Shown one piece after another: positions 1-64,000 of a stretch of 64,000 nt of DNA; within the stretch, counting starts at the first letter, position 1, and each line of letters starts with the position of its first letter. A program made the position numbers and the translations under genes. Origin of the DNA: Hydrolagus colliei (lineage: Eukaryota). The DNA is taken from positions 154,504,001 through 154,568,000 of the forward strand of contig CM068742.1 of assembly GCA_035084275.1 (NCBI GenBank). Reading direction: 5' to 3'. A model generated the notes under the pieces. The model had not been told where the DNA came from and made no database searches. It worked only from the letters and a program-made list of their open reading frames with translations.

Positions 1-256
1 TGGGTTTGGCAATTGGTCAAACAGCCAAGGAGGAACTAAAGTTAAAAGTTTTATATAACACAGTTACTACTCAACAAGAATCAAAGCAGAAGGTTGCAGA
101 GTGGGCAAAGTGCCTTCACGAGAAATCGCAGACTTCTGTGTACAAAGTCTGTGTGGGAGAGCGAGCGAGCGAGCGAGCGAGCAGGCAAGACAGGCAGGTG
201 CTGGAGAGTCCATCTAGAGGAGCTAACACAGCAGTTCTGAAGGAGCTTTGTTCAGT
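1..256 (+). promoter_or_regulatory. Putative PSTPIP2 proximal promoter / 5' UTR
   Basis: Unique sequence directly upstream of the ATG at 257, with ATTGG (reverse CCAAT) near 12-16, GAGGAA (ETS/PU.1-like) near 30-35 and TATATAA near 52-58. These are motif matches only. Confidence 0.45.
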
Positions 257-289
257 ATGAGAGAATCACACTTCAGGGACAACTTCTGG
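257..289 (+). CDS. PSTPIP2: PSTPIP2 exon 1 coding part (MRESHFRDNFW)
   Basis: ATG followed by 33 nt and donor GTGAGT. Resembles the human PSTPIP2 N-terminus MTRSLFKGNFW. Phase 0 joins exon 2. Confidence 0.9.
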
Positions 290-429
290 GTGAGTTGAAC
301 ACACAGCAAGAGACCGACAGTAACTGAGAGAAAGAATGAAATAGACTTGCAGCTCCAAATCACATCTGGGTTCCAAACACTCAACATTTGGGGCAAAAAT
401 TTGATCTCACTTGAAATTTGTGGAGGAGT

Positions 430-470
<41 letters not shown>

Positions 471-851
471 GTTTCTTTGTTATCTTGCTTTCAAAAGAAT
501 CCCTTTCACTCCACCCGGCTTCCAAGTTAAGGCTAACCTGGAAGAGTTTACTTAAGTTCCTTCGGGCTCTGAAATTTCAGAGGAGGAAATGTGTCGTGTT
601 TCGCCCACAAAATGTAGTCAATTTACTTTAATAAAAACAAAATGACAGTAGAGGCACTTTGCGACGTCTCGAAGATATAATCAGATACTATATCAAATGC
701 AATTACTGTTGTAACTTTTTTCTCCCTTGTACTTCCTCCAGCACCCACTCACACCATTACCCACAGCTGGCATTAGATGCGTGGCTGTGTGTGTATATGC
801 ATGACTATGTGTGTGTGTGTGTGTGGGGGGGGGGTGGGGGGCTGCATACAC

Positions 852-1165
852 AATAATAATCCTTGCATTTGATATAGCACTTTTCACATCTTCTTGACTT
901 CTCAAAGCGCTTCACAGAATATACTTTAAAAGTGGATTGACTCTACTGGATATATATTTATGGGCGAAACGCGGCCGCCAATTGCACACAGCAGTGTCCC
1001 CGCAAACAGCCGTGGATTGAAATTTTATTATTGTGTTTTGTTTTGGATGGATTATTATGAGGTTTGTGTGTGTGGAGTAAGGAAACTTGCCCAAGGTTTC
1101 GCACTGACCAGCCTGGATTCGAACACAGGTCTCACGCTTCTAAGGCGAGCGCTCTAACCACTGAA
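852..1165 (-). mobile_element. tRNA-derived Deu-domain SINE (short variant)
   Basis: tRNA-like head with A and B boxes, core GCTGTGCGCAATTGGCTGCCGCGTTTC, L2-like tail, (ATT)n end. Confidence 0.9.
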
Positions 1166-3194
1166 GCATCTTGGGTAGGTGGGTGGAGGGGAAGCCTAGA
1201 GGTGAAAACTTACACTGTTTGATATCAGCTCCTATCTCTCCTTAACAACTAACTGCTAGTTTGCGCTAGAGGTTGAATTCATCAACATCTCAAACTGAGC
1301 TCAGAAATTCCACCCTGTTTTAGGCATTATTCACATCAAAAAACGTCTTAAGAAGCTCTTACGGAAGGAATGACCCTGAAATGTCACTACAGTCTGTGAA
1401 CTAACAAGCATTACTGGGGATTTGAACCCACAGGCCTTTTCATATCCTGGCCAACAATGTCCAAGTTAAAATGACCTCATGGGTTTGGTGGGAGGAATCA
1501 TCCCTGGCTTCTTTGCTCAGCCTAGAGTCTCCGAGATGGAATTCTCTTCAACAAAGTGGACGTTTGAAAATAATAATATTACTAATAATAATCCTTGCAT
1601 TTGCACTTTTCACATTATATCAACGTCTCAACGCGCTTCACAGAATGTACTGTCAAGTGAAGTGACCGTATATTTGTGGGAGAACCGCGGCAGCCAATTG
1701 CGCACAGCAGCGTCCCGACAAACAGCCGTGGATTGAAATGACCAATGTTTATTGTGTTTCTTTTTGGACGGATTATTATTATTATTAATTTGACCCTCTG
1801 AGAACGAGAATTTATCCTCACAACGTCTCAGAAGGTTACAAATTTAGAAACCGTGGCAAAGTGAAGGGTAACTTTCCCCACTGGAGTAAAGTTACCAGCC
1901 GTAGTGACTTAACTTTACTGTATAATGGGTAATCTCACCCCCTGAAGTTTAGTGATCAGCAAAGAGCAAATTAATCTAACCAGCATAGATTCGCTCGCCC
2001 CTGAGGTGTTTTAATAGTGTTTCTTGTTGCTTTTTTAATTCGGTGTGGCCACACTATATACAGTATATATGTATCTCTGTATTTATGTGTTATATATATC
2101 TATAGAGAGAGAGATAGATATATATATATACAGCAATTTGTGTTTGCCACCAAATTCATTTTGCCTTTGTTTCTTTATTCAAGGCTACTTTTTCAACCTA
2201 TTCCAAACCATTCAACAGCCAAATATACCAAATGTTGACACATTTATGGGTTCCTGTTTTCTGTGGTTTGATCTGTTGACTATTTGAGTAATGCACTGGG
2301 AGAAATTGTTTGGTTCTGTTTGCTGGGGGAAGGAGATGGGGGGTGGGGGTTGGTGGGAGGGGGTGTATATTGGGGATGGCGATCGCTAATGGAGGGGTTT
2401 TGAAGGGCGCAGAGTGTTAGAGCGTACATATCCACAAAAATAACTAAAGGTTGGGTTAGAGTAGCTATCCTCACACAAAGGGTGTTCTGGGCACACAGCG
2501 GAGCAGAGAGGAAGGGGAAGTCTTGTTTCAGAATGTGTTTCCATCTGTCTGGGAAAGCCTAGATTGCTTGTTGAGCAGCAATAAAAATAATCCTCGGCTT
2601 TGATACACCATTTTATCATGTCGTTGAGACGTCTCAAAGTGCTTCACAGGATGTACTGTAAAGTGGAGTGACTGTATGTGTAACTGAATAACTGGCTCCC
2701 AAACCAACGAATTAATCATTGGATGTCGGCTGCTGTTGGTACCAATTAGGCAGATTAGCTGCTGCAGTTGAAAGGAGAAGCAATGTGTTCGCTTTTGCCC
2801 AAAGGATTGATTTTTATGGAACGATCCTAGCTCCACGTCATTCCCTCGCCAACGGTGGCCGAGCTTTCGGGTCACTTTAACCCGCTGCTGTCTCCCCAAA
2901 TCCCTCGGCCTCCTCATGTCCACCCTCCCACACTGCTCGGACTCCAACCTCTACAAAGCACTTTGGAGAAGTTAGATCAGCTGTGGGCAACCTGTGACCC
3001 GTGGGACACTTTGGTCTCCCCTCAGCATAAATGATAACTAGAAAGATTGGGCCGACAATATTCCCGGGGGGGGCAGGGAATCCTCCCATTCAGTTCCCAT
3101 TATCCATACAAGTCAAAGCCCTTGTATGTGAGGCTGTCCTAGCTGGGTAAGCAGTGGGAAAACTTGCTGGGCAGCAATATCAATGGCGGCAACA

Positions 3195-3620
3195 ATAACA
3201 ACTTAATCACATTTATAGAGCGCCTTGAACAGTCAGGTCAGGACCCGAGCGGGGGGTAGGGGGGTGGGAGAGGGTCGGGGCAGGGGGAAGGGGAAGGAGA
3301 GTGGGAGAGGGGGAAGAGTTAGGAGGGGAGCAGAAGGCACGGTCGAAGAGGAGGGTCTTGAGACCGGGCTTGAAGGAGGAAAGGGAGGAAGAGAGGCGAA
3401 GGGATTGCAGGATGGAGTTCCACAGTGTGGGAGCAGAGAGGCTGAAAGCCAGTCCATTGATGGTGGGGCGTTTCGGGTGGGGGACGGGGAGCAGGCCAGA
3501 GCTGGCTGAGCGGAGGGGACGTGCAGGCTGATAGGGAGACAGCAGGTCGGAGAGATAGCGGGGAAAAGGCCATGAAAGACCTTGAAGGTGAGGACGAGGA
3601 TCTTGAATTTGATCCTCTAG
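3195..3620 (-). mobile_element. Older L2 3' fragment
   Basis: PTINGLAFSLSAPTLWNS..FK..LKT frame and L2 tail. Confidence 0.8.
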
Positions 3621-4741
3621 GGGCAAGTTATGTGATTTTATCTAGTTGGACTCCAGCAGTTACCATAACACACACTCTGGAATCCCTGAGTCTTGACTAT
3701 TGCCAACTTGTCACAGTTCCAGAATTAGGTAAGCAATTCCTCCAAGGAGAGAGTGTGCATTTCATTCCAACAATCTCGCTCGCCTCACAAGCGAGAGACC
3801 TGAGTTCGATTCCAGGCAGGGCAAAATCTTAGGCAAGTTTCCTTGCTCCACACATCTAATATTAATCCCTCAAAAACAACCATAATAATTTGGTCACTCA
3901 ATCCACGACCGTTTGTGGGGTCACTGCTGTGCGCAAATGGCTGCCATGTTTCACCCATAAATATACAGTCAATTCGCTTTACAGCATAGTCTGTGAAGCG
4001 CTTTGAGACGTCTGGAAGACATGAAAAGCGCGACATCAAATGCAAGGATTAGTATCATTATTGTTATCCCTGGAATTTCCACGTGAGATTGGGATCCATG
4101 GACTTTGGTAGGATTCATCTAAAACTTTGATGCCCACAAATATACAATCGGTTTTCCCCTCCCCCCACCCTGCTCTGGTCCCGGCCTGACTGTTCAGCGT
4201 CTTGGGATGTCCTCCCAACGTGAAAGGCACTCTATAAATGTAGTATTGATTGGTTGGTTGGTTAGTTGATTAATTAAGCATGGTGATGCTGATTTCCATA
4301 TGTGCCAGAAACTCACCTGGCACCCCGAGTAATATGAAGGACCTTAAGTGCAAATTGGCGCCTATTGTACAAAACAGCTCTGGGATGTTCTAACATACAA
4401 AGTCAATGTACCAGAGATGAGTGTGGCTGATTCTGTTCAGGTGTTGAGAGGCGTGTTCTATTTTGCACAATGAATCACTTTGTATCACTGCAACAGGAAG
4501 AATTCCAGCAATCAAAGGTAACTGAACTCTCAAACATGTTCCCACTGATTCACTGATATCAAACTATTCTGATCTTCACTGTGAAATTCCATTTCCCCAT
4601 TCCTGGCACCCCTCGCCCGCCTTCCTAGCTCCACCCGCTACATGTTCCAACTAATCACAGCCTAGAACCTCCGATAATAACAGTCATTGCATTTGATTTA
4701 GTGCCTTATCATACCATTAAGATGTCTCAAAGCGCTTCACT

Positions 4742-5565
4742 GTGATTGGCTCACGTCAGCCCCTCCGCACCTCAGGCGCTGACAACATCAGTGTTCAAGG
4801 CTGCTCTCTCCACCTCTCGAAGCCAATCAGGAATCTGGGCGTCTTGTTCGACCCCGAGCTGTCCTTCCTCCCTCACATCCGCTCCATGACCAGCACAGCC
4901 TTCCATCACCTCCTCAATATTGCCAGACTCCGCCACTACCTCACCCCCCACGCCGCCAAAACCCTCGTCCCTCAGGCCTTTATCACAGGCTCCACTCTCT
5001 CCTCGTCGGCCTCCCCAGCTCCTCCCTTCACAGGCTGCAGATCATTCAGAATTCTGCAGCTCGTGTTCTCTCCTGTACCAGGCTTCACGACCACATCACT
5101 CCCCCCCTCGCCCGTCCCCACTGGCTCCCGTCACCCAGAGGATCCAATTCAAGATCCTCGTCCTCACTTTCAAGGCCATTCACGGCCTGGCCCCGGCCTA
5201 TCTCTCTGACCTACTGTCTCCCTACCAGCCTCCCCCGTCCCCTCCGTTCAGCAGCCTCAGGCCTGCTCCGCGTCCACCCCCCTAACCCCCCAACCATCGG
5301 GGGCCGGGCTCTCAGCCTCTCTGCTCCCACACTGTGGAACTCCATCCCGCAGCCCCTCCCCCTCGCTTCCTCCCTTTCCTCCTTCAAGGCCGGTCTCAAG
5401 ACCTTCCTCTTTGACCGCGCGTTCGGCTGCCCCACTAACTCTTCCCCCTCTCCTTCCCCTTTCCCCCACCCCGATCCCCCCCCACCCACCCCCCACCCGG
5501 GAACAACTGTTCAGCGCTTTGGGACATCCTCCCGACGTGAAAGGCGCCATATAAGTGCAATTCTG
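4742..5565 (+). mobile_element. Older L2 3' fragment
   Basis: LHLSKPIRNLGVLFD...ARLRHYLT frame plus L2 tail ending (GTT)n. Confidence 0.85.
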
Positions 5566-6141
5566 TTGTTGTTGTTGAAGTTGTTGAAATGACTGTATAT
5601 TTTTGGGGCGAAACATGGCGGCCAATTATGCACAGCAGTGTCGCACAAACAGTCGGTGGATTGAGTGACCAAACTATTATTTTTTAAATAAATTTTTTGA
5701 AGGGATCATAGCGCTGAGTGAGGAGTGACCACTGGCACAGACATGTTGGGGAGAGAGCAGGGAATAGGATTAGGGTAGAGAACTCTAGAGGGGGGTGCAA
5801 GCACCAGCACAGATCACGGATTCAATAGCCAATTGTTCAGGGCTGAAATGCATTATTAATAATAATAATCCTTGCATTTGGTATAGCTGCTTTTCACATA
5901 TTCGTGACGTCTCAAAGCGCTTCATAGAATATATTGTAAAGTGAATTGACTGTATATTTGCGGGTGAAATGTACCAGCCAATTGTGCGCAATTTGATTCT
6001 TCCTCAATCTCTGTTTATAATAAACTAATAATCTAATCGGCAATTGTCTTTAACAGGAATCTGTTTAGGAACAAGGATCTGTAAAGAAGTGCCTTTCATT
6101 CTGATTTACAGAATAAGGAACAAGGATTTTTTCTCAATCAA

Positions 6142-6285
6142 GAGTTCTGACAAAGGGTCGTGGATCCGAAACGTTGACTCACTTTCCTTTCTCTATAGAT
6201 TTACCTGACCTGCTTAGTTTTCCCAGCAACTTCTGTTTTTGTTTCAGATTTCCAGCATCTGTAGTACGGTATTTTGTGTTTTGTT
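6142..6285 (+). mobile_element. Copy of the hammerhead-bearing repeat (core CTGACAA, mutated)
   Basis: High identity to 25159-25300. Confidence 0.8.
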
Positions 6286-6484
6286 GTTTCTCAATCTCTT
6301 TCTTTTACAAACGTTTAGCCAAGAATTGTCATGAGCAGGAATGTGTTCATCAACCAGGAAAGCCCTTGCGTTCTGAACCACAACTTCCTATTCTTTGCAA
6401 ACTCACAGTTAATTCCCTCTTATACTCACACGCCTCTCAGTAATTATCACTCTATTGGATGCAGGTTCTTATAAGGTTAAGACA

Positions 6485-7206
6485 TCAATGGTAATGTCGT
6501 GGAATAACTCACAAAGAGATCAGGTTACTCTTGTAAAGCACAAACAGTCATTTAATACACCAACGGCTGAAAGGAGAAGTACCCTCACAGGTCAGATACC
6601 GAGGTGGTACTTCTAAGGAACTAATAGAAATACAACAGTTTATATCTTATTCTTTTGCACACCGCGTGACAGTAGTACAAGTTCCTTTAACCAATTACAG
6701 CAATCCACCTAATCAATAAAAGTGAATGTGGGAAGAGAGTTGAACTCTATTTACATTAGCCATGGGGTGCAAAAAGGGCAGCATCTGTTACAACAGAACT
6801 AGACAACCACAAGTTGCAAACTGAAAGATTAAATTTTCAAAGAAAGAAGTAAATCATCTTTAATGATCAGGCATATACTGAAGCGATTGATTACCAAATA
6901 CAATAAGCAGGGAATGTCTAATCTAAACAAGCACAAGCCTTTCTCCCTTCTTCGGTCTGGACTATGTCATACAACTGACGTTTGCTGATACCCCTACTGA
7001 CCTCTGGAACTTCTAAGGGAGACTAAGAAACAGCTAACAATGTCCAGGGGAAACTAAGAAACAGCTAACATGGTTTCTGATTTTTAACATGGTTTCCACA
7101 TTCATCTATGTGGTTTTAGCTGATAAGACTCCGAAGCCCAGTGAAGCGAGTTGCGAGGTGGGATTCTAATCCATACACTTGTGTCTCACGAGAACACTAC
7201 CATTGA
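6485..7206 (-). mobile_element. Solo-LTR-like element with inverted terminal sequences
   Basis: TG...CA ends at 6495 and 7196. Minus-strand TATAAA (~6640) lies upstream of ATTAAA (~6553). Internal ~20-bp direct repeat at ~7023 and ~7053. Flanks TCAATGGTA / TACCATTGA. Confidence 0.5.
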
Positions 7207-8459
7207 GTGAGGCTGATAAAGGGATGCTACGGTGGAGATGTGGGAGCCAATGTCTGAGTAAACGTGTTGCCTGCAACATGAATACAGAACATATTTGTGA
7301 CTTCCTTCCTCACATCCAACTTCCTGATTTCACCCCCAGTGTCTTCCTCGCATGCTCAACCACAGAAGAGGAAGGCGAGAGAGACTGAATGGTGTTCACT
7401 GTGGGATGAGTCAGTCATAGCGCTTGTTCCTCATGCCTGAGGATTGCCAGATTGTGTTGGGCTCAGCTAACTCCACAAAGGGCAAACCCCAAACCCATTG
7501 GATTTGCAGATCAGATCAAGTCTAGTCCAGGAGATACAATCATTCCTATTGTACAATACACAATATAGTTCCATATGTTAGCCTGGCTAAGAAGTTTGTG
7601 GGTTCAAGCCCCATTTCAGGACTTTATTGGGGAATCCTGCAGTTTTAGTGCACTCGCCTTACGAGCGAGAGGACCTGGGTTTGATTCCCAGTCAGGCTGA
7701 AACCTTGGGCACTTTTCCTTGCATTATTGCGTTCCTCCGCATGCCTCTCTTTACCGGGCAGTAAGTAGGAATGCAGTCCTTTGGCGGATCCCTTTCCGAG
7801 GGTAATAATCCCTTTTTAAAAAAATCGAAACAAATAACTTGATCGCTCACTCACTTCATGGCTGTTACTGTGAACAAATTGGTTGCTGCGTATGCCTACA
7901 AAACACACAGTCGCAACACTTTAGAGGCGAGAGGTCTTTGAGAGGTTTATCCTGCAAGGGATTGTTATGATTACGGTATGGTGATGGAATTCATATACTT
8001 ATGAGGAACCATGATCCAATCCATTCTTTAACAAGAAAACAAGACGAAACATGCAATTGTACCTCTGAATCATCAATATTCATTCCAAATTGCCCTTCAC
8101 TTCTCTTAAACAATTTCTTTTCAGCAGGCTCTAGTTAGGCCTTCAGCCTTTCTGCTCCCTCGCTTTGGAACTCCATTCTCCAGTGCCTTTGCCTCTCCAC
8201 CCGCTCCCTTGCCTCCTTCAAGGCCCTTCTCTTCGACCATGCCTTCGGTCACCCTTCTACCCCTCTCTGTCGTCCATCCCTCCTGAACCTAACCTGCAGG
8301 TCGTTCCAAACCCCAGACTCATTGGGATGTCCTCCTGAGGTGCAAGCCACGATGTAAATGTAATTTGTGGTTGCTGTTGTGTGTCACTCCAGGGCAGACT
8401 GGCTGTATCAATAGGAATTCGATGATGCAAACATCCTTTGTTTGTGACTTTAAGACCAA

Positions 8460-8780
8460 GGTCCTGTAGCTCAGTGGATAGAGCACTCGTCTTACAAGTG
8501 TGAGACCTGTGTTCGAATCCAGGCAGATCTGGGTGAAACCTTGGGCAAATTTCCTAACTCCACATGGCTGATAATAATCCGTCCCAAAAAAATACAATAA
8601 TCAAATTGGTCATTTCAATCCACGACTGTTTGTGGGGACACTGCTGTGCGCAATTGGCTGCTGTGTTTCGCCCACAATATATACAGTCCTTTCACTTTAC
8701 AGTATATTCTGTGAAGCACTTTGAGATGTCGATAATATGTGAAGAGTACTATAGGTATTTCAAAAATGCAAGGATTATTA
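8460..8780 (+). mobile_element. tRNA-derived Deu-domain SINE
   Basis: Full head-core-tail structure. Confidence 0.9.
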
Positions 8781-9169
8781 TTATTACTGTATTACCTGTG
8801 CCACTCCAGGCGGACATTAAAGATCTCCCACGGGGGCAAAGAGAAGGAAGGGAATTTCTCTGGTGTTATGGCCCAGAATGAACCGGATAAAATAGTTTGT
8901 TCACTTCATGGCTGCCTGCGGGTTGATGCTTGTGAGCTAATTGGCTGCTGGCTTTTTTTTTGGAACAATTCCACAGTCATGAAATATGACAGCAATTAAC
9001 TGTGAAAAACATTCCAACGTTAAAGGCGCTATAAATCCGATCAGATTTTGGACTGCCTCAATTGTTATTTAACCTTGGGCAAAGGGGTTCAATGTTCCAA
9101 CACGCTAATTCTCAGGTTCATCCAGTTGATGTTACTGTGGGCTCGAAGGGAGACTGGGATGATTATAAA

Positions 9170-9485
9170 TAATAATAATAATCCTTGCATTTGATATAGT
9201 GCTTTTCACCTCTTATCAACATCTCAAAGCGCTTCACAGAATATACTGTAAAGTGAAGTGACTGTACATTTGTGGGCCAAATGCGGCAGCCAATTGCGCA
9301 CAGCAGCGTCCCCACAAACAGCCGTGGGTTGAAAATGATCAATTTATTGTTGTTTTTTGTTTGGAGGGATTATTATTAGGCTTGTAGAGTAAGGAAACTT
9401 TGCAAAGTTTCGCCCTGACCTGCCTGGATTCGAACACAGGTCTCACGCTTGTAAGGCGAGCGCTCTAACCACTGAGCTACAGGGA
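9170..9485 (-). mobile_element. tRNA-derived Deu-domain SINE
   Basis: Full head-core-tail structure. Confidence 0.9.
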
Positions 9486-9976
9486 TCAGGATTCGGGTTG
9501 AATTCCGTGGCAGGGTGAAACCATAGGCAAGTTTCCTTACTCTACAAAGCTCTGTTTACCTAGCAGTCAGTTAGGAATACTTCACTGTATATTCTGTGAA
9601 GCACATGGTGACGTCTCAATGACTTGATAAGGCACCATGTCGAATACAAGGATTATTATAATGATTATTATAAACTGTACAAAGAGGGGAATGTATAAAT
9701 CTCTGCTACAAACTGGAATTGAATCAGAGTTTGTCAATGCGTTTGAAAATGAATTGGATATAGGCTTGAAGAGAAGGAATATTGCAAGGTATGGGGGAGG
9801 GTTTGCTGGAAGGGGGGTGTGAATTCAGATTGGACAACTCACTCAGCAATATAGATTTGACGGAATTATAGCTGTGCTGGAATTACCCCTAATCACATTG
9901 TGTCTATATTTTGAATCACTGACTACCTGCATTTTCCAAGGCTACATGTCTGTGTTACTGTGTTACTGTGTTACCG

Positions 9977-11060
9977 AGGGCTCTGTCCTCGGTCCCCTCC
10001 TTTTCACCCTTTACACGCTCCCTCTGGGCGATGTCATCCGCAGACATGGGGTAAATTTCCACATGTATGCGGACGACACCCAGTTGTACCTTTCTGCCTC
10101 ATCCCTCAACCCCCAGACGATCGATGTTCTGACAGCATGTCTGTCCGACATCGAGTCGTGGACGAGGGACAACTTTTTGCAATTGAACGTGAGTAAGACC
10201 GAGGCCCTCCTGATTGGCTCAAGCCAGCGCCTCCGCACATCGGGCACTGCCAGCCTCAATATCCAAGGCTGTACTCTCCACCTCACAAAGCCAATCAGGA
10301 ACCTCGGCTTCATGTTCGATCAAAAACTTTCCTTCCTCCCCCACATCCGTGCCTTGACCGGCACCGCTTATTTCCACCTGCGCAATATTGCCAGGCTCCG
10401 CAACTATCTTACCCCCCGCGCTGCTGAAACACTCGTGCACGCATACATCACCTCACTGCTGGACTACGGAAATTCTCTCCTCGTCGGCCTCCCCAGTTCC
10501 TCCATTCACAGGCTGCAGGCCATCCAAAACTCTGCAGCCCGTGTACTATCCCGCACCCGCCTCCGCGACCACATAACCCCCACCCTCGCCCGTCTCCACT
10601 GGCTCCCCATCCTCCAGAGGATCGAGTTCAAGATCCTCGTCCTCACCTACAAGGCCTTACACGGCCTTGCCCCGCCCTATTTAACCGATCTACTCTACCC
10701 CTACACGCCCACCCGGACCCTCCGTTCAACAGGACTTGGCCTGCTCCAAGCCCCCCGCCCGAACCGCCCCACCATCGGAGGCCGGGCCTTCAGTTTCTCC
10801 GCTCCCACCCTATGGAATGCCATCCCTCAATCCCTCCGTTTCGTCTCTTCCCTTTCCTCTTTCAAGGCCGGTTTGAAGACATTCCTCTTCAATTGTGCCT
10901 TCTGTTCCACCCCGAACTCTTTTACCTCCCCTTCGTGTTTCACCCCTTCCCAAACACTCCCCTCCCAGCTCGGGTCACACGCCTCCTGTGCAGCGCCTTG
11001 GGACGTCCTCCCGACGTGAAAGGCGCTCTATAAATGTAATTTGTTGTTGTTGTTGTTGTT
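9977..11060 (+). mobile_element. L2 LINE 3' fragment, same young family
   Basis: Open RT C-terminus ([13 protein letters not shown]) to the stop at 11019, then (GTT)n tail. Confidence 0.95.
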
Positions 11061-11069
11061 GGTTACCAA

Positions 11070-11158
11070 CCCAGGTAGCAAGCCCATATGGGCCCCATAT
11101 GGGACAAATTGGCGTTGATCCATGCCCATATGGGCCCCACATGGGCTTGCTACCTGGG
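11070..11158. mobile_element. 89-bp palindromic MITE with CCC termini and AA duplication
   Basis: ~34-bp TIR CCCAGGTAGCAAGCCCAT(A/G)TGGG..CCATATGGG, with AA on both flanks. Confidence 0.65.
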
Positions 11159-12519
11159 AACCAGCCAACAACAACAACAACAACAAAGATGACATTTGTA
11201 TAGTGCCTTTCGCTTCAGGAGGACATCCCAAGGTGCTGGATAGTCAGTGTTTCGTACTTAAGCTGGGGTCAGGATCGGGGAGGGAGGAAGGTAGGGGGTG
11301 GTGAACGAGGGCACGGTCAACGAGGAGGTTCTTGAGGTGGGACTTGAAGGAGGCTAGGGAGCGTGTGAGGGGGAGGGATTGTGGGATGGAATTCCAAAGG
11401 TGGCTGGGGGCAGAGTGGCTGAAGGCTTGCCCGCCGTTGGTGGGGTGAGTAGGCTGGGGGACATGGAGCAGGCCAGAACCCGCTGAACGGAGGAAGCGGA
11501 CAGGTTGGCAGGGGTTAAAAGGAGATAGAAGTAGAGTGGGGCAAGGCTAATGAGGGCTAATTATTTGTAAGATAAAAAAACAAGGAAGTGCTGTGAAACA
11601 AAATCAAAAATCTGCTTGTTTTATGGTGCCCTGGTGTTATCTTTTGATATGTCTGATTGCTTCAATGTCAAACGCAATGACTGCATTTTTTTTAAATGGT
11701 CTATAAATAACATAATAACAACAACAACTTTTGATCTTTGTAACGCCCTCCATGCCGGACGGCAACTCAGAGCTCTTCACAATAGCGGATCCCGGGCCCA
11801 AGCCAGGGGCAGGGGTAGAAAGGTGACCAAAGGCGAGGTCGAAGAGAAAGGTCTTCAGCTATGACCTGAAACAGGGAAGAGAGGGGGTGAGGGGAAGGGA
11901 GGGAGTTCCAGAGCCTCGGGGCGTAGTGTCTGAAGGCACGGCCGCCGAGGGTGGAGCGGAGGATTCAGGGGGACATGGAGGAGGCCAGACCCAGTGGAAT
12001 GAGGCAACGGGAGCTGGTTTGAAGAGAGAGGAGATCAGAGAGCCAAATTCTTCATATTATTTTATAGAGGGATTATTGCCCTGGAAAGCAATCCGCCAAT
12101 TGACTAACAACCGAGTTGTCCTACAGAAGCGGGGTAAGGAAACTTGCCTAGGGTTTGGCTGCCTGGGCCTAAGTTTTCCAAACCAGGTTCCGCTCACTTA
12201 CAAGGCGAGTGCTCTTACCTAGCTAGGTGAGGGAGCTAACCACTACACTACATGATTTTATAGTTTAATGCCGCAAATTGTTGGCCTGGACAGGAAAGAC
12301 TCCCGTCTCTTTTCACCTCCGTGTGGCAAGATCTTGTCTGGACGGGCATTGATGGAACATTCTGTTCTACGTTACATACGACACTGTGTTAGAGCATGGA
12401 ATGTGAGTTCAAAGTCCCCAACATGTTGCGTTTAGCCAACAATATTCCTGTTTGATCAATCATTCACCTTGTGGCTGTGTGCGGGACATTGCCATGCGCA
12501 AAAGGGTTGCTGCTCTCAA

Positions 12520-12840
12520 ATAGTCCTGTAGCTCAGTGGTTAGAGCGCTCGTCTTACAAGCGTGAGCCCTGTGTTCGAATGCAGGCAGGTCAGGGCGAAA
12601 CCTTGGGAAAGTTTCCTTACTCCACACACACACACATGCGCCTAATAATAATCCCTCCCCAAAAAAGTAATAAAATTGGTCCACGACTGTTTGTGGGGAC
12701 GCTGCTGTGCACAATTGGCTGCCGTGTTTCACCCACGAATATACAGTCACTTCACTTTAAAATATATTCTATGAAACGCTTTGAGACGTCTAGAAGATTT
12801 GAAAAGCGCTATATCAAATGCAATGATTATTATTATTAAA
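12520..12840 (+). mobile_element. tRNA-derived Deu-domain SINE
   Basis: Full head-core-tail structure. Confidence 0.9.
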
Positions 12841-14795
12841 TACACAGTCATTATTTGACAACAAAACCAAAATTTACACTGGTATAGCATCTTTCACGTC
12901 AGGAGGACATCCCAAGGTGCTGGACAGTAAACGAGATGTGTGTACTTGAGACAGAAAATGAGATGAGCAGTGACTGAACAAACTTAATCCTTGCTCTGTC
13001 TTAACCGAAGGTATCTCCGGTCCAAACCTGCAATGATTGTTGGTGACTCAATGAATGTTTCACTTGTGCTTGGAAGTATGTGTCAGTCTAGGGCGCAGTT
13101 ACTAGCTCAGGTATGTGGTAGTTGCAAGTTTGCAGGTTCAAGACCCACTTCAGACCTTTGAGCTCACAGTGCAGGCTAATGCTCCAGCACAGGGTACCTC
13201 TAGGCTTGACTACGCCAACTCTCTGCTTGTCACCCAACTCTTCCCTCCGTAAGCTGCATATCATTCAGCTCGGTTCCTCTCCCACTCTCATCCTCACTTA
13301 CCTGACTACAGCAACAACAACAACAAAATTACATTTATAGAGCGCGTCGAGAGGTGCTGAACAGTCAGGTCGGGACCTGAGCAAGGGAGATGGGCAGGAT
13401 AGGGGTGAGGGGAGAGATAGAGGTGGGAGGGCAGCAGAAGGCACGATCGAAGAGGCGGGTCTTGAGCCCGGCTTTGAAGAAGGTGAGGGAGGGAGCGAGG
13501 CGAAGGGACCGTGGGATGGAGATCCAGAGTGTGGGGGCAGAGCCTCCTCCGAGCAGCAGGTGACTGTAGGCACGATCGAAGAGGAAGCTCTTAAGAGTCT
13601 TAAGACCAACAAAGCTCCAGACAGATCAGTTGTTCACTTCCTGGCTGTGTGCGTCAGCGCAAACACACTGCTGCGTTCACCTGCAAAATAGACAATGTCT
13701 ACTTTGGTGTCTGATGTGGGGCTCGGACCCACAACGTTTTGACCCCAGGAACCAGAGTGGAACTGACAAAGTTAATTTTTTTAAAAAAAAACTCTTGCCT
13801 TTTAGCTGCCACGTTTTACGCACAAAATGCACAGTCACTGCGCTTATATCGGTGTATCCTCTGAAGCGTTTTGAGAAGCCTCGACGACTTGATAAAGTGC
13901 TTTATCAAATACAAGGATTATTAGTATTATTATTGTTAACTGCAGCGTCAGACTGGGTTGAAAAAAATTAAAACTTTGGCCAATCTATAGAGTGGAGCGT
14001 AGAGACATAAACAGGCCTTTCTACCAATCCAGGCTGTTCTGCAGTTTATTAAATCTTTCAACCCTATTTCCCAGCCTTGGCCTCTCACAACTTTACTCAA
14101 CCGGTTGCTCTCTAGTTTTCCTGTGCAGCGCCTTGGGACGTCCTCCCGACATGAAAGGAGCTTTATAAGTTTAAGTTGTTGTTGTAGTTAAAATATCGCC
14201 TTTAATTGTGCCTCTTTGACTCTCTATCTCACTTCTAGTAACAATCAGTTCTTCATAGAATCACAGAATTATATACACAACAGATGGAAACCATTTGTCC
14301 CATCTTGTCCATGCCGGCTCTTTGAAAAGGGCTGTCCAACTCAATCCCGCTCATCCTCCCCCCCTCTCGCCCCACAGCCCTGCAAACCTGTCCCCACCAA
14401 ATAATGATCTACTTCTCTTTTAAAAGTTCTTAACAAATCCGCTCCCACCACCCTATCAGGCAATACATTCCAGATTCCGACAACTCGCTGCGTGAACAAA
14501 TGTCTTCTCACCTCCCCTCTGTTTCTTTTAACAGTTATTTTACATCAGTGTCCTCGGATTAGTAACCCACTCAACATTGGAGATAGTAATTTGGGTCCTC
14601 TAGTTTGCAAGGCGAGCACTCTAAGCGCTAATTAGAGGTGGTGTGTGGTTGGCAGAGAGCTGACCAGGAACAGAGTGTGGTGATAAGTAGAAAAATAACG
14701 CATTCATCCTTTTATGTACAAGGAAATTCAGCAGTTTAACCTGCCCCTGTGATTTCAGCCTCTTGTGGTGTTAACATCCTACTTTGTGTTTACAG

Positions 14796-14896
14796 AGCAC
14801 GGATCTGACCAGCACCAGCGGCTATGATAACCTGATCCAGCGCATGACCGATGGGAGGAAGAGCTGTAAAGAGCTGGAGGACTTTATGAAGCAAAG
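14796..14896 (+). CDS. PSTPIP2: PSTPIP2 exon 2 (STDLTSTSGYDNLIQRMTDGRKSCKELEDFMKQR)
   Basis: tttacAG acceptor, GT donor, 101 nt. FCH motif GYD..IQ....GRK.CKE.EDF.K.R. Confidence 0.95.
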
Positions 14897-17800
14897 GTAC
14901 ACTGTGACCGAGCCTTCGGTCTCTATTAGAGTCTTGTAGAGTAATGGTTAGGATGGGGGCAGTCAAAGAGGAAGGTCCTGAGACGGGCTTTGAAGGAGGT
15001 AGAGGAGGGGCGAGGTGGAGGGATTCTAGGATGGAGTTCCCAAGGGTGTGGGCAGATTGACTGAAGGCCTGACCGCCCTAAATAATCTGGGTTTATCTGT
15101 CAATCCCATTTTAAATAACAATAATAATCCTTGCGTTTTGATCTAAGGCCTTGTCACCTCTCGTTCTGACTACTCCAACACCCTCCTCATCGGTTTCCCC
15201 GCCTTTGGAACTCCCTCTATCAATGGCTTTGCCTCGCCTCCTCGTTAGGTCGCGCCTGAAGCCCTTTCTCTTTGATCGCACTTACGGTCACCTTCACCTT
15301 CGGCCTCGGGCTCTGCCATTGTGAACCGCTCTGAGATGCCGCAAATATACAGTCAATTTCCTTTACAATATATTCTGTGAAGCGCTTTGAGGCATCTAGA
15401 AGACATGAAAAACGCTATATCAAATGCAAGGATTATTATTACTATACAAATCCAAGTTGTTGTTCTTGATATAGTGCTTTTCAAGTCTTCTAGTGAAAGT
15501 GAAATTTACTGTAGTTTTATGGGCACAATGCAGGAGCCAATTGCACACAGCAGTGTCCCACAAACAGTCTTGGATTGAAGTGACCAATTTATTATTTTTT
15601 TTCTTGAGGAATTATTATCAGGGTTTGAAGTAAGGAAATTTGCTCAGGGTTTTACCCTGCCTGGAATCGCTTGTTCCCTCCAAATTTCGAAGTGGCCCCT
15701 GAACCTCTGAGAGGGCCTGGTAATAGGATAGATTGGAAAAGGCCAAGGCTTGAGAATCCCGGAGTGTGCCTTGGAATAACTGCTGGAATAAGTCTAACCA
15801 TCTAAAACTGCATAGTTTGCCATTGCTAGAGTTGTCTGGCAAGTTTTCCCATTGCTTGTCCAGCTAGGACCACTCTACCCATTAGGGCTTTTGCTGCTGG
15901 GTTAACAGGCTGAGTAGGAGGATTCCCTGGCCCAGAGACTGGCGTGTCCTTCCAGGATGAGCCAGGATGTACTGTGGATTATGGCATAGGTATGGTGACT
16001 TCAAAACTGCAGGAAGTTAATGATGAACAATTGGTTAAGTATTGGCTGTTTCTAGATCACCAGAGAGTCGGGGAAATCATTGCTTTTTATTTTGCACAGA
16101 GCCCTGCAATTCTACCCACACAGGCTTTGAGCAGAAATGTGCAAACATCATCTAAATTTTATTGCTGAAGCTGTATTTCCAGAGTTCTTGGAAAACAGTA
16201 ACAGACAGACCAACTTCCCAATTTTTAGCTTCAAATGGCCCACGACCTCGTCCATCCACGACGCCATCTCTGGCCTCCTCCCTCCTCAGTCCATTCCAAC
16301 ATCAGTGGGGGGCTTTCAACAACAATAACAACAAAATGACATTTTTAGAGCGCCTTTCACGTTGGGAGGACGTCCCAAGGTGCTGAACAATCAGGTCGGG
16401 ACCCGAGCAGGGGGGAAAGGGTCGTGGAAGGGGAAGGAGAGTAGGAGAGGGGGCAGAGATAGGAGGGAAGCAGAAGGCACGGTCGAAGAGGAAGGTCTTG
16501 AGACCGGCCTTGAAGGAGGAAAGAGAGGAAAGGAAGGCGAAGGGATTGTGGGATGGAGTTCCACAGTGTGGGAGCAGAGAGGCTGAAAGCCCGGCCACCG
16601 ATGGTAGGATGGTTAGGGCGGCGGACACGGCAGGCCAGAGCCTACTGAGCAGAGGGGACGGGCGGACTGATAGGGAGACAATAGGTCGGAGAGATAGGCC
16701 ATTTTGCTACCCTCCACTGCAACTCTCTTCTCTAACAAACAAACAAACAACTTGGATTTATATAGCGCTCTCCATGCCAGACATCTTCAGCCCAACCCCA
16801 CCTCCACCCCTTCCTGTAAGTGATTCTGTAGAGTTGTTTACTGTGGTGGCTAGCTCACTAGCCTTGCAATATTCTGTGTCTGGAGGGGATATGAGAAAGC
16901 CAAAAACAGTTATTAAAAAAGAAAGAGGAAGCTACAACTGGGGTTAAATTGAGAGCCTGTGAAGAAATGCTGAGTATTTGAGACCTGTCAAATAGTCTTC
17001 TGAATATGTTGAAGAACATAAGAAATAGTTGCAGGAGTAGGCCATTCAGCCCCTCGAGTCTGTCCGAATAAGATCATGGCTGATATTCTAACCTAACTCC
17101 ATTCACCCGCCCTAATCCCCCTTTCCCTTAATTCCTCTATTCTTTGGAAATCTATCAATCTCAATCTTGAATATGTTGAAGGACTGAGCATCCGCAGCCT
17201 TCTGGGGAAGAGAATTCCATAAATTCACTCTGAGTGAAGAAAGGTCTCCTCAACTCTGTTTGAAAAGGCTGACCCTTAATCTTGAGATGATGACCCCTAG
17301 TTTTACATTCTCTAACCAGCGGAAATAGTCTCACACTGTCTACCCAGTACTGAAATCTCAGTACTGTAATACGAAATCTCTCCAAATAAAGAAAGAATTT
17401 GGTCCCTCAATCCAGTACAGTTTATGGGACACTGCTGTGCATAATTGGCTGCCGCATTTTACCATCAAAATATACGGTCAATTCACTTTGCAGTATATTC
17501 TGTGAAGACTTGATAATAATAATAATCCTTGCATTTGATAGAATGCTTTTTCGCATCTTCTAGACGTCTCAAAGAGTTTCACAGAAAGTACTGTAAAGTG
17601 AATTGACTATATGTTTGTGGGTGAATCTCGGCAGCCAATTGCGCACAGCAGCGTCCCCACAAACAGTTGTGGATTGAAATTTTATTATTGTGTTTTTTTT
17701 TTAGGCATTATTATAAGGCGCGTGAAAAAGGAAATTTGCCCAACGATTCGTCCTGCCGGGAATAGAACCTAGGTCACTCACTTGCGAGCTATATCATAAG

Positions 17801-18719
17801 ACACTATATCAAATTCACTCTATTTATTTCACTCATTTTAGAGCATCCAAAAATTTGAAAGATTGTTAAATTAATATTAACTTTTTTCTTGCAAGTGTCT
17901 CAAAAATTAAATAACAACAAAGTTACATTTGTATTGTTTTTTTCACATTGGGAGGACGTCCCAAGGCGCTGAACGGTCAATGTTTTGGACGTGAGCTGGG
18001 AGTCCGGATTGGGGAGGTTGGAGGGTCAGGGGGCAAGGAGGGTTATTAAAAGTTGATTGAAGAGGAGCGTCTTGAAGTGTGTCTTGGAGGAGGCAAGAGA
18101 GGGGGCGAGGAGGAGGGACTGCGGGATGGAGTTCCAGAGGGTGGGGACCGAGTGGCTGAAAGATGTCCACAGGTGCTGGACAATCAGTGTTTCGGACCTG
18201 AGCTGGGGGTCGGGATCGGGGATGATGGGAGATGATGGGGTTTGGGGGGGAGGGTTATTGGTCGAAACGGAGGGCTATAGCAATAAAGGAAACCAGCTTT
18301 CAATAGAATAAATCCTGACCCAGGTAAAATCTCTCTCCACCTGTCTCTCCCACCTTGACCAGTGATCGGAGAGAGATTGCTAAGAGATTGAAGGGGAATG
18401 GAAGGGAGGAAGGATACAGATTTTGAATCAATAAGTAGAACATCGAGGCCATTGTATCTGTCCACTGTTCTCTCTGACCTGCTTTTTCTCTGCCTGGGAA
18501 TCAAACTCAGATCCTCGCTTGGCTGCTCTAACCACGAGTTGATTGGCGGATCTTTTCCGGGTGGAATAGTCACTCCAAAAATGTTTTTAAAAATAAATTT
18601 GGTCACTCAATCCACAGCGGTTTGCGAGACACTGCTGTGTGCAATTGGCTGCCACATTTTGCCCACAAGATTATACAGTCAGTTCACTTTACAGTATATT
18701 CTATGAAGCGCTTTGAGAC

Positions 18720-21470
18720 AACAACAACAACAACAACAATTTACATTTATATAGCGCCTTTCACGTCGGGAGGACGTCCCAAGGCGCTAAACAAGAGGCG
18801 TGTGACCTGAGCTGGGAGGGGAGTGTTTGGGAAGGGGTGAAACATGAAGGGGAGGTAAAAGAGTTCGGGGTGGAACAAAAGGCACGATCGAAGAGGAAAG
18901 TCTTCAAATCGGCCTTGAAAGAGGAAAGGGAAGAGGTGAAACGGAGGGATTGAGGGATGGCATTCCATAAGGTGGGAGCGGAGAAACTGAAGGCCCGGCC
19001 TCCGATGGTGGGGCGGTTCGGGCGGGGGGCTTGGAGCAGGCCAAGTCCTGTTGAACGGAGGGCCCGGGTGGGCGTGTAGGGGGAGAGTAGATCGGCTAGG
19101 TAGGATGGGGCAAGGCCGTGTAAGGCCTTGTAGGTGAGGACGAGGATCTTAAATTCGATCCTCTGGAGGATGAGGAGCCAGTGGAGACGGGCAAGGGTGG
19201 GGGTTATGTGGTCGCGGAGGCGGGTGCGGGATAGTACACGGGCTGCAGAGTTTTGGATGACCTGCAGCCTGTGAATGGAGGAACTGGGGAGGCCGACTAG
19301 GAGAGAGTTTCCGTAGTCCAGCCGTGAGGTGATGTATGCGTGCACGAGTGTTTCAGCAGCGCGGGGGGTAAGATAATTGCGGAGCCTGGCAATGTTGCGC
19401 AGATGGAAATAGGCGGTGCCGGTCAAGGCGCGGATGTGGGGGAGGAAGGAAAGTTTTTGATCGAACATGATGCCGAGGTTCCTGATTGGCTTTGTGAGGT
19501 GGAGAGTGCAGCCTTGGATGTTGAGGCTGGCAGCGCCCGATGTGCGGAGGCGCTGGCTTGAGCCAATCAGGAGGGCCTCGGTCTTACTCACGTTCAATTG
19601 CAAAAAGTTGTCCCTCGTCCACGATTCGATGTCGGACAGACATGCTGTCAGAACATCGATCGTCTGGGGGTTGAGGGATGAGGCAGAAAGGTACAACTGG
19701 GTGTCGTCCGCATACATGTGGAAATTTACCCCATGTCTGCGGATGACGTCGCCCAGAGGGAGCGTGTAAATGGTGAAAAGGAGGGGACCGAGGACAGAGC
19801 CCTGAGGGACGCCATGGGAAACTGTGCGGGGGTTTGATGAAAAGCCATTGGAAGAAACAAAATGTAAACGATGGGTCAAATAAGAGTGGAACCAGTCAAG
19901 GACTGTGCCTTGAAGGTTGAGGTGGGAGGAAAGACGTTGGAGGAGGATGGTGTGATCGACTGTGTCGAACGCAGCAGACAGGTCAAGGAGGACGAGGAGG
20001 CAGAGGTAGCCCTGGTCACAGGCGGTTAGGATGTCATTTGTGACCTTGACCAGGGCAGTTTCTGTGCTGTGGATAGGGCGGAAACCTGATTGGAGGGGTT
20101 CAAAAAGTGAATGAGTTGAAAGGAAAGAGTGGAGCTGGGAGGCAACCACTCTTTCAAGGACCTTGGATAAAAACGGGAGGTTGGAGATGGGTCTATAACT
20201 TGATGGTTGCGACGCATCAAGGGAGGGTTTCTTCAGGATAGGGGTGATGGTGGCTGTTTTAAGGGAGGTAGGGACGGTTCCTGAGGAGAGGGAAAGGTTA
20301 ATGGTGTCAGAAATGAGTGGGGCTAACAAATGGAGCTGGGTGCGGAGGAGGGGGGTGTGGATGGGGTCCAATGAGCACGTGGTGGGTTTCATGGAGGTGA
20401 TTGTTTTTGTGATTGAAAGCGGGGTGGTGGGGTTGAAAGTGTGAAATGGGGGGTGAGTAGGGGTTGAGGTAGCTGATGAGGGCGCTGAGATGGAGGAGTG
20501 GTGGGGGGAGGAAACCGCACAGCGGATTTTCTCAATTTTGGATTCGAGGAAATCCAGCATCTCCTCACAACGAACGTTTGAGGAGAGGATCTGCGAGGTG
20601 AGGCGGGGGGGGGCGGAGGAGCTGGTTGGTGGTGGCGAAGAGGAGGCGGTGGTTGTCCTTCGCTTCCAGGATTATCCTGGAGTAGAAGGCTGATTTGGCG
20701 GTGGCTAGGGCGGAGCGGTAATTTTTGATGCGGTCCAGCCAGATTTGCCGGTGGACCGTGAGGCCAGATTTGAGTCAGGTGCGTTCAACTGCTCTCACTT
20801 GGCTTTTGAGGGAACGGAGGTGAGATGTGTACCACGGTGATGATCGGGAATGGGAGACGGTTTTGGAGGTGAGGGGGGCCAGGGTGTCGAGGGTAGTGGA
20901 GAGGGTGTTGTGGAGGGCGGTGGAGGCGGAGGATGGGTCTGTACAAAAAGAATGCCATTGTGGGAGGAGGTCGGAGGTTTCTAGGGCAGAGGTGAAAGTT
21001 TGAGGGGGAATCTTCTTCCAGGGCCGGTAGAAGATGGTGGTGGGTTTGGAAGTGGAGGTGGGAGGGATAGAGGTGTTGAAAGAAATGAGGAAATGGTCAG
21101 AAATGGCCTTGTCGGTGATGGTGACGCCAGAGACGTTGAGGCCTCGGGTGATCACCAGATCGAGAGGATGGCCATGGGTGTGGGTGGCAGTGTTGATATG
21201 AAGGGAGAAGTTGAAAGACGAAAGTAAAGAGGAAAATTCAGAGGAAATGGGGCAGGAGGGGGTGAAATGGAGGTTGAAATCGCCAAGAATAATAAGGCGA
21301 TCAGAGGAGGCACAAAGGGAAACTAATAGTGAAGAAAAGTCTGAAATGAAAGTGGGGGAGGGTTTGGGGGGGCGATAAACTAATAGGATTTTGAAAGAAC
21401 TGTGGGAGGAGTGAGAAAGGGTGAGATGTTCAAAAGAGGGGAAGGAGCCGGAGGAATAGGGGGATAAGCC
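18720..21470 (-). mobile_element. L2 LINE, 5'-truncated, near-intact ORF2 (APE C-terminal part plus RT)
   Basis: 599-aa ORF 18761-20560 with [13 protein letters not shown] and YADDTQLY. Upstream frame has APE motifs (YRPP, LGDFN, TH..GHPLDL), with a TGG>TGA stop at ~20775. Tail ends in (GTT)n. Inserted into a SINE. Confidence 0.95.
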
Positions 21471-21919
21471 TATATACGTCTAGAAGATGTGAAAAGCACT
21501 ATATCAAATGCAAGGATTATTGATATTATTGTTGATCAACAGAGTTGAGGAAACGATCTTCACTCAGAATGCAGTAGCTCAGTGCCAGGAATTCAGCCAG
21601 GAATCTGCTGATATTGACAGATCCCAGGAATTGTAACCAGAATCTTTTGCAGTATGAGAGGAGGTGGTCCAGCAAACAACAACAACAACAAGTTGTGTTT
21701 ATATAGGGGCCTTGAAGCGCTCGCGATGGCTCTCTGACAGGGCCCACACCCCATCCCCACACACAAGGAGGATAGGGAGGGTGGGAGGACGGCCAAAGTT
21801 ATAGAATCATACAGCACAGAAGGAAGCCATTCGCCCCATCGTGACTGCGCTGGGTCTGAACAGAGCTGTCCAACTCAATCCCACTGTCCCGCTCTCTCTC
21901 CACAGTCCTGCAATCTTGT

Positions 21920-23045
21920 CATAGAATCATAGAATTTTACGGCACAAAAGGAGGCCATTCGGCCCATCTAGTCTGTGCCGGCTCTTTGAAAAGAGCGATT
22001 CAATCCCATTGCCCTGCCCGCTCCCCATAGCCTAATAGACCAGTTCTTCCTAAATAAAAATCTAATTCCCTTTTAAAAGTTGTTATCGAATCAGCCTCCA
22101 CCACCTTTTCAGGCAATGCATTCCAGATTCGAACAACTCGCTGAGTGAAAAAATTTCTCCTCAGCTCCCCTCTACTGCGCCTTGAAACTATTTTAAATCT
22201 GTGACCACGAGTCACAGATTCACCCACGAGTGGAAATAGTTTTTCTCTATTTGCCCTGTCGAAACCCCTCATGATCTTATAAACCTCTATTAGGTCTCCC
22301 CTCAATCTTCTCTGCTCCAGAGAGAATAACCCTAGCCTATCTAGCCTCTCCTCATAGCTGAAGTCCCTCAATCCTGGCACCATCCTAGTAAATCTTCGTT
22401 GTACCCTTTCCAATGCCTTCACATCCTTTCTGTAGTGTGGTGACCAGAATTGAACACAGTATTCCAGCTGAGGCCTCACCAAAGTTTTATAGAGGTTAGT
22501 CAGCACTTCCTGACTTTTGTACTCTATACCCCTATTTATAAAGCCTAGTATCCCATATGCCTTCTTAACAGCCTTGTCTACCTGTCCTGCCACCTTCAAC
22601 GAGTCACTAACACAAATCCCCAGGTCTCTCTGTTCCTTCACACCATTTAAAATTGTACTATCTAGCCTAGATTGCCTCCCTTCATTTCTTCTCCCAAAAT
22701 GCATCACCTCACACTTCTCTGCATTAAACTTCATCTGCCATGTGTCTGCCCACTTTACCAATTTGTCTATATCCTCTTGCAGATGGCTACTATCCTCCTC
22801 ACTGTTTACTATTCTCCCTAACTTAGTGTCATCTGCAAACTTGGAAACTGTACTCCGTACACCCAAGTCCAGATCATTGATGTAGATTACAAAGAGCAAT
22901 GGTCCCAAAACCGATCCCTGTGGCACACCACTGCTCACTTCCCTCCAATCTGAAAAACAGCCGCTCACTACAACTCTCTGCTTTCTGTCTCGCAGCCAGT
23001 TGTGGATCCACGCTGCCACTGTCCCTTTTACGCCATGGGCCTTTA
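21920..23045 (-). mobile_element. CR1 LINE 3' portion
   Basis: ORF 22000-23190 with [51 protein letters not shown]. 3' end (TTCTATGA)n. Confidence 0.93.
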
Positions 23046-24949
23046 ATTTTGTCCTCCTCAAATACCCATCTACTTCCCTCTTAAAATTCGTAATTGAATC
23101 AGCTTCCACTACCCTTTTAGGCAATGTATTCCAGATTACCAACAACTCACTGGGTGACATTTTCCCCTCTACCTCTGTTTCTTGTAACAACTATGTGAAA
23201 TCAGTGTCCTTGGGTTACTGACCCACTTGCCAGTGGAAAGAGTTTTTCCCAGTTCAACCTACCAATCCCCCTCATGATCTTGAAAATCTCCATTAAATCC
23301 CCTCTTAACCTTCTCTGCTCTTGGGAGAATAATCCTAGTTTCGCTAACCTCTCCTCATAACTAAGGTCCTTTATTCCTGGAACCCTCCTTTGTACCCTGT
23401 CCAATGTCTTAACATCTTTCCTAAAGTGTGGTGCCCAGAACTGAACACAGGCTCCAACTGAGGCCTTTTTTAAACAGTTTTATCTACTTTTCCTGCCACC
23501 TTCAGAGATTTGCTTATATGGAACCCCAGGTCTCTCGAATTCAAGATCCTCTAGGCCCTTCAAGGCCCTTCATGGCCTTTCCCCTCCACATCGCCGACCT
23601 CCGACTATGAACCTCCCGTCCCCTCTGTTCAGTGGGCTCCAGACTGCTCCATGTCCCCTGTCCGACCTGCCTTTCAGCCTCTCTACCCTCAAACTGTGGA
23701 AATCCATCCCGCAGAACCTTCGCCTAGCACCCTCCCTTGCCTCCTTGAAGGCTGGTCTTCTCTTCAACTGTGCCTTCTGCTGTCCTCCCAACTCTCTCCC
23801 TCCCCTCCTAACTCTCTCCTACTCATTCCCCCCTACCCTGCCCCTCTCCCTTGCTCGGGTCCCGACCTGATTGATCAGCATCCTCTTGACATGAAAGACG
23901 CTCTATAAATGTAATTTTGTTGTTATTGTAATTACCGACTCACTGACCAGTAGAAATAATTCCTGCCAGTTTCCATCTTCCCTGCTGCCTCCCCATTAAC
24001 CCTTCCTATTCCCTACCTCCCTCACATGGAGGTGTCTGTGAGGGGATGGGATAGAAGAAGAATATAACTACTAGCGGGGATCAGTGGGGTCTATTTCTGT
24101 GTGGGAACAGTATGAATTTGTATGAGGCTAAATCTGCTTGTCAGGCCTCCTCTCGGCCCCCTCTGTGTTTCCGCAGACTCTGCTCCTAGGTTACGCAGCT
24201 CAGGCTGTGTTATTGTGTGGAGGATTGGAGGGGTGGGGAGGTAGGGAGTTGGTGTGCCTGAACTCTGAATTTGGCGAGGAATGTCACGGGTTTCAGTGAC
24301 GGAGTTTGCTAATCCGCCTGAAGCTAATCTGCCAACGTCGAAGGGCTTTCTCATGCGTATTTATTTATACAGCAGATTTTCGAGCTTCAACATCCTTGTT
24401 CTCATCTATAAAGCCCTCCAGGCCTTGGCCCTCCTCACCTCCTCACAATGACTTGCTAACCTCATACCTATCTGTAGCTCATACCACCTCCTCTCAGTGG
24501 GCTCCTGCCTGCTCCACATCACCCTGCTTTGCCCACCCCACCATTGGTGGTTTGACCTTCAGCCTCTCTGCCCCCACCCTTTAGGACTCCCTCCCTGAGG
24601 CCCCCTCCCTTGCCTCCTTCAAGGCCCATCTCAAGACCTTCCTTCTCGGCCATGCCTTCGGTCCCACCTTGATTATACATGGTCACCCCCATCTGAGATG
24701 AGGGGAATTTTAGGTTTTAATCTGTTTCCCTTTGGTACAGTCCTATTGTTCACTACAGCCCCTCCCCGCATTGTGTTACTGCTCGTGTTAATGTAGGCAA
24801 CTAGGGGGGCAGGGAAGCGGAGAGTATTACAGTGAGAGAGGGAGGGGGAGTAACAGGATATCCTGTTAGTTACAGATATGTGATGGGGGAAGGTGTGTGG
24901 AGGATGGGGGAGAGAGAGAACAGCCTAGCTGTTACAGGAGTCCTGAAGC

Positions 24950-25390
24950 CCAGTGGTTAGAGCACTCGCCTTACAAGCGAGAGACCTGGGTTCAATTCCC
25001 AGGGCAAAAGCTTGGGTAAGTTTCCTTTCACCACACGCCTGCTAATAATCCTACCAAAAATATATAATTTGGTCACACAATTCACGACCGTTTCTGGGAC
25101 ACTGCTGTGTGTAAAATGGTTGCCACGTTTTGCCCACAAAATATACAGTCAATTCACTGTCCAGTTCTGACGAAGGGTCGCGGACCCGAAACGTTGACTC
25201 ACTTTCCTTTCTCCATGGATGCTGCCTGACCTGCTGAGTTTTCCCAGCAACTTCTGTTTTTGTTTCAGATTTCCAGTGTCTGTAGTATTTTGTGTTTTGT
25301 TTCACTTTGCAGTATATTCTGTGAAGCGCTTTGAGACGTCTAGAAGATGTGGAAAGTGCTATATCAAATGCAAGGATTATTATTATTGTA
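24950..25390 (+). mobile_element. Deu-domain SINE interrupted by the hammerhead repeat
   Basis: The SINE is continuous once 25159-25306 is removed. Confidence 0.88.
25159..25300 (+). mobile_element. Penelope-derived 142-bp repeat with intact minimal hammerhead core, TTCACT target-site duplication
   Basis: CTGACGA-a-GGGTC/GACCC-GAAACGTT, flanked by TTCACT at 25153-25158 and 25301-25306 within a SINE. Confidence 0.75.
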
Positions 25391-26074
25391 ATTAAGCCGA
25401 CAAGTAAAACCTCTACAAAAAAAAACAGAACCTACTATTCCTTTCTCCCTCATGTACCTACCTAGCTTCCCCTTAAATAAATCAATTCGCCTCAGTAGCT
25501 ACTTGTGGTTGTGAGTTCCACATTCTCAACACACTCTGCGTGAGGAAATGTCTTGTACTTGATCTATTTATGCCCCTGGTTTTGGTCTCCACAAGTAAAA
25601 ATATCTTTCCCATGTCACCCCCCCCATCAAAACATTTCCTAATTTTAAAGATCTCTATCAGCTCACCGCTTAACCTGTGGTTTTAAAGAGAAAAAAAGAT
25701 TTCGAGCTTGTTTCCTGATCGGTTTAAAAATCTCTCATTTGTGGGAGGCTCTCCTTCGTACCTTCTCCAGTGCGTCTGTATCCCTTCTATGATGTGGGGA
25801 CCAGAACTGCACACAGTATTCTACCACAACAACTTGGATTTATGTAGTGCCCTCACTGCACACTGGGGCCGAGCCAGAGGGGGAGGGGAAAAAAGGTGAC
25901 CTAAAGCGCAAAAAGAAAGGTCTTAGCCGAGACGTGAGAGTAGGAAGAGAGCGGGCGCGAGGCAAAGGGATGAAGAAGGGAGTTCCAGAGACTCGGGGGC
26001 TGAAGGCACGGCCTTCAAAAGATTCCAAGCTTGTTCAGCCTCGGGGTGTATATTTCCACGGTGTGTATAATAAT

Positions 26075-26410
26075 AAAATAATAATAATCCTGGCATTTGA
26101 TTTAGCGCTTTTCACATCTTCTAAATGTCTCAGAGCGCTTCACAGAATATACCGTAAAGTGAAGTGACTGTATATTTGTGGGCGAAACGCGGCAGCCAAT
26201 TGCGCACAGCAGCGTCCCCACAAACAGCCGTGGACTGAAAAGACCCATTTTATTTTTGTGTGTTTTATTGGAAGGATTATTATCAGGTATGTGTGTGTGT
26301 GTGTGTGTGTGTAGTAAGGAAACTTGCCCAAAGTTTCGCCCTGACCTGCCTGGAATCGAACACAGGTCTCACCCTTGTAAGGCGAGCGCTCTAGCCACTG
26401 AGCTACAGGA
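26075..26410 (-). mobile_element. tRNA-derived Deu-domain SINE
   Basis: Full copy with internal (TG)n. Confidence 0.9.
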
Positions 26411-26625
26411 GCTCCACAAAATATGGCACGACTCACAAATTTGCATGTCACCCTTGTTCCTCCTACCAAAATCACATTTTTCTACATTGAAATGCATTTG
26501 CCATTGAAATGCATTTGCCATTGAAATGCCCATTCAGCAAGTTTATTAATGTCTTGCTCTAACTTGTTGCTGTCCTCCTCTGTATTAACTATTCCCCCCA
26601 CAACTTGTGTGTCTCTTGGATCCAG

Positions 26626-26700
26626 GGCCAGCATTGAGGAGCGATACGGGAAGGATTTGGTGTCTCTGTCAAAGAAAGTGTGCGGGCAGAATGAACTCAA
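26626..26700 (+). CDS. PSTPIP2: PSTPIP2 exon 3 (ASIEERYGKDLVSLSKKVCGQNELN)
   Basis: tccAG/GTGAGT, 75 nt, phase 2 to phase 2. Matches A.IEERYGKDL..LS.K.CGQ.E.N. Confidence 0.95.
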
Positions 26701-27044
26701 GTGAGTTACACCTTCCAATTTGTTTCATGGAATCTTTATCTTGTCTTCAAATCTCCCCACTCCTCTGCCCCCCCCACCCTACCTCTCTGACCTCCTCTCT
26801 CCCCAAAACAGCGCCCGGGTCTGGCCTCCTCCTTGTCCCGCGAATCCTCCGCTCCACCATCGGCGGCCGTGCCTTCAGCCACGACTCCCCGAGGCTCTGG
26901 AACTCCCTCTCTCACTCCCTTCGCCCTCCCCTCCTCTCTTCCTGCTTTCAGGTCTCGGCTAAAGACCTTTCTTTTCGACCGGACTTAAGGTCACCTGCTT
27001 CCCCCTCCCACTGGCTCGGTCCGGGATCCGTCATTGTGAAGCGC

Positions 27045-27285
27045 TCTCTCGCTCACTCTCCTTATCTTTTTCAATACTCTCTCTCGCTCACTCTTTCGCT
27101 CACTCACTTTCTTGCTCACTCGCTCACTCTCTCGCTCACTCTCCTGCTTGATGTTTTTCAGTACTCTCACCCCGCTCACTCTTTTGCTCACTTACTCGTT
27201 TGCTCTCTCTTGCTCACTCTCTCGCTCTCACTCTCGCGCTCACTCTCTCGCTCACTCTCGCGCTCACTCTCTCGCTCACTCTCCT
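27045..27285 (+). repeat. (CTCG/CTCA/CT)n low-complexity tract abutting the exon 4 acceptor
   Basis: Direct reading. Confidence 0.9.
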
Positions 27286-27300
27286 GCTTGTGTTTTACAG

Positions 27301-27335
27301 TACACTGAAGAGGGCGTTTGATGTCTTTAAACAAC
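27301..27335 (+). CDS. PSTPIP2: PSTPIP2 exon 4 (TLKRAFDVFKQ)
   Basis: ttttacAG/GTAAGT, 35 nt. Human equivalent is TLKRALEVFKQ. Confidence 0.93.
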
Positions 27336-27854
27336 GTAAGTATCTGTTGACCTGATCTGCTTTGAGTATGAGGAACTTCTGATTGCTTTGCTCAGCGCTT
27401 TGACAGTGTATTTCCTCCTGTGATTACGAGAGGCTCTGGTTAGGGAAACACTATCTTCTGCTCTTAACTTCCTTCTAGTTAGACCTTTGAAATGTCGGCC
27501 AATAATTCTCTGCCTGTGTTTGTGACTGGCTTATCCAATGGTCTGTTCCCTGGGCTGGTGAGTGCCTGATAAGCTCCTGAGTGAACTCTGCCATAGCCGA
27601 GCCCTTTCCTCTCGCTATCTCCCCCCAGGCCTCTGCCTCCACCTGCTCCCTTCTCCTGTAGCTCAGTGGATAGAGCACTCGCCTTACAAGCTTGAGACTT
27701 GTGTTCGAATCCAGGCAGAAATCAGCTTGTGGAGGGAAGCCTTGGCATGTCCTCTCCCACACCAGGCCCTGTGACCCCATCACTCCAACCCTCACCCGGC
27801 TCCACTGACTTCCCATCCCCCATAGAGTTCAAACTCCTCGCCTTCATAGCCTCT

Positions 27855-28178
27855 GTAGCTCAGTGGTTAGAGCGCTCGTCTTACAAGCGTGAGACCTGTG
27901 TTCGAATCCAGGCAGGTCAGGGCCAAACCTTGGGCAAGTTCCCTTACTCCACACACCTAATAATAATCTGTCCAAAAAAACCCCACAATAATAAAATTGG
28001 TCATTTTCAATCCATGACTGTTTGTGGGTCAGGGATGTTGCTGTGCGCAATTGGCTGCTGCGTTTCGCCCACAAAATATACAGTCAATTCACTTTATAGT
28101 ATATTCTGTGAAGCGCTTTGAGACGTCGATAAGATATGAAAAGCCCTATTTCAAGTGCAAGGATTATTATTATTATTA
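27855..28178 (+). mobile_element. tRNA-derived Deu-domain SINE
   Basis: Full copy. Confidence 0.9.
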
Positions 28179-29180
28179 CACGGCCTTGCTCCTCTCTACC
28201 GCTATGAACTACTAAACCTTTACTAAACTTGTCCCCTCAGCCTGCTCCTTGGTGACAGTTCTCTCCCTGCCCACTGGCGGCTTGGCCACTGTCCTCTCAC
28301 TCTGTGTTGGCGTGGCAACCATGAGTGTGGAGAGATACTTCCTGGTGTCTGTGCTGGTATTGACACTCGCCCCCTGGTCTCTCTCACTTTCTTGCTCTCA
28401 CTCGTTCTCTCGCTCACTCTCTCCTAAAATGTTATGAGAAACTCTGCAAAGATCTTCCTACTCGACTGAGCCTTCAATCACTCCCCTAACCCCCAACCCT
28501 CCCTACCCTCCTAACCCCAAACTCCAGCTCGGGTCCAAATGCCTGATTATCCAGCACCTTGGGATGTCCTTGCGATGTGAAAGGCACTTTGTTAATTAAA
28601 ACTATTGAACAGTACAGAATTTGTTGGGGTACAGATACCAAGCGAAAAGTTTTAAGAAACCAATTTGCTTTCTGAACCTTTACCAAAACTGCTCACTTTG
28701 TGTTGCGTTTCTCTTAAGGAAAATTATGTTGTTTTTCTATATCCCAGCTAACATTTAGTAATGGTATACAGGAGTATTCTAAACTCTAGATGTTTCTGAG
28801 CATTGATTAAAACAGCAAATTTTTCACTACTTGTTTACAGTCGAATGTCATGTTGTAAAAAGATCACTGTGTTAAACAATGGGAGAAGTTGTGTGAGACA
28901 AAAATATTTTTCACCCGGATATTGTTTTAGGATGTTAAGTCTATTATATATTCATGATAAAATCATAGAATTTTACGGCACAAAAGGAGGCCATTCGGCC
29001 CATCTAGTCTGTGCCGGCTCTTTAAAAAGACCAACTCAATCCCACTGCCCAGCTCTCTCCCCATAACCTAACTGACATGTTCTCCCTAATTAAAGATCAA
29101 ATTCTCTTTTAAAAGCTGTTATGGAATCGGCCTCCCCCACCTTTCCAGGCAATGCATTCCAGATTCCAACAACCCGCTGA

Positions 29181-29380
29181 NNNNNNNNNNNNNNNNNNNN
29201 NNNNNNNNNNNNNNNNNNNNNNNNNNNNNNNNNNNNNNNNNNNNNNNNNNNNNNNNNNNNNNNNNNNNNNNNNNNNNNNNNNNNNNNNNNNNNNNNNNNN
29301 NNNNNNNNNNNNNNNNNNNNNNNNNNNNNNNNNNNNNNNNNNNNNNNNNNNNNNNNNNNNNNNNNNNNNNNNNNNNNNNN
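29181..29380. other. Assembly gap (200 N), probable location of PSTPIP2 exon 5
   Basis: Exon 4 ends in phase 1 and exon 6 starts in phase 0, so an intervening exon is required. None was found in the sequenced part of 27336-31386. Confidence 0.75.
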
Positions 29381-29576
29381 GCAGTCAGCCTTTCTCTCTG
29401 TCATTCCTGAAACCCTTCTGCATCTCTCCCTCCCTTGCCTCCTTCAAGACCTTCCTCTTCGACCATGCCAGCCTCCTTCCTCCACCTCTCCTGCCTTCCG
29501 ACCTTCCCTAATCCCAACTCAGGTCCAAAACCTCTCATTGTCCAGCTACTTTGGACATCCTACCAATGGGCGAGAC

Positions 29577-30334
29577 AACAACAACAACAACAACAATTTA
29601 CATTTATATAGCGCCTTTCACGTCGGGAGGACGTCCCAAGGCGCTGCACAGGAGGCATGTGACCCGAGCTGGGAGGGGAGTGTTTGGGAAGGGGTGAAAC
29701 ACGAAGGGGAGGTAAAAGAGTTCGGGGTGGAACAAAAGGCACGATCGAAGAGGAAAGTCTTCAAATCGGCCTTGAAAGAGGAAAGGGAAGAGGCGAAACG
29801 GAGGGATTGAGGGATGGCATTCCATAAGGTGGGAGCGGAGAAACTGAAGGCCCGGCCTCCAATGGTGGGGCAGTTCGGGCGGGGGGCTTGGAGCAGGCCA
29901 AGTCCTGTTGAACGGAGGGTCTGGGTGGGCGTATAGGGGGAGAGTAGATTGGTTAGGTAGGATGGGGCAAGGCCGTGTAAGGCCTTTTAGGTGAGGACGA
30001 GGATCTTAAACTCGATCCTCTGGAGGATGGGGAGCCAGTGGAGACGGGCGAGGGTGGGGGTTATGTGGTCGCGGAGGCGGGTGCGGAATAGTACACGGGC
30101 TGCAGAGTTTTGGATGGCCTGCAGCCTGTGAATGGAGGAACTGAGGAGGCCGACGAGGAGAGAATTTCCGTAGTCCAGCCGTGAGGTGATGTATGCGTGC
30201 ACGAGTGTTTCGGCAGCGCGGGGGGTAAGATAGTTGCGGAGCCTGGCAATGTTGCGCAGATGGAAATAGGCGGTGCCGGTCAAGGTGCGGATGTGGGGGA
30301 GGAAGGAAAGTTTTTGATCGAACATGATGCCGAG
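29577..30334 (-). mobile_element. L2 LINE 3' fragment, same young family
   Basis: Near-identical to 18720-19480. Confidence 0.93.
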
Positions 30335-31024
30335 ACGCTGTGTAAATGCAGTTTGCTGTTGCAGTTGCTCTCTCTGTTGACGTTCGTGGCTGACGGATTT
30401 CGAGGCCACTCCAGGCCTGAAAATCTGTCACAACAACAAAACGAACACAAGATTTTGTTTCCATCTGAAATGAGGAAGTGTGTGAGTGCAGCTAAGAGGA
30501 AGAATACCTCAGCGGCCATTGAACCCACGCAGAGACATGTCATTGGCTTCCCAGCTCCTGGGCCCGCTGGTATCATCATGATTTCTCCCGCTACAAGTTC
30601 CGTGACCACATCACTCCCACCCTCGCCCGGCACCATTGCCTCCCCCATCCCCAGAGAATCAAATTCCTCAAGATCCTCGGTCCTCACCTGCAAGGCCATT
30701 CACGGTCTTGCCCCCTGTTATCTCTTTGACCTGCTTCCCCTTATGAACCTCCCCTCCGTACAGTGGGCTCTGGCCTACCCCATGTCCCCCGCCTGACCCA
30801 CCCTACTATTCCCTTTTCCAGGGGTAACAAACTCTTCAAAATAAAATTGAGAATCAGGTCCCTCAATCCACGACCGTTTGTGGGGACACTGCTGTGCGCA
30901 AATTGGCTGCCGAGTTTCACTCTCAAAATATGCAGTCAATTCACTTTGCAGCCTATTCTGTAAGTGCCTTGAGTCATCTCGAAGACGTGATATGGTGCCA
31001 TATCAAATGCAAGGATTATTATTA

Positions 31025-31177
31025 CAGGTGGACCCCGCTTAATGTCGGAGTTTCGTTCTTGTAAAGTGCGAGTTTAAGCGAAACGACGTTAAGCGAGGAT
31101 ATTTTCCCCGTAAGAATGAATGTAAACACTGGAGTTAGGTTCTTTTGGACATTTTTCGTCAACATTTTCTTTTAAAA

Positions 31178-31216
<39 letters not shown>

Positions 31217-31337
31217 CTCTCTGTCCATTTTGAACAACGTAATAGCGAACGTCACAACGTTAAATTAATACATGTTCCCAATCTATCAGCAATAACGAAA
31301 CAAGTTGACCGAGGCCATGTTCAGTGGGGTCTACCTG
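31025..31337. mobile_element. Tc1/mariner (Tigger/pogo-like) MITE
   Basis: TA|CAGGTGGACCCCGCT ... AGTGGGGTCTACCTG|TA: imperfect TIRs and TA target-site duplication, no coding capacity. Confidence 0.8.
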
Positions 31338-31386
31338 TATTGATATCATAATCTCAGTGGCTTTCGCTCCCTCTCTCTGGTTACAG

Positions 31387-31449
31387 GTTGAACATTTGAT
31401 GGAAAATCTTCACAAACACAAGTCAGCTTTGTACAAGAAAACCATGGAT
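31387..31449 (+). CDS. PSTPIP2: PSTPIP2 exon 6 (VEHLMENLHKHKSALYKKTMD)
   Basis: ttacAG/GTGAGT, 63 nt, phase 0. Ends in KKTMD as in PSTPIP2. Confidence 0.93.
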
Positions 31450-31844
31450 GTGAGTCTGTCGTTCACTGGCACCATTTAGCGTTCAGCCGCTAGGCCTCGT
31501 AACTCCGGACCCTCCACCCACACCCTCCGCCTTTCCCCCTCCTTCCCCATTTTCAGGTGGAGCCTGAAATCTTTCCTCTTCCAGCTTCCCTCCCGCTGGC
31601 TCAGTGCCGTGCTCTGCCTCCGCAGTCACGCGCTCTCGGGCGCTATCCTGCGTGAGAAGTGAATTCTTGATTGTTGCTTGTTGATTCTTGATTATGTGAA
31701 TAATCAAATCAGTTTTGGGGTCTGGGGTCTGGGAGAGGAATTGGCTCACACTGTAGTAGTTGGCTCAAAAAACTAGGCCTCTCAAAACGAGGGAATTAAA
31801 AAAAAACGCTGAGGCCCCCTCCCTCCCAACCCCATGCACTTACT

Positions 31845-32045
31845 TACTCACTCACTCACCCATCCGCTCACTCACTCACCCATCCACTCACTCACTCACC
31901 CACCCACTCACTCACTCACCCATCCACCCACCCAATCACTCACCCATCCAATCACTCACCCACCCACCCACTCTCCCTTCCTTCCTGCCTGCCTCCCTCC
32001 CTCCCTCCCTCCCTCCCCCACCCACTCACTCACTCACTCACTCAC
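31845..32045 (+). repeat. (CACT/CCAT/CCCT)n compound microsatellite
   Basis: Direct reading. Confidence 0.9.
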
Positions 32046-32890
32046 TCCTTGATCATTGTTGCTTCAAAATGATGAGCTTACACAGTGGAGTTCACACTGA
32101 CCCGATGGCTTGGGAGGATGTGTCAAATCGCTCACTGCTGCTTGGCTCGAACCCAAGTGTCAAATTTCCAAAGATCACAGGCAACACATTTTTGCAGGAT
32201 ATCCTTTAGTTTGCTTACTTCCTGAAGCTTTTTATTTTGGTTTATTTTCTCTTATTTAATTCTCTCTGAGCCGAGGAGAGAAGGGTTGGGTGGGGGGGGG
32301 GGGGGGGGGGGGGTAGTGGTCTATCCTGGGATCTCATACGTCCGTGGCTGTCACCCTATGAGCCCCACCTTCTTCCGTTCAGCGGGTTCCGGCCTGCTCC
32401 ACCAGATCCGCCCTACCATCGGTAAACAATATATAGTCAATTCACTTTACAGTATACTGTGTGAAGCACTTTGAGACACCTTAAAGACGTGATAAGTTGC
32501 TTTGCGCCTTGGCATGTCCTCCCGACGTGAAGCGCGCTCTATAAATGTAATTTTGTTGTTGTTAGATGCCTGGTGTAAGGATTATTATTATTACTTATCC
32601 GAGTCCCATTTAGTTTCCTATCAAAACCACTTATGATTTCTCTATCGCTGCTGTGCACAATTGGCTGCTGCGATTCGTCCACAAATATACAGTCAATTCA
32701 CTTTACAGTCTATTCTGTGAAGCGCATTGAGACACAGTCTAGAGGACGTGAAAAGCTCTGTATCAAATGCCAGGATCATTATTATTATGACCCATGACCT
32801 ATTTGCTACTCATTCCAGCTGTTGAATATTATTGCACATGCGCAAGTTATTAAACTATGTAACGTTAAACATTGTGATCGTTTACTGCAG

Positions 32891-32989
32891 TCAAAGAAGA
32901 CATACGAGCAGAAATGTAAAGACAAGGATGAGGCTGAGCAGCAGCTGAACAGAAATGCTGGATTAGGCAACAATAAACATATGGAAAAG
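32891..32989 (+). CDS. PSTPIP2: PSTPIP2 exon 7 (SKKTYEQKCKDKDEAEQQLNRNAGLGNNKHMEK)
   Basis: ctgcAG/GT, 99 nt. Family motif KK.YEQKC.DKDEAEQ. Confidence 0.95.
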
Positions 32990-33444
32990 GTGATAGCTAC
33001 CCCTCTAACCGCTGTGCGTGTCTAAACTCTGTGTGTCTTTCCCCAATTACCCCAGTCCTTGCCAGACTGCGCTGGCTCCCTGTCCCAGAGAGGATCGATT
33101 TCAAGATCCTCACGCTTGTATTTAAATCCCTCCACTCCCCTGCACCTTCCCCCCTATCTCTCTGACCTCCTCTCTCCTCACAGCAGCTCCCGTTGCCTTC
33201 GCTCCTCTGGGTCTGGCCTCCTCCATGTCCCCTCCGCTCCACCCTCGGCGGCCGTGCCTTCGGCCACTACCCCCCGAGGCTCTGGAACTCTGTTCCTCAC
33301 TCCCTTCACCTCGCTCCCCTCACCCCCGCTTCCCAGTTTCAGGTCTCAGCTAAAGACCTTCTCTTCGACCGCGCCTTTGGTCACCTTGCTCCCCGCCTCC
33401 CTCTGGACAACCTCCCGGTGTGACTAGTTCTGTCTCTGTTCCAG

Positions 33445-33490
33445 CTGCAAAGCAAAGCGCACCAGAGTAAGCAAGTGGCGGATGAGGCTG
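33445..33490 (+). CDS. PSTPIP2: PSTPIP2 exon 8 (LQSKAHQSKQVADEA)
   Basis: ttccAG/GTGAGT, 46 nt. Phase 0 to 1 fits exons 7 and 9. Confidence 0.88.
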
Positions 33491-33887
33491 GTGAGTGTGT
33501 GTGTGGGGGGGGGGGGGGTGATGTTGTTGGGGTGAGTGGAGGTAGTGGGGGCTGTTGGAGGAGGGTGTGGGGGTGGGGTGAATGTGGAGATGGGAGGCGA
33601 GGAATGTTGGAGGAATGGGAGGTTCGGGTGTGCAGGTGATGGGGATGTTGGAGCAGGGTGTGGTGGGGGGATCGGTGGTGGCTTGTGGGTGGTGATACAC
33701 ACTTTGGGTGGGGGGGGGATGTGGGTCTGTGGATGGATTGGGGGGGGAAGTGGGACAGGGCTGTGGGAGTGACTTGCTCTCCACCCTCACCACCAAGTCA
33801 GGCGACTGACGTGTGTGAACTCTTCTCCCTCCAAACACCCTCTCCCCACCCCCACCTCCACCCCCCTTTCCTGCCCTCTTCACATAG

Positions 33888-33967
33888 ATCGAATCTACTC
33901 TCAGAACATTGGGAGCCTAGAGAAGATCCAGAAGGACTGGGAGGTGGAGCACATCAAGACCTGTGAG
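33888..33967 (+). CDS. PSTPIP2: PSTPIP2 exon 9 (DRIYSQNIGSLEKIQKDWEVEHIKTCE)
   Basis: cacatAG/GTACG, 80 nt. Motif L.K....W..EHIK.CE. Confidence 0.95.
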
Positions 33968-34414
33968 GTACGAGCCACCTACTGTAAACAACAACATGGA
34001 TTTACGCCATGTTGCGCCCGTCACGGTGGGCAGTGTCTCGGAGCTGGACACCGAGTCCGGGGGAATGGGGATGGGATGTTGGGGGAGAGGGGAGGTGACT
34101 CTAAGCTCGGCCAAAGAGGAAGGTCTTTAGGTTATCATCTGGATATGGAGGAGGAGGGGACAAGGCAGAAGGGATTTAGAGAGAAAGAGTTCCATAGTTT
34201 GGGACACTGTGGCTGAAAGCATGGCCACTCGAAGCTGGGGTGGATGGTACGAGGGACAAACAGGAGGCCAGAGGCAGCTGAGCGGAGGCAGCGGGTAATG
34301 TACTGGGAGGTTAGGAGATATCCATCACATTCATAACACACGTGTCTGCCCCCTTTAATATTAAAGGTACTGGGTGCAAATCCCACAATCAATATGCAGA
34401 TAGATACAAAACAG

Positions 34415-34700
34415 ACAGTGTAGAGAGAGCTTTACTGTGTCTCTAACCCTGACCTGGGAGTGTGGACAGACGCACAGTGTAGAGGGAGCTTTACTGTGTC
34501 TCTAACCCTGACCTGGGAGTGTGGACACACAGTGTAGAGAGAGCTTTACTGTGTCTCTAACCCTGACCTGGGAGTGTGGACAGACGCACAGTGTAGAGGG
34601 AGCTTTACTGTGTCTCTAACCCTGACCTGGGAGTGTGGACAGACGCACAGTGTAGAGGGAGCTTTACTGTACCTCGAACCCTGACCTGGGAGTGTGGACG
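34415..34700 (+). repeat. ~59-bp minisatellite, 5 units
   Basis: Unit ACAGTGTAGAGGGAGCTTTACTGTGTCTCTAACCCTGACCTGGGAGTGTGGACAGACGC. Confidence 0.97.
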
Positions 34701-34756
34701 GAGCCACATTGATAGATGCTCAGTTATTAAAGCTGAATGTGTTTGATCTGGTTTAG

Positions 34757-34855
34757 ATGTTGGAGCAGCAGGACTGTGAGAGGATCTACGGGCTGAGGAA
34801 CAGCATGTGGGTCCACAGCAACCTGCTGTCACAGGAGTGTGTGGCCAATGATGAG
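34757..34855 (+). CDS. PSTPIP2: PSTPIP2 exon 10 (MLEQQDCERIYGLRNSMWVHSNLLSQECVANDE)
   Basis: gtttAG/GTGAG, 99 nt. Contains the family RN..W.H.N.LSQ.CV..DE motif with the conserved Trp. Confidence 0.95.
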
Positions 34856-34927
34856 GTGAGAGCTCGGTGGTGTCTCTACACTGAGCACATATACACACTG
34901 AGGGGTGGGCAGGATTCACTTTAGCGT

Positions 34928-35170
34928 GGAGTCCTGTAGTGGTTAGAGCACTCGCTTCGCAAGCGAGAAGGCCTGGGCTCGATTCCCAGGCCGAGCAAAA
35001 CCTTAGGCAAGTTTCCTTACTCCATACCTCGCAGTAAGTAGGAACCCGGTTGTCAGTCGATTAGCGGATTGATTTTCCGGGGGTAATAATCCCTAAAAAA
35101 AAAGATTTAGTCACTAAATCCACGACTGTTTGTGAGACACTGCTGTGTACAATTGGCTGCCACATTTAAC
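34928..35170 (+). mobile_element. Deu-domain SINE, long variant, 3' truncated
   Basis: Carries the extra segment GCAGTAAGTAGGAACCCGGTTG..GGCGGAT..TTTCCGGGG, absent from the short variant. Confidence 0.85.
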
Positions 35171-35205
35171 CCTGAATTCTGTCCGCAAATACATGGCTTT
35201 CATGC

Positions 35206-35550
35206 CATTTTAACTCTCCTCCCCACTCGCAGTCTGACCTCTCCGTCCACGGTCTCCTACGCTATTCCAATGAACCGCAGCGCAGGCTCGAGGACCAGCC
35301 CCTTCTCCATCAGCCCTCTGGCCTTAATGTTGATTTCAACAATTTCAGGCCATAGCAGCTCATCTCTCTCCTCTTCTGTGACCATCTGATCTGCCTGTTC
35401 TTTGGCTATGTCAGCCCCTCTGTTTGTTTTAATGTTATTAACACTTCTTTTCTGCCGTTTTGTTGCAACCCCCGCTTTTGTTTCACAACATTAACACCTC
35501 TTTAACCCATCATCTCCTGCCCTCCACCCCATTTTCCCCTTTGTCTCCCT
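35206..35550 (+). mobile_element. Penelope-like element: GIY-YIG C-terminal coding remnant plus 3' UTR
   Basis: Reads HFNSPPHSQSDLSVHGLLRYSNEPQRRLEDQ../..QPSGLNVDFNNFRP* (TAG 35353-35355), resembling the recalled Penelope C-terminus. Continues after the L2 insertion at ~37897-38090. Confidence 0.75.
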
Positions 35551-35561
35551 TGCCCTGTCTT

Positions 35562-37896
35562 GCCCTCCACCTCCAAACCCACCACCATCTTTTACCGGCC
35601 CTGGAAGAAGATTCCCCCTCAAACTTTCACCTCTGCCCTCGAAACCTCCGACCTCCTCCCACAGTGGCATTCTTTTTGCACCGACCCATCCTCCGCCTCC
35701 ACCACCCTCCACAACACCCTCTCCACTACCCTCGACACCCTGGCCCCCCTCACCTCCAAAACCGTCTCCCATTCCCGATCATCACCGTGGTACACAACTC
35801 ACCTCCGTTCCCTCAAAAGCCAAGTGAGAGCAGTTGAACGCACCTGGCTCAAATCTGGCCTCACGGTCCAACGCACCGGCAAATCTGGCTGGACCACATC
35901 AAATTTTCCCGCTCCGCCCTAGCCACCGCCAAATCAGCCTTCTACTCCAGGATAATCCTGGAAGCGAAGGACAACCACCGCCTCCTCTTCGCCACCACCA
36001 ACCAGCTCCTCCGCTCCCCCCGCCTCACCTCGCAGATCCTCTCCTCTAACGATCGCTGTGAGGAGATGTTGGACTTCCTCGAGTCCAAAATAGAGAGAAT
36101 CCGCTCCGCGGTTTCCTCCCCCCATCTCTCCTCCACCTCCGCCCCTCCATCCGTTACCTCAACCCCCACCCACCCCCCATTTCATACTTTCAACCCCACC
36201 ACCCCATCTTTAATCACAAAAATAATCACCTCCATGAAACCCACCACGTGCTCATTGGACCCCATCCCCACCCCCCTTCTCCACACCCAGCTCCACCTTT
36301 TGGCCCCGTTCATTTCTGACACCATTAACCTTTCCCTCTCCTCAGGCACCATCTCTACCTCCCTTAAAACCGCCACCATCACCCCTATCCTGAAGAAACC
36401 CTCCCTTGATGCGTCGCAACCATCAAGTTAACGACCCATCTCCAACCTCCTGTTTTTATCCAAGGTCCTTCAAAGACTGGTTGCCTCCCAGCTCCGCTCT
36501 TTCCTTTCAACTCACTCACTCCTTGAACCCCTCCAATCAGGTTTCTGCCCAATTCACAGCACAGAAACTGCCCTGGTCAAGGTCACAAATGACATCCTAA
36601 CCGCCTGTGACCAGGGCTCCCTCTGCCTCCTCGTCCTCCTTGACCTGTCTGCTGCGTTCGACACAGTCAATCACACCATCCTCCTTCAACGTCTTTCCTC
36701 CCACCTCAACCTTCAAGGCACAGTCCTTGACTGGTTCCATTCTTATTTGACCCACCGTTTACATTTTGTATCTTCCAATGGTTTTTCCTCAAACCCCCGC
36801 ACAGTTTCTCACGGCGTTCCTCAGGGCTCTGTCCTCGGTCCCCTCCTTTTCACCCTTTACACGCTCCCTCTGGGCGATGTCATCCCCAAACATGGGGTAA
36901 ATTTCCACATGTATGTGGACGACACACAGTTGTACCTTTCTGCCTCATCCCTCAACCCCCAGACGATCAATGTTCTGACAGCATGTCTGTCCGACATCGA
37001 ATCGTGGACGAGGGACAACTTTTTGCAATTGAACGTGAGTAAGACCGAGGCCCTCCTGATTGGCTCAAGCCAGCGCCTCCGCACATCGGGCGCTGCCAGC
37101 CTCAACATCCAAGGCTGCACTCTCCACCTCACAAAGCCAATCAGGAACCTCGGCATCACGTTTGACTAAAAACTCTCCTTCCTCCCCCACATCCGCGCCT
37201 TGACCGGCACCGCTTATTTCCACCTGCGCAACATTGCCAGGCTCCGAAACTATCTTACCCCCCGCGCTGCCGAAACACTCTTGCACGCATACATCACCTC
37301 ACGGCTGGACTACGGAAACTTTCTCCTCATCGGCCTCCCCCAGTACCTCCATTCACAGGCTGCAGGCCATCCAAAACTCTGCAGCCCGTGTACTATCCCG
37401 CACCCGCCTCCGCGACCACATAACCCCCACCCTCGCCCGTCTCCACTGGCTCCCCATCCTCCAGAGGATCGAATTCAAGATCCTCGTCCTCACCTTCAAG
37501 GCCTTACACGGCCTTGCCCCACCCTATTTAGATCTACTCTCCCCCTACACGCCCACCCAGACCCTTCATTCAACAGGACTTGGCCTGCTCCAAGCCCCCC
37601 GCCCGAACCGCCCCACCATCGGAGGCCGGGCCTTCAGTTTCTCCGCTCCCACCCTATGGAATGCCATCCCCCAATCCCTCCGTCTCGTTTCTTCCCTTTC
37701 CTCTTTCAAGGGCGGCTTGAAGACTTTCCTCTTCGATCGTGCCTTTTGTTCCACTCCGAACTCTTTTACCTCCCCTTCGTGTTTCACCCCTTCCCAAACA
37801 CTCCCCTCCCAGCTCGGGTCACACGCCTCCTGTGCAGCGCCTTGGGACGTCCTCCCGACGTGAAAGGCGCTCTATAAGTGTAATTTGTTGTTGTTG
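35562..37896 (+). mobile_element. L2 LINE, 5'-truncated, with stops and frameshifts
   Basis: Colinear with the reverse complement of 18720-21060. Stop at ~36430, further lesions at ~37169 and ~37340, YVDD instead of YADD. Confidence 0.95.
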
Positions 37897-37944
37897 TCTC
37901 TCCCTCCCTGTTAATCCTTAAAAGCCTCTCCCTCCCAACATACG

Positions 37945-38090
37945 CTCAGTTCTGATGAAGGCTCGTGGACCAGAAACATTGACTCACTTTTCCTCTCTCT
38001 CCATAGAGGCTGCCTGATCTGCTGAGTGTTTCAAACGGTTTCTGTTTGTGTTTCATATTTTCAGCAGCTGCAGTCTTATGCGATTTTGCA
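37945..38090 (+). mobile_element. Diverged copy of the hammerhead-bearing repeat
   Basis: CTGATGAAGGCTCGTGGACCAGAAACATTGACTC followed by the same downstream body. Confidence 0.75.
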
Positions 38091-38292
38091 AGAATTATGA
38101 TTATTTCTCACTCACTCGTTCCCTTTCACACCCGCTCTACCACACGCTCACGTTCTCTCACACACTCTCTCTCTCTCTGGTAATGAGACGCAACTGAGTA
38201 CTGTATGATCCAGGAAGTGAAACCTTTTGCCAGCTTTTGAGCTGAGGATTCTATCCGTTCCTCCTTTCCTTAATCCTCCTCATCCTCCTCAG

Positions 38293-38389
38293 CTGTACGA
38301 AGAGATCCGGAAGATTCTGGAACAGTGCAACATTCAAAAGGACTTGGATTTCTACATAGACTTGAAGAGGACTGGTGACACACTCCCAG
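38293..38389 (+). CDS. PSTPIP2: PSTPIP2 exon 11 (LYEEIRKILEQCNIQKDLDFYIDLKRTGDTLP)
   Basis: ctcAG/GTACC, 97 nt. Motif YE..RK.LE.C.IQ.D...F......TG..P. Confidence 0.95.
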
Positions 38390-39004
38390 GTACCCGTCCC
38401 CTCTCCCCGCTCCCCTCTCAGCAACAACAGCTCGGGTTTATATAGGGCCCTCCCTCACTCCACTCTGGACGCCGTCTCAGAGCGCTTCCCGATAACGGAT
38501 CCCGAGCCAGGGGGGAGGGGGAAGAAGGTGACCAAAGGTGCGGTCGAAAAAAATGTCGTTATCTGAGACCTGAAAGTAGGAAGACAAGAGTGGGCGAAGA
38601 GAAGGGAGCGAGAGGGAGTTCCAGAACCTCGGGGCCTAGTGGCTGAAGGCACGGCCGCTGATGGTGGAGAGGAATGACTCGGGGGACAAGGAGGAGGCCA
38701 GAGGAGGGAGAGCGAAGGCAATGGGTACTGTTGTGAGGAGAGCAGTCAGAGAAGTGGTGATGGGGGACGGGGGTGGGGGTGTAAGGCAGTAGGAGAGGTA
38801 GGGAGAGCATGCAATGATTTGTAAACGAGTGTGAGGATCTTGAAGTCCATCCATTCTGTGATAAGGGAGCCAGTGGAGCCTGGTGAGGGCCGGGGTGATT
38901 GAGATACAGAATTTAGTGTGGGTGAGAATGGGGGGCAAGAGGTTTTCTGAAATTCCAACAACCACTGAACTCGCATGAGAGTGATTATGTGTGAGAGTGT
39001 GGAG

Positions 39005-39315
39005 ATCCTGTAGCTCAGTGGTTAGAGCACTCACCTTACAAGCGTGAGACTTTATTTTCGAATCCAGGCAGATCAGGGCAAAATCTTAGGCAAGTTTCCT
39101 TACGTAATAATAATCCATAAAAAAAAACACACAATAATAAAAACTGATCATTTCAACCCACGGCTGTTTGTGGGGACACTGCTTTGCGCAATTGGCTGTC
39201 GCGTTTCGCCCACAAATATACAGTCACTTCACTTTACAGTATATTCTGTGAAGCGTTTTGAGACGTCGATAAGATGTGAAAAGCACGATCTCAAATGCAA
39301 GGATTATTATTATTT
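39005..39315 (+). mobile_element. tRNA-derived Deu-domain SINE
   Basis: Full copy. Confidence 0.9.
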
Positions 39316-39411
39316 TTTGGGGTGGGATACTGACAGTGTTGAGGGTTGGGTAGGGTGTGAGGACGGATTTTAATATATAGAATATTAACACAAATACCAT
39401 TTCTTTCTCAG

Positions 39412-39490
39412 CTATTATCCCTTATGAGAATTACTACAATGGGCAGAGGGGGATAAGTGGACCCCGGAATTCAAATTCCAGCAACACAAG
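39412..39490 (+). CDS. PSTPIP2: PSTPIP2 exon 12 (AIIPYENYYNGQRGISGPRNSNSSNTR)
   Basis: ttctttctcAG/GTAAT, 79 nt. YENYY motif, phase 1 to 2. Confidence 0.9.
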
Positions 39491-39889
39491 GTAATGGGGG
39501 GTGAGGGTTGGGGGGGAGAGGGGGTGGAGGGGGAGCTGCTGTGCGCAATTGGCTGCCGCGTTTCACCCACAAATATACAGTCACTTCACTTTACAGTGTG
39601 TTCTGTGAAGCGCTTTGAGACGTCGATAAGATGTGAAAAGCGCTATATCAAATGCAAGGATTATCATTATTATACTATCTCTACCATTGTTGGGGGGGGC
39701 TGGGGTGGGAGGGGTGGGGAGGGGGGGGGTGTGAGTGGGGGGAGGGTTGGAGGAGAAATCGAGGAGAAATTGCCACAGTTTTCGAGGTGAAGTCCTTCGG
39801 ATGGACTCCTGGTCTCGCTACATCTTTCACTGGGCGATTACGTTTGAAGCCTTGAAATGGCTTGACGTTAGAAATGCAAGGATTATTAT

Positions 39890-40505
39890 TATTATATTGG
39901 TTTACAAATCGCCTAGATGGTTGCTGCAACTGTATAGGGCCCTGGTGAGACCGCACCTAGAGTATTGTGTGCAGTTTTGGTCTCCTTATTTAATAAAGGA
40001 CATACTTGCCTTAGAGGGGGGGCAGCGTAGATTCACTAGGTTAGTTCCTGGGATGAGGGGACTGACCTATGAGGATAGGTTGAATAAACTAGGGCTGTAT
40101 TCTCTAGAGTACAGAAGATTTAGGGGGATCTTCTTGAAACATATAAGATTCTTAAAGGGCTAGATAAAGTAGGCACTGAGGGACTGTTTCCCCTGGTAGG
40201 AGAATCTATAACCAGGGGTCACAGTCTTAAAATTAAGGGTCAGCCTTTTAGAACAGAGTTGAGGAAACATTTCTTCACTCAGAGGGTAGTGAATTTATGG
40301 AATTCACTCCCCCAGAAGGCTGTAGATGCTCAGTCCTTGAACATTTTCAAGGCTGAGACTGAAAGATTTTTTTTAAATAGAGGGATTAGGGGATATGGGG
40401 ATAGGGCAAGTAATCAGAGTTAGGTCAGAAGATCAGCCATGATCTTATTGAATGGCGGGGCAGGCTCGAAGGGCCGAATGGCCTACTCCTGTTCCTAATT
40501 CTTAT
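39890..40505 (+). mobile_element. CR1 3' fragment, second subfamily (copy also at ~17015-17345, minus strand)
   Basis: LYRALVRPHLEYCVQFWSP frame and GAATGGCCTACTCCTG tail. Confidence 0.9.
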
Positions 40506-40654
40506 GGTTTTGTGGTCTTATGGTGTAGAGGTAGGGGCGACGGGAGTCAGCAGGTCTCAGGTCTCATAAACCCCCTCACTCCTCCTCCTAACACTTTGAG
40601 GTCATCCCACACTGTTTTGGGTGATATCTTTATTATTATTATTATATTATTATT

Positions 40655-41300
40655 ATCTTTACCGTGTTCAACTGACCATATATTTATAAATAGGGCTATA
40701 GAATACAAAAGTCAGGAAGTGCTGATTAACCTCTATAAGACTTTGGTTAGGCCTCAGCTACAGTACTGTGCACAATTCTGGCCACCACACTTTAGGAAGT
40801 ATATTAAGGCATTGGAAAGGGAGCAGAGGAGATTTACTAGGATAGTACCAGGAATGAGGGACTTCAGCTACGAGGAAAGGCTAGAGAGGTTAGGCTTATT
40901 CTCATTGGAACAGAGATAGTTATGAGGAGACCTGATAGAGGTTTGTAAGATCATAAGGGGATTCGACAGAGTAAACAAAGAAAATCTGTTTCCACTCGTG
41001 GGCGTAGCAGTGACTCGTGGTCACAGATTTAAAATAGTTTCTATAAGAAGCAGAGGGGAGCTGAGGAGAAATGTTTTCACTCAGTGGGTTGTTGGAATCT
41101 GGAATGCATTGCCTGAAAAGGTGGTGTATTCAATAACAACTTTTAAAAGAGAGGTAGACATTTATTTGGGGAAGACGGGTTGTGAGGTTATGGGGAGAGA
41201 GCTGGGGAGTGGGATTAAATTGCTCTTTTTAAAGAGCCGGCACAGACTCGATGGGCAGAATGGCCTCCTTTTATGCTATAAGACGCTATGATTCTATGAC
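40655..41300 (+). mobile_element. CR1 3' fragment, same subfamily as 21920-23045
   Basis: INRAIEYKSQEV..LYKTLVRPQL frame and TATGATTCTATGA tail. Confidence 0.9.
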
Positions 41301-41588
41301 CACAGCCCCACCCAGTGGCTGATTAGCTGCCTTGCCCACCAATCACAGCCCCTCATTCCTTACTGACCTCACCCCCATCCCACCCAATCCAGAGGCTGAG
41401 GGTTGGAGCCAAATCTTGACCTTGCCCCTCTACTCCAACTCATCAACTCACCAATCCTGTGATCCTGGATCTGCTGACAAGTCTCCACTGATTTGCGTGG
41501 TCTCTGGGCAAGGGCTGACTTTGTGAATTAAAGTTAAATGTGTAGATTAATGTTTTTCTAAACGACTCCTGGCTTCCTTATGTTACAG

Positions 41589-41620
41589 ACGGACCCCCCT
41601 GCCAATCCCGCAGGACGCAT
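41589..41620 (+). CDS. PSTPIP2: PSTPIP2 exon 13 (RTPLPIPQDA)
   Basis: gttacAG/GTGAGT, 32 nt. Human equivalent is RRGPLPIP. Phase 2 to 1. Confidence 0.88.
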
Positions 41621-41630
41621 GTGAGTCAAC

Positions 41631-41920
41631 ACACGCCAACACACGCCAGCACACGCCAACACATGCCAGCACACGCCAGCACACGCCAACACACGCCAAC
41701 ACACGCCAGCACACGCCAACACACGCCAACACACGCCAGCACACGCCAGCACACGCCAACACACGCCAACACACGCCAGCACACGCCAACACACGCCAGC
41801 ACACGCCAGCACACGCCAACACACGCCAACACACGCCAGCACACGCCAGCACACGCCAACACACGCCAACACACGCCAGCACACGCCAACACACGCCAGC
41901 ACACGCCAGCACACGCCAAC
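41631..41920 (+). repeat. 10-bp minisatellite, 29 units ACACGCCA(A/G)C
   Basis: Direct count. Begins 10 nt into the intron after exon 13. Confidence 0.98.
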
Positions 41921-42164
41921 ACACACTAGAACACTGAGCTATGGAGCTTCTGTAGTTCAGTGGTTAGAGCACTTGCCTTACAAGCGTGAGACCTGTGTTT
42001 GAATCCAGGCAGGTCAGGTCGAAACCTTGGGCAAGTTTCCTTACTCTATATACACACACGCAATTGTTTCGCCCACAAAAAAGATAGTCATTTCACTTTA
42101 CGGTATATCCTGTGAAGCGCTTTGAGACGTCTAGTAGATGTGAAAAGCGCTGTAATAAAAGCAA

Positions 42165-42306
42165 NNNNNNNNNNNNNNNNNNNNNNNNNNNNNNNNNNNN
42201 NNNNNNNNNNNNNNNNNNNNNNNNNNNNNNNNNNNNNNNNNNNNNNNNNNNNNNNNNNNNNNNNNNNNNNNNNNNNNNNNNNNNNNNNNNNNNNNNNNNN
42301 NNNNNN
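42165..42306. other. Assembly gap (142 N) in PSTPIP2 intron 13
   Basis: Run of N. Confidence 0.99.
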
Positions 42307-42333
42307 CTCACTTTTGTCTTGTCCACCTTCCAG

Positions 42334-42392
42334 ATGACGAGTCACAATATGCCACTATTGGAGACACCAACTACAGTTTATTGCAGCACTAA
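42334..42392 (+). CDS. PSTPIP2: PSTPIP2 exon 14, last coding exon (YDESQYATIGDTNYSLLQH*)
   Basis: ccttccAG acceptor, in-frame TAA. The C-terminal Y-x(7-9)-YSLL pattern and absence of an SH3 domain favour PSTPIP2 over PSTPIP1. Confidence 0.9.
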
Positions 42393-42729
42393 TAAGTGTA
42401 AGTGTCTTGTGTGTGTGCTCTGCCTCAGTTTCTCCCCCTTCCCCCGGTTCGATTCCCGGCAGGTCAGGGTGAAACCTTGGGCCAGTTTCCCTACCCCACA
42501 CGCCGGTTAATAATCTCTAAAAACAAAAAAGAAAATCTGTGATTTCAAACTGAAAAATTGGCTGCTGCCTTTTGCCCACAGATAGTCAATCCATTTTATA
42601 GTGTATTCTGTGAAGCACTTTGAGACATCTAGAAGATGTGATCAGGTGCCATACAAAATGAGGAGCTTTGAGGTGTTATGGACGTAAGGCTCGATATCAA
42701 ATGCAAGGGTTATTATTAAGGTTATGAAG

Positions 42730-43045
42730 TTCTGTGGCTCAGTGGTTAGAGCGCTCGCCTTACAAACGTGAGACCTGTGTTTCGAATCCAGGCAGGTCAG
42801 GTACTGACCAAACTTGGGAAAGTTTCCTTACTCCACACACACACACACCTGATAATAATCCCTAGAAAGAAAAAATAAATAAAATTGGTCATTTTCGACC
42901 CACGACTGTTTGTGGGGACGCTGCTGTGCGCAATTTGCTGCCTAAATATACAGTCACTTCACTTTACAGTGTCTTCTGTGGAGCGCTTTGAGACGTCGAT
43001 AAGATGTGAAAAGCTCTGTATCAAATGCAATGATCATTATTATTG
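42730..43045 (+). mobile_element. tRNA-derived Deu-domain SINE
   Basis: Full copy. Confidence 0.88.
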
Positions 43046-43171
43046 TTATTGTATGCAAACTCGGGATGTTTCCTCGCTCCCCCCGATGTGGTTTCCAGGG
43101 CTCCTGTGTGGTTCCTTTCGCACACGCCATGTTTCGCGTCAGTCAGAATTCCTCGGTCAGAATTGAAATGA

Positions 43172-43174
<3 letters not shown>

Positions 43175-43225
<51 letters not shown>
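43175..43225 (+). repeat. (TC)n microsatellite
   Basis: Direct reading. Precedes a candidate splice acceptor at 43236. Confidence 0.95.
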
Positions 43226-43228
<3 letters not shown>

Positions 43229-43500
43229 ACCTTCAGGTGCGAGTTGAGAACAAACGCGACCTGACGCTGGTCAGAGCGGTCGATCGCCTGGCAACAAAAC
43301 GGGAAAATTCCACCTGAATTGAACACCAGAGACTCAAACCCCCTCATCCCCGGCTCCAGGTCCCCCCCGTCCTCCTGCCTGTCACTACCCCCGGCTGGTG
43401 CCTAGTCCAGGCTGGGCCTCTGCCGTCTTCTCTAGGAGGGTTGACAGGGTCCCACCAAATCCCTTGGGAACTCATAGCAATTTCCTCAGCTGAGACCCGC

Positions 43501-43604
43501 GGCCACTAGGTGGCGCTGATTAGCTGATTAAAATGGTCCTGCAGCGCCCCCACCAGGCAGAACATGGAGCAGGCCCTGAGTGTTACTGCAGCGCCAACAG
43601 CAGG
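43501..43604. promoter_or_regulatory. CTCF-motif cluster (putative insulator)
   Basis: CCACTAGGTGGCGC at 43503-43516 matches CCASYAGRKGGCRS at 14/14. Two reverse-strand 11/14 matches lie at 43544-43557 and 43591-43604. Confidence 0.55.
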
Positions 43605-46552
43605 CTAAACTGGGAATAGCATTGCACTCATCCAGCGAGTTGTGTCTTGGACTTTCCTTGCAGTTTCTCTGACCCTAAAAGGCGCTGTTTGGATGTAAGT
43701 TTGTATTGCAAATCTTTGCGAATGATATCGCGCCTTATTGTGTCATTGAGATTTCCCCAAATCGCTTCACAGGTCACACTACAAAGTGTGTGGGTGTTTG
43801 GCTGGGAAAGTATTTGGCGGATGAATATATATTTTGTATTGTATTGTAAATAGTGTTGTATTTCACGTTCCGTTTTAGAACTCGTCTTCTATTCTCCACT
43901 GTAACACTGTAATGTGCAAATTCTGAGTTTGTGTGTTTTTGTTACCGACTATTTAAACACCCTTCTCTCCAATCATCCCGGCTTCACCATCCACAAATGT
44001 CAGCTCACCCCAAACTCCGCCACCTACACTAAACTCCATATGCCCATCACACTAGTACTAGCCATGCATACTAGAGGCATACAATCCAGGCAGGTCAGGG
44101 CGAAACCTTGGGCAAGTTTCATTACTCCACACGCCTAATAATAATCCCTCCAAAAAACACACAATAAATAATTGTTCATTTTCAATCCACGATTGTTTGT
44201 GGATTGAAAATGTTTGTGGGACGCTGCTGTGCACAATTGGCTGCCGCGTTTCGCCCACAAATATACAGTCACTTCACTTTACAGTTATTCTGTGAAGCGC
44301 TTTGAGACACAGTCTTGAAGATGTGAAAAGCACTATATCAAAAATTCAAGGATTATTATTATTATTAGACTGGCTCTCTATCGCAAAAGAAACTGTTTCA
44401 AAATCCCTACACTCGCTCTGGCCGGCTCCACATCCCCCGACCCCCCCCCCCCCCCCACCATTGGCCTTCAGCCACTCTGCCCCCAACCTCCGGAACTCCA
44501 TCTCGCAGTCCTTCCCCCCTCGCCCCCTCCCTGGCCTCCTTCAAGTCTTGCCTGAAGACTCTCCGCTGGACCCAACAGCAACTCCTAATCCCCCCCTTCC
44601 CTCCCCCCCAACTACAGTCCACAGCTCGGGTCTGAAGCAGTGACTGTGCAGCGCCTTGGGACGTCCTGACATGAAAGGCGCTGTACAAGTGTCATTTTGT
44701 TGTTGTTAATCTTTCATTATTGATACCTGAAAAATTTGAAAGTGTCTCCAACGTCCTTCTTAACGCCCTGTTGCTACTATGAATGAAAACTACTAATGAT
44801 GTGGCATAGATTGTGTCAACACTTTTTGGCAAACCTCAGAACTATGCGTGCTTGTCACTTTGTTTATTCCATCATGAGAAACAAATGGGTTCACCTTACA
44901 GTAACAACAACCATATAATTACACTTGCACATCAGGAGGTTGACCCAAAGCAAGGGACAGTCAAGGAATTGGAACTGAGCAGGCTGGTGGGATAAGGAGG
45001 TTGGGAGGGTAGTGGGTAGTGGTGGTAACTACAGGTGCGGCTGAAAAAGAAGGTATTGAGATGGACTTTGAAGGAAGCGAGGGTGAAGGAGTTGTGGGAT
45101 GAAGTTTCAAAAGCTGGGGCAGAAAGTCTGAAGGTCTGACCATTGATGGTGGGGTGGGATATGGAGCAGGCCGGACGGCGCTGTGTGAACTCTGGTGAGG
45201 TGTCCGATCCATCCGCCCAGACCTCTGAGGATGTCTCAAAGCGAGAACAGGATTTATTGTAAAGTGTGTTTTGTGGGTGAATGAGGCAGAGCAATGTTCC
45301 CACAAACAGCCATGGAGTGAGTGACCAATATATCCACCAGTGATTGTCGGGCCGGGACACCGGGAGAGAGAAACTCTTTTTCTCTTCCTGCAGATATTGA
45401 CTGAGAGAAGGTCCGTCTGAATGACGTCAGCTCAAATAATGCAGCACCTGGTGTCCTGTAGCTCAGTGGTTAGAGCGCTTGCTTTAACAAGCATGAGACC
45501 TCGAATCCAGGCAGGTCAGGACGAAACCTTGGGCCACACGCCCAATTATAATCCCTCAAAAAAAATTGGTCATTTGAATCCATGACTGCTTTGGGACACT
45601 GCTGTGTGCAATTGGCTGCTGCGTTTCACCCCCAAATATACAGTATATTATGTGAAGCGATTTGAGACATCTAGAAAAGGGTAAAAGGCTATATCAATTA
45701 TTATTATTATCATCATCACTACCCAGCACTTGGCTGGTGTGTCAGTCCAGAGTCCAGTCTGTATGAGTTCAAATTCCTGATGTGGAGCTTGAACACCACA
45801 GCCTCAGGATTGATGGCGACTTTCACACTTTGGAATAATCCTCAATTCGTCTCTTATTTGAAAAATGTTTTCTTTTTAAGGAATGCTTCTGTAAAAACAG
45901 CTTCCAAAAACATGAAATTAAGAATTTTTCACAATTCTCCAGATCTTAAAACTTTATAAGACAGAAAGGTCTCAGACTGCGATGCGCACACATTTTGTGA
46001 CAAGTGTGTTTTCGAAGATTGAATCTTGTCCATGCTACAAGCAAACAATGTAATAAAGTTACTGCCCCCGTCTGTTTAATGTGGATGTGGCTTTTTTGAG
46101 AGTGAATAAAATTTGGAAAAATATTCAGGTAATTTTCTTTGTTACTGTTCTTAACCTTCGCTGCTCGAAAGAGAATAGCTTCTCTTGATAACTGAAGTCC
46201 ATCATTCCTGCTACCATCCTGATAAATCTCCTTTGCACCCTCTAATACCTTCACATTGTTCCTGTGGTGGCCAGAATTGAAGAGAATACTCCAGCTGAGA
46301 CCTATCTAGTGCTTTGTAAATATTCATCATAACTTCTTGACTTTTGTCTTCTATGCACCTTAAAATGATCTGCCAATCGACTAACTGTGTTGGCGTGTTC
46401 TGATACTTACTGCCAGGTAAACAGAAGCGTGTGGAGTGAGGAAACTTACCTAGGTTTCATCTCACCCAGGAATCAAACCCAGGTCCTCTCGCTTGCAAGG
46501 CGAGTGCTCTAACCACTACGCCGCAGGACTTCACATCACATGAACAATATTA

Positions 46553-46720
46553 GGGGACAAAAATTAGTCTAAAAATTAGAGAAAGAATTATGTAAAGTAT
46601 TCAAAAAGCCACAGTTTGGCTGTGGTAATTGCAGATAAAATAATGGAAGGAAATTGAGTATTTTGTAAGAGAATTTGTACAGAAACACTTGTCATGGAAT
46701 TAACAGTCACTTCCTGTATT
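46553..46720. promoter_or_regulatory. Duplicated non-coding block A with ETS core (paralog at 53110-53280)
   Basis: Both copies share GGGACAAAAATT...GTCATGGAATTAACAG(TG)TCACTTCCTGTATT. Confidence 0.5.
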
Positions 46721-46814
46721 GGTCAATGGAAGAGACATTTTTTCTGATTTGGTTATTGTAATATTTGATAATACATAACACAATACTCCCGAGTCATGCG
46801 CACATAGCTCCTTT

Positions 46815-47140
46815 AATAACAATAATAATCCTTTGATTTTTTACAGCGCCTTATCACGTCTTCTAGGCGTCTCAAAGTGCTTCACAAGATATACTATAAA
46901 GTGTAGTGACTGTATATTTGTGGGTGAAATGCGACAGCCAGTTGCGCACAGCAGCGTCCCCACAAACAGCTGTGGGTTGAAATGACCAATTTTACTATTG
47001 TGTTTTTTTTAGTTACTTTTGTTAGGCGTGTGTGTGGAGTAAATAAATTTACTCAAGGTTTTGCCCTGATCTGCTAGTATTAGAACACAGGTCTCACGCT
47101 TGTAAGGCTAGTGCTCTAACCACTGAGGTACAGGACTCCA
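46815..47140 (-). mobile_element. tRNA-derived Deu-domain SINE
   Basis: Full copy. Confidence 0.88.
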
Positions 47141-48804
47141 CAACTATAATTTTATACAATGTTACAAATATACTCCATCATATAACATTGTATAATTTTA
47201 TATAATGTTATATGATGGAGAACAGGTGGTGGAGGAGAATGGTGTGATCGACTAGGTCGAACGTGACGGAGAGTTTCAGGAAGATGTGGAGGCAAATGTC
47301 TTAGAAATTAAGCTTGAGAGGGTATAACTGACTAATGAAGTTTAACACAGATAAACACAAGGTAAGATGCAAAACTACGAAACACAATTCTCTAAATGAG
47401 ATAGAACATGCTCTGGGGGAAGACATCCAGAGTTGTTGTTTGATTCCTCGCTCACTATGTCGAAACAGCGATTAGGCAAATGGCATGCTATGCTACATTG
47501 CTCAATCGGTTAAGTTTAGATCACCAGATATGTCCTACAGTACTGTGGGAAGACCATACCTAGTTTACTGCAAACAGTTCTGGTCACTGCAACGGGCCAT
47601 AGAGACAGTGAAGAGGGGAGCAATGAGAATCATCCCAGTTGTAGAGGAGTGAACCATGAGCATCCATTACACAAGCCCAGGTACCTGAGTCTTGAAAGAA
47701 CAAAGGGCCACAAAGGGATTTAAAAAGTGAACACTGATCAACAGATTATGATGCAACAAGTCAGTAGAACATGAGGGCGTGGGTTTACAATCGCAATGGA
47801 CAATGTCCTGACAAACACCAGGAAGTTTTTCTTTATTAAAGGGTAATTATCATCTGGGACATGTTGCCACAAAAGGTGGCTAATGCCAGCCAGGCAGGAC
47901 TCATTTCAAAATGTCATCTTGATGCTGTGATAGGGTGATAGGAGGGTGGACATTCTGGACAGATGAGATTGGATGGGCCAAAGGGCGTTCTTTATCCGGC
48001 ACTGAGCTTGTGACCAGAGTAGGATCAATGTGGCTGAGAGCTGCCCATTGATGGTGGATGTGGAGGTCAGATAGTAGGTCAGAGGTGCAGTCTGCAAGCC
48101 TCTGAGTAGAGTGAGTAAATGGGGAGCACACGAGTTGAGGAGGCACTTCAAGATATTTAAAGGTTATATTTGGTGCTCTGCTCACTAGACTGCCTTGCAA
48201 ACTATCCACAACTCACACTCGGAACCTAAACAAGTTACAGACTAACTAAAACAGTCAAGCACTTTGGGACATGCCTTTAAACGTAAATTATATTGACATA
48301 GTGATATATACAAAAACAACCAAAATTACACTTAAAGAACCTTTCACATTAGGAATACATCCCAAGGCATGGAACAGTCAGGGGCTGGGAACCGAGCATG
48401 GGGGAGGGGTGGGGAGAGGGTAGGGAGAGATATGGGAGTATGGCAGAAGGCACGATCGAAAAGGATAGTCTTGTGACCCGCCTTGTAGAGGTAAGGGAGG
48501 AAGCGAGGTGAAGGGACTGTGGGATGGAATTCCAGAGTGTGGGGCAGTGAGGTTGAAAGCCCGACCACCAATGGTGGGGTGGGTTGGGAGGGAGACATGG
48601 AACAGACAGGAGCCTGCTGAATGAAAGGGGCGGGCAGCTTGATAGGGAGTCAGCAGGGCATGGAGGTAGGAAAGGACAAGGACATGGAGCCGGGCGAGGG
48701 TGGCAGTGATGGGGTCATGGAGCTTGATGCAGGAGAGGACATGAGCTGAATAATTTTGGATGGTACACCACCATTGGCAGTTGGGCCTTCAGCCTCTATG
48801 TAAT

Positions 48805-49140
48805 AATAATAATAATAATCCTTGCATTTGATATAGCACTTTTCACATATTATTGACGTCTCAAAAAGCTTCACAGAATAGACTGTAAAGTGAATTGACT
48901 GTATATTTGTGCAAATCGCAGCAGCCAATTGCACCACACAAGCAGTCATTTTTGATTGAAATGACCAATTTTATTATTGTGTTTTTTTTGGACGGATTAT
49001 TATTATTAGACGTGTGTGTATGTGTGTGTGTGTGTGTGTTTGTGGAGTAAGGAAACTTGCCTAAGGTTTTGTCCTGATTTGCCTGGATTCGAAAACAGGT
49101 CTTACGCTTGTAAGACGAGCGCTCTAACCACTGAGCTACA
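48805..49140 (-). mobile_element. tRNA-derived Deu-domain SINE
   Basis: Full copy. Confidence 0.88.
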
Positions 49141-49559
49141 CTGACTGTACCCACCGTTTGGAACTCCATCCTACAGCCCCTTGGTTTCTCTCCCCCTCTT
49201 GCCTCCTCCAGGGCGTGTCTCAGGAGCCTCCTCTCTGCCTTTGCTACAGGTCATCCTCCTACACCTACCCTCTTGCCCTCCAGCCCTCTGGATCCCAACA
49301 CACTTATATCCAAATTCCTAATGGACCAGGGTCCTTGGGATTTCCTCCCAATATAACAGGTGTACAGTTAAACAAATGTAATTTGTTGATATAGACGGAA
49401 TGTGACATATAAAAGTAACCCAGTTAGAGTAACATGGGTTACGTTAACTGGTAACCCATTTAGGCGAAGGGTTAGCATTGGGGAGAAAGCTTAGAGGATC
49501 AGATCAATGTGGATGTTTGTGGAGGAGAAAAGTACAGAGTATCTGACTTTACTTGGGTG

Positions 49560-49680
49560 GAGGTGAGAGGTGGAGCTCTGGTACTGACCACAGATCGAGG
49601 GAAGGAAAGAGAAGGGTGACCAGCTGTGTCAGTGCGAAGCAGACGTGTGAGGGGAAGGAGTGTGTCCTGAATGAGGGAAG
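49560..49680 (+). promoter_or_regulatory. Paralogous proximal promoter of unit A (copies at ~55430-55560 and ~63755-63868)
   Basis: Shared blocks such as CAGCTGTGTCAGTGCG and GTGAGGGGAAG. Purine-rich ETS/PU.1-like GGGGAAG, no TATA box. Confidence 0.55.
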
Positions 49681-49732
49681 ATGATGCTGGGAGCTGTGCT
49701 CTGTACCCTGGTCCTGTCAGCCTCTGCTACAC
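49681..49732 (+). CDS. SIGLEC15-like unit A leader exon (MMLGAVLCTLVLSASAT), intact
   Basis: 52-nt hydrophobic signal-peptide exon with GTACGT donor, phase 1. Near-identical to 55561-55612. Confidence 0.8.
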
Positions 49733-50619
49733 GTACGTGCTTTCCAATCAGAAACCTGTCTTGCTATAATTACTGCTTTACCTTTCATTGGAATTATAGA
49801 GTTATTTCATATCTCGCAGAAATATGATAATCGTTTGTGTCTGTGCTGGGGCTTGCTCCTCTTGGGAGCTCTCTACTCTAAAACTGTTTCTTGCTCTCTC
49901 CGCATTGTGTCTGTAGACAGTCAGTAACAGCTGGATCTCTTTGTTTCGCTCATCTTAACCCAATATGCCAAAACCCTAACACCTGAGGTCCTAGCTGACA
50001 ACAAACTGGAAAATCTTGCCTGAAAATGTTCTCTGTGGATCGTTACGCGGTTATAATCAGTTAAACATTTACCCCCAAGTCATATTCTGCATTCACCAAT
50101 CCTTTGCTCTTGCCAACCCCCCAACCTGATATAATGTGTGATTTGGTGAACAGGATGTCCCTCTGAGGAGAGAGTGCACATTCCATTCCAGACATACAGA
50201 AATTTCCATCTTCGCATGGAATTCTCAGTTTGGTGAAATGTTTTGTTTCTTCTATGAATCACGCAGCTGACCACAAACGGGGCTGGCGTTTTACTCTACA
50301 CAAACCTCTTAGTCTATCACCTCTGTCCCACTCACTCCCACTCCCCAGATACCCCTTAATGTTCGTTCTCTTCAAACATCTATCGAATTGCTTTTTATAG
50401 AATTGATAAGACTTTGCCTTAACTCTGGTTTGTGGCAAGCAATTGCGCAATCCCTCTGTGTAAAGACGGTTTTGTGAGTTTTAAATTTGTTCCTCTTGTA
50501 ACTTACTTGCCAATTAGTGAAAAAATCGACTTCAAGTCCCATCTATAGACCTCCCTCTTTAATTGTGGCAACATCCCCCCCCCGCCCACTCTCTGTTAGT
50601 CCTTGGTAATAATATTAAC

Positions 50620-50935
50620 AATAATAATAATCCTTACATTTGATATAGCGCTTTTCATATCTTATCGACGTCTCAAAGCGCTTCACAGAATATACTGTAA
50701 AGTGAATTGACTGTATATTTGTGAGCGAAACGCGGCAGCCAATTGTGCACAACAGTGTCCCCACAAACAGTGGATTGAAATGACCAATTTTATTATTGTG
50801 GTTTTTTTGGACGGTTTATTATTAGGTGTGTGGAGTAAGGAAACTTACCCAAGATTTCGCCATGACCTACCTGGATGCGAACACTGGTCTCACGCTTGTA
50901 AGGCGAGCGCTCTAACCACTGTGCTCCAGGAGCTC
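50620..50935 (-). mobile_element. tRNA-derived Deu-domain SINE
   Basis: Full copy ending a few bases before the unit A V-exon acceptor region. Confidence 0.88.
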
Positions 50936-51000
50936 CAGGTATCACTTGTTTGCTTTTATATTGTGTTCTGGTTCACATTACACCATGTGTGTCCTCACAG

Positions 51001-51075
51001 GGATCAGTGAGAATGGCTGGACAATGGAGACCCTGATACAGTGACTGGCAGGTTAGGGTCACCAGTCACCATGTA
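51001..51075 (+). pseudogene. SIGLEC15-like unit A V-exon remnant (frameshifted, truncated)
   Basis: The acceptor region and first ~75 nt are near-identical to 60066 onward. It has a 1-nt deletion (GAGACCCTG vs GAGATCCCTG) giving an early TGA, then switches abruptly to an antisense L2 tail. Confidence 0.85.
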
Positions 51076-51342
51076 GAGGTGACCGTAAGCATGATCAAAA
51101 AGGTAAGTCTTTAGGTGGGATATGAAAGTGGGGAGGGAGGGGACAAGCGGATAGATTGAAGGAGGGAGTTCCAGAGCTTTGGAAATCGAATAGGTTGGAA
51201 AGTGCAAGTGCATGAAAGGATTTGAGAGCAAGTGATACACAGTCTGTTCCACGTTTATACCAAATGTAAATTATGTAGTAATTTACACAGGAGAACATCT
51301 TAAAGTGCTTCACAGATTGGAGACATAGTAACTGCTCTCAAA

Positions 51343-51955
51343 ATGACCACCCCATCCATGTACAACCTCCCTTTCCTTTCCAAGGTTCCTTTCCAACTTT
51401 GCAACCTGTTCGAACCTCAACTATTCTTTCTACCCCATATCCATAGCATGACCTGCTCTGCCATCTCTCACCTCTGCAACTCTGTTGCCCAACTCTGCCA
51501 ATGTCTCACACCACAGGCAGCCGAAACTCTCATGCACACATTCACAACATCCAGGTTTGACTATGCAAACTCCTTGCTTGCCAACCTCCCTAATTCCTCA
51601 CTCCACAGGCTGCAGATCATCCAGAACTCCACAGCCCGTGTCATCTCCTGCACGAGATTCATGTCACCCCATCTTTGCCCAACTCCACTGGCTTCCCATC
51701 ACAAAGAGGATACAGCTCAAGATCCTGGTCAAGATACAGCTCACTCCATGGTTTCCTGCAAACCCCCCCCACCACCGCCCCCAACTCTGTAACCTCCTAA
51801 CTCCATGCCAATCGGTCTGCTCCCTGAGGTTACCAGGCTCCGGCCTGATTCACGTCCCCCGACTCGCCCGCCCCACTCTGTCCCCACCCTCTGGATCCCC
51901 ATCCCGCAGTCCCTCCTACTCGCCCCATCCCTTGCCTCCTTCAAGAACCACCTTG
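51343..51955 (+). mobile_element. Degenerate L2 fragment
   Basis: AAETL...SRFDYANSLL..LHRLQIIQN remnants. Confidence 0.8.
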
Positions 51956-53109
51956 AATGTCTTTATTAAATGGGTTTCAATAATAATAATCCTTGCATTT
52001 GATGTAGCGCTTTTCATGTCTTCCAGACATCTTAAAGTGCTTCACAGGATGTACTGTAAAGTGAATTGGCTGTATATTTGTGGGGGGGTTTTCATCAACT
52101 GTTCCAGCTTCTACTCTAATAATAATCATTTGATCTCTCCTTCCATGACTGTTTGTCATGGATTTTTACCATTGACTGTTGTGCACAATTGGCTGCGACA
52201 AAATATTCTCTCACAAAATATACAGTCAATCCACTTTACAGGATATTCTTTGAAGCACTTTGATACATCTGGATGATGATGATCAGGGTCTATATAAAAT
52301 GCAAGCTGTACACAGGCATTTGTTTGCATGTCCTCTCCTCCGATTCGACTCCTTTCCTCACCCACACATTCCACTCAGTGTAAGAATTATCAGCTGCTGC
52401 CACTATTCTCAAACTTCATTATTAACCAACAGTGTAGTGTATTAGTTAGAACACTTGTGTCGCAAGTGAGAGGATCAGGGTTTGTTCAGGTCCCGGGAAT
52501 GGGTGAAATCTGAGGCAAGTATCCATTCTCCACATGCTGCTTTTTTCTTACTGAGCTACTGGTAAATCACTTTTCGGTGTTTATAATCACTTATAAATTA
52601 ATAATACTAATTGTAAGCAGCAGTGTGCCATAACCAGTGGTGGATTGAATGACCACATTTCTTTTGAGGGATTATTGACCCAAGGGAGCAATAGGTGAAT
52701 GACCTGACAACTAGGTTCCCAACTACTGCCAAGTAAACAGAAGCGTGTGGAGGAAGGAAACTTGCCTAAGATTTCATCCCGCTGGGAACCAAACCTGATC
52801 CCACTCGCTTGGTGCTCTGACCAAGTAATCCTTGCGTTTGTGACATAGTGTATTTCACATCTTCTAGGCGTCTCAAAGCATTTCATAGAATATACAGTAA
52901 AGTGAATTGACTGTATATTTGTAGGCGAAATGCGGCAGCCAATTGGGCACAGCAGCGTCCCCACAAACAGTCGTGAATTGAAATGACCAATTTTATTATT
53001 GTGCTTTTTTTTGGAGGGATTATTACTAGGCGTGTGGAGTAAGGAAACTTGCCCAAGGTTTTGCCTCGACCACTATGTTTTAGGACTGCAAATAATATGA
53101 ACATTGGAA

Positions 53110-53280
53110 GGGGACAAAAATTGTGTATTCATTAGAGAAAAAATTAAGAAACGTATTCTACAGTGTATAATGTGTCTGTGGTAACTGTAGGAAACAAAAA
53201 TAAGGAAATTTAGTATTTTTTCAGAGAATTTAGACACAAGCACTTTGTCATGGAATTAACAGTGTCACTTCCTGTATTTT
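53110..53280. promoter_or_regulatory. Duplicated non-coding block B with ETS core
   Basis: Paralog of 46553-46720. CACTTCCTGT at 53266-53275. Confidence 0.5.
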
Positions 53281-53364
53281 TTAATAGAAATGATTTTTAT
53301 ATACTGATTGAGTAATTGTGTTTAATATTTGATGCATCTATGAAGGATTCAGCTTCACTCTCCT

Positions 53365-53690
53365 CCCCTACACACACTCACCTCACACCCACCCCACCCA
53401 CACATGTCCACCTACACACTCACACTCCCCGACACACAAACATGTTCCCCACACACCCTACCTCTCACACACACTGCCCCCCGCACTCAGTCTACTCCCC
53501 CACCACACGCTGCTACACACACACAGTCCACTTCCCCCACATACCACACACCATATTCTCCCCCACACTGCCCCCCCACACACAGCACACTCCCCGCTAC
53601 TTCCACATAAACTCTCCGCACATGCTCCCCCAACGTACACTCCCCACACCATGCCAAACACAGTCCCCCTCGCAACACACATATATTCAC
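53365..53690 (+). repeat. CA/C-rich low-complexity tract
   Basis: Direct reading. Confidence 0.85.
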
Positions 53691-54104
53691 TGCTGAATAG
53701 GTTCCTCAATGGAAAACTGCCTCTTTCCCTGATTTAGACTACTCTTTGGTTGTGGCCCTCTCCCATCCTATCTCTGTGGCTTTCTGACCTGCAGCAAACA
53801 AATCCTTCCTTCATGTCCTTCATCTCAATGCTCCTTCATTACATCCAGGCATGTCCATGCCATCGCCCTGCTTGTCGGCCTTGCCAACTCTTCCCTCCAC
53901 AAGCTGCAGATCATCCAGAACTCTGCAGCTTAATTCCTCTCCCGCACCAGGCTCGGTGAAACCATCACACTCACCCTCACTCTGCTCCATTGGCCTCAGA
54001 GGATCGAGTTCAAAATTATTTTCCTCAACTTCAAGGCTCTCCATGGCCTTTCTCCCTCTTACATCTCTGACTTGCTCAGCCCTTTTCAACTCTCTGCTGC
54101 AACC

Positions 54105-54425
54105 TTGCATTTGATATAGCGCTTTCCAAATCTTATCAACGTCCCAAAGCGCTTCACAGAATATACTGTAAGGTGAATTGACTTTATATATATTTGTGGG
54201 CGAATCACGGCAGCCAATTGCGCAAGCAGTCCCCCCACACACAGTCGTGGATTGAAATGACCAATTTTATTATTGTTTTTTTTTGAGGGATTATTATTAG
54301 GCATGTGTGTGTGGAGTAAACTTGCCCAAGGTTTCGCCCTGACCTGCCTTGATTTGAACACAGGTCTCCCCAGTTTGGTCTCCCCAGCTTGCAAGACAAG
54401 TGCTCCAACCACTGAGCCACAGGAG
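54105..54425 (-). mobile_element. tRNA-derived Deu-domain SINE
   Basis: Full copy. About 20 further partial or full copies occur in the window, e.g. ~3775, 7640, 17400-17790, 41945, 44080, 45452, 52825, 55720, 63360. Confidence 0.88.
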
Positions 54426-55560
54426 CTCCTTTGTTCCTTCACAAGTTGCAGATTATCCAAACAACCAGCACTTCGGTTCATGATACTCGATTTCAAGATA
54501 CACGTCCTCACTTTCAAGGCCCTCCATGGCCTTGACCCCTCCTAACTCTGATCTGCTAATCCCCTATGAACCTGTCTGATCCCTCCGTTCAGCAGGCTCC
54601 ATCCTGCTCAATGTCTCCTGCCCTACCATCGGTGGCTGAGCTTCCAGCTTCTCTGCCATTACACTTTGAAACTCCATCCCACAATCACTTCACCTTGCTC
54701 CCTCCCTCGCCTCCTTCAAGACCAGTCTCAAGACCCTCCTTTTCAATCATGCCTTCATCCACCATTCTACCTGTCTGTCCTCCCTCAACCCAACCCTGCA
54801 CACCCTCCGTGCTCTGGTCCTGACCCCTGACTGTTCAGCACCTTGCAATGTCCTCCTGACCTGAAAGGTGCTCTACAAATATGATTTTACCATAGTTTTG
54901 TTGTGGTTGTTGCTGATATTATCTAAATGTAAATTATATTAATATAATAGGAGTATGAAACGTGAAATGGGACTAAAGCTCACTAATGTAACAACTGCCA
55001 ATGAAACTGATTGGGCAGGGGGAAGGGGACGGGAAAGAGCGGGTGATTTTTTGGGTAATTCACATTCATTGTGAATTAATTTGCAATAAAGGTTACGGCT
55101 ATTTAAAGTCTGAACTCTCTATGCTCACCTTTAATAGCTTTTACCAGTTATCATTATTCACCCGCACCTCCTACCCCCTCACCGAGCACCACAACCCCAT
55201 ATCACAACACACAGCTCGGAGAATAAATAGTTTGTGCCCAAGCTTTTACTTGTGATGTTTCGCCCACAAAGTGTAGTCAGTCCATTCTACAATATATTCT
55301 AAAAAGCAGTTTGAGATGTCTCTACTCGGCGATATCACATACAAAGATAATTATTATTTACTTAATATGGGGTGGATTTAATATGGGGCATGGGTAGGAT
55401 TAGTGTCATGAAAAAGTTATAGAGGATCGGACGTGGAGGGTGGAGATCTGGTGATGATCATAGAACAACAAGGACAAGAGGAAGGAAAGAGAAGTGTGAC
55501 CAGCTGTGTCAGTGCGAGGCAGACGTGTGAGGGGAAGGAGTGTGTCCTGAGTGAGGGAAG

Positions 55561-55612
55561 ATGATGCTGGGAGCTGTACTCTGTGCCCTGGTCCTGTCAG
55601 CCTCTGCCACAC
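55561..55612 (+). CDS. SIGLEC15-like unit B leader exon (MMLGAVLCALVLSASAT)
   Basis: 52 nt, GTACGT donor. Phase 1 is compatible with the V exon at 60066. Confidence 0.85.
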
Positions 55613-56869
55613 GTACGTACTTTACCATTCAGAAACCTGACTGGCTGTAATTACTGCTGTACCTTTTACCGGAATTACAAACGTGTTTGACATTTTCAGC
55701 AATAATATAATAATAATAAATAATAATCCTTGCGATATAGTGCATTTCACATCTTCTAGGCACCTCAAAACGCTTCACTGAATATACTGTAAAGTGAATT
55801 GACTGTAAAGTCAGGGGTGATCTAACTGTTCAGTGCTTTGTCACGTCCTCCCGACGTGAAAGGTGCTATAAAAGTGCAATTTTGGTGTTGTTGTTGTTGT
55901 ATATTTGTGAGCAAAACATTGCAGCCAATTGCACACAGCAGTGTCCCACGAACAGTTGTGGATTGATATGACCAATTTATTACCGTTGCTTTTTGGACGG
56001 ATTATTATTAGGTGTGTAGAGTAAGGAAACTTACCCAAGGTTTCACCCTGACCCTGCCTGGATTCGAAACACAGGTCTCATGCTTGTAAGGCGAGTCCTC
56101 TAACCACTGAGCTACAGGACTCCGCGGTAATCCTTTGTGTCTGTGATGGGGCTTGTTCCCCACAGGAGCTTTCTTGAAATAAGAGGAACAAATTTCAACG
56201 TCGCTTGGCTACCTCATACTGCACAATACTGTTAACACTTCTCTTTCGTTACTCCCTCTCATTCTGTGGTCACCACCAGAGCTCCTCCCCCCACAACCAC
56301 TTTGCTCTGATCCTTTAATGTTTCTCCCCAACATGAATCCCAATCCTTTCTCTCTCCCCATCTTGTCTGTGCTGTTGCTCACTGTCCCACTGGAGCTCTC
56401 TACTCTAATCCCATTCCCTGCTCTGTACCCATCATATCTGTGCTGGTGCTTGTTCCCCACAGTAGCTCTCTAATTTAACTCCATTCCCCATCTTTCCCCA
56501 TCATATCTGTATACAGTCATTGACAGCTGGATCTAGTTGTTTTGCTCGATTTAATCCATATTGGGGTGAAAGGACAGCTCAGGGTCAAACTAGTCACCGG
56601 GTTCCTGAATGGCTTTTCCTGACTGGCTTGGTTTGGTTATCTCTTACATAGAATTGATATGTTTTGTGTGCTTTGAATTTGTTTCTCTTATATCTCACTT
56701 GCCAACCATTTCCCCAATGGTGAACCTTTGGGTTCTCTGTTACATCACCCATAACTTTCTCAGCTCTCACGATAAAAGCCTCAGCGTCTCCAGTCTCCGT
56801 TAATCACTGAAACCTCTCCTCTCCGGGTATATCTCAGGGAATCCTGGAAGAGAGCCACATTGCTCAATG

Positions 56870-57650
56870 TTGGCAAGACACAGGCCTTCCCCACCTCAGC
56901 CGCTGACATTGCCACCGTTCATGGCTGCACTCTTCACCTCACCGAGCCAATCCAAATCCTGTGTTCTTTTTGACCTTCAGCTATCCTTCAAATGCCACAT
57001 TCTTGCTGTGATCTGTTCTATATTTGCTCACCTCTGCAACATTTCCCACCTCCACCACTGCCTCTCATTACAAGCCGTTGAGAACCTAATTCATGGTATC
57101 ATTATGTCTCGACTTGATTATGCCAACTGCCTGCTAACTGGACTTCCCAATATGTCCACATGGTGCAGATTATTCAGAACTCTGCAGCTTGTGTCCTCTC
57201 CGGCACCAGGCTCCAGGAACCTATCATCCTATTTGCCTAGCTTCACTGGCACCTCATTCCTCAGAGATTTGAATAGAAAATCCTTGTTCTTATCTTCAAG
57301 GCCATCCCTTACCTCTCCGACCTCATAGCTCCATATCAGCCTGTTCACTTCCTTCACTCAGAGGAAACTGGCCTGCTTCAGGTCTACCGGACATTTCACC
57401 TCACCATTGGTGGTCATGCATTCAACATCTCTGCTTCCACATGCTGGATCACTGCACCACATTCCCTCTGCCTCAGCCCCTCTGTAGCCTCTTTCAACAC
57501 TTATCTGAAGATCTTGCTCTTCAATTGTGCCCTCGGTCAACGCCCTTACCCAGTATCACCCTCCACCCCTCCTGACCCTAACTCCCAGCTCGGATCTAAA
57601 ACCTGATCATCTCGTATGCTGGGATGTATTTCCAATGTGAAGAGTGCTAT
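56870..57650 (+). mobile_element. Degenerate L2 3' fragment
   Basis: SRLDYANCLL frame and tail remnant. Confidence 0.75.
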
Positions 57651-57784
57651 GAAATTTGTAGTTCTTGTTGAATCTAAGCTGAATTTTTTAACAATCTTTT
57701 TTTCTTCTTCTTACAATGGGTATCCCAAAATTGTCCACATTACTCACAGCTGTGACCTAGCCAAAGCTCTTGTACAAGCCTCAA

Positions 57785-57915
57785 AACTCAGAATACTACA
57801 GATGCTGCAAATCTGATACAAAAACAGAATATGCTGGGAACACTCAGCAGGTCAGGCAGCATCTATGGAGAAAGGAAAGTGTGTCCATGTTTTGGGTCCA
57901 CCACCCTTTGTCAGA
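57785..57915 (-). mobile_element. Diverged antisense copy of the hammerhead-bearing repeat
   Basis: Reverse complement reads CTGACAAAGGGTGGTGGACCCAAAAC..., with the same body. Confidence 0.72.
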
Positions 57916-58149
57916 AGTGGGGCATGTTGGGAGGGAGAGGCTATGGTGAACCAGCTTGCCTTTCCCTTCCCAATCTTCTGTGACCATCTGGTCTGCCTGT
58001 TCTTTTGCACTTTCATCTCCGCTTTGTTTAACGTTATTAACACGTCTTCTCTTCAGTAAACACCTCTCTTCTACAAATCCTGTAGCCCTAGTTGAAGGCT
58101 ACACCTGCCATCACCCCTCCCCACCCTAACCAATGCGGTGGCAGGATGA

Positions 58150-59880
58150 CCCTCATCTCCAAAGCTTCCCTTGGTCTTTCTCCTTATTCGTTTGGCTATT
58201 TGCTCTCTTTCGAGCACTTAACCCTCTACCATGACCCTCTCTCACTGAAAATTCTTCTATTCCACTGCATCCTGAAACCCACTGGCTTCATCCTCTCTGA
58301 CATCTCCACTATCCTCTCCTCTCTGTGCCTCTTCTCTGAATGCCTGCTCATAATGGGTGACTTCAACCTCCACCTAAACTCCTCTTGTACCACATGCCCT
58401 GACTTCACTGCCTTCTGTCCTTCCTAAACCTCACCCTCCACATCAACTTGATGACCCACAACTGTAGCTGCCCCATTAAATTCATCACTACACATGACCT
58501 TAACATCTCCAACCTGTGTATAATGGACAAGGCCATCATCGACCCTTTCCTCATCTCATTCTCCTCTCACATCCTTCTTTCCTCCACCCAGGTCTCAACC
58601 ATACTTTTCCGCCCATGGAAAAGACATCCTCCTGAGACCCTCACAAAGGTCCTATCACCACAGAACTATCCCTGTGGCATTCCACTTACATGGATCCTGA
58701 AGCAATCATTAAGCGTTTCCATGATTGCCTCTCCTCCACCTTCAATTCTCTCGTTCCCTCCTGAGATCCAGGACCATCTTCAAACCCACCTAAACCCCCT
58801 GGTACAGTGGCCATCTCTGCTCCCTGAAATCTCATGCCTGGCTACTCGAGCGCAGGTGGCAGAAAATCGGCCTCACGGTTTTTCAGCAGTTGTGGCTAAA
58901 GCATCTTCACATCCATGCTTTGTCACATGCAAAAACAGCGTACTACTCCAACATCATTCTAGAGCGCCAAAACAACTCCAAGGTTCTTTTCTCCATCATC
59001 CACTACCAGCTCTGTGCGCCCCCTCAAGCAACCTGGAGCTTCACATCCAACGCCATGTGTGAAGAGGTCATGGCCTTCCTTACTACCAAAATTAATAACA
59101 TCCACCTGGCTAGCTCTTCCTCACCCCCCCTGTCCTCAGCTCCTATCATGACCCCCATCCTACATTCCTTCTTGCCCATCACTCCTCCATCCCTCTCATC
59201 CACCATCAACACTATGAAACCCACCACCTGCTGCCTCGACCCCCTTCCCACCAACTTGCTGATCACCCAGCTCTCAATGTTCTCTGTTCCCCAGGCTCCT
59301 TCTGCCTCCTTGTCCTCCTGGACCTCTCTACCGCCTTTAACAAGGTCGATTGCGCAATTCTCCTCCGCCGCCTGTCCTCCACCATCCATGTTAGTGGGAT
59401 CCCACTCGCTTGGTTAGAGTCATATACCACAAACCGCCAGAAGTACATCTCTACAAATGACTTTTTTGCAGCTTTCACCCGGTCACCTGTGGGGTACCCC
59501 AAGAATACATCCTTGGCCTCCTTCTCTTCCTTATCTACATGTTCATTCTTGGTGATGCAATCCGCAGACATGGCGTAAACTTCCACATGTATGCAGGTGA
59601 CACCCACCTCTACTATCTTAAATTGCGACACCCCCACCCCAGCCCACCCCCCCAGTCCCCTGATGTTCTATCAGCCTGTCTGTCCCCCTCTCAAGAGCTG
59701 GATGAGCGCAATTTTACCAGAATCAATCTTCGCTCCTTGATTACCCCAGTCCCCGCCAGTCCCTGCCAGAATTCACTGGATCCCTCTCACAGAGTGGATC
59801 AACTTCAAGATCCTCACTCTTGTCTTTAAATCTCTCCACTCCTCTGCACTGCCCTATATCTCTAACCTCCTCTCTCCTGA
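58150..59880 (+). mobile_element. Older degenerate L2 (APE and RT remnants)
   Basis: Fragmented frames [33 protein letters not shown]. Confidence 0.85.
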
Positions 59881-60065
59881 CAACAGTTACCATTATTTTG
59901 TTGCAACAACCACCACCACCACCCTTTGTTTAACAAACTTAATATGTCTTCAACCCATCATCTCCCATTTGTTTTCCGTCTCCTGCCTCCCCTATCCATC
60001 AGTTCTCAGTTCTCATCTGTTTGCTTTTATATTGTGTTCACATTACACCATGTGTGTCCTCACAG

Positions 60066-60455
60066 GGCTCAGTGTGAATGACTGGACAATGGAGATCCCT
60101 GATACAGTGACTGGCAGGTTAGGGTCACCAGTCATCATGTACTGCAAGTTCACTCACCCTCACCCTGGATACACAGGTAACATCACCATCATGTGGAAGG
60201 GAGGCAGGAGAGGTCCTGTGTATTTTACATATACAAACTATAGGCCAGATTCACAGGGAAAGTATCAAAATGTAATTGATGTAAATGAGAGAGATCGATA
60301 CCGAGTGATTGGAAACCCGAGGAGGAATGACGCGACAATACAGATAAACCAGCTGAGGGGAGAGGACACAAATAAGCTGTTCATGTGTCATGTGGAGCTC
60401 CAGGGTGAGGATGGAAAGTTTGAAAGTCACCCAGATACACGTCTGTATATTACAG
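60066..60455 (+). CDS. SIGLEC15-like unit B Ig V-set exon 1
   Basis: cacAG/GTGAG, 390 nt, phase 1-1, open. WTMEIP..YCKFTHPH..Y.G..T..W...RYRVIGNPRRND...D...FMCHVE..G...ES...RL.IT aligns by eye to human SIGLEC15 WSMQVP..LPCTFTHPH..RFRLLGNPRRND..YFCRVE..ES..RLHVT. Confidence 0.9.
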
Positions 60456-61290
60456 GTGAGGAACGATGGGAAGTGGGAATGAGACGTGATGATCCTCACT
60501 GGTGCTGGAGACATATTGTGAGGGTATATATGTGTGGAACTCCAACTGGTTTAGATATTCTTAACAATGGTGACAGATTTATTCATGTATAAGGCAAATG
60601 TCTGCCCAAATACAAGAGATTTTCTCCTTGTTTCCTCAGCAACAAACCTCTATGTTTAACAGTCAATCATTTCATAACCATTGAGTTCTTTGATCTGGGT
60701 AAACTGACTGCAAAAATGTCACTATATTTATAGTAAGAAATAAAAATAATTATTGTTGTTCATATTACATCTGATTACATTTTCTTGATATACAGATCAA
60801 TAGAATACTCTATAAAGTGAATTGACTGTATGTTTTGTTGGCAAAATACGGTAGCCAATTGCACACAGCAGTTTCCCATAGATACTCGTGGATTGAGTAA
60901 CCAAAGCTTTGTTTAAGGGATTATTACCAAGCAAATAAATACGCCAATTGAAGAAAACAATGGTTTCCTATGTACCCTTAGGTAAACAGACATGTGTGGA
61001 CAAAGGAAAATTATCCAAGGTTTCTCCCTTCCCATGAATCAAGCTCAGGTCCTCTATATTATGAGGCAAGTGTTCTAAGCTACAAGACTTTTCAGTAAGA
61101 AGGTTATTGGCGCTATTAAAAGCCAAAGTTTAATTAGTGAGACATTGCTGCCCACAATCTCAGAGAGGGTGAGTGAGGAGCACAGGCCTGAGGGAGATAG
61201 TGCCATGAAAAGCAGGAATATACAGGATTTGTAACATGTACTGTGTCTCACTGACTGCTCTGCACTATTCCAATCCTGTTCCTGTCTCAG

Positions 61291-61674
61291 GTCATGAAGA
61301 GAAGCTCCCGTCAGTGACTGGTACCAAGGGAGGTGATGCCACACTGCCCTGCTCCTTCACCAGGCCCAACACATACCAGAATCGTGCCAGAGTCACAGTG
61401 ATTTGGAGGAGAGGGAGGCCACAAGGGCAGCCAATTTCTAATGATACTCTTCACGTCACCTCCCGCTCCAACCCCAGGGAGTCAGAGACAGTGAATGAAG
61501 GAAATCGCCATAACCTGGTCGGGAATGTGAGGGATGGAGACGCTTCCCTGAGGATCAGAGACCTGGAGTTAAACGACACCGACCAGTATTTCTGTCACGT
61601 ACACGTCATGTTTATGTATGACAGTCAACAACAGGACCATGTGACACAGGACACATCACGGCTGCTGGTTGTTG
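61291..61674 (+). CDS. SIGLEC15-like unit B Ig V-set exon 2
   Basis: tctcAG/GTAAGA, 384 nt, phase 1-1, open. V-set hallmarks G.DATLPCSF, VIW, GN...GDASLRI.DL...DTDQYFC. Confidence 0.9.
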
Positions 61675-61929
61675 GTAAGAAATCTCTTGTCTCTGTGGGA
61701 CATGGAAAGGGGTAAATGTCAATGTTCACGGGCGCATCATTACAGACTAGGTTTGTCTCATTCCTTACCCTGTGCCTCACGTGTTAATTAGCAAAAGAAA
61801 CATGTTATGAAACAGTGGAACCTGTAACTGGGGGAGGGTTTCTTCTCACTTGCCTCCCGTTAAAGCTGCAGCCAAATTTAGGGCAAGCAGCCGGTATCTT
61901 ACCAATGACATGTAATGTGGTTTTCACAG

Positions 61930-61952
61930 GATCACAGGATTGGTCTGAATGA
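61930..61952 (+). CDS. Candidate short terminal exon of unit B (GSQDWSE*)
   Basis: First plausible acceptor after V2 (gtggttttcacAG). Phase-1 reading reaches TGA after 7 codons. No transcript support. Confidence 0.35.
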
Positions 61953-63868
61953 AGAAACCACATCTAATCTTATCCTTACTGAACCCCCCCAATCACCCCC
62001 TAATCCCTACCAACCCCTCGCCCCCCAATACATTGGTATCAAGCGGAGTCTAAAAGTCTGTAATTGCTCTGTCTGAAGTGAAATTGGATAGATACGTAAA
62101 AAGGAAACCGAAACATTTTCAGGGCTCTGGGGTAAGAGCGGGACAGTGCGACTAGTTGGTAGATCCTGTAGCTTGGAGCACTTGCCGTGCAAGCCAGAGG
62201 ACCTGTGAAGTGCTTTGAGCCGTTGAGAAGATGTGAAAACTTCTAAATTAAATGCAATTATTATTATCATTACTAGTGATGATAGAAGTAGCAGTAAATA
62301 CAAGGATGATTATATATTACAGCTCTTTCAAAGAACCGGTTACAGAGACGATGTTGCAAATGGCCTTCTTCCTGCTATAAGATTCTATGATATTAAAATG
62401 GAACCTGTAACCCCCTCACCCCCCACCCCCCTCTCACAACCCACTCATCACCCCCACCACCACCCTTCCTACAACCCCCTCCCAGGAATCTATTGGATAC
62501 TCACCTTAGACTATGTGATTCCAAATTCCACTGTGGAGTGTGAGGAGGAACCTCAGGAGGAAATGATTGTTAATCCATTGGCGCTTTGCATTTCTGGGTA
62601 ATAAGCTCTTAAAGAAAAAAGTTGGTCACTCAATCCATGATTGTTTATTGGACAACTGCGGTGCGCAATTGGCTGCCATACCAACAAAATATACAATCAC
62701 TATTTTCCGTGATGAGCTTTGAGATGCCTCACAAACATGATAAGGTACGATAGCAAATGCAAGGATTATTATAATTTGTGTATAAATTGGCAGCTAACAG
62801 GATGGTTGTATATGGAGCTCGGTCAGAAATATCAGAGAAAACAAAGACAGAGGGAGGGGAGAGAATTCCTATGAAAGTTGACAGAACTGAATCTGGGAAA
62901 TATCGCCCCATTAGCCTAATCTCAATAATTTTACTTCTTAATTTTTCTATCATTGGAAAGTCAGTGGCTGATAATCACTTCCTTTCTTTAGATATAATAA
63001 TAATATCATTGACAGCCAGCACAGGTTCAGAAAAGGTACATATTGTTTGACCAAACGCATATACTGTACTTTGTTTGAGGAGGTGACAGCTCAAATTAAT
63101 TTGGGGAAGCTATATGTTGTAGCACAGCTAGATCCAGAAGACTTTCAACAAAGTGCCACAAGAAACCCAGCTTCACAAACGGTATTCACTGGATAGCAAG
63201 AGAAAGACTAGGAACTGGATTCAGAATTGGCTGAAGGGAAGGAAGCAGAGGCCTTTGTTAGGGGAGCAATGTCGTAATATATACTGTATGCTGTTGTGCA
63301 GTGACCACTTGCCTCACAACAACTACAACAAAATGACATTTGTATACATGCCTTTCATGTCACAAGCAAGAGACCTGGGTTCAATTCCCAGCAGGGCGAA
63401 ATGTTGGACAAATTTTCTTACTCCACAAGCCTCTGTTTACCGAACAGTAAGGAGGAACCCAGTTGTTATTCAATTGGCGAATCACTTTTCTGGGGATGAT
63501 AAATTGTTAAAAAAACTGATAATTAATTGATCAATTCAATTGTTTGGGAGACACTGAATTGCTGAATTGTCTGCCATGATTGTCCCACAAAATACAATAG
63601 AGTCACTTTATAGTTTATTCTGTGAAGAATTTTGAGGCACCAAATGCAACGATTATTGGTGATGACCTGGAGTTGTAGACCCAGTGTAAAATAGTTAAGA
63701 GAATGGGACGGTGGAAGGGTTAGTGTTGGGAAGAACAGTACAGAGGCTCAGAACAAAGCAGGCGTGGGAGGTGGAGCTCAGACAGTGACCACAGAATGAG
63801 GGGAGGATGGAAATAGAAGGGTGAACAGTTGAGTTAGTGTAAGCAGGAAAGTGAGGGGAAGTGAAGAG

Positions 63869-63920
63869 ATGATGCTGGAAGCTGTGCTCTGTCCCTGGTA
63901 CCGTCATCCTCTGCGGGTTT
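63869..63920 (+). pseudogene. SIGLEC15-like unit C leader exon, frameshifted
   Basis: ATGATGCTGGAAGCTGTGCTCTGT-CCCTGG has a 1-nt deletion relative to the other leaders, and the GTACGT donor is lost. Upstream 63720-63868 is homologous to the unit A and B promoters. Confidence 0.75.
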
Positions 63921-64000
63921 TAGTGTGACCAAATAGAGAATAAGAATTGGGAAAATAGCAATAGATTATTTCTGCTAATCAGCCAGTTAGTTACAAGAGG

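What the first reader, a model, noticed from the sequence alone, without database searches (positions are those of the whole stretch)
25159..25306. Minimal hammerhead ribozyme in a 142-bp Penelope-derived insertion with a 6-bp TSD
Seen: CUGACGA (25167-73), one extra A, stem II GGGUC/GACCC, GAAA (25188-91), then C-G-U-U. Stem III is the loop-less palindrome ACGU with a predicted cleavage site after U25195, and stem I is AGUU/GACU. The unit sits inside a SINE flanked by duplicated TTCACT, so it moved as a discrete piece. Known: Penelope-like elements carry minimal type I hammerheads with palindromic stem III, thought to cleave as dimers. Inference: a very short mobile ribozyme cassette (a truncated PLE end or retrozyme-like unit) in sense orientation within a PSTPIP2 intron.
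Basis: partly seen in the sequence, partly recalled or inferred. Interest (0 to 1): 0.7.

Follow-up and report, generated by a model that had tools for sequence, protein, structure and literature searches.

The report
Solo Penelope-type hammerhead repeat copy
A 142-bp retrotransposon fragment carrying an intact copy of the small hammerhead-ribozyme motif typical of Penelope-like elements sits in a SINE inside a PSTPIP-family intron of a chimaera; it is real, but it is an ordinary member of a well-described class and is probably catalytically idle on its own.

Summary
At 25163-25199 (+) the sequence reads AGUU-CUGACGA-A-GGGUC(GCG)GACCC-GAAA-CGU-U|GACU. A generic minimal-hammerhead descriptor finds it once in the window and never in 300 shuffles. 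The 142-bp unit (25159-25300) is a true insertion with a 6-bp TTCACT duplication: 15 other copies of the host tRNA-derived SINE read straight through the empty site. It lies, in sense, in an intron of a PSTPIP-family gene.

It belongs to a dispersed repeat with four copies in the window. Only this copy keeps the core. The others lost it mainly by CpG decay, with no compensatory changes, so the copies decay neutrally.

The motif has every published hallmark of metazoan Penelope-like-element minimal hammerheads: a nucleotide between A9 and G10.1, a G10.1-C11.1 pair, loop-less palindromic ACGU and a 4-bp helix I. Its architecture matches the tested Poseidon_Ac ribozyme. It is solo, with no tandem partner, so it is expected to be inactive.

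No Penelope ORF lies in the window, so the parent link is inferred.

The scan has flagged such copies elsewhere in this genome.

One detail is mildly unexpected: the short and long copies each share a 5' end, which suggests discrete units.

The parts
25153..25158 (+). Left copy of the target-site duplication, TTCACT
   Evidence: present once in 15 empty-site SINE copies, twice here
25159..25300 (+). 142-bp insert: short-form copy (A) of the hammerhead-bearing repeat family
   Evidence: the flanks are contiguous in other SINE copies; homologous to copies at 6140-6286, 57782-57942 and 37923-38088
25163..25166 (+). Helix I, 5' strand (AGUU)
25167..25173 (+). Core box C3-A9 (CUGACGA)
25174..25174 (+). 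Unpaired A between A9 and G10.1, a hallmark of PLE min-HHRs
   Evidence: feature described in PMC4209133
25175..25187 (+). Helix II hairpin GGGUC-GCG-GACCC, with the G10.1-C11.1 pair
   Evidence: forms in every predicted fold
25188..25191 (+). Core box G12 A13 A14 A15.1 (GAAA)
25191..25194 (+). Loop-less palindrome ACGU (15.1, 15.2, 16.2, 16.1). It can form helix III only with a second copy
   Evidence: dimer model evaluated
25195..25195 (+). U17; the predicted scissile bond is 3' of this base
   Evidence: inference from hammerhead numbering; not tested
25196..25199 (+). Helix I, 3' strand (GACU)
25200..25300 (+). 3' tail of the repeat, ending ..UUUUGUGUUUUGU. All four copies share this 3' terminus, which is the presumed reverse-transcription start region
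   Evidence: the role is inferred by analogy to PMC11167929
25301..25306 (+). Right copy of the target-site duplication, TTCACT
24930..25400 (+). Host tRNA-derived SINE, interrupted by the insert; tRNA-like head at 24947-25002
6140..6286 (+). Family copy D (short form), with 10-bp TSD TTTCTCAATC at 6130-6139 and 6287-6296. Core G8 is changed to A, and one stem II pair is changed to G.U
57782..57942 (-). Family copy C (long form, about 26 nt more at the 5' end). G8 and G12 are changed to A and the helix III CG is lost
37923..38088 (+). Family copy B (long form, the oldest at about 78% identity). Stem II has two mismatches and helix III CG is changed to CA
14799..14906 (+). Upstream PSTPIP-family exon (matches PSTPIP1 F-BAR residues 17-52)
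   Evidence: E 6e-8
26615..26698 (+). Next PSTPIP-family exon (matches PSTPIP1 residues 46-73). The insert lies in the intron between this exon and the previous one
   Evidence: E 0.0065

Best explanation
The 142-bp unit is a dead retrocopy of the 3'-terminal, hammerhead-bearing region of a Penelope-like element or of a short non-autonomous element that uses Penelope machinery. It was reverse-transcribed from an uncleaved RNA: the copy contains the whole ribozyme on both sides of the predicted cut site. It inserted by endonuclease nicking and target-primed reverse transcription into a tRNA-derived SINE, which produced a 6-bp duplication (inferred mechanism). The insertion site lies in an intron of a PSTPIP-family gene, in the sense orientation. 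The motif is a type-I minimal hammerhead whose helix III is only the self-complementary ACGU. It can therefore reach an active fold only by pairing with a second copy, with stems I swapped between the two, and probably with help from the element's protein. In the parent element such ribozymes sit in the repeated ends (pLTRs). They are thought to process tandem transcripts, although they are not needed for insertion in vitro. Here the copy is solo, so the most likely state is that it does nothing in the host. It keeps an intact core only because it is the youngest of the four local copies, with about 2% private changes and all five CpGs retained.
For: The motif is present and non-random. The insertion and TSD are proven by 15 empty sites. 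The repeat is a dispersed family of four copies with a common 3' end and differing 5' ends. Copy D has its own 10-bp TSD. All published min-HHR hallmarks are met (PMC4209133). The architecture matches Poseidon_Ac: CUGAGGA-U-stem II-GAAA-CGUC. The activity of that ribozyme depends on C3/G8 and on protein. In both cases the hammerhead lies about 100-200 nt upstream of the insertion's 3' end (searches compared). Sister copies decay at CpGs without compensation. There is no tandem partner. Published single min-HHRs show no detectable cleavage. The active folds are disfavoured in silico: -8.8 against -11.4 kcal/mol for the monomer, and -15.7 against -22.8 or -30.9 kcal/mol for the dimer.
Against: No Penelope RT/GIY-YIG ORF is in the window. 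All RT ORFs there are LINE-type, so parentage rests on the ribozyme type and the insertion style. Rfam hammerhead models give no hit. With four copies, no covariation test is possible. The 5' ends cluster: A and D start 8 and 7 nt before C3, while B and C both start at AGCCUCUCCC. This is not what random 5' truncation of a kilobase-long element predicts.
Confidence: 0.78

Rival explanations
1. The family is a discrete, SINE-like non-autonomous element rather than a randomly 5'-truncated Penelope tail. It has two forms: about 142 nt starting at the foot of helix I, and about 165 nt starting about 26 nt further upstream. Each is copied full-length from its own short transcript, for example one started at a promoter in a pLTR. 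The hammerhead is a passenger or recognition module next to the RT-priming tail.
For: A and D start within 1 nt of each other, and B and C start at the same base. A and D also share subfamily-specific substitutions. An earlier follow-up on other DNA of this genome reported that short copies all start at the same base. Non-autonomous PLE derivatives that share 3' ends are documented (PMC8557442; the 2026 preprint).
Against: There are only two copies per form. The boundaries of B and C have no convincing TSD: the 8-mer match for C would arise by chance about 1 time in 7. A preferred RT stop or a template end could give the same pattern. This rival differs from the best explanation only in the nature of the source RNA.
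Confidence: 0.35
2. The intact intronic hammerhead is functional for the host. It cleaves the PSTPIP pre-mRNA in cis, or pairs with transcripts of other copies, and so modulates expression, as proposed for conserved intronic hammerheads of amniotes.
For: It lies in the sense orientation in an intron, and its core and all five CpGs are intact.
Against: Helix III cannot form in a monomer. The nearest same-strand copies are 19 kb and 12.7 kb away and have damaged cores. Single min-HHRs are inactive in vitro. The intactness is explained by youth, about 2% private changes. No orthologue comparison was possible.
Confidence: 0.04
3. The hammerhead resemblance is a coincidence in a repeat that has no ribozyme history.
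For: There is no Rfam hit. Three of the four copies lack an intact core. Overall folding is not unusual, z = 0.24.
Against: There were 0 hits in 300 shuffles for a generic descriptor. Features outside the descriptor also match: G10.1-C11.1 and the same bulge and loop-less ACGU as in Poseidon_Ac. The differences in sister copies are CpG-type decay away from the intact state. Several other hammerhead-bearing Penelope-type inserts were noted in the same genome.
Confidence: 0.04

Closest known systems
Minimal type-I hammerheads of metazoan Penelope-like elements (Cervera & de la Pena 2014, PMC4209133; dimer cleavage in Lunse et al. 2016/17, as cited in PMC6765202)
   Same: CUGANGA and GAAA boxes, an unpaired nucleotide between A9 and G10.1, a G10.1-C11.1 pair, palindromic 15.2-16.2 with no loop 3, a helix I of 4-5 bp without a defined loop 1, mostly solo genome-wide copies attributed to truncated PLEs, and presence in fishes, coelacanth, amphibians and reptiles.
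   Different: Helix II here is 5 bp, whereas 6-8 bp were reported for several families. The host is a holocephalan, which is not listed in that paper. The parent ORF was not seen here.
Poseidon_Ac (PAc) hammerhead of Anolis carolinensis (Frangieh et al. 2024, PMC11167929)
   Same: Identical layout: CUGAGGA-U-6-bp stem II-GAAA-CGU-C, as read. The ribozyme lies upstream of the internal RT start sites that define the insertion's 3' end. The inserted copies derive from uncleaved RNA.
   Different: In PAc the ORF's AUG overlaps A9-bulge-G10.1. Here the equivalent triplet is AAG and the frame closes after about 19 codons. The distance from the cut site to the 3' end is 105 nt here and about 145-205 nt in PAc. 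There is no sequence similarity outside the core.
Animal non-LTR retrozymes (Cervera & de la Pena 2020, PMC7229834; Li et al. 2026 preprint)
   Same: Short non-coding units with type-I hammerheads, related to PLE pLTRs. 'Monomer' derivatives are dispersed in genomes, including in introns.
   Different: Retrozymes are defined by tandem units that yield circular RNAs. This copy and its three relatives are solo, TSD-flanked insertions, and their termini do not coincide with the cleavage site.
Sm-alpha / Sj-alpha SINE-like hammerhead retroposons of Schistosoma
   Same: A short interspersed element that carries a hammerhead.
   Different: Those elements have their own pol III-type promoter region and a canonical hammerhead with loops. 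Here the tRNA-like head belongs to the unrelated host SINE, not to the hammerhead unit.

Membership tests
PLE-type minimal hammerhead (min-HHR) | Conserved core boxes CUGANGA and GAAA in type-I order, followed by U-H at the cleavage site | tested here: met
   CUGACGA 25167-73, GAAA 25188-91, U16.1 25194, U17 25195
PLE-type minimal hammerhead (min-HHR) | One unpaired nucleotide between A9 and G10.1 | tested here: met
   A25174; criterion from PMC4209133
PLE-type minimal hammerhead (min-HHR) | G10.1-C11.1 pair closing helix II | tested here: met
   G25175-C25187
PLE-type minimal hammerhead (min-HHR) | Palindromic 15.2-16.2 with a minimal or absent loop 3, so that helix III forms only in a dimer | tested here: met
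   ACGU 25191-94, loop-less. The dimer pairing scheme is nestable and was evaluated
PLE-type minimal hammerhead (min-HHR) | Core conserved, and helix II covarying, across family copies | tested here: inconclusive
   Only four copies. Three have decayed cores, and stem II shows one G.U-compatible change and three disruptive changes, with no compensatory pair. This is expected for dead copies and is too few for a test
PLE-type minimal hammerhead (min-HHR) | Self-cleavage as a dimer or with the element's protein | not testable with these tools
Penelope-like element (insertion of) | Sequence continuous with, or forming the pLTR of, an element that encodes a telomerase-like RT plus a GIY-YIG endonuclease | tested here: inconclusive
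   No such ORF is in the window. The RT ORFs at 18761-20560, 9874-11019 and 22000-23190 are LINE-type.
Penelope-like element (insertion of) | Fixed 3' terminus, variable 5' extent, short TSD of variable length | tested here: met
   Common ..UUUUG 3' end; 5' ends at two positions; TSDs of 6 bp (A) and 10 bp (D)
Animal non-LTR retrozyme | Head-to-tail tandem units, each with a hammerhead | tested here: not met
   No tandem repeat at 24500-26000. The four copies are dispersed
Rfam hammerhead families (Hammerhead_1, _3, _II, HH9, HH10) | Score at or above the gathering threshold | tested here: not met
   No hit at gathering score nor at E<=10 on 25100-25350. These models include a helix III hairpin that min-HHRs lack

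The most novel reading that the evidence does not exclude
The chimaera genome may hold a family of very small (about 142 and about 165 nt) discrete, SINE-like elements. Each would consist only of a minimal hammerhead at the extreme 5' end plus a roughly 100-nt Penelope RT-priming tail, copied full-length from short dedicated transcripts. That would be among the smallest PLE parasites and would place the ribozyme at a defined RNA terminus rather than inside a pLTR.
Probability: 0.3. Interest if true: 0.4.

Novelty: new member of a known kind. Interest (0 to 1): 0.22.

Why it matters
The finding adds a holocephalan example to the known spread of Penelope-type minimal hammerheads in vertebrates. 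It gives a clean case, with the empty site documented 15 times, of such a unit inserting as a discrete TSD-flanked piece copied from uncleaved RNA. That agrees with the in-vitro result that ribozyme cleavage is not needed for PLE insertion. The clustered 5' ends, if they hold genome-wide, would bear on how short non-autonomous PLE derivatives (retrozyme 'monomers') arise. For the host gene there is no sign of any consequence.

Tried and rejected
1. Rfam cmscan, at gathering score and at E<=10, gave no hammerhead hit. I treat this as uninformative for min-HHRs.

2. I looked for a Penelope ORF in the window. All RT ORFs are LINE-type, with no GIY-YIG domain.

3. I tried to collect more family copies in three ways:
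- The antisense open frame of the repeat was used as a protein query and found nothing.
- The LINE ORF is not on record for contig look-up.
- Its homologues are mostly teleost. The nearest are Callorhinchus milii proteins at 76-81% identity, with no contigs attached.
No further chimaera DNA was therefore obtained.

5. Literature searches for the repeat's 17-mer, and for Penelope + Callorhinchus + hammerhead, gave nothing. Lunse et al. is not held.

6. nhmmer with the family profile found only the four copies. Weak hits (E>0.2) inside tRNA-SINE bodies were dismissed as chance.

7. A candidate 8-bp TSD for copy C (GGTCACAG) was judged unreliable, with about a 1-in-7 chance expectation.

8. The idea that the short copies derive from hammerhead-cleaved RNA was rejected. 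Cleavage would leave a 5' end at G25196, whereas A and D start upstream of the whole ribozyme.

9. The idea that they derive from spliced RNA was rejected, because A keeps the ..CAG that precedes helix I.

Full report
OBSERVATION

On the + strand the motif reads:
- AGUU (25163-66)
- CUGACGA (25167-73)
- an extra A (25174)
- GGGUC-GCG-GACCC (25175-87)
- GAAA (25188-91)
- C-G-U-U (25192-95)
- GACU (25196-99)

In hammerhead numbering this gives C3-A9, an unpaired base, helix II closed by G10.1-C11.1, and G12-A14. It then gives A15.1-C15.2-G16.2-U16.1 as a loop-less palindrome, U17 as the cleavage-site base, and a 4-bp helix I that includes one U.G pair.

The exact pattern occurs once in the window against 0.01 expected. 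A generic descriptor that I wrote finds this site alone in the window. The descriptor asks for CUGANGA, an optional bulge, a helix II of 4-8 bp with a 3-8-nt loop, GAA, A + palindrome + U, a non-G base, and a helix I of at least 4 bp. It finds nothing in 300 dinucleotide-preserving shuffles.

Rfam 15 reports no hammerhead, either at gathering score or at E<=10 on 25100-25350. This does not count against the motif, because the curated models include a helix III hairpin that this class lacks.

INSERTION

The unit sits in a tRNA-derived SINE, whose tRNA-like head is at 24947-25002 (46 bits). That SINE has some 40 copies in this 64-kb window. The flank ending at 25158 and the flank starting at 25307 are contiguous in at least 14 of those copies. 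Fifteen of them, printed side by side, read ..CAGTCAATTCACT|TTACAG.. with TTCACT present once.

The filled site is ..TTCACT[142 bp]TTCACT... The finding's 148 bp is therefore 142 bp of insert (25159-25300) plus one 6-bp target-site duplication.

FAMILY

BLAST and a profile search find four copies in the window:
- A (this one).
- D, 6140-6286 (+), with its own 10-bp TSD TTTCTCAATC.
- C, 57782-57942 (-).
- B, 37923-38088 (+).

All four end at the same ..UUUUG 3' terminus, and the hammerhead is on the sense strand of the unit. This is what a retroelement primed at a fixed 3' site looks like.

The copies fall into two forms. A and D share diagnostic substitutions and start 8 and 7 nt upstream of C3. 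B and C both start about 26 nt further upstream, at AGCCUCUCCCUCCCAACAU.

Only A has an intact core.
- D has G8 changed to A, and one helix II pair changed to G.U.
- C has G8 and G12 changed to A, a broken loop-closing pair, and has lost the helix III CG.
- B has two helix II mismatches and ACAU in place of ACGU.

Nearly all of these are CpG transitions away from A's state, and none is compensatory. The hammerhead segment is not better conserved than the tail: C is 78% identical there against 87% overall. The copies therefore decay neutrally after insertion. A is simply the youngest, with about three private changes in 142 nt and all five CpGs kept.

The observed pattern neither supports nor refutes a ribozyme in the source element.

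FOLDING

As a monomer, the 48-nt core region prefers a rod in which GACG of the core pairs with CGUU (-11.4 kcal/mol). The helix I + helix II arrangement scores -8.8 kcal/mol. The whole 142-nt unit is not unusually stable, z = 0.24.

A double hammerhead is sterically nestable. In that arrangement helix I is swapped between the two copies, helix II is intramolecular, and helix III is the ACGU/ACGU duplex. It scores -15.7 kcal/mol, against -22.8 for two inactive monomers and -30.9 for a fully extended duplex.

These numbers ignore tertiary contacts. They agree with published work: single min-HHRs show no detectable cleavage, dimers or trimers cleave weakly, and the Anolis Poseidon hammerhead cleaves only when its protein is present.

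There is no tandem repeat at the locus. The nearest same-strand copies are 19 kb and 12.7 kb away and have damaged cores. No partner in cis exists.

COMPARISON WITH WHAT IS KNOWN

Cervera & de la Pena (PMC4209133) list features that emerged beyond their search descriptor for metazoan PLE min-HHRs:
- a conserved G10.1-C11.1 pair;
- palindromic 15.2-16.2.

They also describe a helix I of 4-5 bp. All of these are met here.

The Poseidon_Ac consensus is printed in the supplement of PMC11167929. Across its unit junction it reads CUGAGGA-U-GCCUGC..GUGGGC-GAAA-CGU-C, which is the same architecture as here, including the bulge and the loop-less ACGU.

In that element RT starts internally, about 145-205 nt downstream of the cut site, and the inserted copies come from uncleaved RNA. 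Here the 3' end lies 105 nt downstream of the predicted cut. Copies A and D contain the entire ribozyme, so they too were copied from uncleaved RNA.

Frequent 5' truncation and non-autonomous derivatives that share 3' ends are described for PLEs (PMC8557442). A 2026 preprint relates vertebrate 'retrozyme' units and their solo monomers to PLE pLTRs, including in one chondrichthyan.

WHAT IS NOT SHOWN

No Penelope RT/GIY-YIG ORF is in the window. The three RT-bearing ORFs are LINE-type by Pfam, by PDB matches to LINE-1 ORF2p and R2, by Atlas neighbours that carry Exo_endo_phos, and by database homologues. Parentage is therefore inferred from the ribozyme type and the insertion style.

HOST CONTEXT

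Three open segments on the + strand match the PSTPIP1 F-BAR structure colinearly:
- 14799-14906, residues 17-52, E 6e-8;
- 26615-26698, residues 46-73, E 0.0065;
- 32876-32989, residues 138-175, E 6.5e-6.

Whether the gene is PSTPIP2 rather than PSTPIP1 was not tested. The neighbouring Siglec-15-like genes fit PSTPIP2 by synteny as I recall it from human 18q21. That is a lead only.

Earlier notes call the genome a chimaera. The nearest database relatives of the window's LINE protein are from Callorhinchus milii at 76-81% identity, which is consistent with a holocephalan.

VERDICT

The scan has already flagged several Penelope-type hammerhead inserts on other DNA of this genome. One earlier follow-up reached the same conclusion and noted that short copies start at the same base. 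I see the same tendency here: A and D start within 1 nt of each other, and B and C start at the same base. The sample is only two copies per form.

This is a new member of a known kind. Interest is low, and a little higher only if the clustered 5' ends prove to mark discrete mini-elements.

Noticed in passing
window 37923-37949 and 57942-57916 (- strand): In the two long-form copies, the roughly 26 nt just upstream of helix I read as a polypyrimidine run followed by CAG (..CCUCUCCCUCCCAACAUnCnCnCAG|UUCUGA). This looks like a 3' splice acceptor. In Drosophila virilis Penelope an intron ends exactly at the 5' end of helix I (PMC4209133). Copy A keeps the CAG, so it was not copied from a spliced RNA.
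   Followed up: partly
window-wide; e.g. 8460-8785, 12522-12837, 27853-28174, 39001-39314, 50618-50936: A tRNA-derived SINE of about 320 bp, with a conserved ..CTGTGAAGCGCTTTGAGAC.. tail, has about 40 full or partial copies in 64 kb. 54% of the window matches something else within the window.
   Followed up: partly
window 18727-20560 (-), 10054-11053 (+), 36900-37897 (+), 29584-30334 (-): A young LINE family whose copies are 94-95% identical over 1 kb, with a 599-aa open RT ORF at 18761-20560. The nearest database proteins are from Callorhinchus milii at 76-81% identity; the other close hits are teleost 'jockey-like' RTs at about 50-58% identity. Copy B of the hammerhead repeat lies 25 nt from the 3' end of one LINE copy. 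The other LINE copies are not followed by the repeat, so this looks coincidental.
   Followed up: partly
window 14799-14906, 26615-26698, 32876-32989, about 38290-38390 (+): Colinear exons of a PSTPIP-family F-BAR gene on the + strand. The segment near 38.3 kb (..LYEEIRKILEQCNIQKDLDFYIDLKRTG..) looks like a further exon but was not checked against a structure.
   Followed up: partly
window 33353-33916, both strands: A long stop-free, proline/histidine/threonine-rich low-complexity stretch, open in several frames. It lies beside a segment (33773-34213 +) containing ..IGSLEKIQKDWEVEHIKTCE.., which may be another PSTPIP exon.
   Followed up: no

Follow-up and report, generated by a model that had tools for sequence, protein, structure and literature searches.

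Siglec-15 is commonly described as a conserved lectin of one V-set and one C2-set domain, in which Arg143 and a lysine in the transmembrane segment are kept from fish to mammals, and the pairing of this lysine with DAP12 has been described (PMC7226832). In human Siglec-15 (PDB 7ZOZ; UniProt Q6ZMC9), R143 stands directly after C142 of the B-F disulfide, the substitution R143A abolishes binding, and the other contact residues have been described together with the role of Arg143; the domain also has Tyr87 and a second disulfide, C95-C104 (PMC10264397). Siglecs whose essential arginine is mutated have been set apart as 'Roman-numeral' Siglecs: human Siglec-XII (SIGLEC12) carries two N-terminal V-sets, its essential arginine is mutated (R122C) and its sialic-acid recognition is lost, and loss of the arginine in one partner of paired Siglecs is known in apes (PMC6288428).

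In this work we describe a relative of these receptors in a 64,000-nucleotide stretch of the Hydrolagus colliei genome (the window). The region is the 5′ half (exons 1 to 3, for the signal peptide, V1 and V2) of a holocephalan gene that belongs to a family of Siglec-15-like receptors. As a whole it is best explained, with considerable confidence, as one copy of a Siglec-15-like two-V family common to sharks, rays and chimaeras.

Results

The leader and the two open, phase-compatible V exons that the initial annotation had seen here are indeed in place: six of six AG/GT splice signals are present, all junctions are phase 1, and the joined reading frame of leader, V1 and V2 runs for 826 nt without a stop. 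The features of the locus and its surroundings are as follows.

49681..49732, + strand: leader exon belonging to a broken copy upstream, reading MMLGAVLCTLVLSASAT and keeping its GT donor
51001..51075, + strand: remnant of V1 in the upstream copy (pseudo-V1), sharing 91.5% identity with the beginning of V1
55561..55612, + strand: exon 1, start codon (ATG at 55561) and signal peptide
55613..60065, + strand: intron 1, 4.45 kb
about 55700-56120: SINE copy in intron 1 (self-BLAST matches)
about 56800-59900: decayed non-LTR LINE fragment in intron 1 (open frames with RT-like text)
60066..60455, + strand: exon 2, V1, Siglec-15-type V-set, 129 full codons, phase 1-1
60389..60391, + strand: CAT, codon of V1 His108 (domain numbering), in the place of Siglec-15 Arg143
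60456..61290, + strand: intron 2, 835 bp
61291..61674, + strand: exon 3, V2, family-specific second V-set, 127 full codons, phase 1-1
61596..61598, + strand: CAC, codon of V2 His102 (domain numbering), equivalent in position to Arg143
63869..63928, + strand: decayed sequence resembling a leader, the third of its kind, 2.2 kb downstream of V2

The leader translates as MMLGAVLCALVLSASAT plus one base of a split codon, with its phase-1 GT donor at 55613, and corresponds to that of Callorhinchus milii LOC103174418. The V1 exon lies between the acceptor ...cctcacAG/GG and the donor ACAG/GTgagg, and the V2 exon between ...tctcAG/GT and GTTG/GTaaga, the last GT being at 61675. This order of leader, V1 and V2 with phase-1 junctions is that of the family, the Pristis locus being laid out alike, and the final 154 bp of intron 2 are 92% identical to the corresponding intron of a paralogous C. 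milii locus (L001).

The closest relative of the joined protein is isoform X1 of C. milii LOC103174418 (P0001, 414 aa; 'uncharacterized protein' in RefSeq), to which it is 79% identical over 275 residues at 100% coverage, with an E-value (2e-140) at which chance is no issue. The two proteins share the order leader, V1, V2, are 81% identical in V1 and 75% in V2, and both read YFCHVHV in V2; in V1, however, P0001 has the arginine (WSCRVEL) where the window protein has histidine (FMCHVEL). P0001 then goes on into a C2 domain, a transmembrane segment with a mid-membrane lysine and a 17-aa tail, none of which is in the window.

Pseudogene fragments and transposons surround the gene, which thus lies in a neighbourhood of gene birth and death. 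Exon 1 and its 80-bp upstream region are 92% identical to a second copy at 49600-49796 (self-BLAST). Intron 1 of this broken copy is only 1.27 kb long, as opposed to 4.45 kb in the window gene, and its pseudo-V1 fragment has a 1-bp deletion, with similarity stopping at 51075. The decayed leader at 63869 also has a 1-bp deletion; its donor site is lost and it runs into a stop (it reads MMLEAVLCPWYRHPLRVLV up to the stop). The family encodes a C2-set and a transmembrane segment downstream of V2, and no exon for either was found in the 2.3 kb of the window that remain after V2 (61675-64000), nor were conserved neighbour genes found in the window. The C2-transmembrane exon may lie beyond position 64000, given that the corresponding intron spans 3.2 kb in Pristis.

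All motifs that had been quoted for V1 (CKFTHPH, GNPRRND, ESHPDTRL, FMCHVE) and V2 (YFCHVH) are present, and both exons pass as Pfam V-set (PF07686), at 1.3e-6 and 8.9e-15, respectively. The assignment of V1 to the Siglec-15 type, likewise made at the outset, holds in both sequence and fold. Its closest solved relative is human Siglec-15 (7ZOZ, E 2.9e-18), and its AlphaFold2 model (pLDDT 93.5) superposes on 7ZOZ as the first-ranked Foldseek match with TM-scores of 0.87/0.90 and an rmsd of 1.4 Å, the next matches reaching 0.72 at most. In the tree, the window V1 and the V1 domains of C. milii P0001 and P0003 split from all other domains (UFboot 100), inside a chondrichthyan V1 clade (99). V1 and human Siglec-15 share the CxFTHPH and GNPRRND motifs, the B-F disulfide and, among the contact residues mapped by their alignment, W44 (W), an aromatic at Y154 (F) and E155 (E); R153 corresponds to K, and Y87 to a gap, the C-C′ loop of V1 being two residues shorter and having no Tyr87 equivalent. 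The window protein differs further in having just two cysteines per V domain (B and F in V1), and hence not the second disulfide of Siglec-15, and in its ectodomain, which begins with two V domains whereas that of Siglec-15 is one V and one C2. Judging from sequence and predicted structure, V1 is a true Siglec-15-type lectin domain which retains the fold, Trp44, the aromatic residue for Tyr154 and Glu155. It thus resembles the 'Roman-numeral' Siglecs, being an otherwise intact Siglec V domain, with most residues of the pocket kept, whose essential arginine is replaced in nature.

For V2, too, the closest solved relative is 7ZOZ (E 4.4e-11), which is also the best single domain found with a profile of the V2 family (58.6 bits). 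The domain carries the YFCH-V and G-strand VTQD motifs of its clade, and in the tree it falls in the C. milii V2 subclade (UFboot 100) within a chondrichthyan V2 clade whose support of 94 rises to 100 when the Heptranchias outliers are included. V2 is an old and divergent duplicate of the V1 domain type, without a recognisable sialic-acid pocket.

The histidines of V1 and V2 both stand directly after the F-strand cysteine, where Siglec-15 has its arginine, and their equivalence to Arg143 follows from the invariant Ig cysteine directly before them. The claim that His replaces the arginine in both domains is confirmed by the alignments to 7ZOZ (fmcHve of V1 and yfcHvh of V2 on yfcRve), by an alignment of 102 domains, in which the cysteine column and the next are unambiguous, and by the AlphaFold2 models (pLDDT 82 for that of V2), which place His108 of V1 and His102 of V2 inside the F strand.

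The origins of the two residues differ. Among the V2-clade domains of chimaeras, sharks and rays, 33 of 38 have H at this site (Y in three, C in one, R in one), over at least 16 genera, so the V2 histidine is ancestral: the common ancestor from which chimaeras and elasmobranchs arose carried it, and it is an ancient and normal state of the family. The V1 site varies across the family (R in 11 domains, L in nine, Q in three, W in one and H in one), and is Arg in the two nearest paralogs; C. milii P0001, P0002 and P0003 have Arg. The paralog at C. milii locus L001 has CGT at the aligned codon and the window copy CAT; on the codon comparison the V1 histidine is a single, recent CpG transition private to the window copy. 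With one histidine ancestral and the other a single CpG transition, the two are not parallel events.

The family is shared by all cartilaginous fishes. At least 16 chondrichthyan genera have proteins of the build V1-V2-C2-transmembrane, with 33 further chondrichthyan homologs of this build, and full-length members read signal peptide, V1, V2 (in some more V2), C2 and transmembrane segment. RefSeq models thus join V1 and V2 in many species and the exon phases fit, which upholds the earlier view that both belong to one gene. The Pristis 'Siglec-15' is 44% identical to the joined window protein over 95% of it, and the Pristis locus has separate leader, V1 and V2 exons and a single C2-transmembrane exon. 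Pristis pectinata P0005, Leucoraja P0015 and Heterodontus P0023 all have V1-V2-C2-transmembrane with YFCHV[WH] in V2, and are at most 44% identical to the window protein. Family relatives of the window gene share with human Siglec-15 the C2 motif EGEPP..W and the transmembrane lysine, which in Siglec-15 is the partner of DAP12/DAP10; this lysine is found in P0001 and the elasmobranch short-tail forms. Alongside such short-tail forms the family has others whose ectodomains are similar and whose long tails bear ITIMs; the V1 site is Leu in the elasmobranch forms with the lysine, and Arg is kept in the long-tail forms with ITIM-like motifs. Among the Siglec-15 proteins retrieved from bony vertebrates one V is the rule, with exceptions by lineage-specific duplication, and the chondrichthyan V1, V2 and single-V shark 'Siglec-15' domains group with one another beside the bony-vertebrate clade with a support of only 47-70.

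Discussion

The resemblance of this gene to previously described Siglecs is partial in each case. Siglec-XII has the two N-terminal V-sets and the lost arginine, but it is a CD33-related receptor with ITIM signalling whose mutation is human-specific and to Cys, not His, and its descent is separate from that of the chondrichthyan V2. A Latimeria chalumnae 'Siglec-15' paralog (XP_014347958.1, P0184) has His at the Arg143 site (YFCHVEL) as the window protein does, but is an independently arisen sarcopterygian paralog with a single V and a C2. The paired activating and inhibitory Siglecs (Siglec-5/14, Siglec-11/16) recall the short-tail forms with the lysine and the long-tail ITIM forms, a likeness at the level of the family (no transmembrane exon is in the window) and to mammalian CD33-related genes.

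The initial annotation had taken the locus for a lineage-specific offshoot of a V+C2 gene, and the recurrence of the same substitution in two domains for a hint of selection, i.e., for two independent changes of arginine to histidine towards a new glycan specificity. That histidine occupies the Arg143 site in both domains is in accordance with this, and its recurrence in the unrelated paralogs of Latimeria (P0184), Heptranchias (P0170, a sixgill-type shark) and Narcine (P0180, an electric ray) could hint at a favoured replacement. However, a change from Arg (CGN) to His (CAY) is what CpG decay is expected to produce, and its recurrence needs no selection; the V2 histidine predates the chimaera-elasmobranch split, that of V1 is not in the nearest paralogs, and the V-V arrangement is the norm of the family and not a local novelty. 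The family survey thus largely refutes two independent selected changes, and we consider this reading very unlikely. The window gene is a real but ordinary member of its family.

Whether the gene is complete is a separate matter. It could be a dead or truncated copy, a 5′ partial duplicate of leader, V1 and V2 whose C2-transmembrane exon was lost in the rearrangements that made the neighbouring fragments, the V1 arginine having mutated at its CpG under relaxed selection. The 2.3 kb after V2 are compatible with such a loss, as the C2-transmembrane exon of C. milii L001 lies about 750 bp past the V2 remnant, and so are the decayed leader downstream and the clearly broken copy upstream; V2 has been lost from L001 as well, so that decay is common in the cluster. 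In addition, the exons (86%) are no more similar to those of this paralog than the introns are (81-92%), and no identical protein was found in a collection of 5.8 billion proteins. The window protein may therefore lack an annotation, may have been marked as a pseudogene, or may come from a species whose proteome has not been deposited. Against this stand three intact exons with every splice signal, a dN/dS of V1 relative to the L001 paralog of 0.50 (dS 0.25) and not of 1, and a Pristis V2-to-C2 intron longer than the rest of the window. In a neutral simulation at dS/2, 3% of copies keep all three frames open, so any death would have to be recent, and the intact frames argue for long-term constraint. 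Death or truncation of the copy is accordingly a serious possibility which we nevertheless regard as the less probable course, and we lean, with some reserve, towards a gene that is complete beyond position 64000.

The absence of a C2 or transmembrane exon from the window would also suit a gene ending soon after V2 and encoding a secreted two-domain decoy, and short V-only RefSeq models do exist in C. milii (e.g., P0003, 165 aa). These models, however, come from a V2-deleted locus or from intron read-through, and their tails mark V-only models as truncated, no complete family member being found that ends after its V domains. Moreover, V2 ends in a good phase-1 GT donor and not in a stop, and read-through would add only 13 intron codons (VGKKSLVSVGHGKG, then a stop). 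A soluble V1-V2 product is thus most improbable.

The product of the gene would be a type I receptor in the membrane of myeloid-type cells. Its last parts are probably, as in C. milii LOC103174418, a C2 domain followed by a transmembrane helix with a lysine in mid-membrane; to go by the exon of this relative, the lysine would pair with a DAP12-type ITAM adaptor and make the receptor an activating one. With histidine in place of arginine, V1 would no longer form the salt bridge to the carboxylate, and its canonical binding of sialic acid would be abolished or greatly reduced, as happened in the 'Roman-numeral' Siglecs of primates. Given that R143A abolishes binding in human Siglec-15, loss of canonical binding by V1 is a reasonable inference; a study of Siglec-6 reports that binding need not involve the canonical pocket (PMC10122656), which counts against taking this loss for granted. 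V2 would serve as a non-lectin spacer or a protein-binding module.

The literature searched held no paper on Siglec-15-like genes of cartilaginous fishes. The suggestion that the family is undescribed stands to this extent, as it seems to exist in RefSeq models only, with no published name found, and falls short in that RefSeq already names many of these models 'Siglec-15' automatically. It is tempting to go further and see here a receptor system specific to cartilaginous fishes, not yet described and with an age of more than 400 million years, which arose from Siglec-15 and in which activating partners with the transmembrane lysine and inhibitory partners with ITIM tails share V1-V2-C2. V2, with its near-invariant histidine and an F-G hairpin of variable length, would then be a new module for non-glycan ligands, and the losses of the V1 arginine (to Leu in elasmobranch forms with the lysine, to His here and in several copies) an adaptive release from recognition of sialic acid as 'self' and not decay. 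We regard this as doubtful.

In conclusion, the locus itself carries little weight, as one more, possibly incomplete, copy of a shark, ray and chimaera gene family predicted by annotation pipelines, and the single unusual residue of the window copy has a trivial mutational origin. The picture at the level of the family holds moderate interest for comparative immunologists and glycobiologists. Instead of the conserved V+C2 lectin, the Siglec-15 relatives of cartilaginous fishes have an extra V with a fixed histidine at the arginine site and a V1 in which this site is freely variable, and they have expanded into short-tail forms with the transmembrane lysine and long-tail ITIM-like forms. They lend themselves to testing how glycan binding is lost or altered in lectin receptors, and how old paired receptors are.

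Family membership and architecture

The Siglec-15-like locus of the window is a new member, possibly an incomplete one, of a gene family that public annotations already predict. The leader and the two V-set exons proposed by the initial annotation are all present where it placed them, with open frames and phase 1 junctions throughout, and the spliced frame of 826 nt is open. Both V exons pass the Pfam V-set threshold, and every motif originally quoted is recovered in the translated exons (CKFTHPH, GNPRRND, ESHPDTRL, FMCHVE and YFCHVH). The surrounding sequence is vertebrate DNA, consisting for the most part of repeats, among them more than 40 copies of a SINE of roughly 320 bp and copies of a non-LTR LINE with endonuclease and reverse-transcriptase frames.

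Features of the locus and of the surrounding DNA
55561-55612, leader: ATG at 55561, sequence MMLGAVLCALVLSASAT, a single split-codon base ending the exon, then GT
60066-60455, plus strand, V1 exon: pyrimidine tract and AG before, GTgagg after
61291-61674, plus strand, V2 exon: pyrimidine tract and AG before, GTaaga after
49681-51075, broken upstream copy: intact leader at 49681, V1 fragment at 51001-51075
63764-63928, third, more diverged promoter-leader copy, sharing 78% identity with the first copy's upstream region
18764-21479 (minus), 9823-11016 (plus) and 35442-37874 (plus), non-LTR retrotransposon copies: one with long open frames for endonuclease and reverse transcriptase (234 and 636 aa)
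22003-23190, minus strand, second, distinct element bearing a reverse transcriptase
41627-41924, microsatellite of about 30 copies of the 10-bp unit CAACACACGC: spurious long open frames on both strands
29181-29380 (200 bases) and 42165-42306 (142 bases), two runs of N

The joined leader-V1-V2 protein is 79% identical over its whole length to P0001, the 414-aa ‘uncharacterized protein LOC103174418’ of Callorhinchus milii, and it also matches other C. milii models and a ‘Siglec-15’ of Pristis pectinata (44% over 95% of the query). Its nearest proteins are all from C. milii, at 62-81% identity per domain, and its DNA is 81-92% identical to that of the C. milii locus L001. A search seeded with the Pristis protein gathers 33 proteins from skates, rays, sawfish and sharks; in a search with the full-length family profile, giant multi-Ig proteins dominate through matches to the C2 part, leaving only about 24 small proteins of use. 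The common plan of the family is a signal peptide, a Siglec-15-type V1, one to three V2-type domains, a C2 domain with a Siglec-15-like EGEPP..W motif, and a transmembrane segment (TM). The Pristis locus shares the exon layout, with leader, V1 and V2 followed by a single exon for C2, TM and tail; its first intron is of about 55 kb and that between V2 and C2 of 3.2 kb. Given this shared plan and layout, the V-V arrangement is the normal build of the family in cartilaginous fishes, and not the lineage-specific offshoot for which it had been taken. The names ‘CXADR-like’, ‘CD276 homolog’ and ‘Siglec-12’ given by NCBI to some members were rejected as naming artefacts; in the search with a V2 profile, CD276 exceeds Siglec-15 solely through the sum of two 30-bit domains. 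In the lungfish Protopterus annectens, Siglec-15-like genes (P0063, P0044) underwent a separate V multiplication, with Arg kept in every copy, one build being V-V-C2-TM with Lys and another a tandem V chain in a protein of 1128 aa (seven V domains recovered by domain scan).

In a maximum likelihood tree of 102 V domains (LG+G4, ultrafast bootstrap), the chondrichthyan V1 domains form a clade with support of 99, and the V2 domains one with support of 94, or 100 when two Heptranchias outliers are included. The V1 of the locus joins those of the C. milii proteins P0001 and P0003, and its V2 falls within the C. milii V2 clade, both with support of 100. The deeper order of V1, V2, the single-V shark ‘Siglec-15’, the bony-vertebrate Siglec-15 and CD33 receives just 47-70, and the truncated CD33 outgroup is placed inside the ingroup, for which reasons we make no claim on the strict SIGLEC15 ortholog or on the age of V2. 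The single-V ‘Siglec-15’ group of sharks (P0104 of Carcharodon, P0183 of Cetorhinus, P0112 and P0159) keeps the Arg, has no mid-membrane Lys and possesses a cytoplasmic tail, which carries LDYSEV in Carcharodon.

The residue at the Arg143 position

In human Siglec-15, C64 and C142 form the B-F disulfide, and R143 of strand F makes a salt bridge to the carboxylate of sialic acid; R143A abolishes binding (PMC10264397). Both V domains of the locus carry His at this position, as had been read from their motifs. The best solved relative of each is the human structure 7ZOZ (E 2.9e-18 for V1 and 4.4e-11 for V2), and in both alignments Cys-His lies over Cys142-Arg143. The Cys column is common to the whole 102-domain alignment save two sequences, namely the CD33 outgroup fragment, which stops short of it, and a single domain of Amblyraja, which has Arg, so that the column which follows is unambiguous. 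The AlphaFold2 models agree with this assignment, both His residues lying inside predicted strands: His108 of V1 within strand 103-111 (pLDDT 93.5) and His102 of V2 within strand 97-109 (pLDDT 82). The V1 model superposes on 7ZOZ with TM 0.87/0.90 and an rmsd of 1.4 A, far better than on all other structures. At the fold level the V2 model is about equally like many V-sets, and its Foldseek search is not specific, 7ZOZ ranking third, yet with the highest TM (0.68) and identity (31%); what ties V2 to Siglec-15 is thus its sequence and profile scores. Of the single domains matched by a profile of 17 V2 domains, the V domain of Siglec-15 scores highest, at 58.6 bits, the runner-up reaching about 45.

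Separate origins of the two histidines

The presence of the same substitution in two divergent domains had been taken as a hint of selection. In the V2 clade, however, 33 of the 38 domains, which come from chimaera, sharks, skates and rays, have His directly behind the F-strand Cys (three have Tyr, one Cys and one Arg), so their common ancestor already had His. Within the V1 clade the same residue is Arg in 11 sequences, Leu in nine, Gln in three, Trp in one and His in one, this sole His being that of the window, and the closest V1 sequences (P0001, P0002 and P0003) have Arg. The aligned codon is CGT in L001 and CAT in the window, a single transition at a CpG, which is the commonest type of mutation in methylated vertebrate DNA. 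On these comparisons, the V2 His is a family trait and the V1 His a CpG mutation private to this copy, and a selected, repeated substitution is consequently unsupported. His also follows the F-strand Cys in a Siglec-15 paralog of Latimeria (P0184, YFCHVEL), in Heptranchias (P0170, YKCHVDL) and in Narcine (P0180, YRCHVEL), so the change from Arg to His is recurrent at this site.

Predicted binding and signalling

When the published Siglec-15 contacts are mapped by the V1-7ZOZ alignment, V1 keeps Trp44 and Glu155, lacks an equivalent of Tyr87 in a loop shorter by two residues, and has Lys in place of Arg153 (a backbone contact) and Phe in place of Tyr154. With His in V1 the canonical salt bridge would be impossible and, by analogy with human R143A, V1 is predicted to bind sialic acid far less well or not at all. 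Primate Siglecs with a mutated Arg are in the same situation, among them Siglec-XII, which likewise has two V-sets (PMC6288428). V2 has no equivalent of Trp44 and its G strand fails to align with Siglec-15; it shows the conserved His and, in strand G, a conserved VTQD motif, but no recognisable sugar pocket, and is more likely to serve as a spacer or protein-binding module. Its F-G hairpin (61590-61650), a long beta hairpin in the AlphaFold2 model, is of different length and sequence in different chimaera paralogs, including P0001, P0004 and P0008 of C. milii, P0004 having a 16-residue insert of TTQEH-type repeats; the elasmobranch V2 is four residues shorter.

The domain identities, binding-site residues and family membership of the locus being established, its product would, judging from its relatives, be a type I membrane receptor. 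P0001, the closest relative of full length, has a Lys in mid-membrane and a tail of 17 residues, an arrangement that in Siglec-15 recruits DAP12/DAP10 (PMC7226832) and that would make the product an activating receptor. Among elasmobranchs, the short-tailed forms with a Lys in the TM carry Leu in place of the V1 Arg in nine of 10 cases (P0005, P0015-P0018, P0022-P0027), whilst the long-tailed forms (P0013, P0019, P0020, P0042 and P0067) have Arg or Gln, and several of the latter carry ITIM or ITSM-like motifs (LIYSIV, ILYSSV, VIYATV, TLYSTV). The pattern resembles that of a paired activating/inhibitory family, though the split by tail type may reflect just one or two substitution events on the tree.

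Completeness of the locus

It is fairly probable that the gene is complete and extends past the end of the window; that this copy was recently truncated, or is dead, is less probable. A search with 78 family proteins found no C2, TM or further Ig exon across the whole window besides V1, V2 and a pseudo-V1 fragment, as would fit truncation, but the 2.3 kb left after V2 is shorter than the matching Pristis intron. The DNA beyond V2 does not resemble the V2-C2 intron of L001, and so gives no position for a deletion breakpoint. The neighbouring copies speak for decay. The leader of the broken upstream copy and its 80-bp upstream region are 92% identical to those of the real leader; downstream come a 1.27-kb intron holding a SINE and a piece of V1 that has lost 1 bp, with similarity ending at 51075. 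The third leader, 2.2 kb after V2, is itself decayed, with a frameshifting 1-bp deletion and its donor site gone; this promoter-leader copy also suggests a tandem array of units, which maybe runs past the window end. Loss of exons has a parallel in C. milii, where the paralog at L001 (MU249832.1, 138.59-138.62 Mb, at most 0.6 Mb from the scaffold end; copy at 10046-14255), source of the 165-aa RefSeq ‘Siglec-15’, has V2 deleted save its first codons, with the C2-TM exon about 750 bp later. Moreover, no protein identical to the joined product is on record in the protein collection.

Against a dead copy, none of the three exons or six splice signals is damaged, and V1, the only part covered by this comparison, has a dN/dS of 0.50 at a dS of 0.25 relative to the L001 paralog. 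When neutral substitution was simulated at half of that dS, the 826-nt frame was still open in only 3% of the copies, and the frames were thus constrained for most of the history of this copy.

Siglec-15-like genes of cartilaginous fishes had been suggested to form an undescribed family. Our literature search, with most subscription journals outside its coverage, found no description of them, and the fish Siglec paper treats teleosts only (PMC7226832); in public annotations the family is predicted already. The locus itself is of modest interest; a proper description of the whole family may be warranted.
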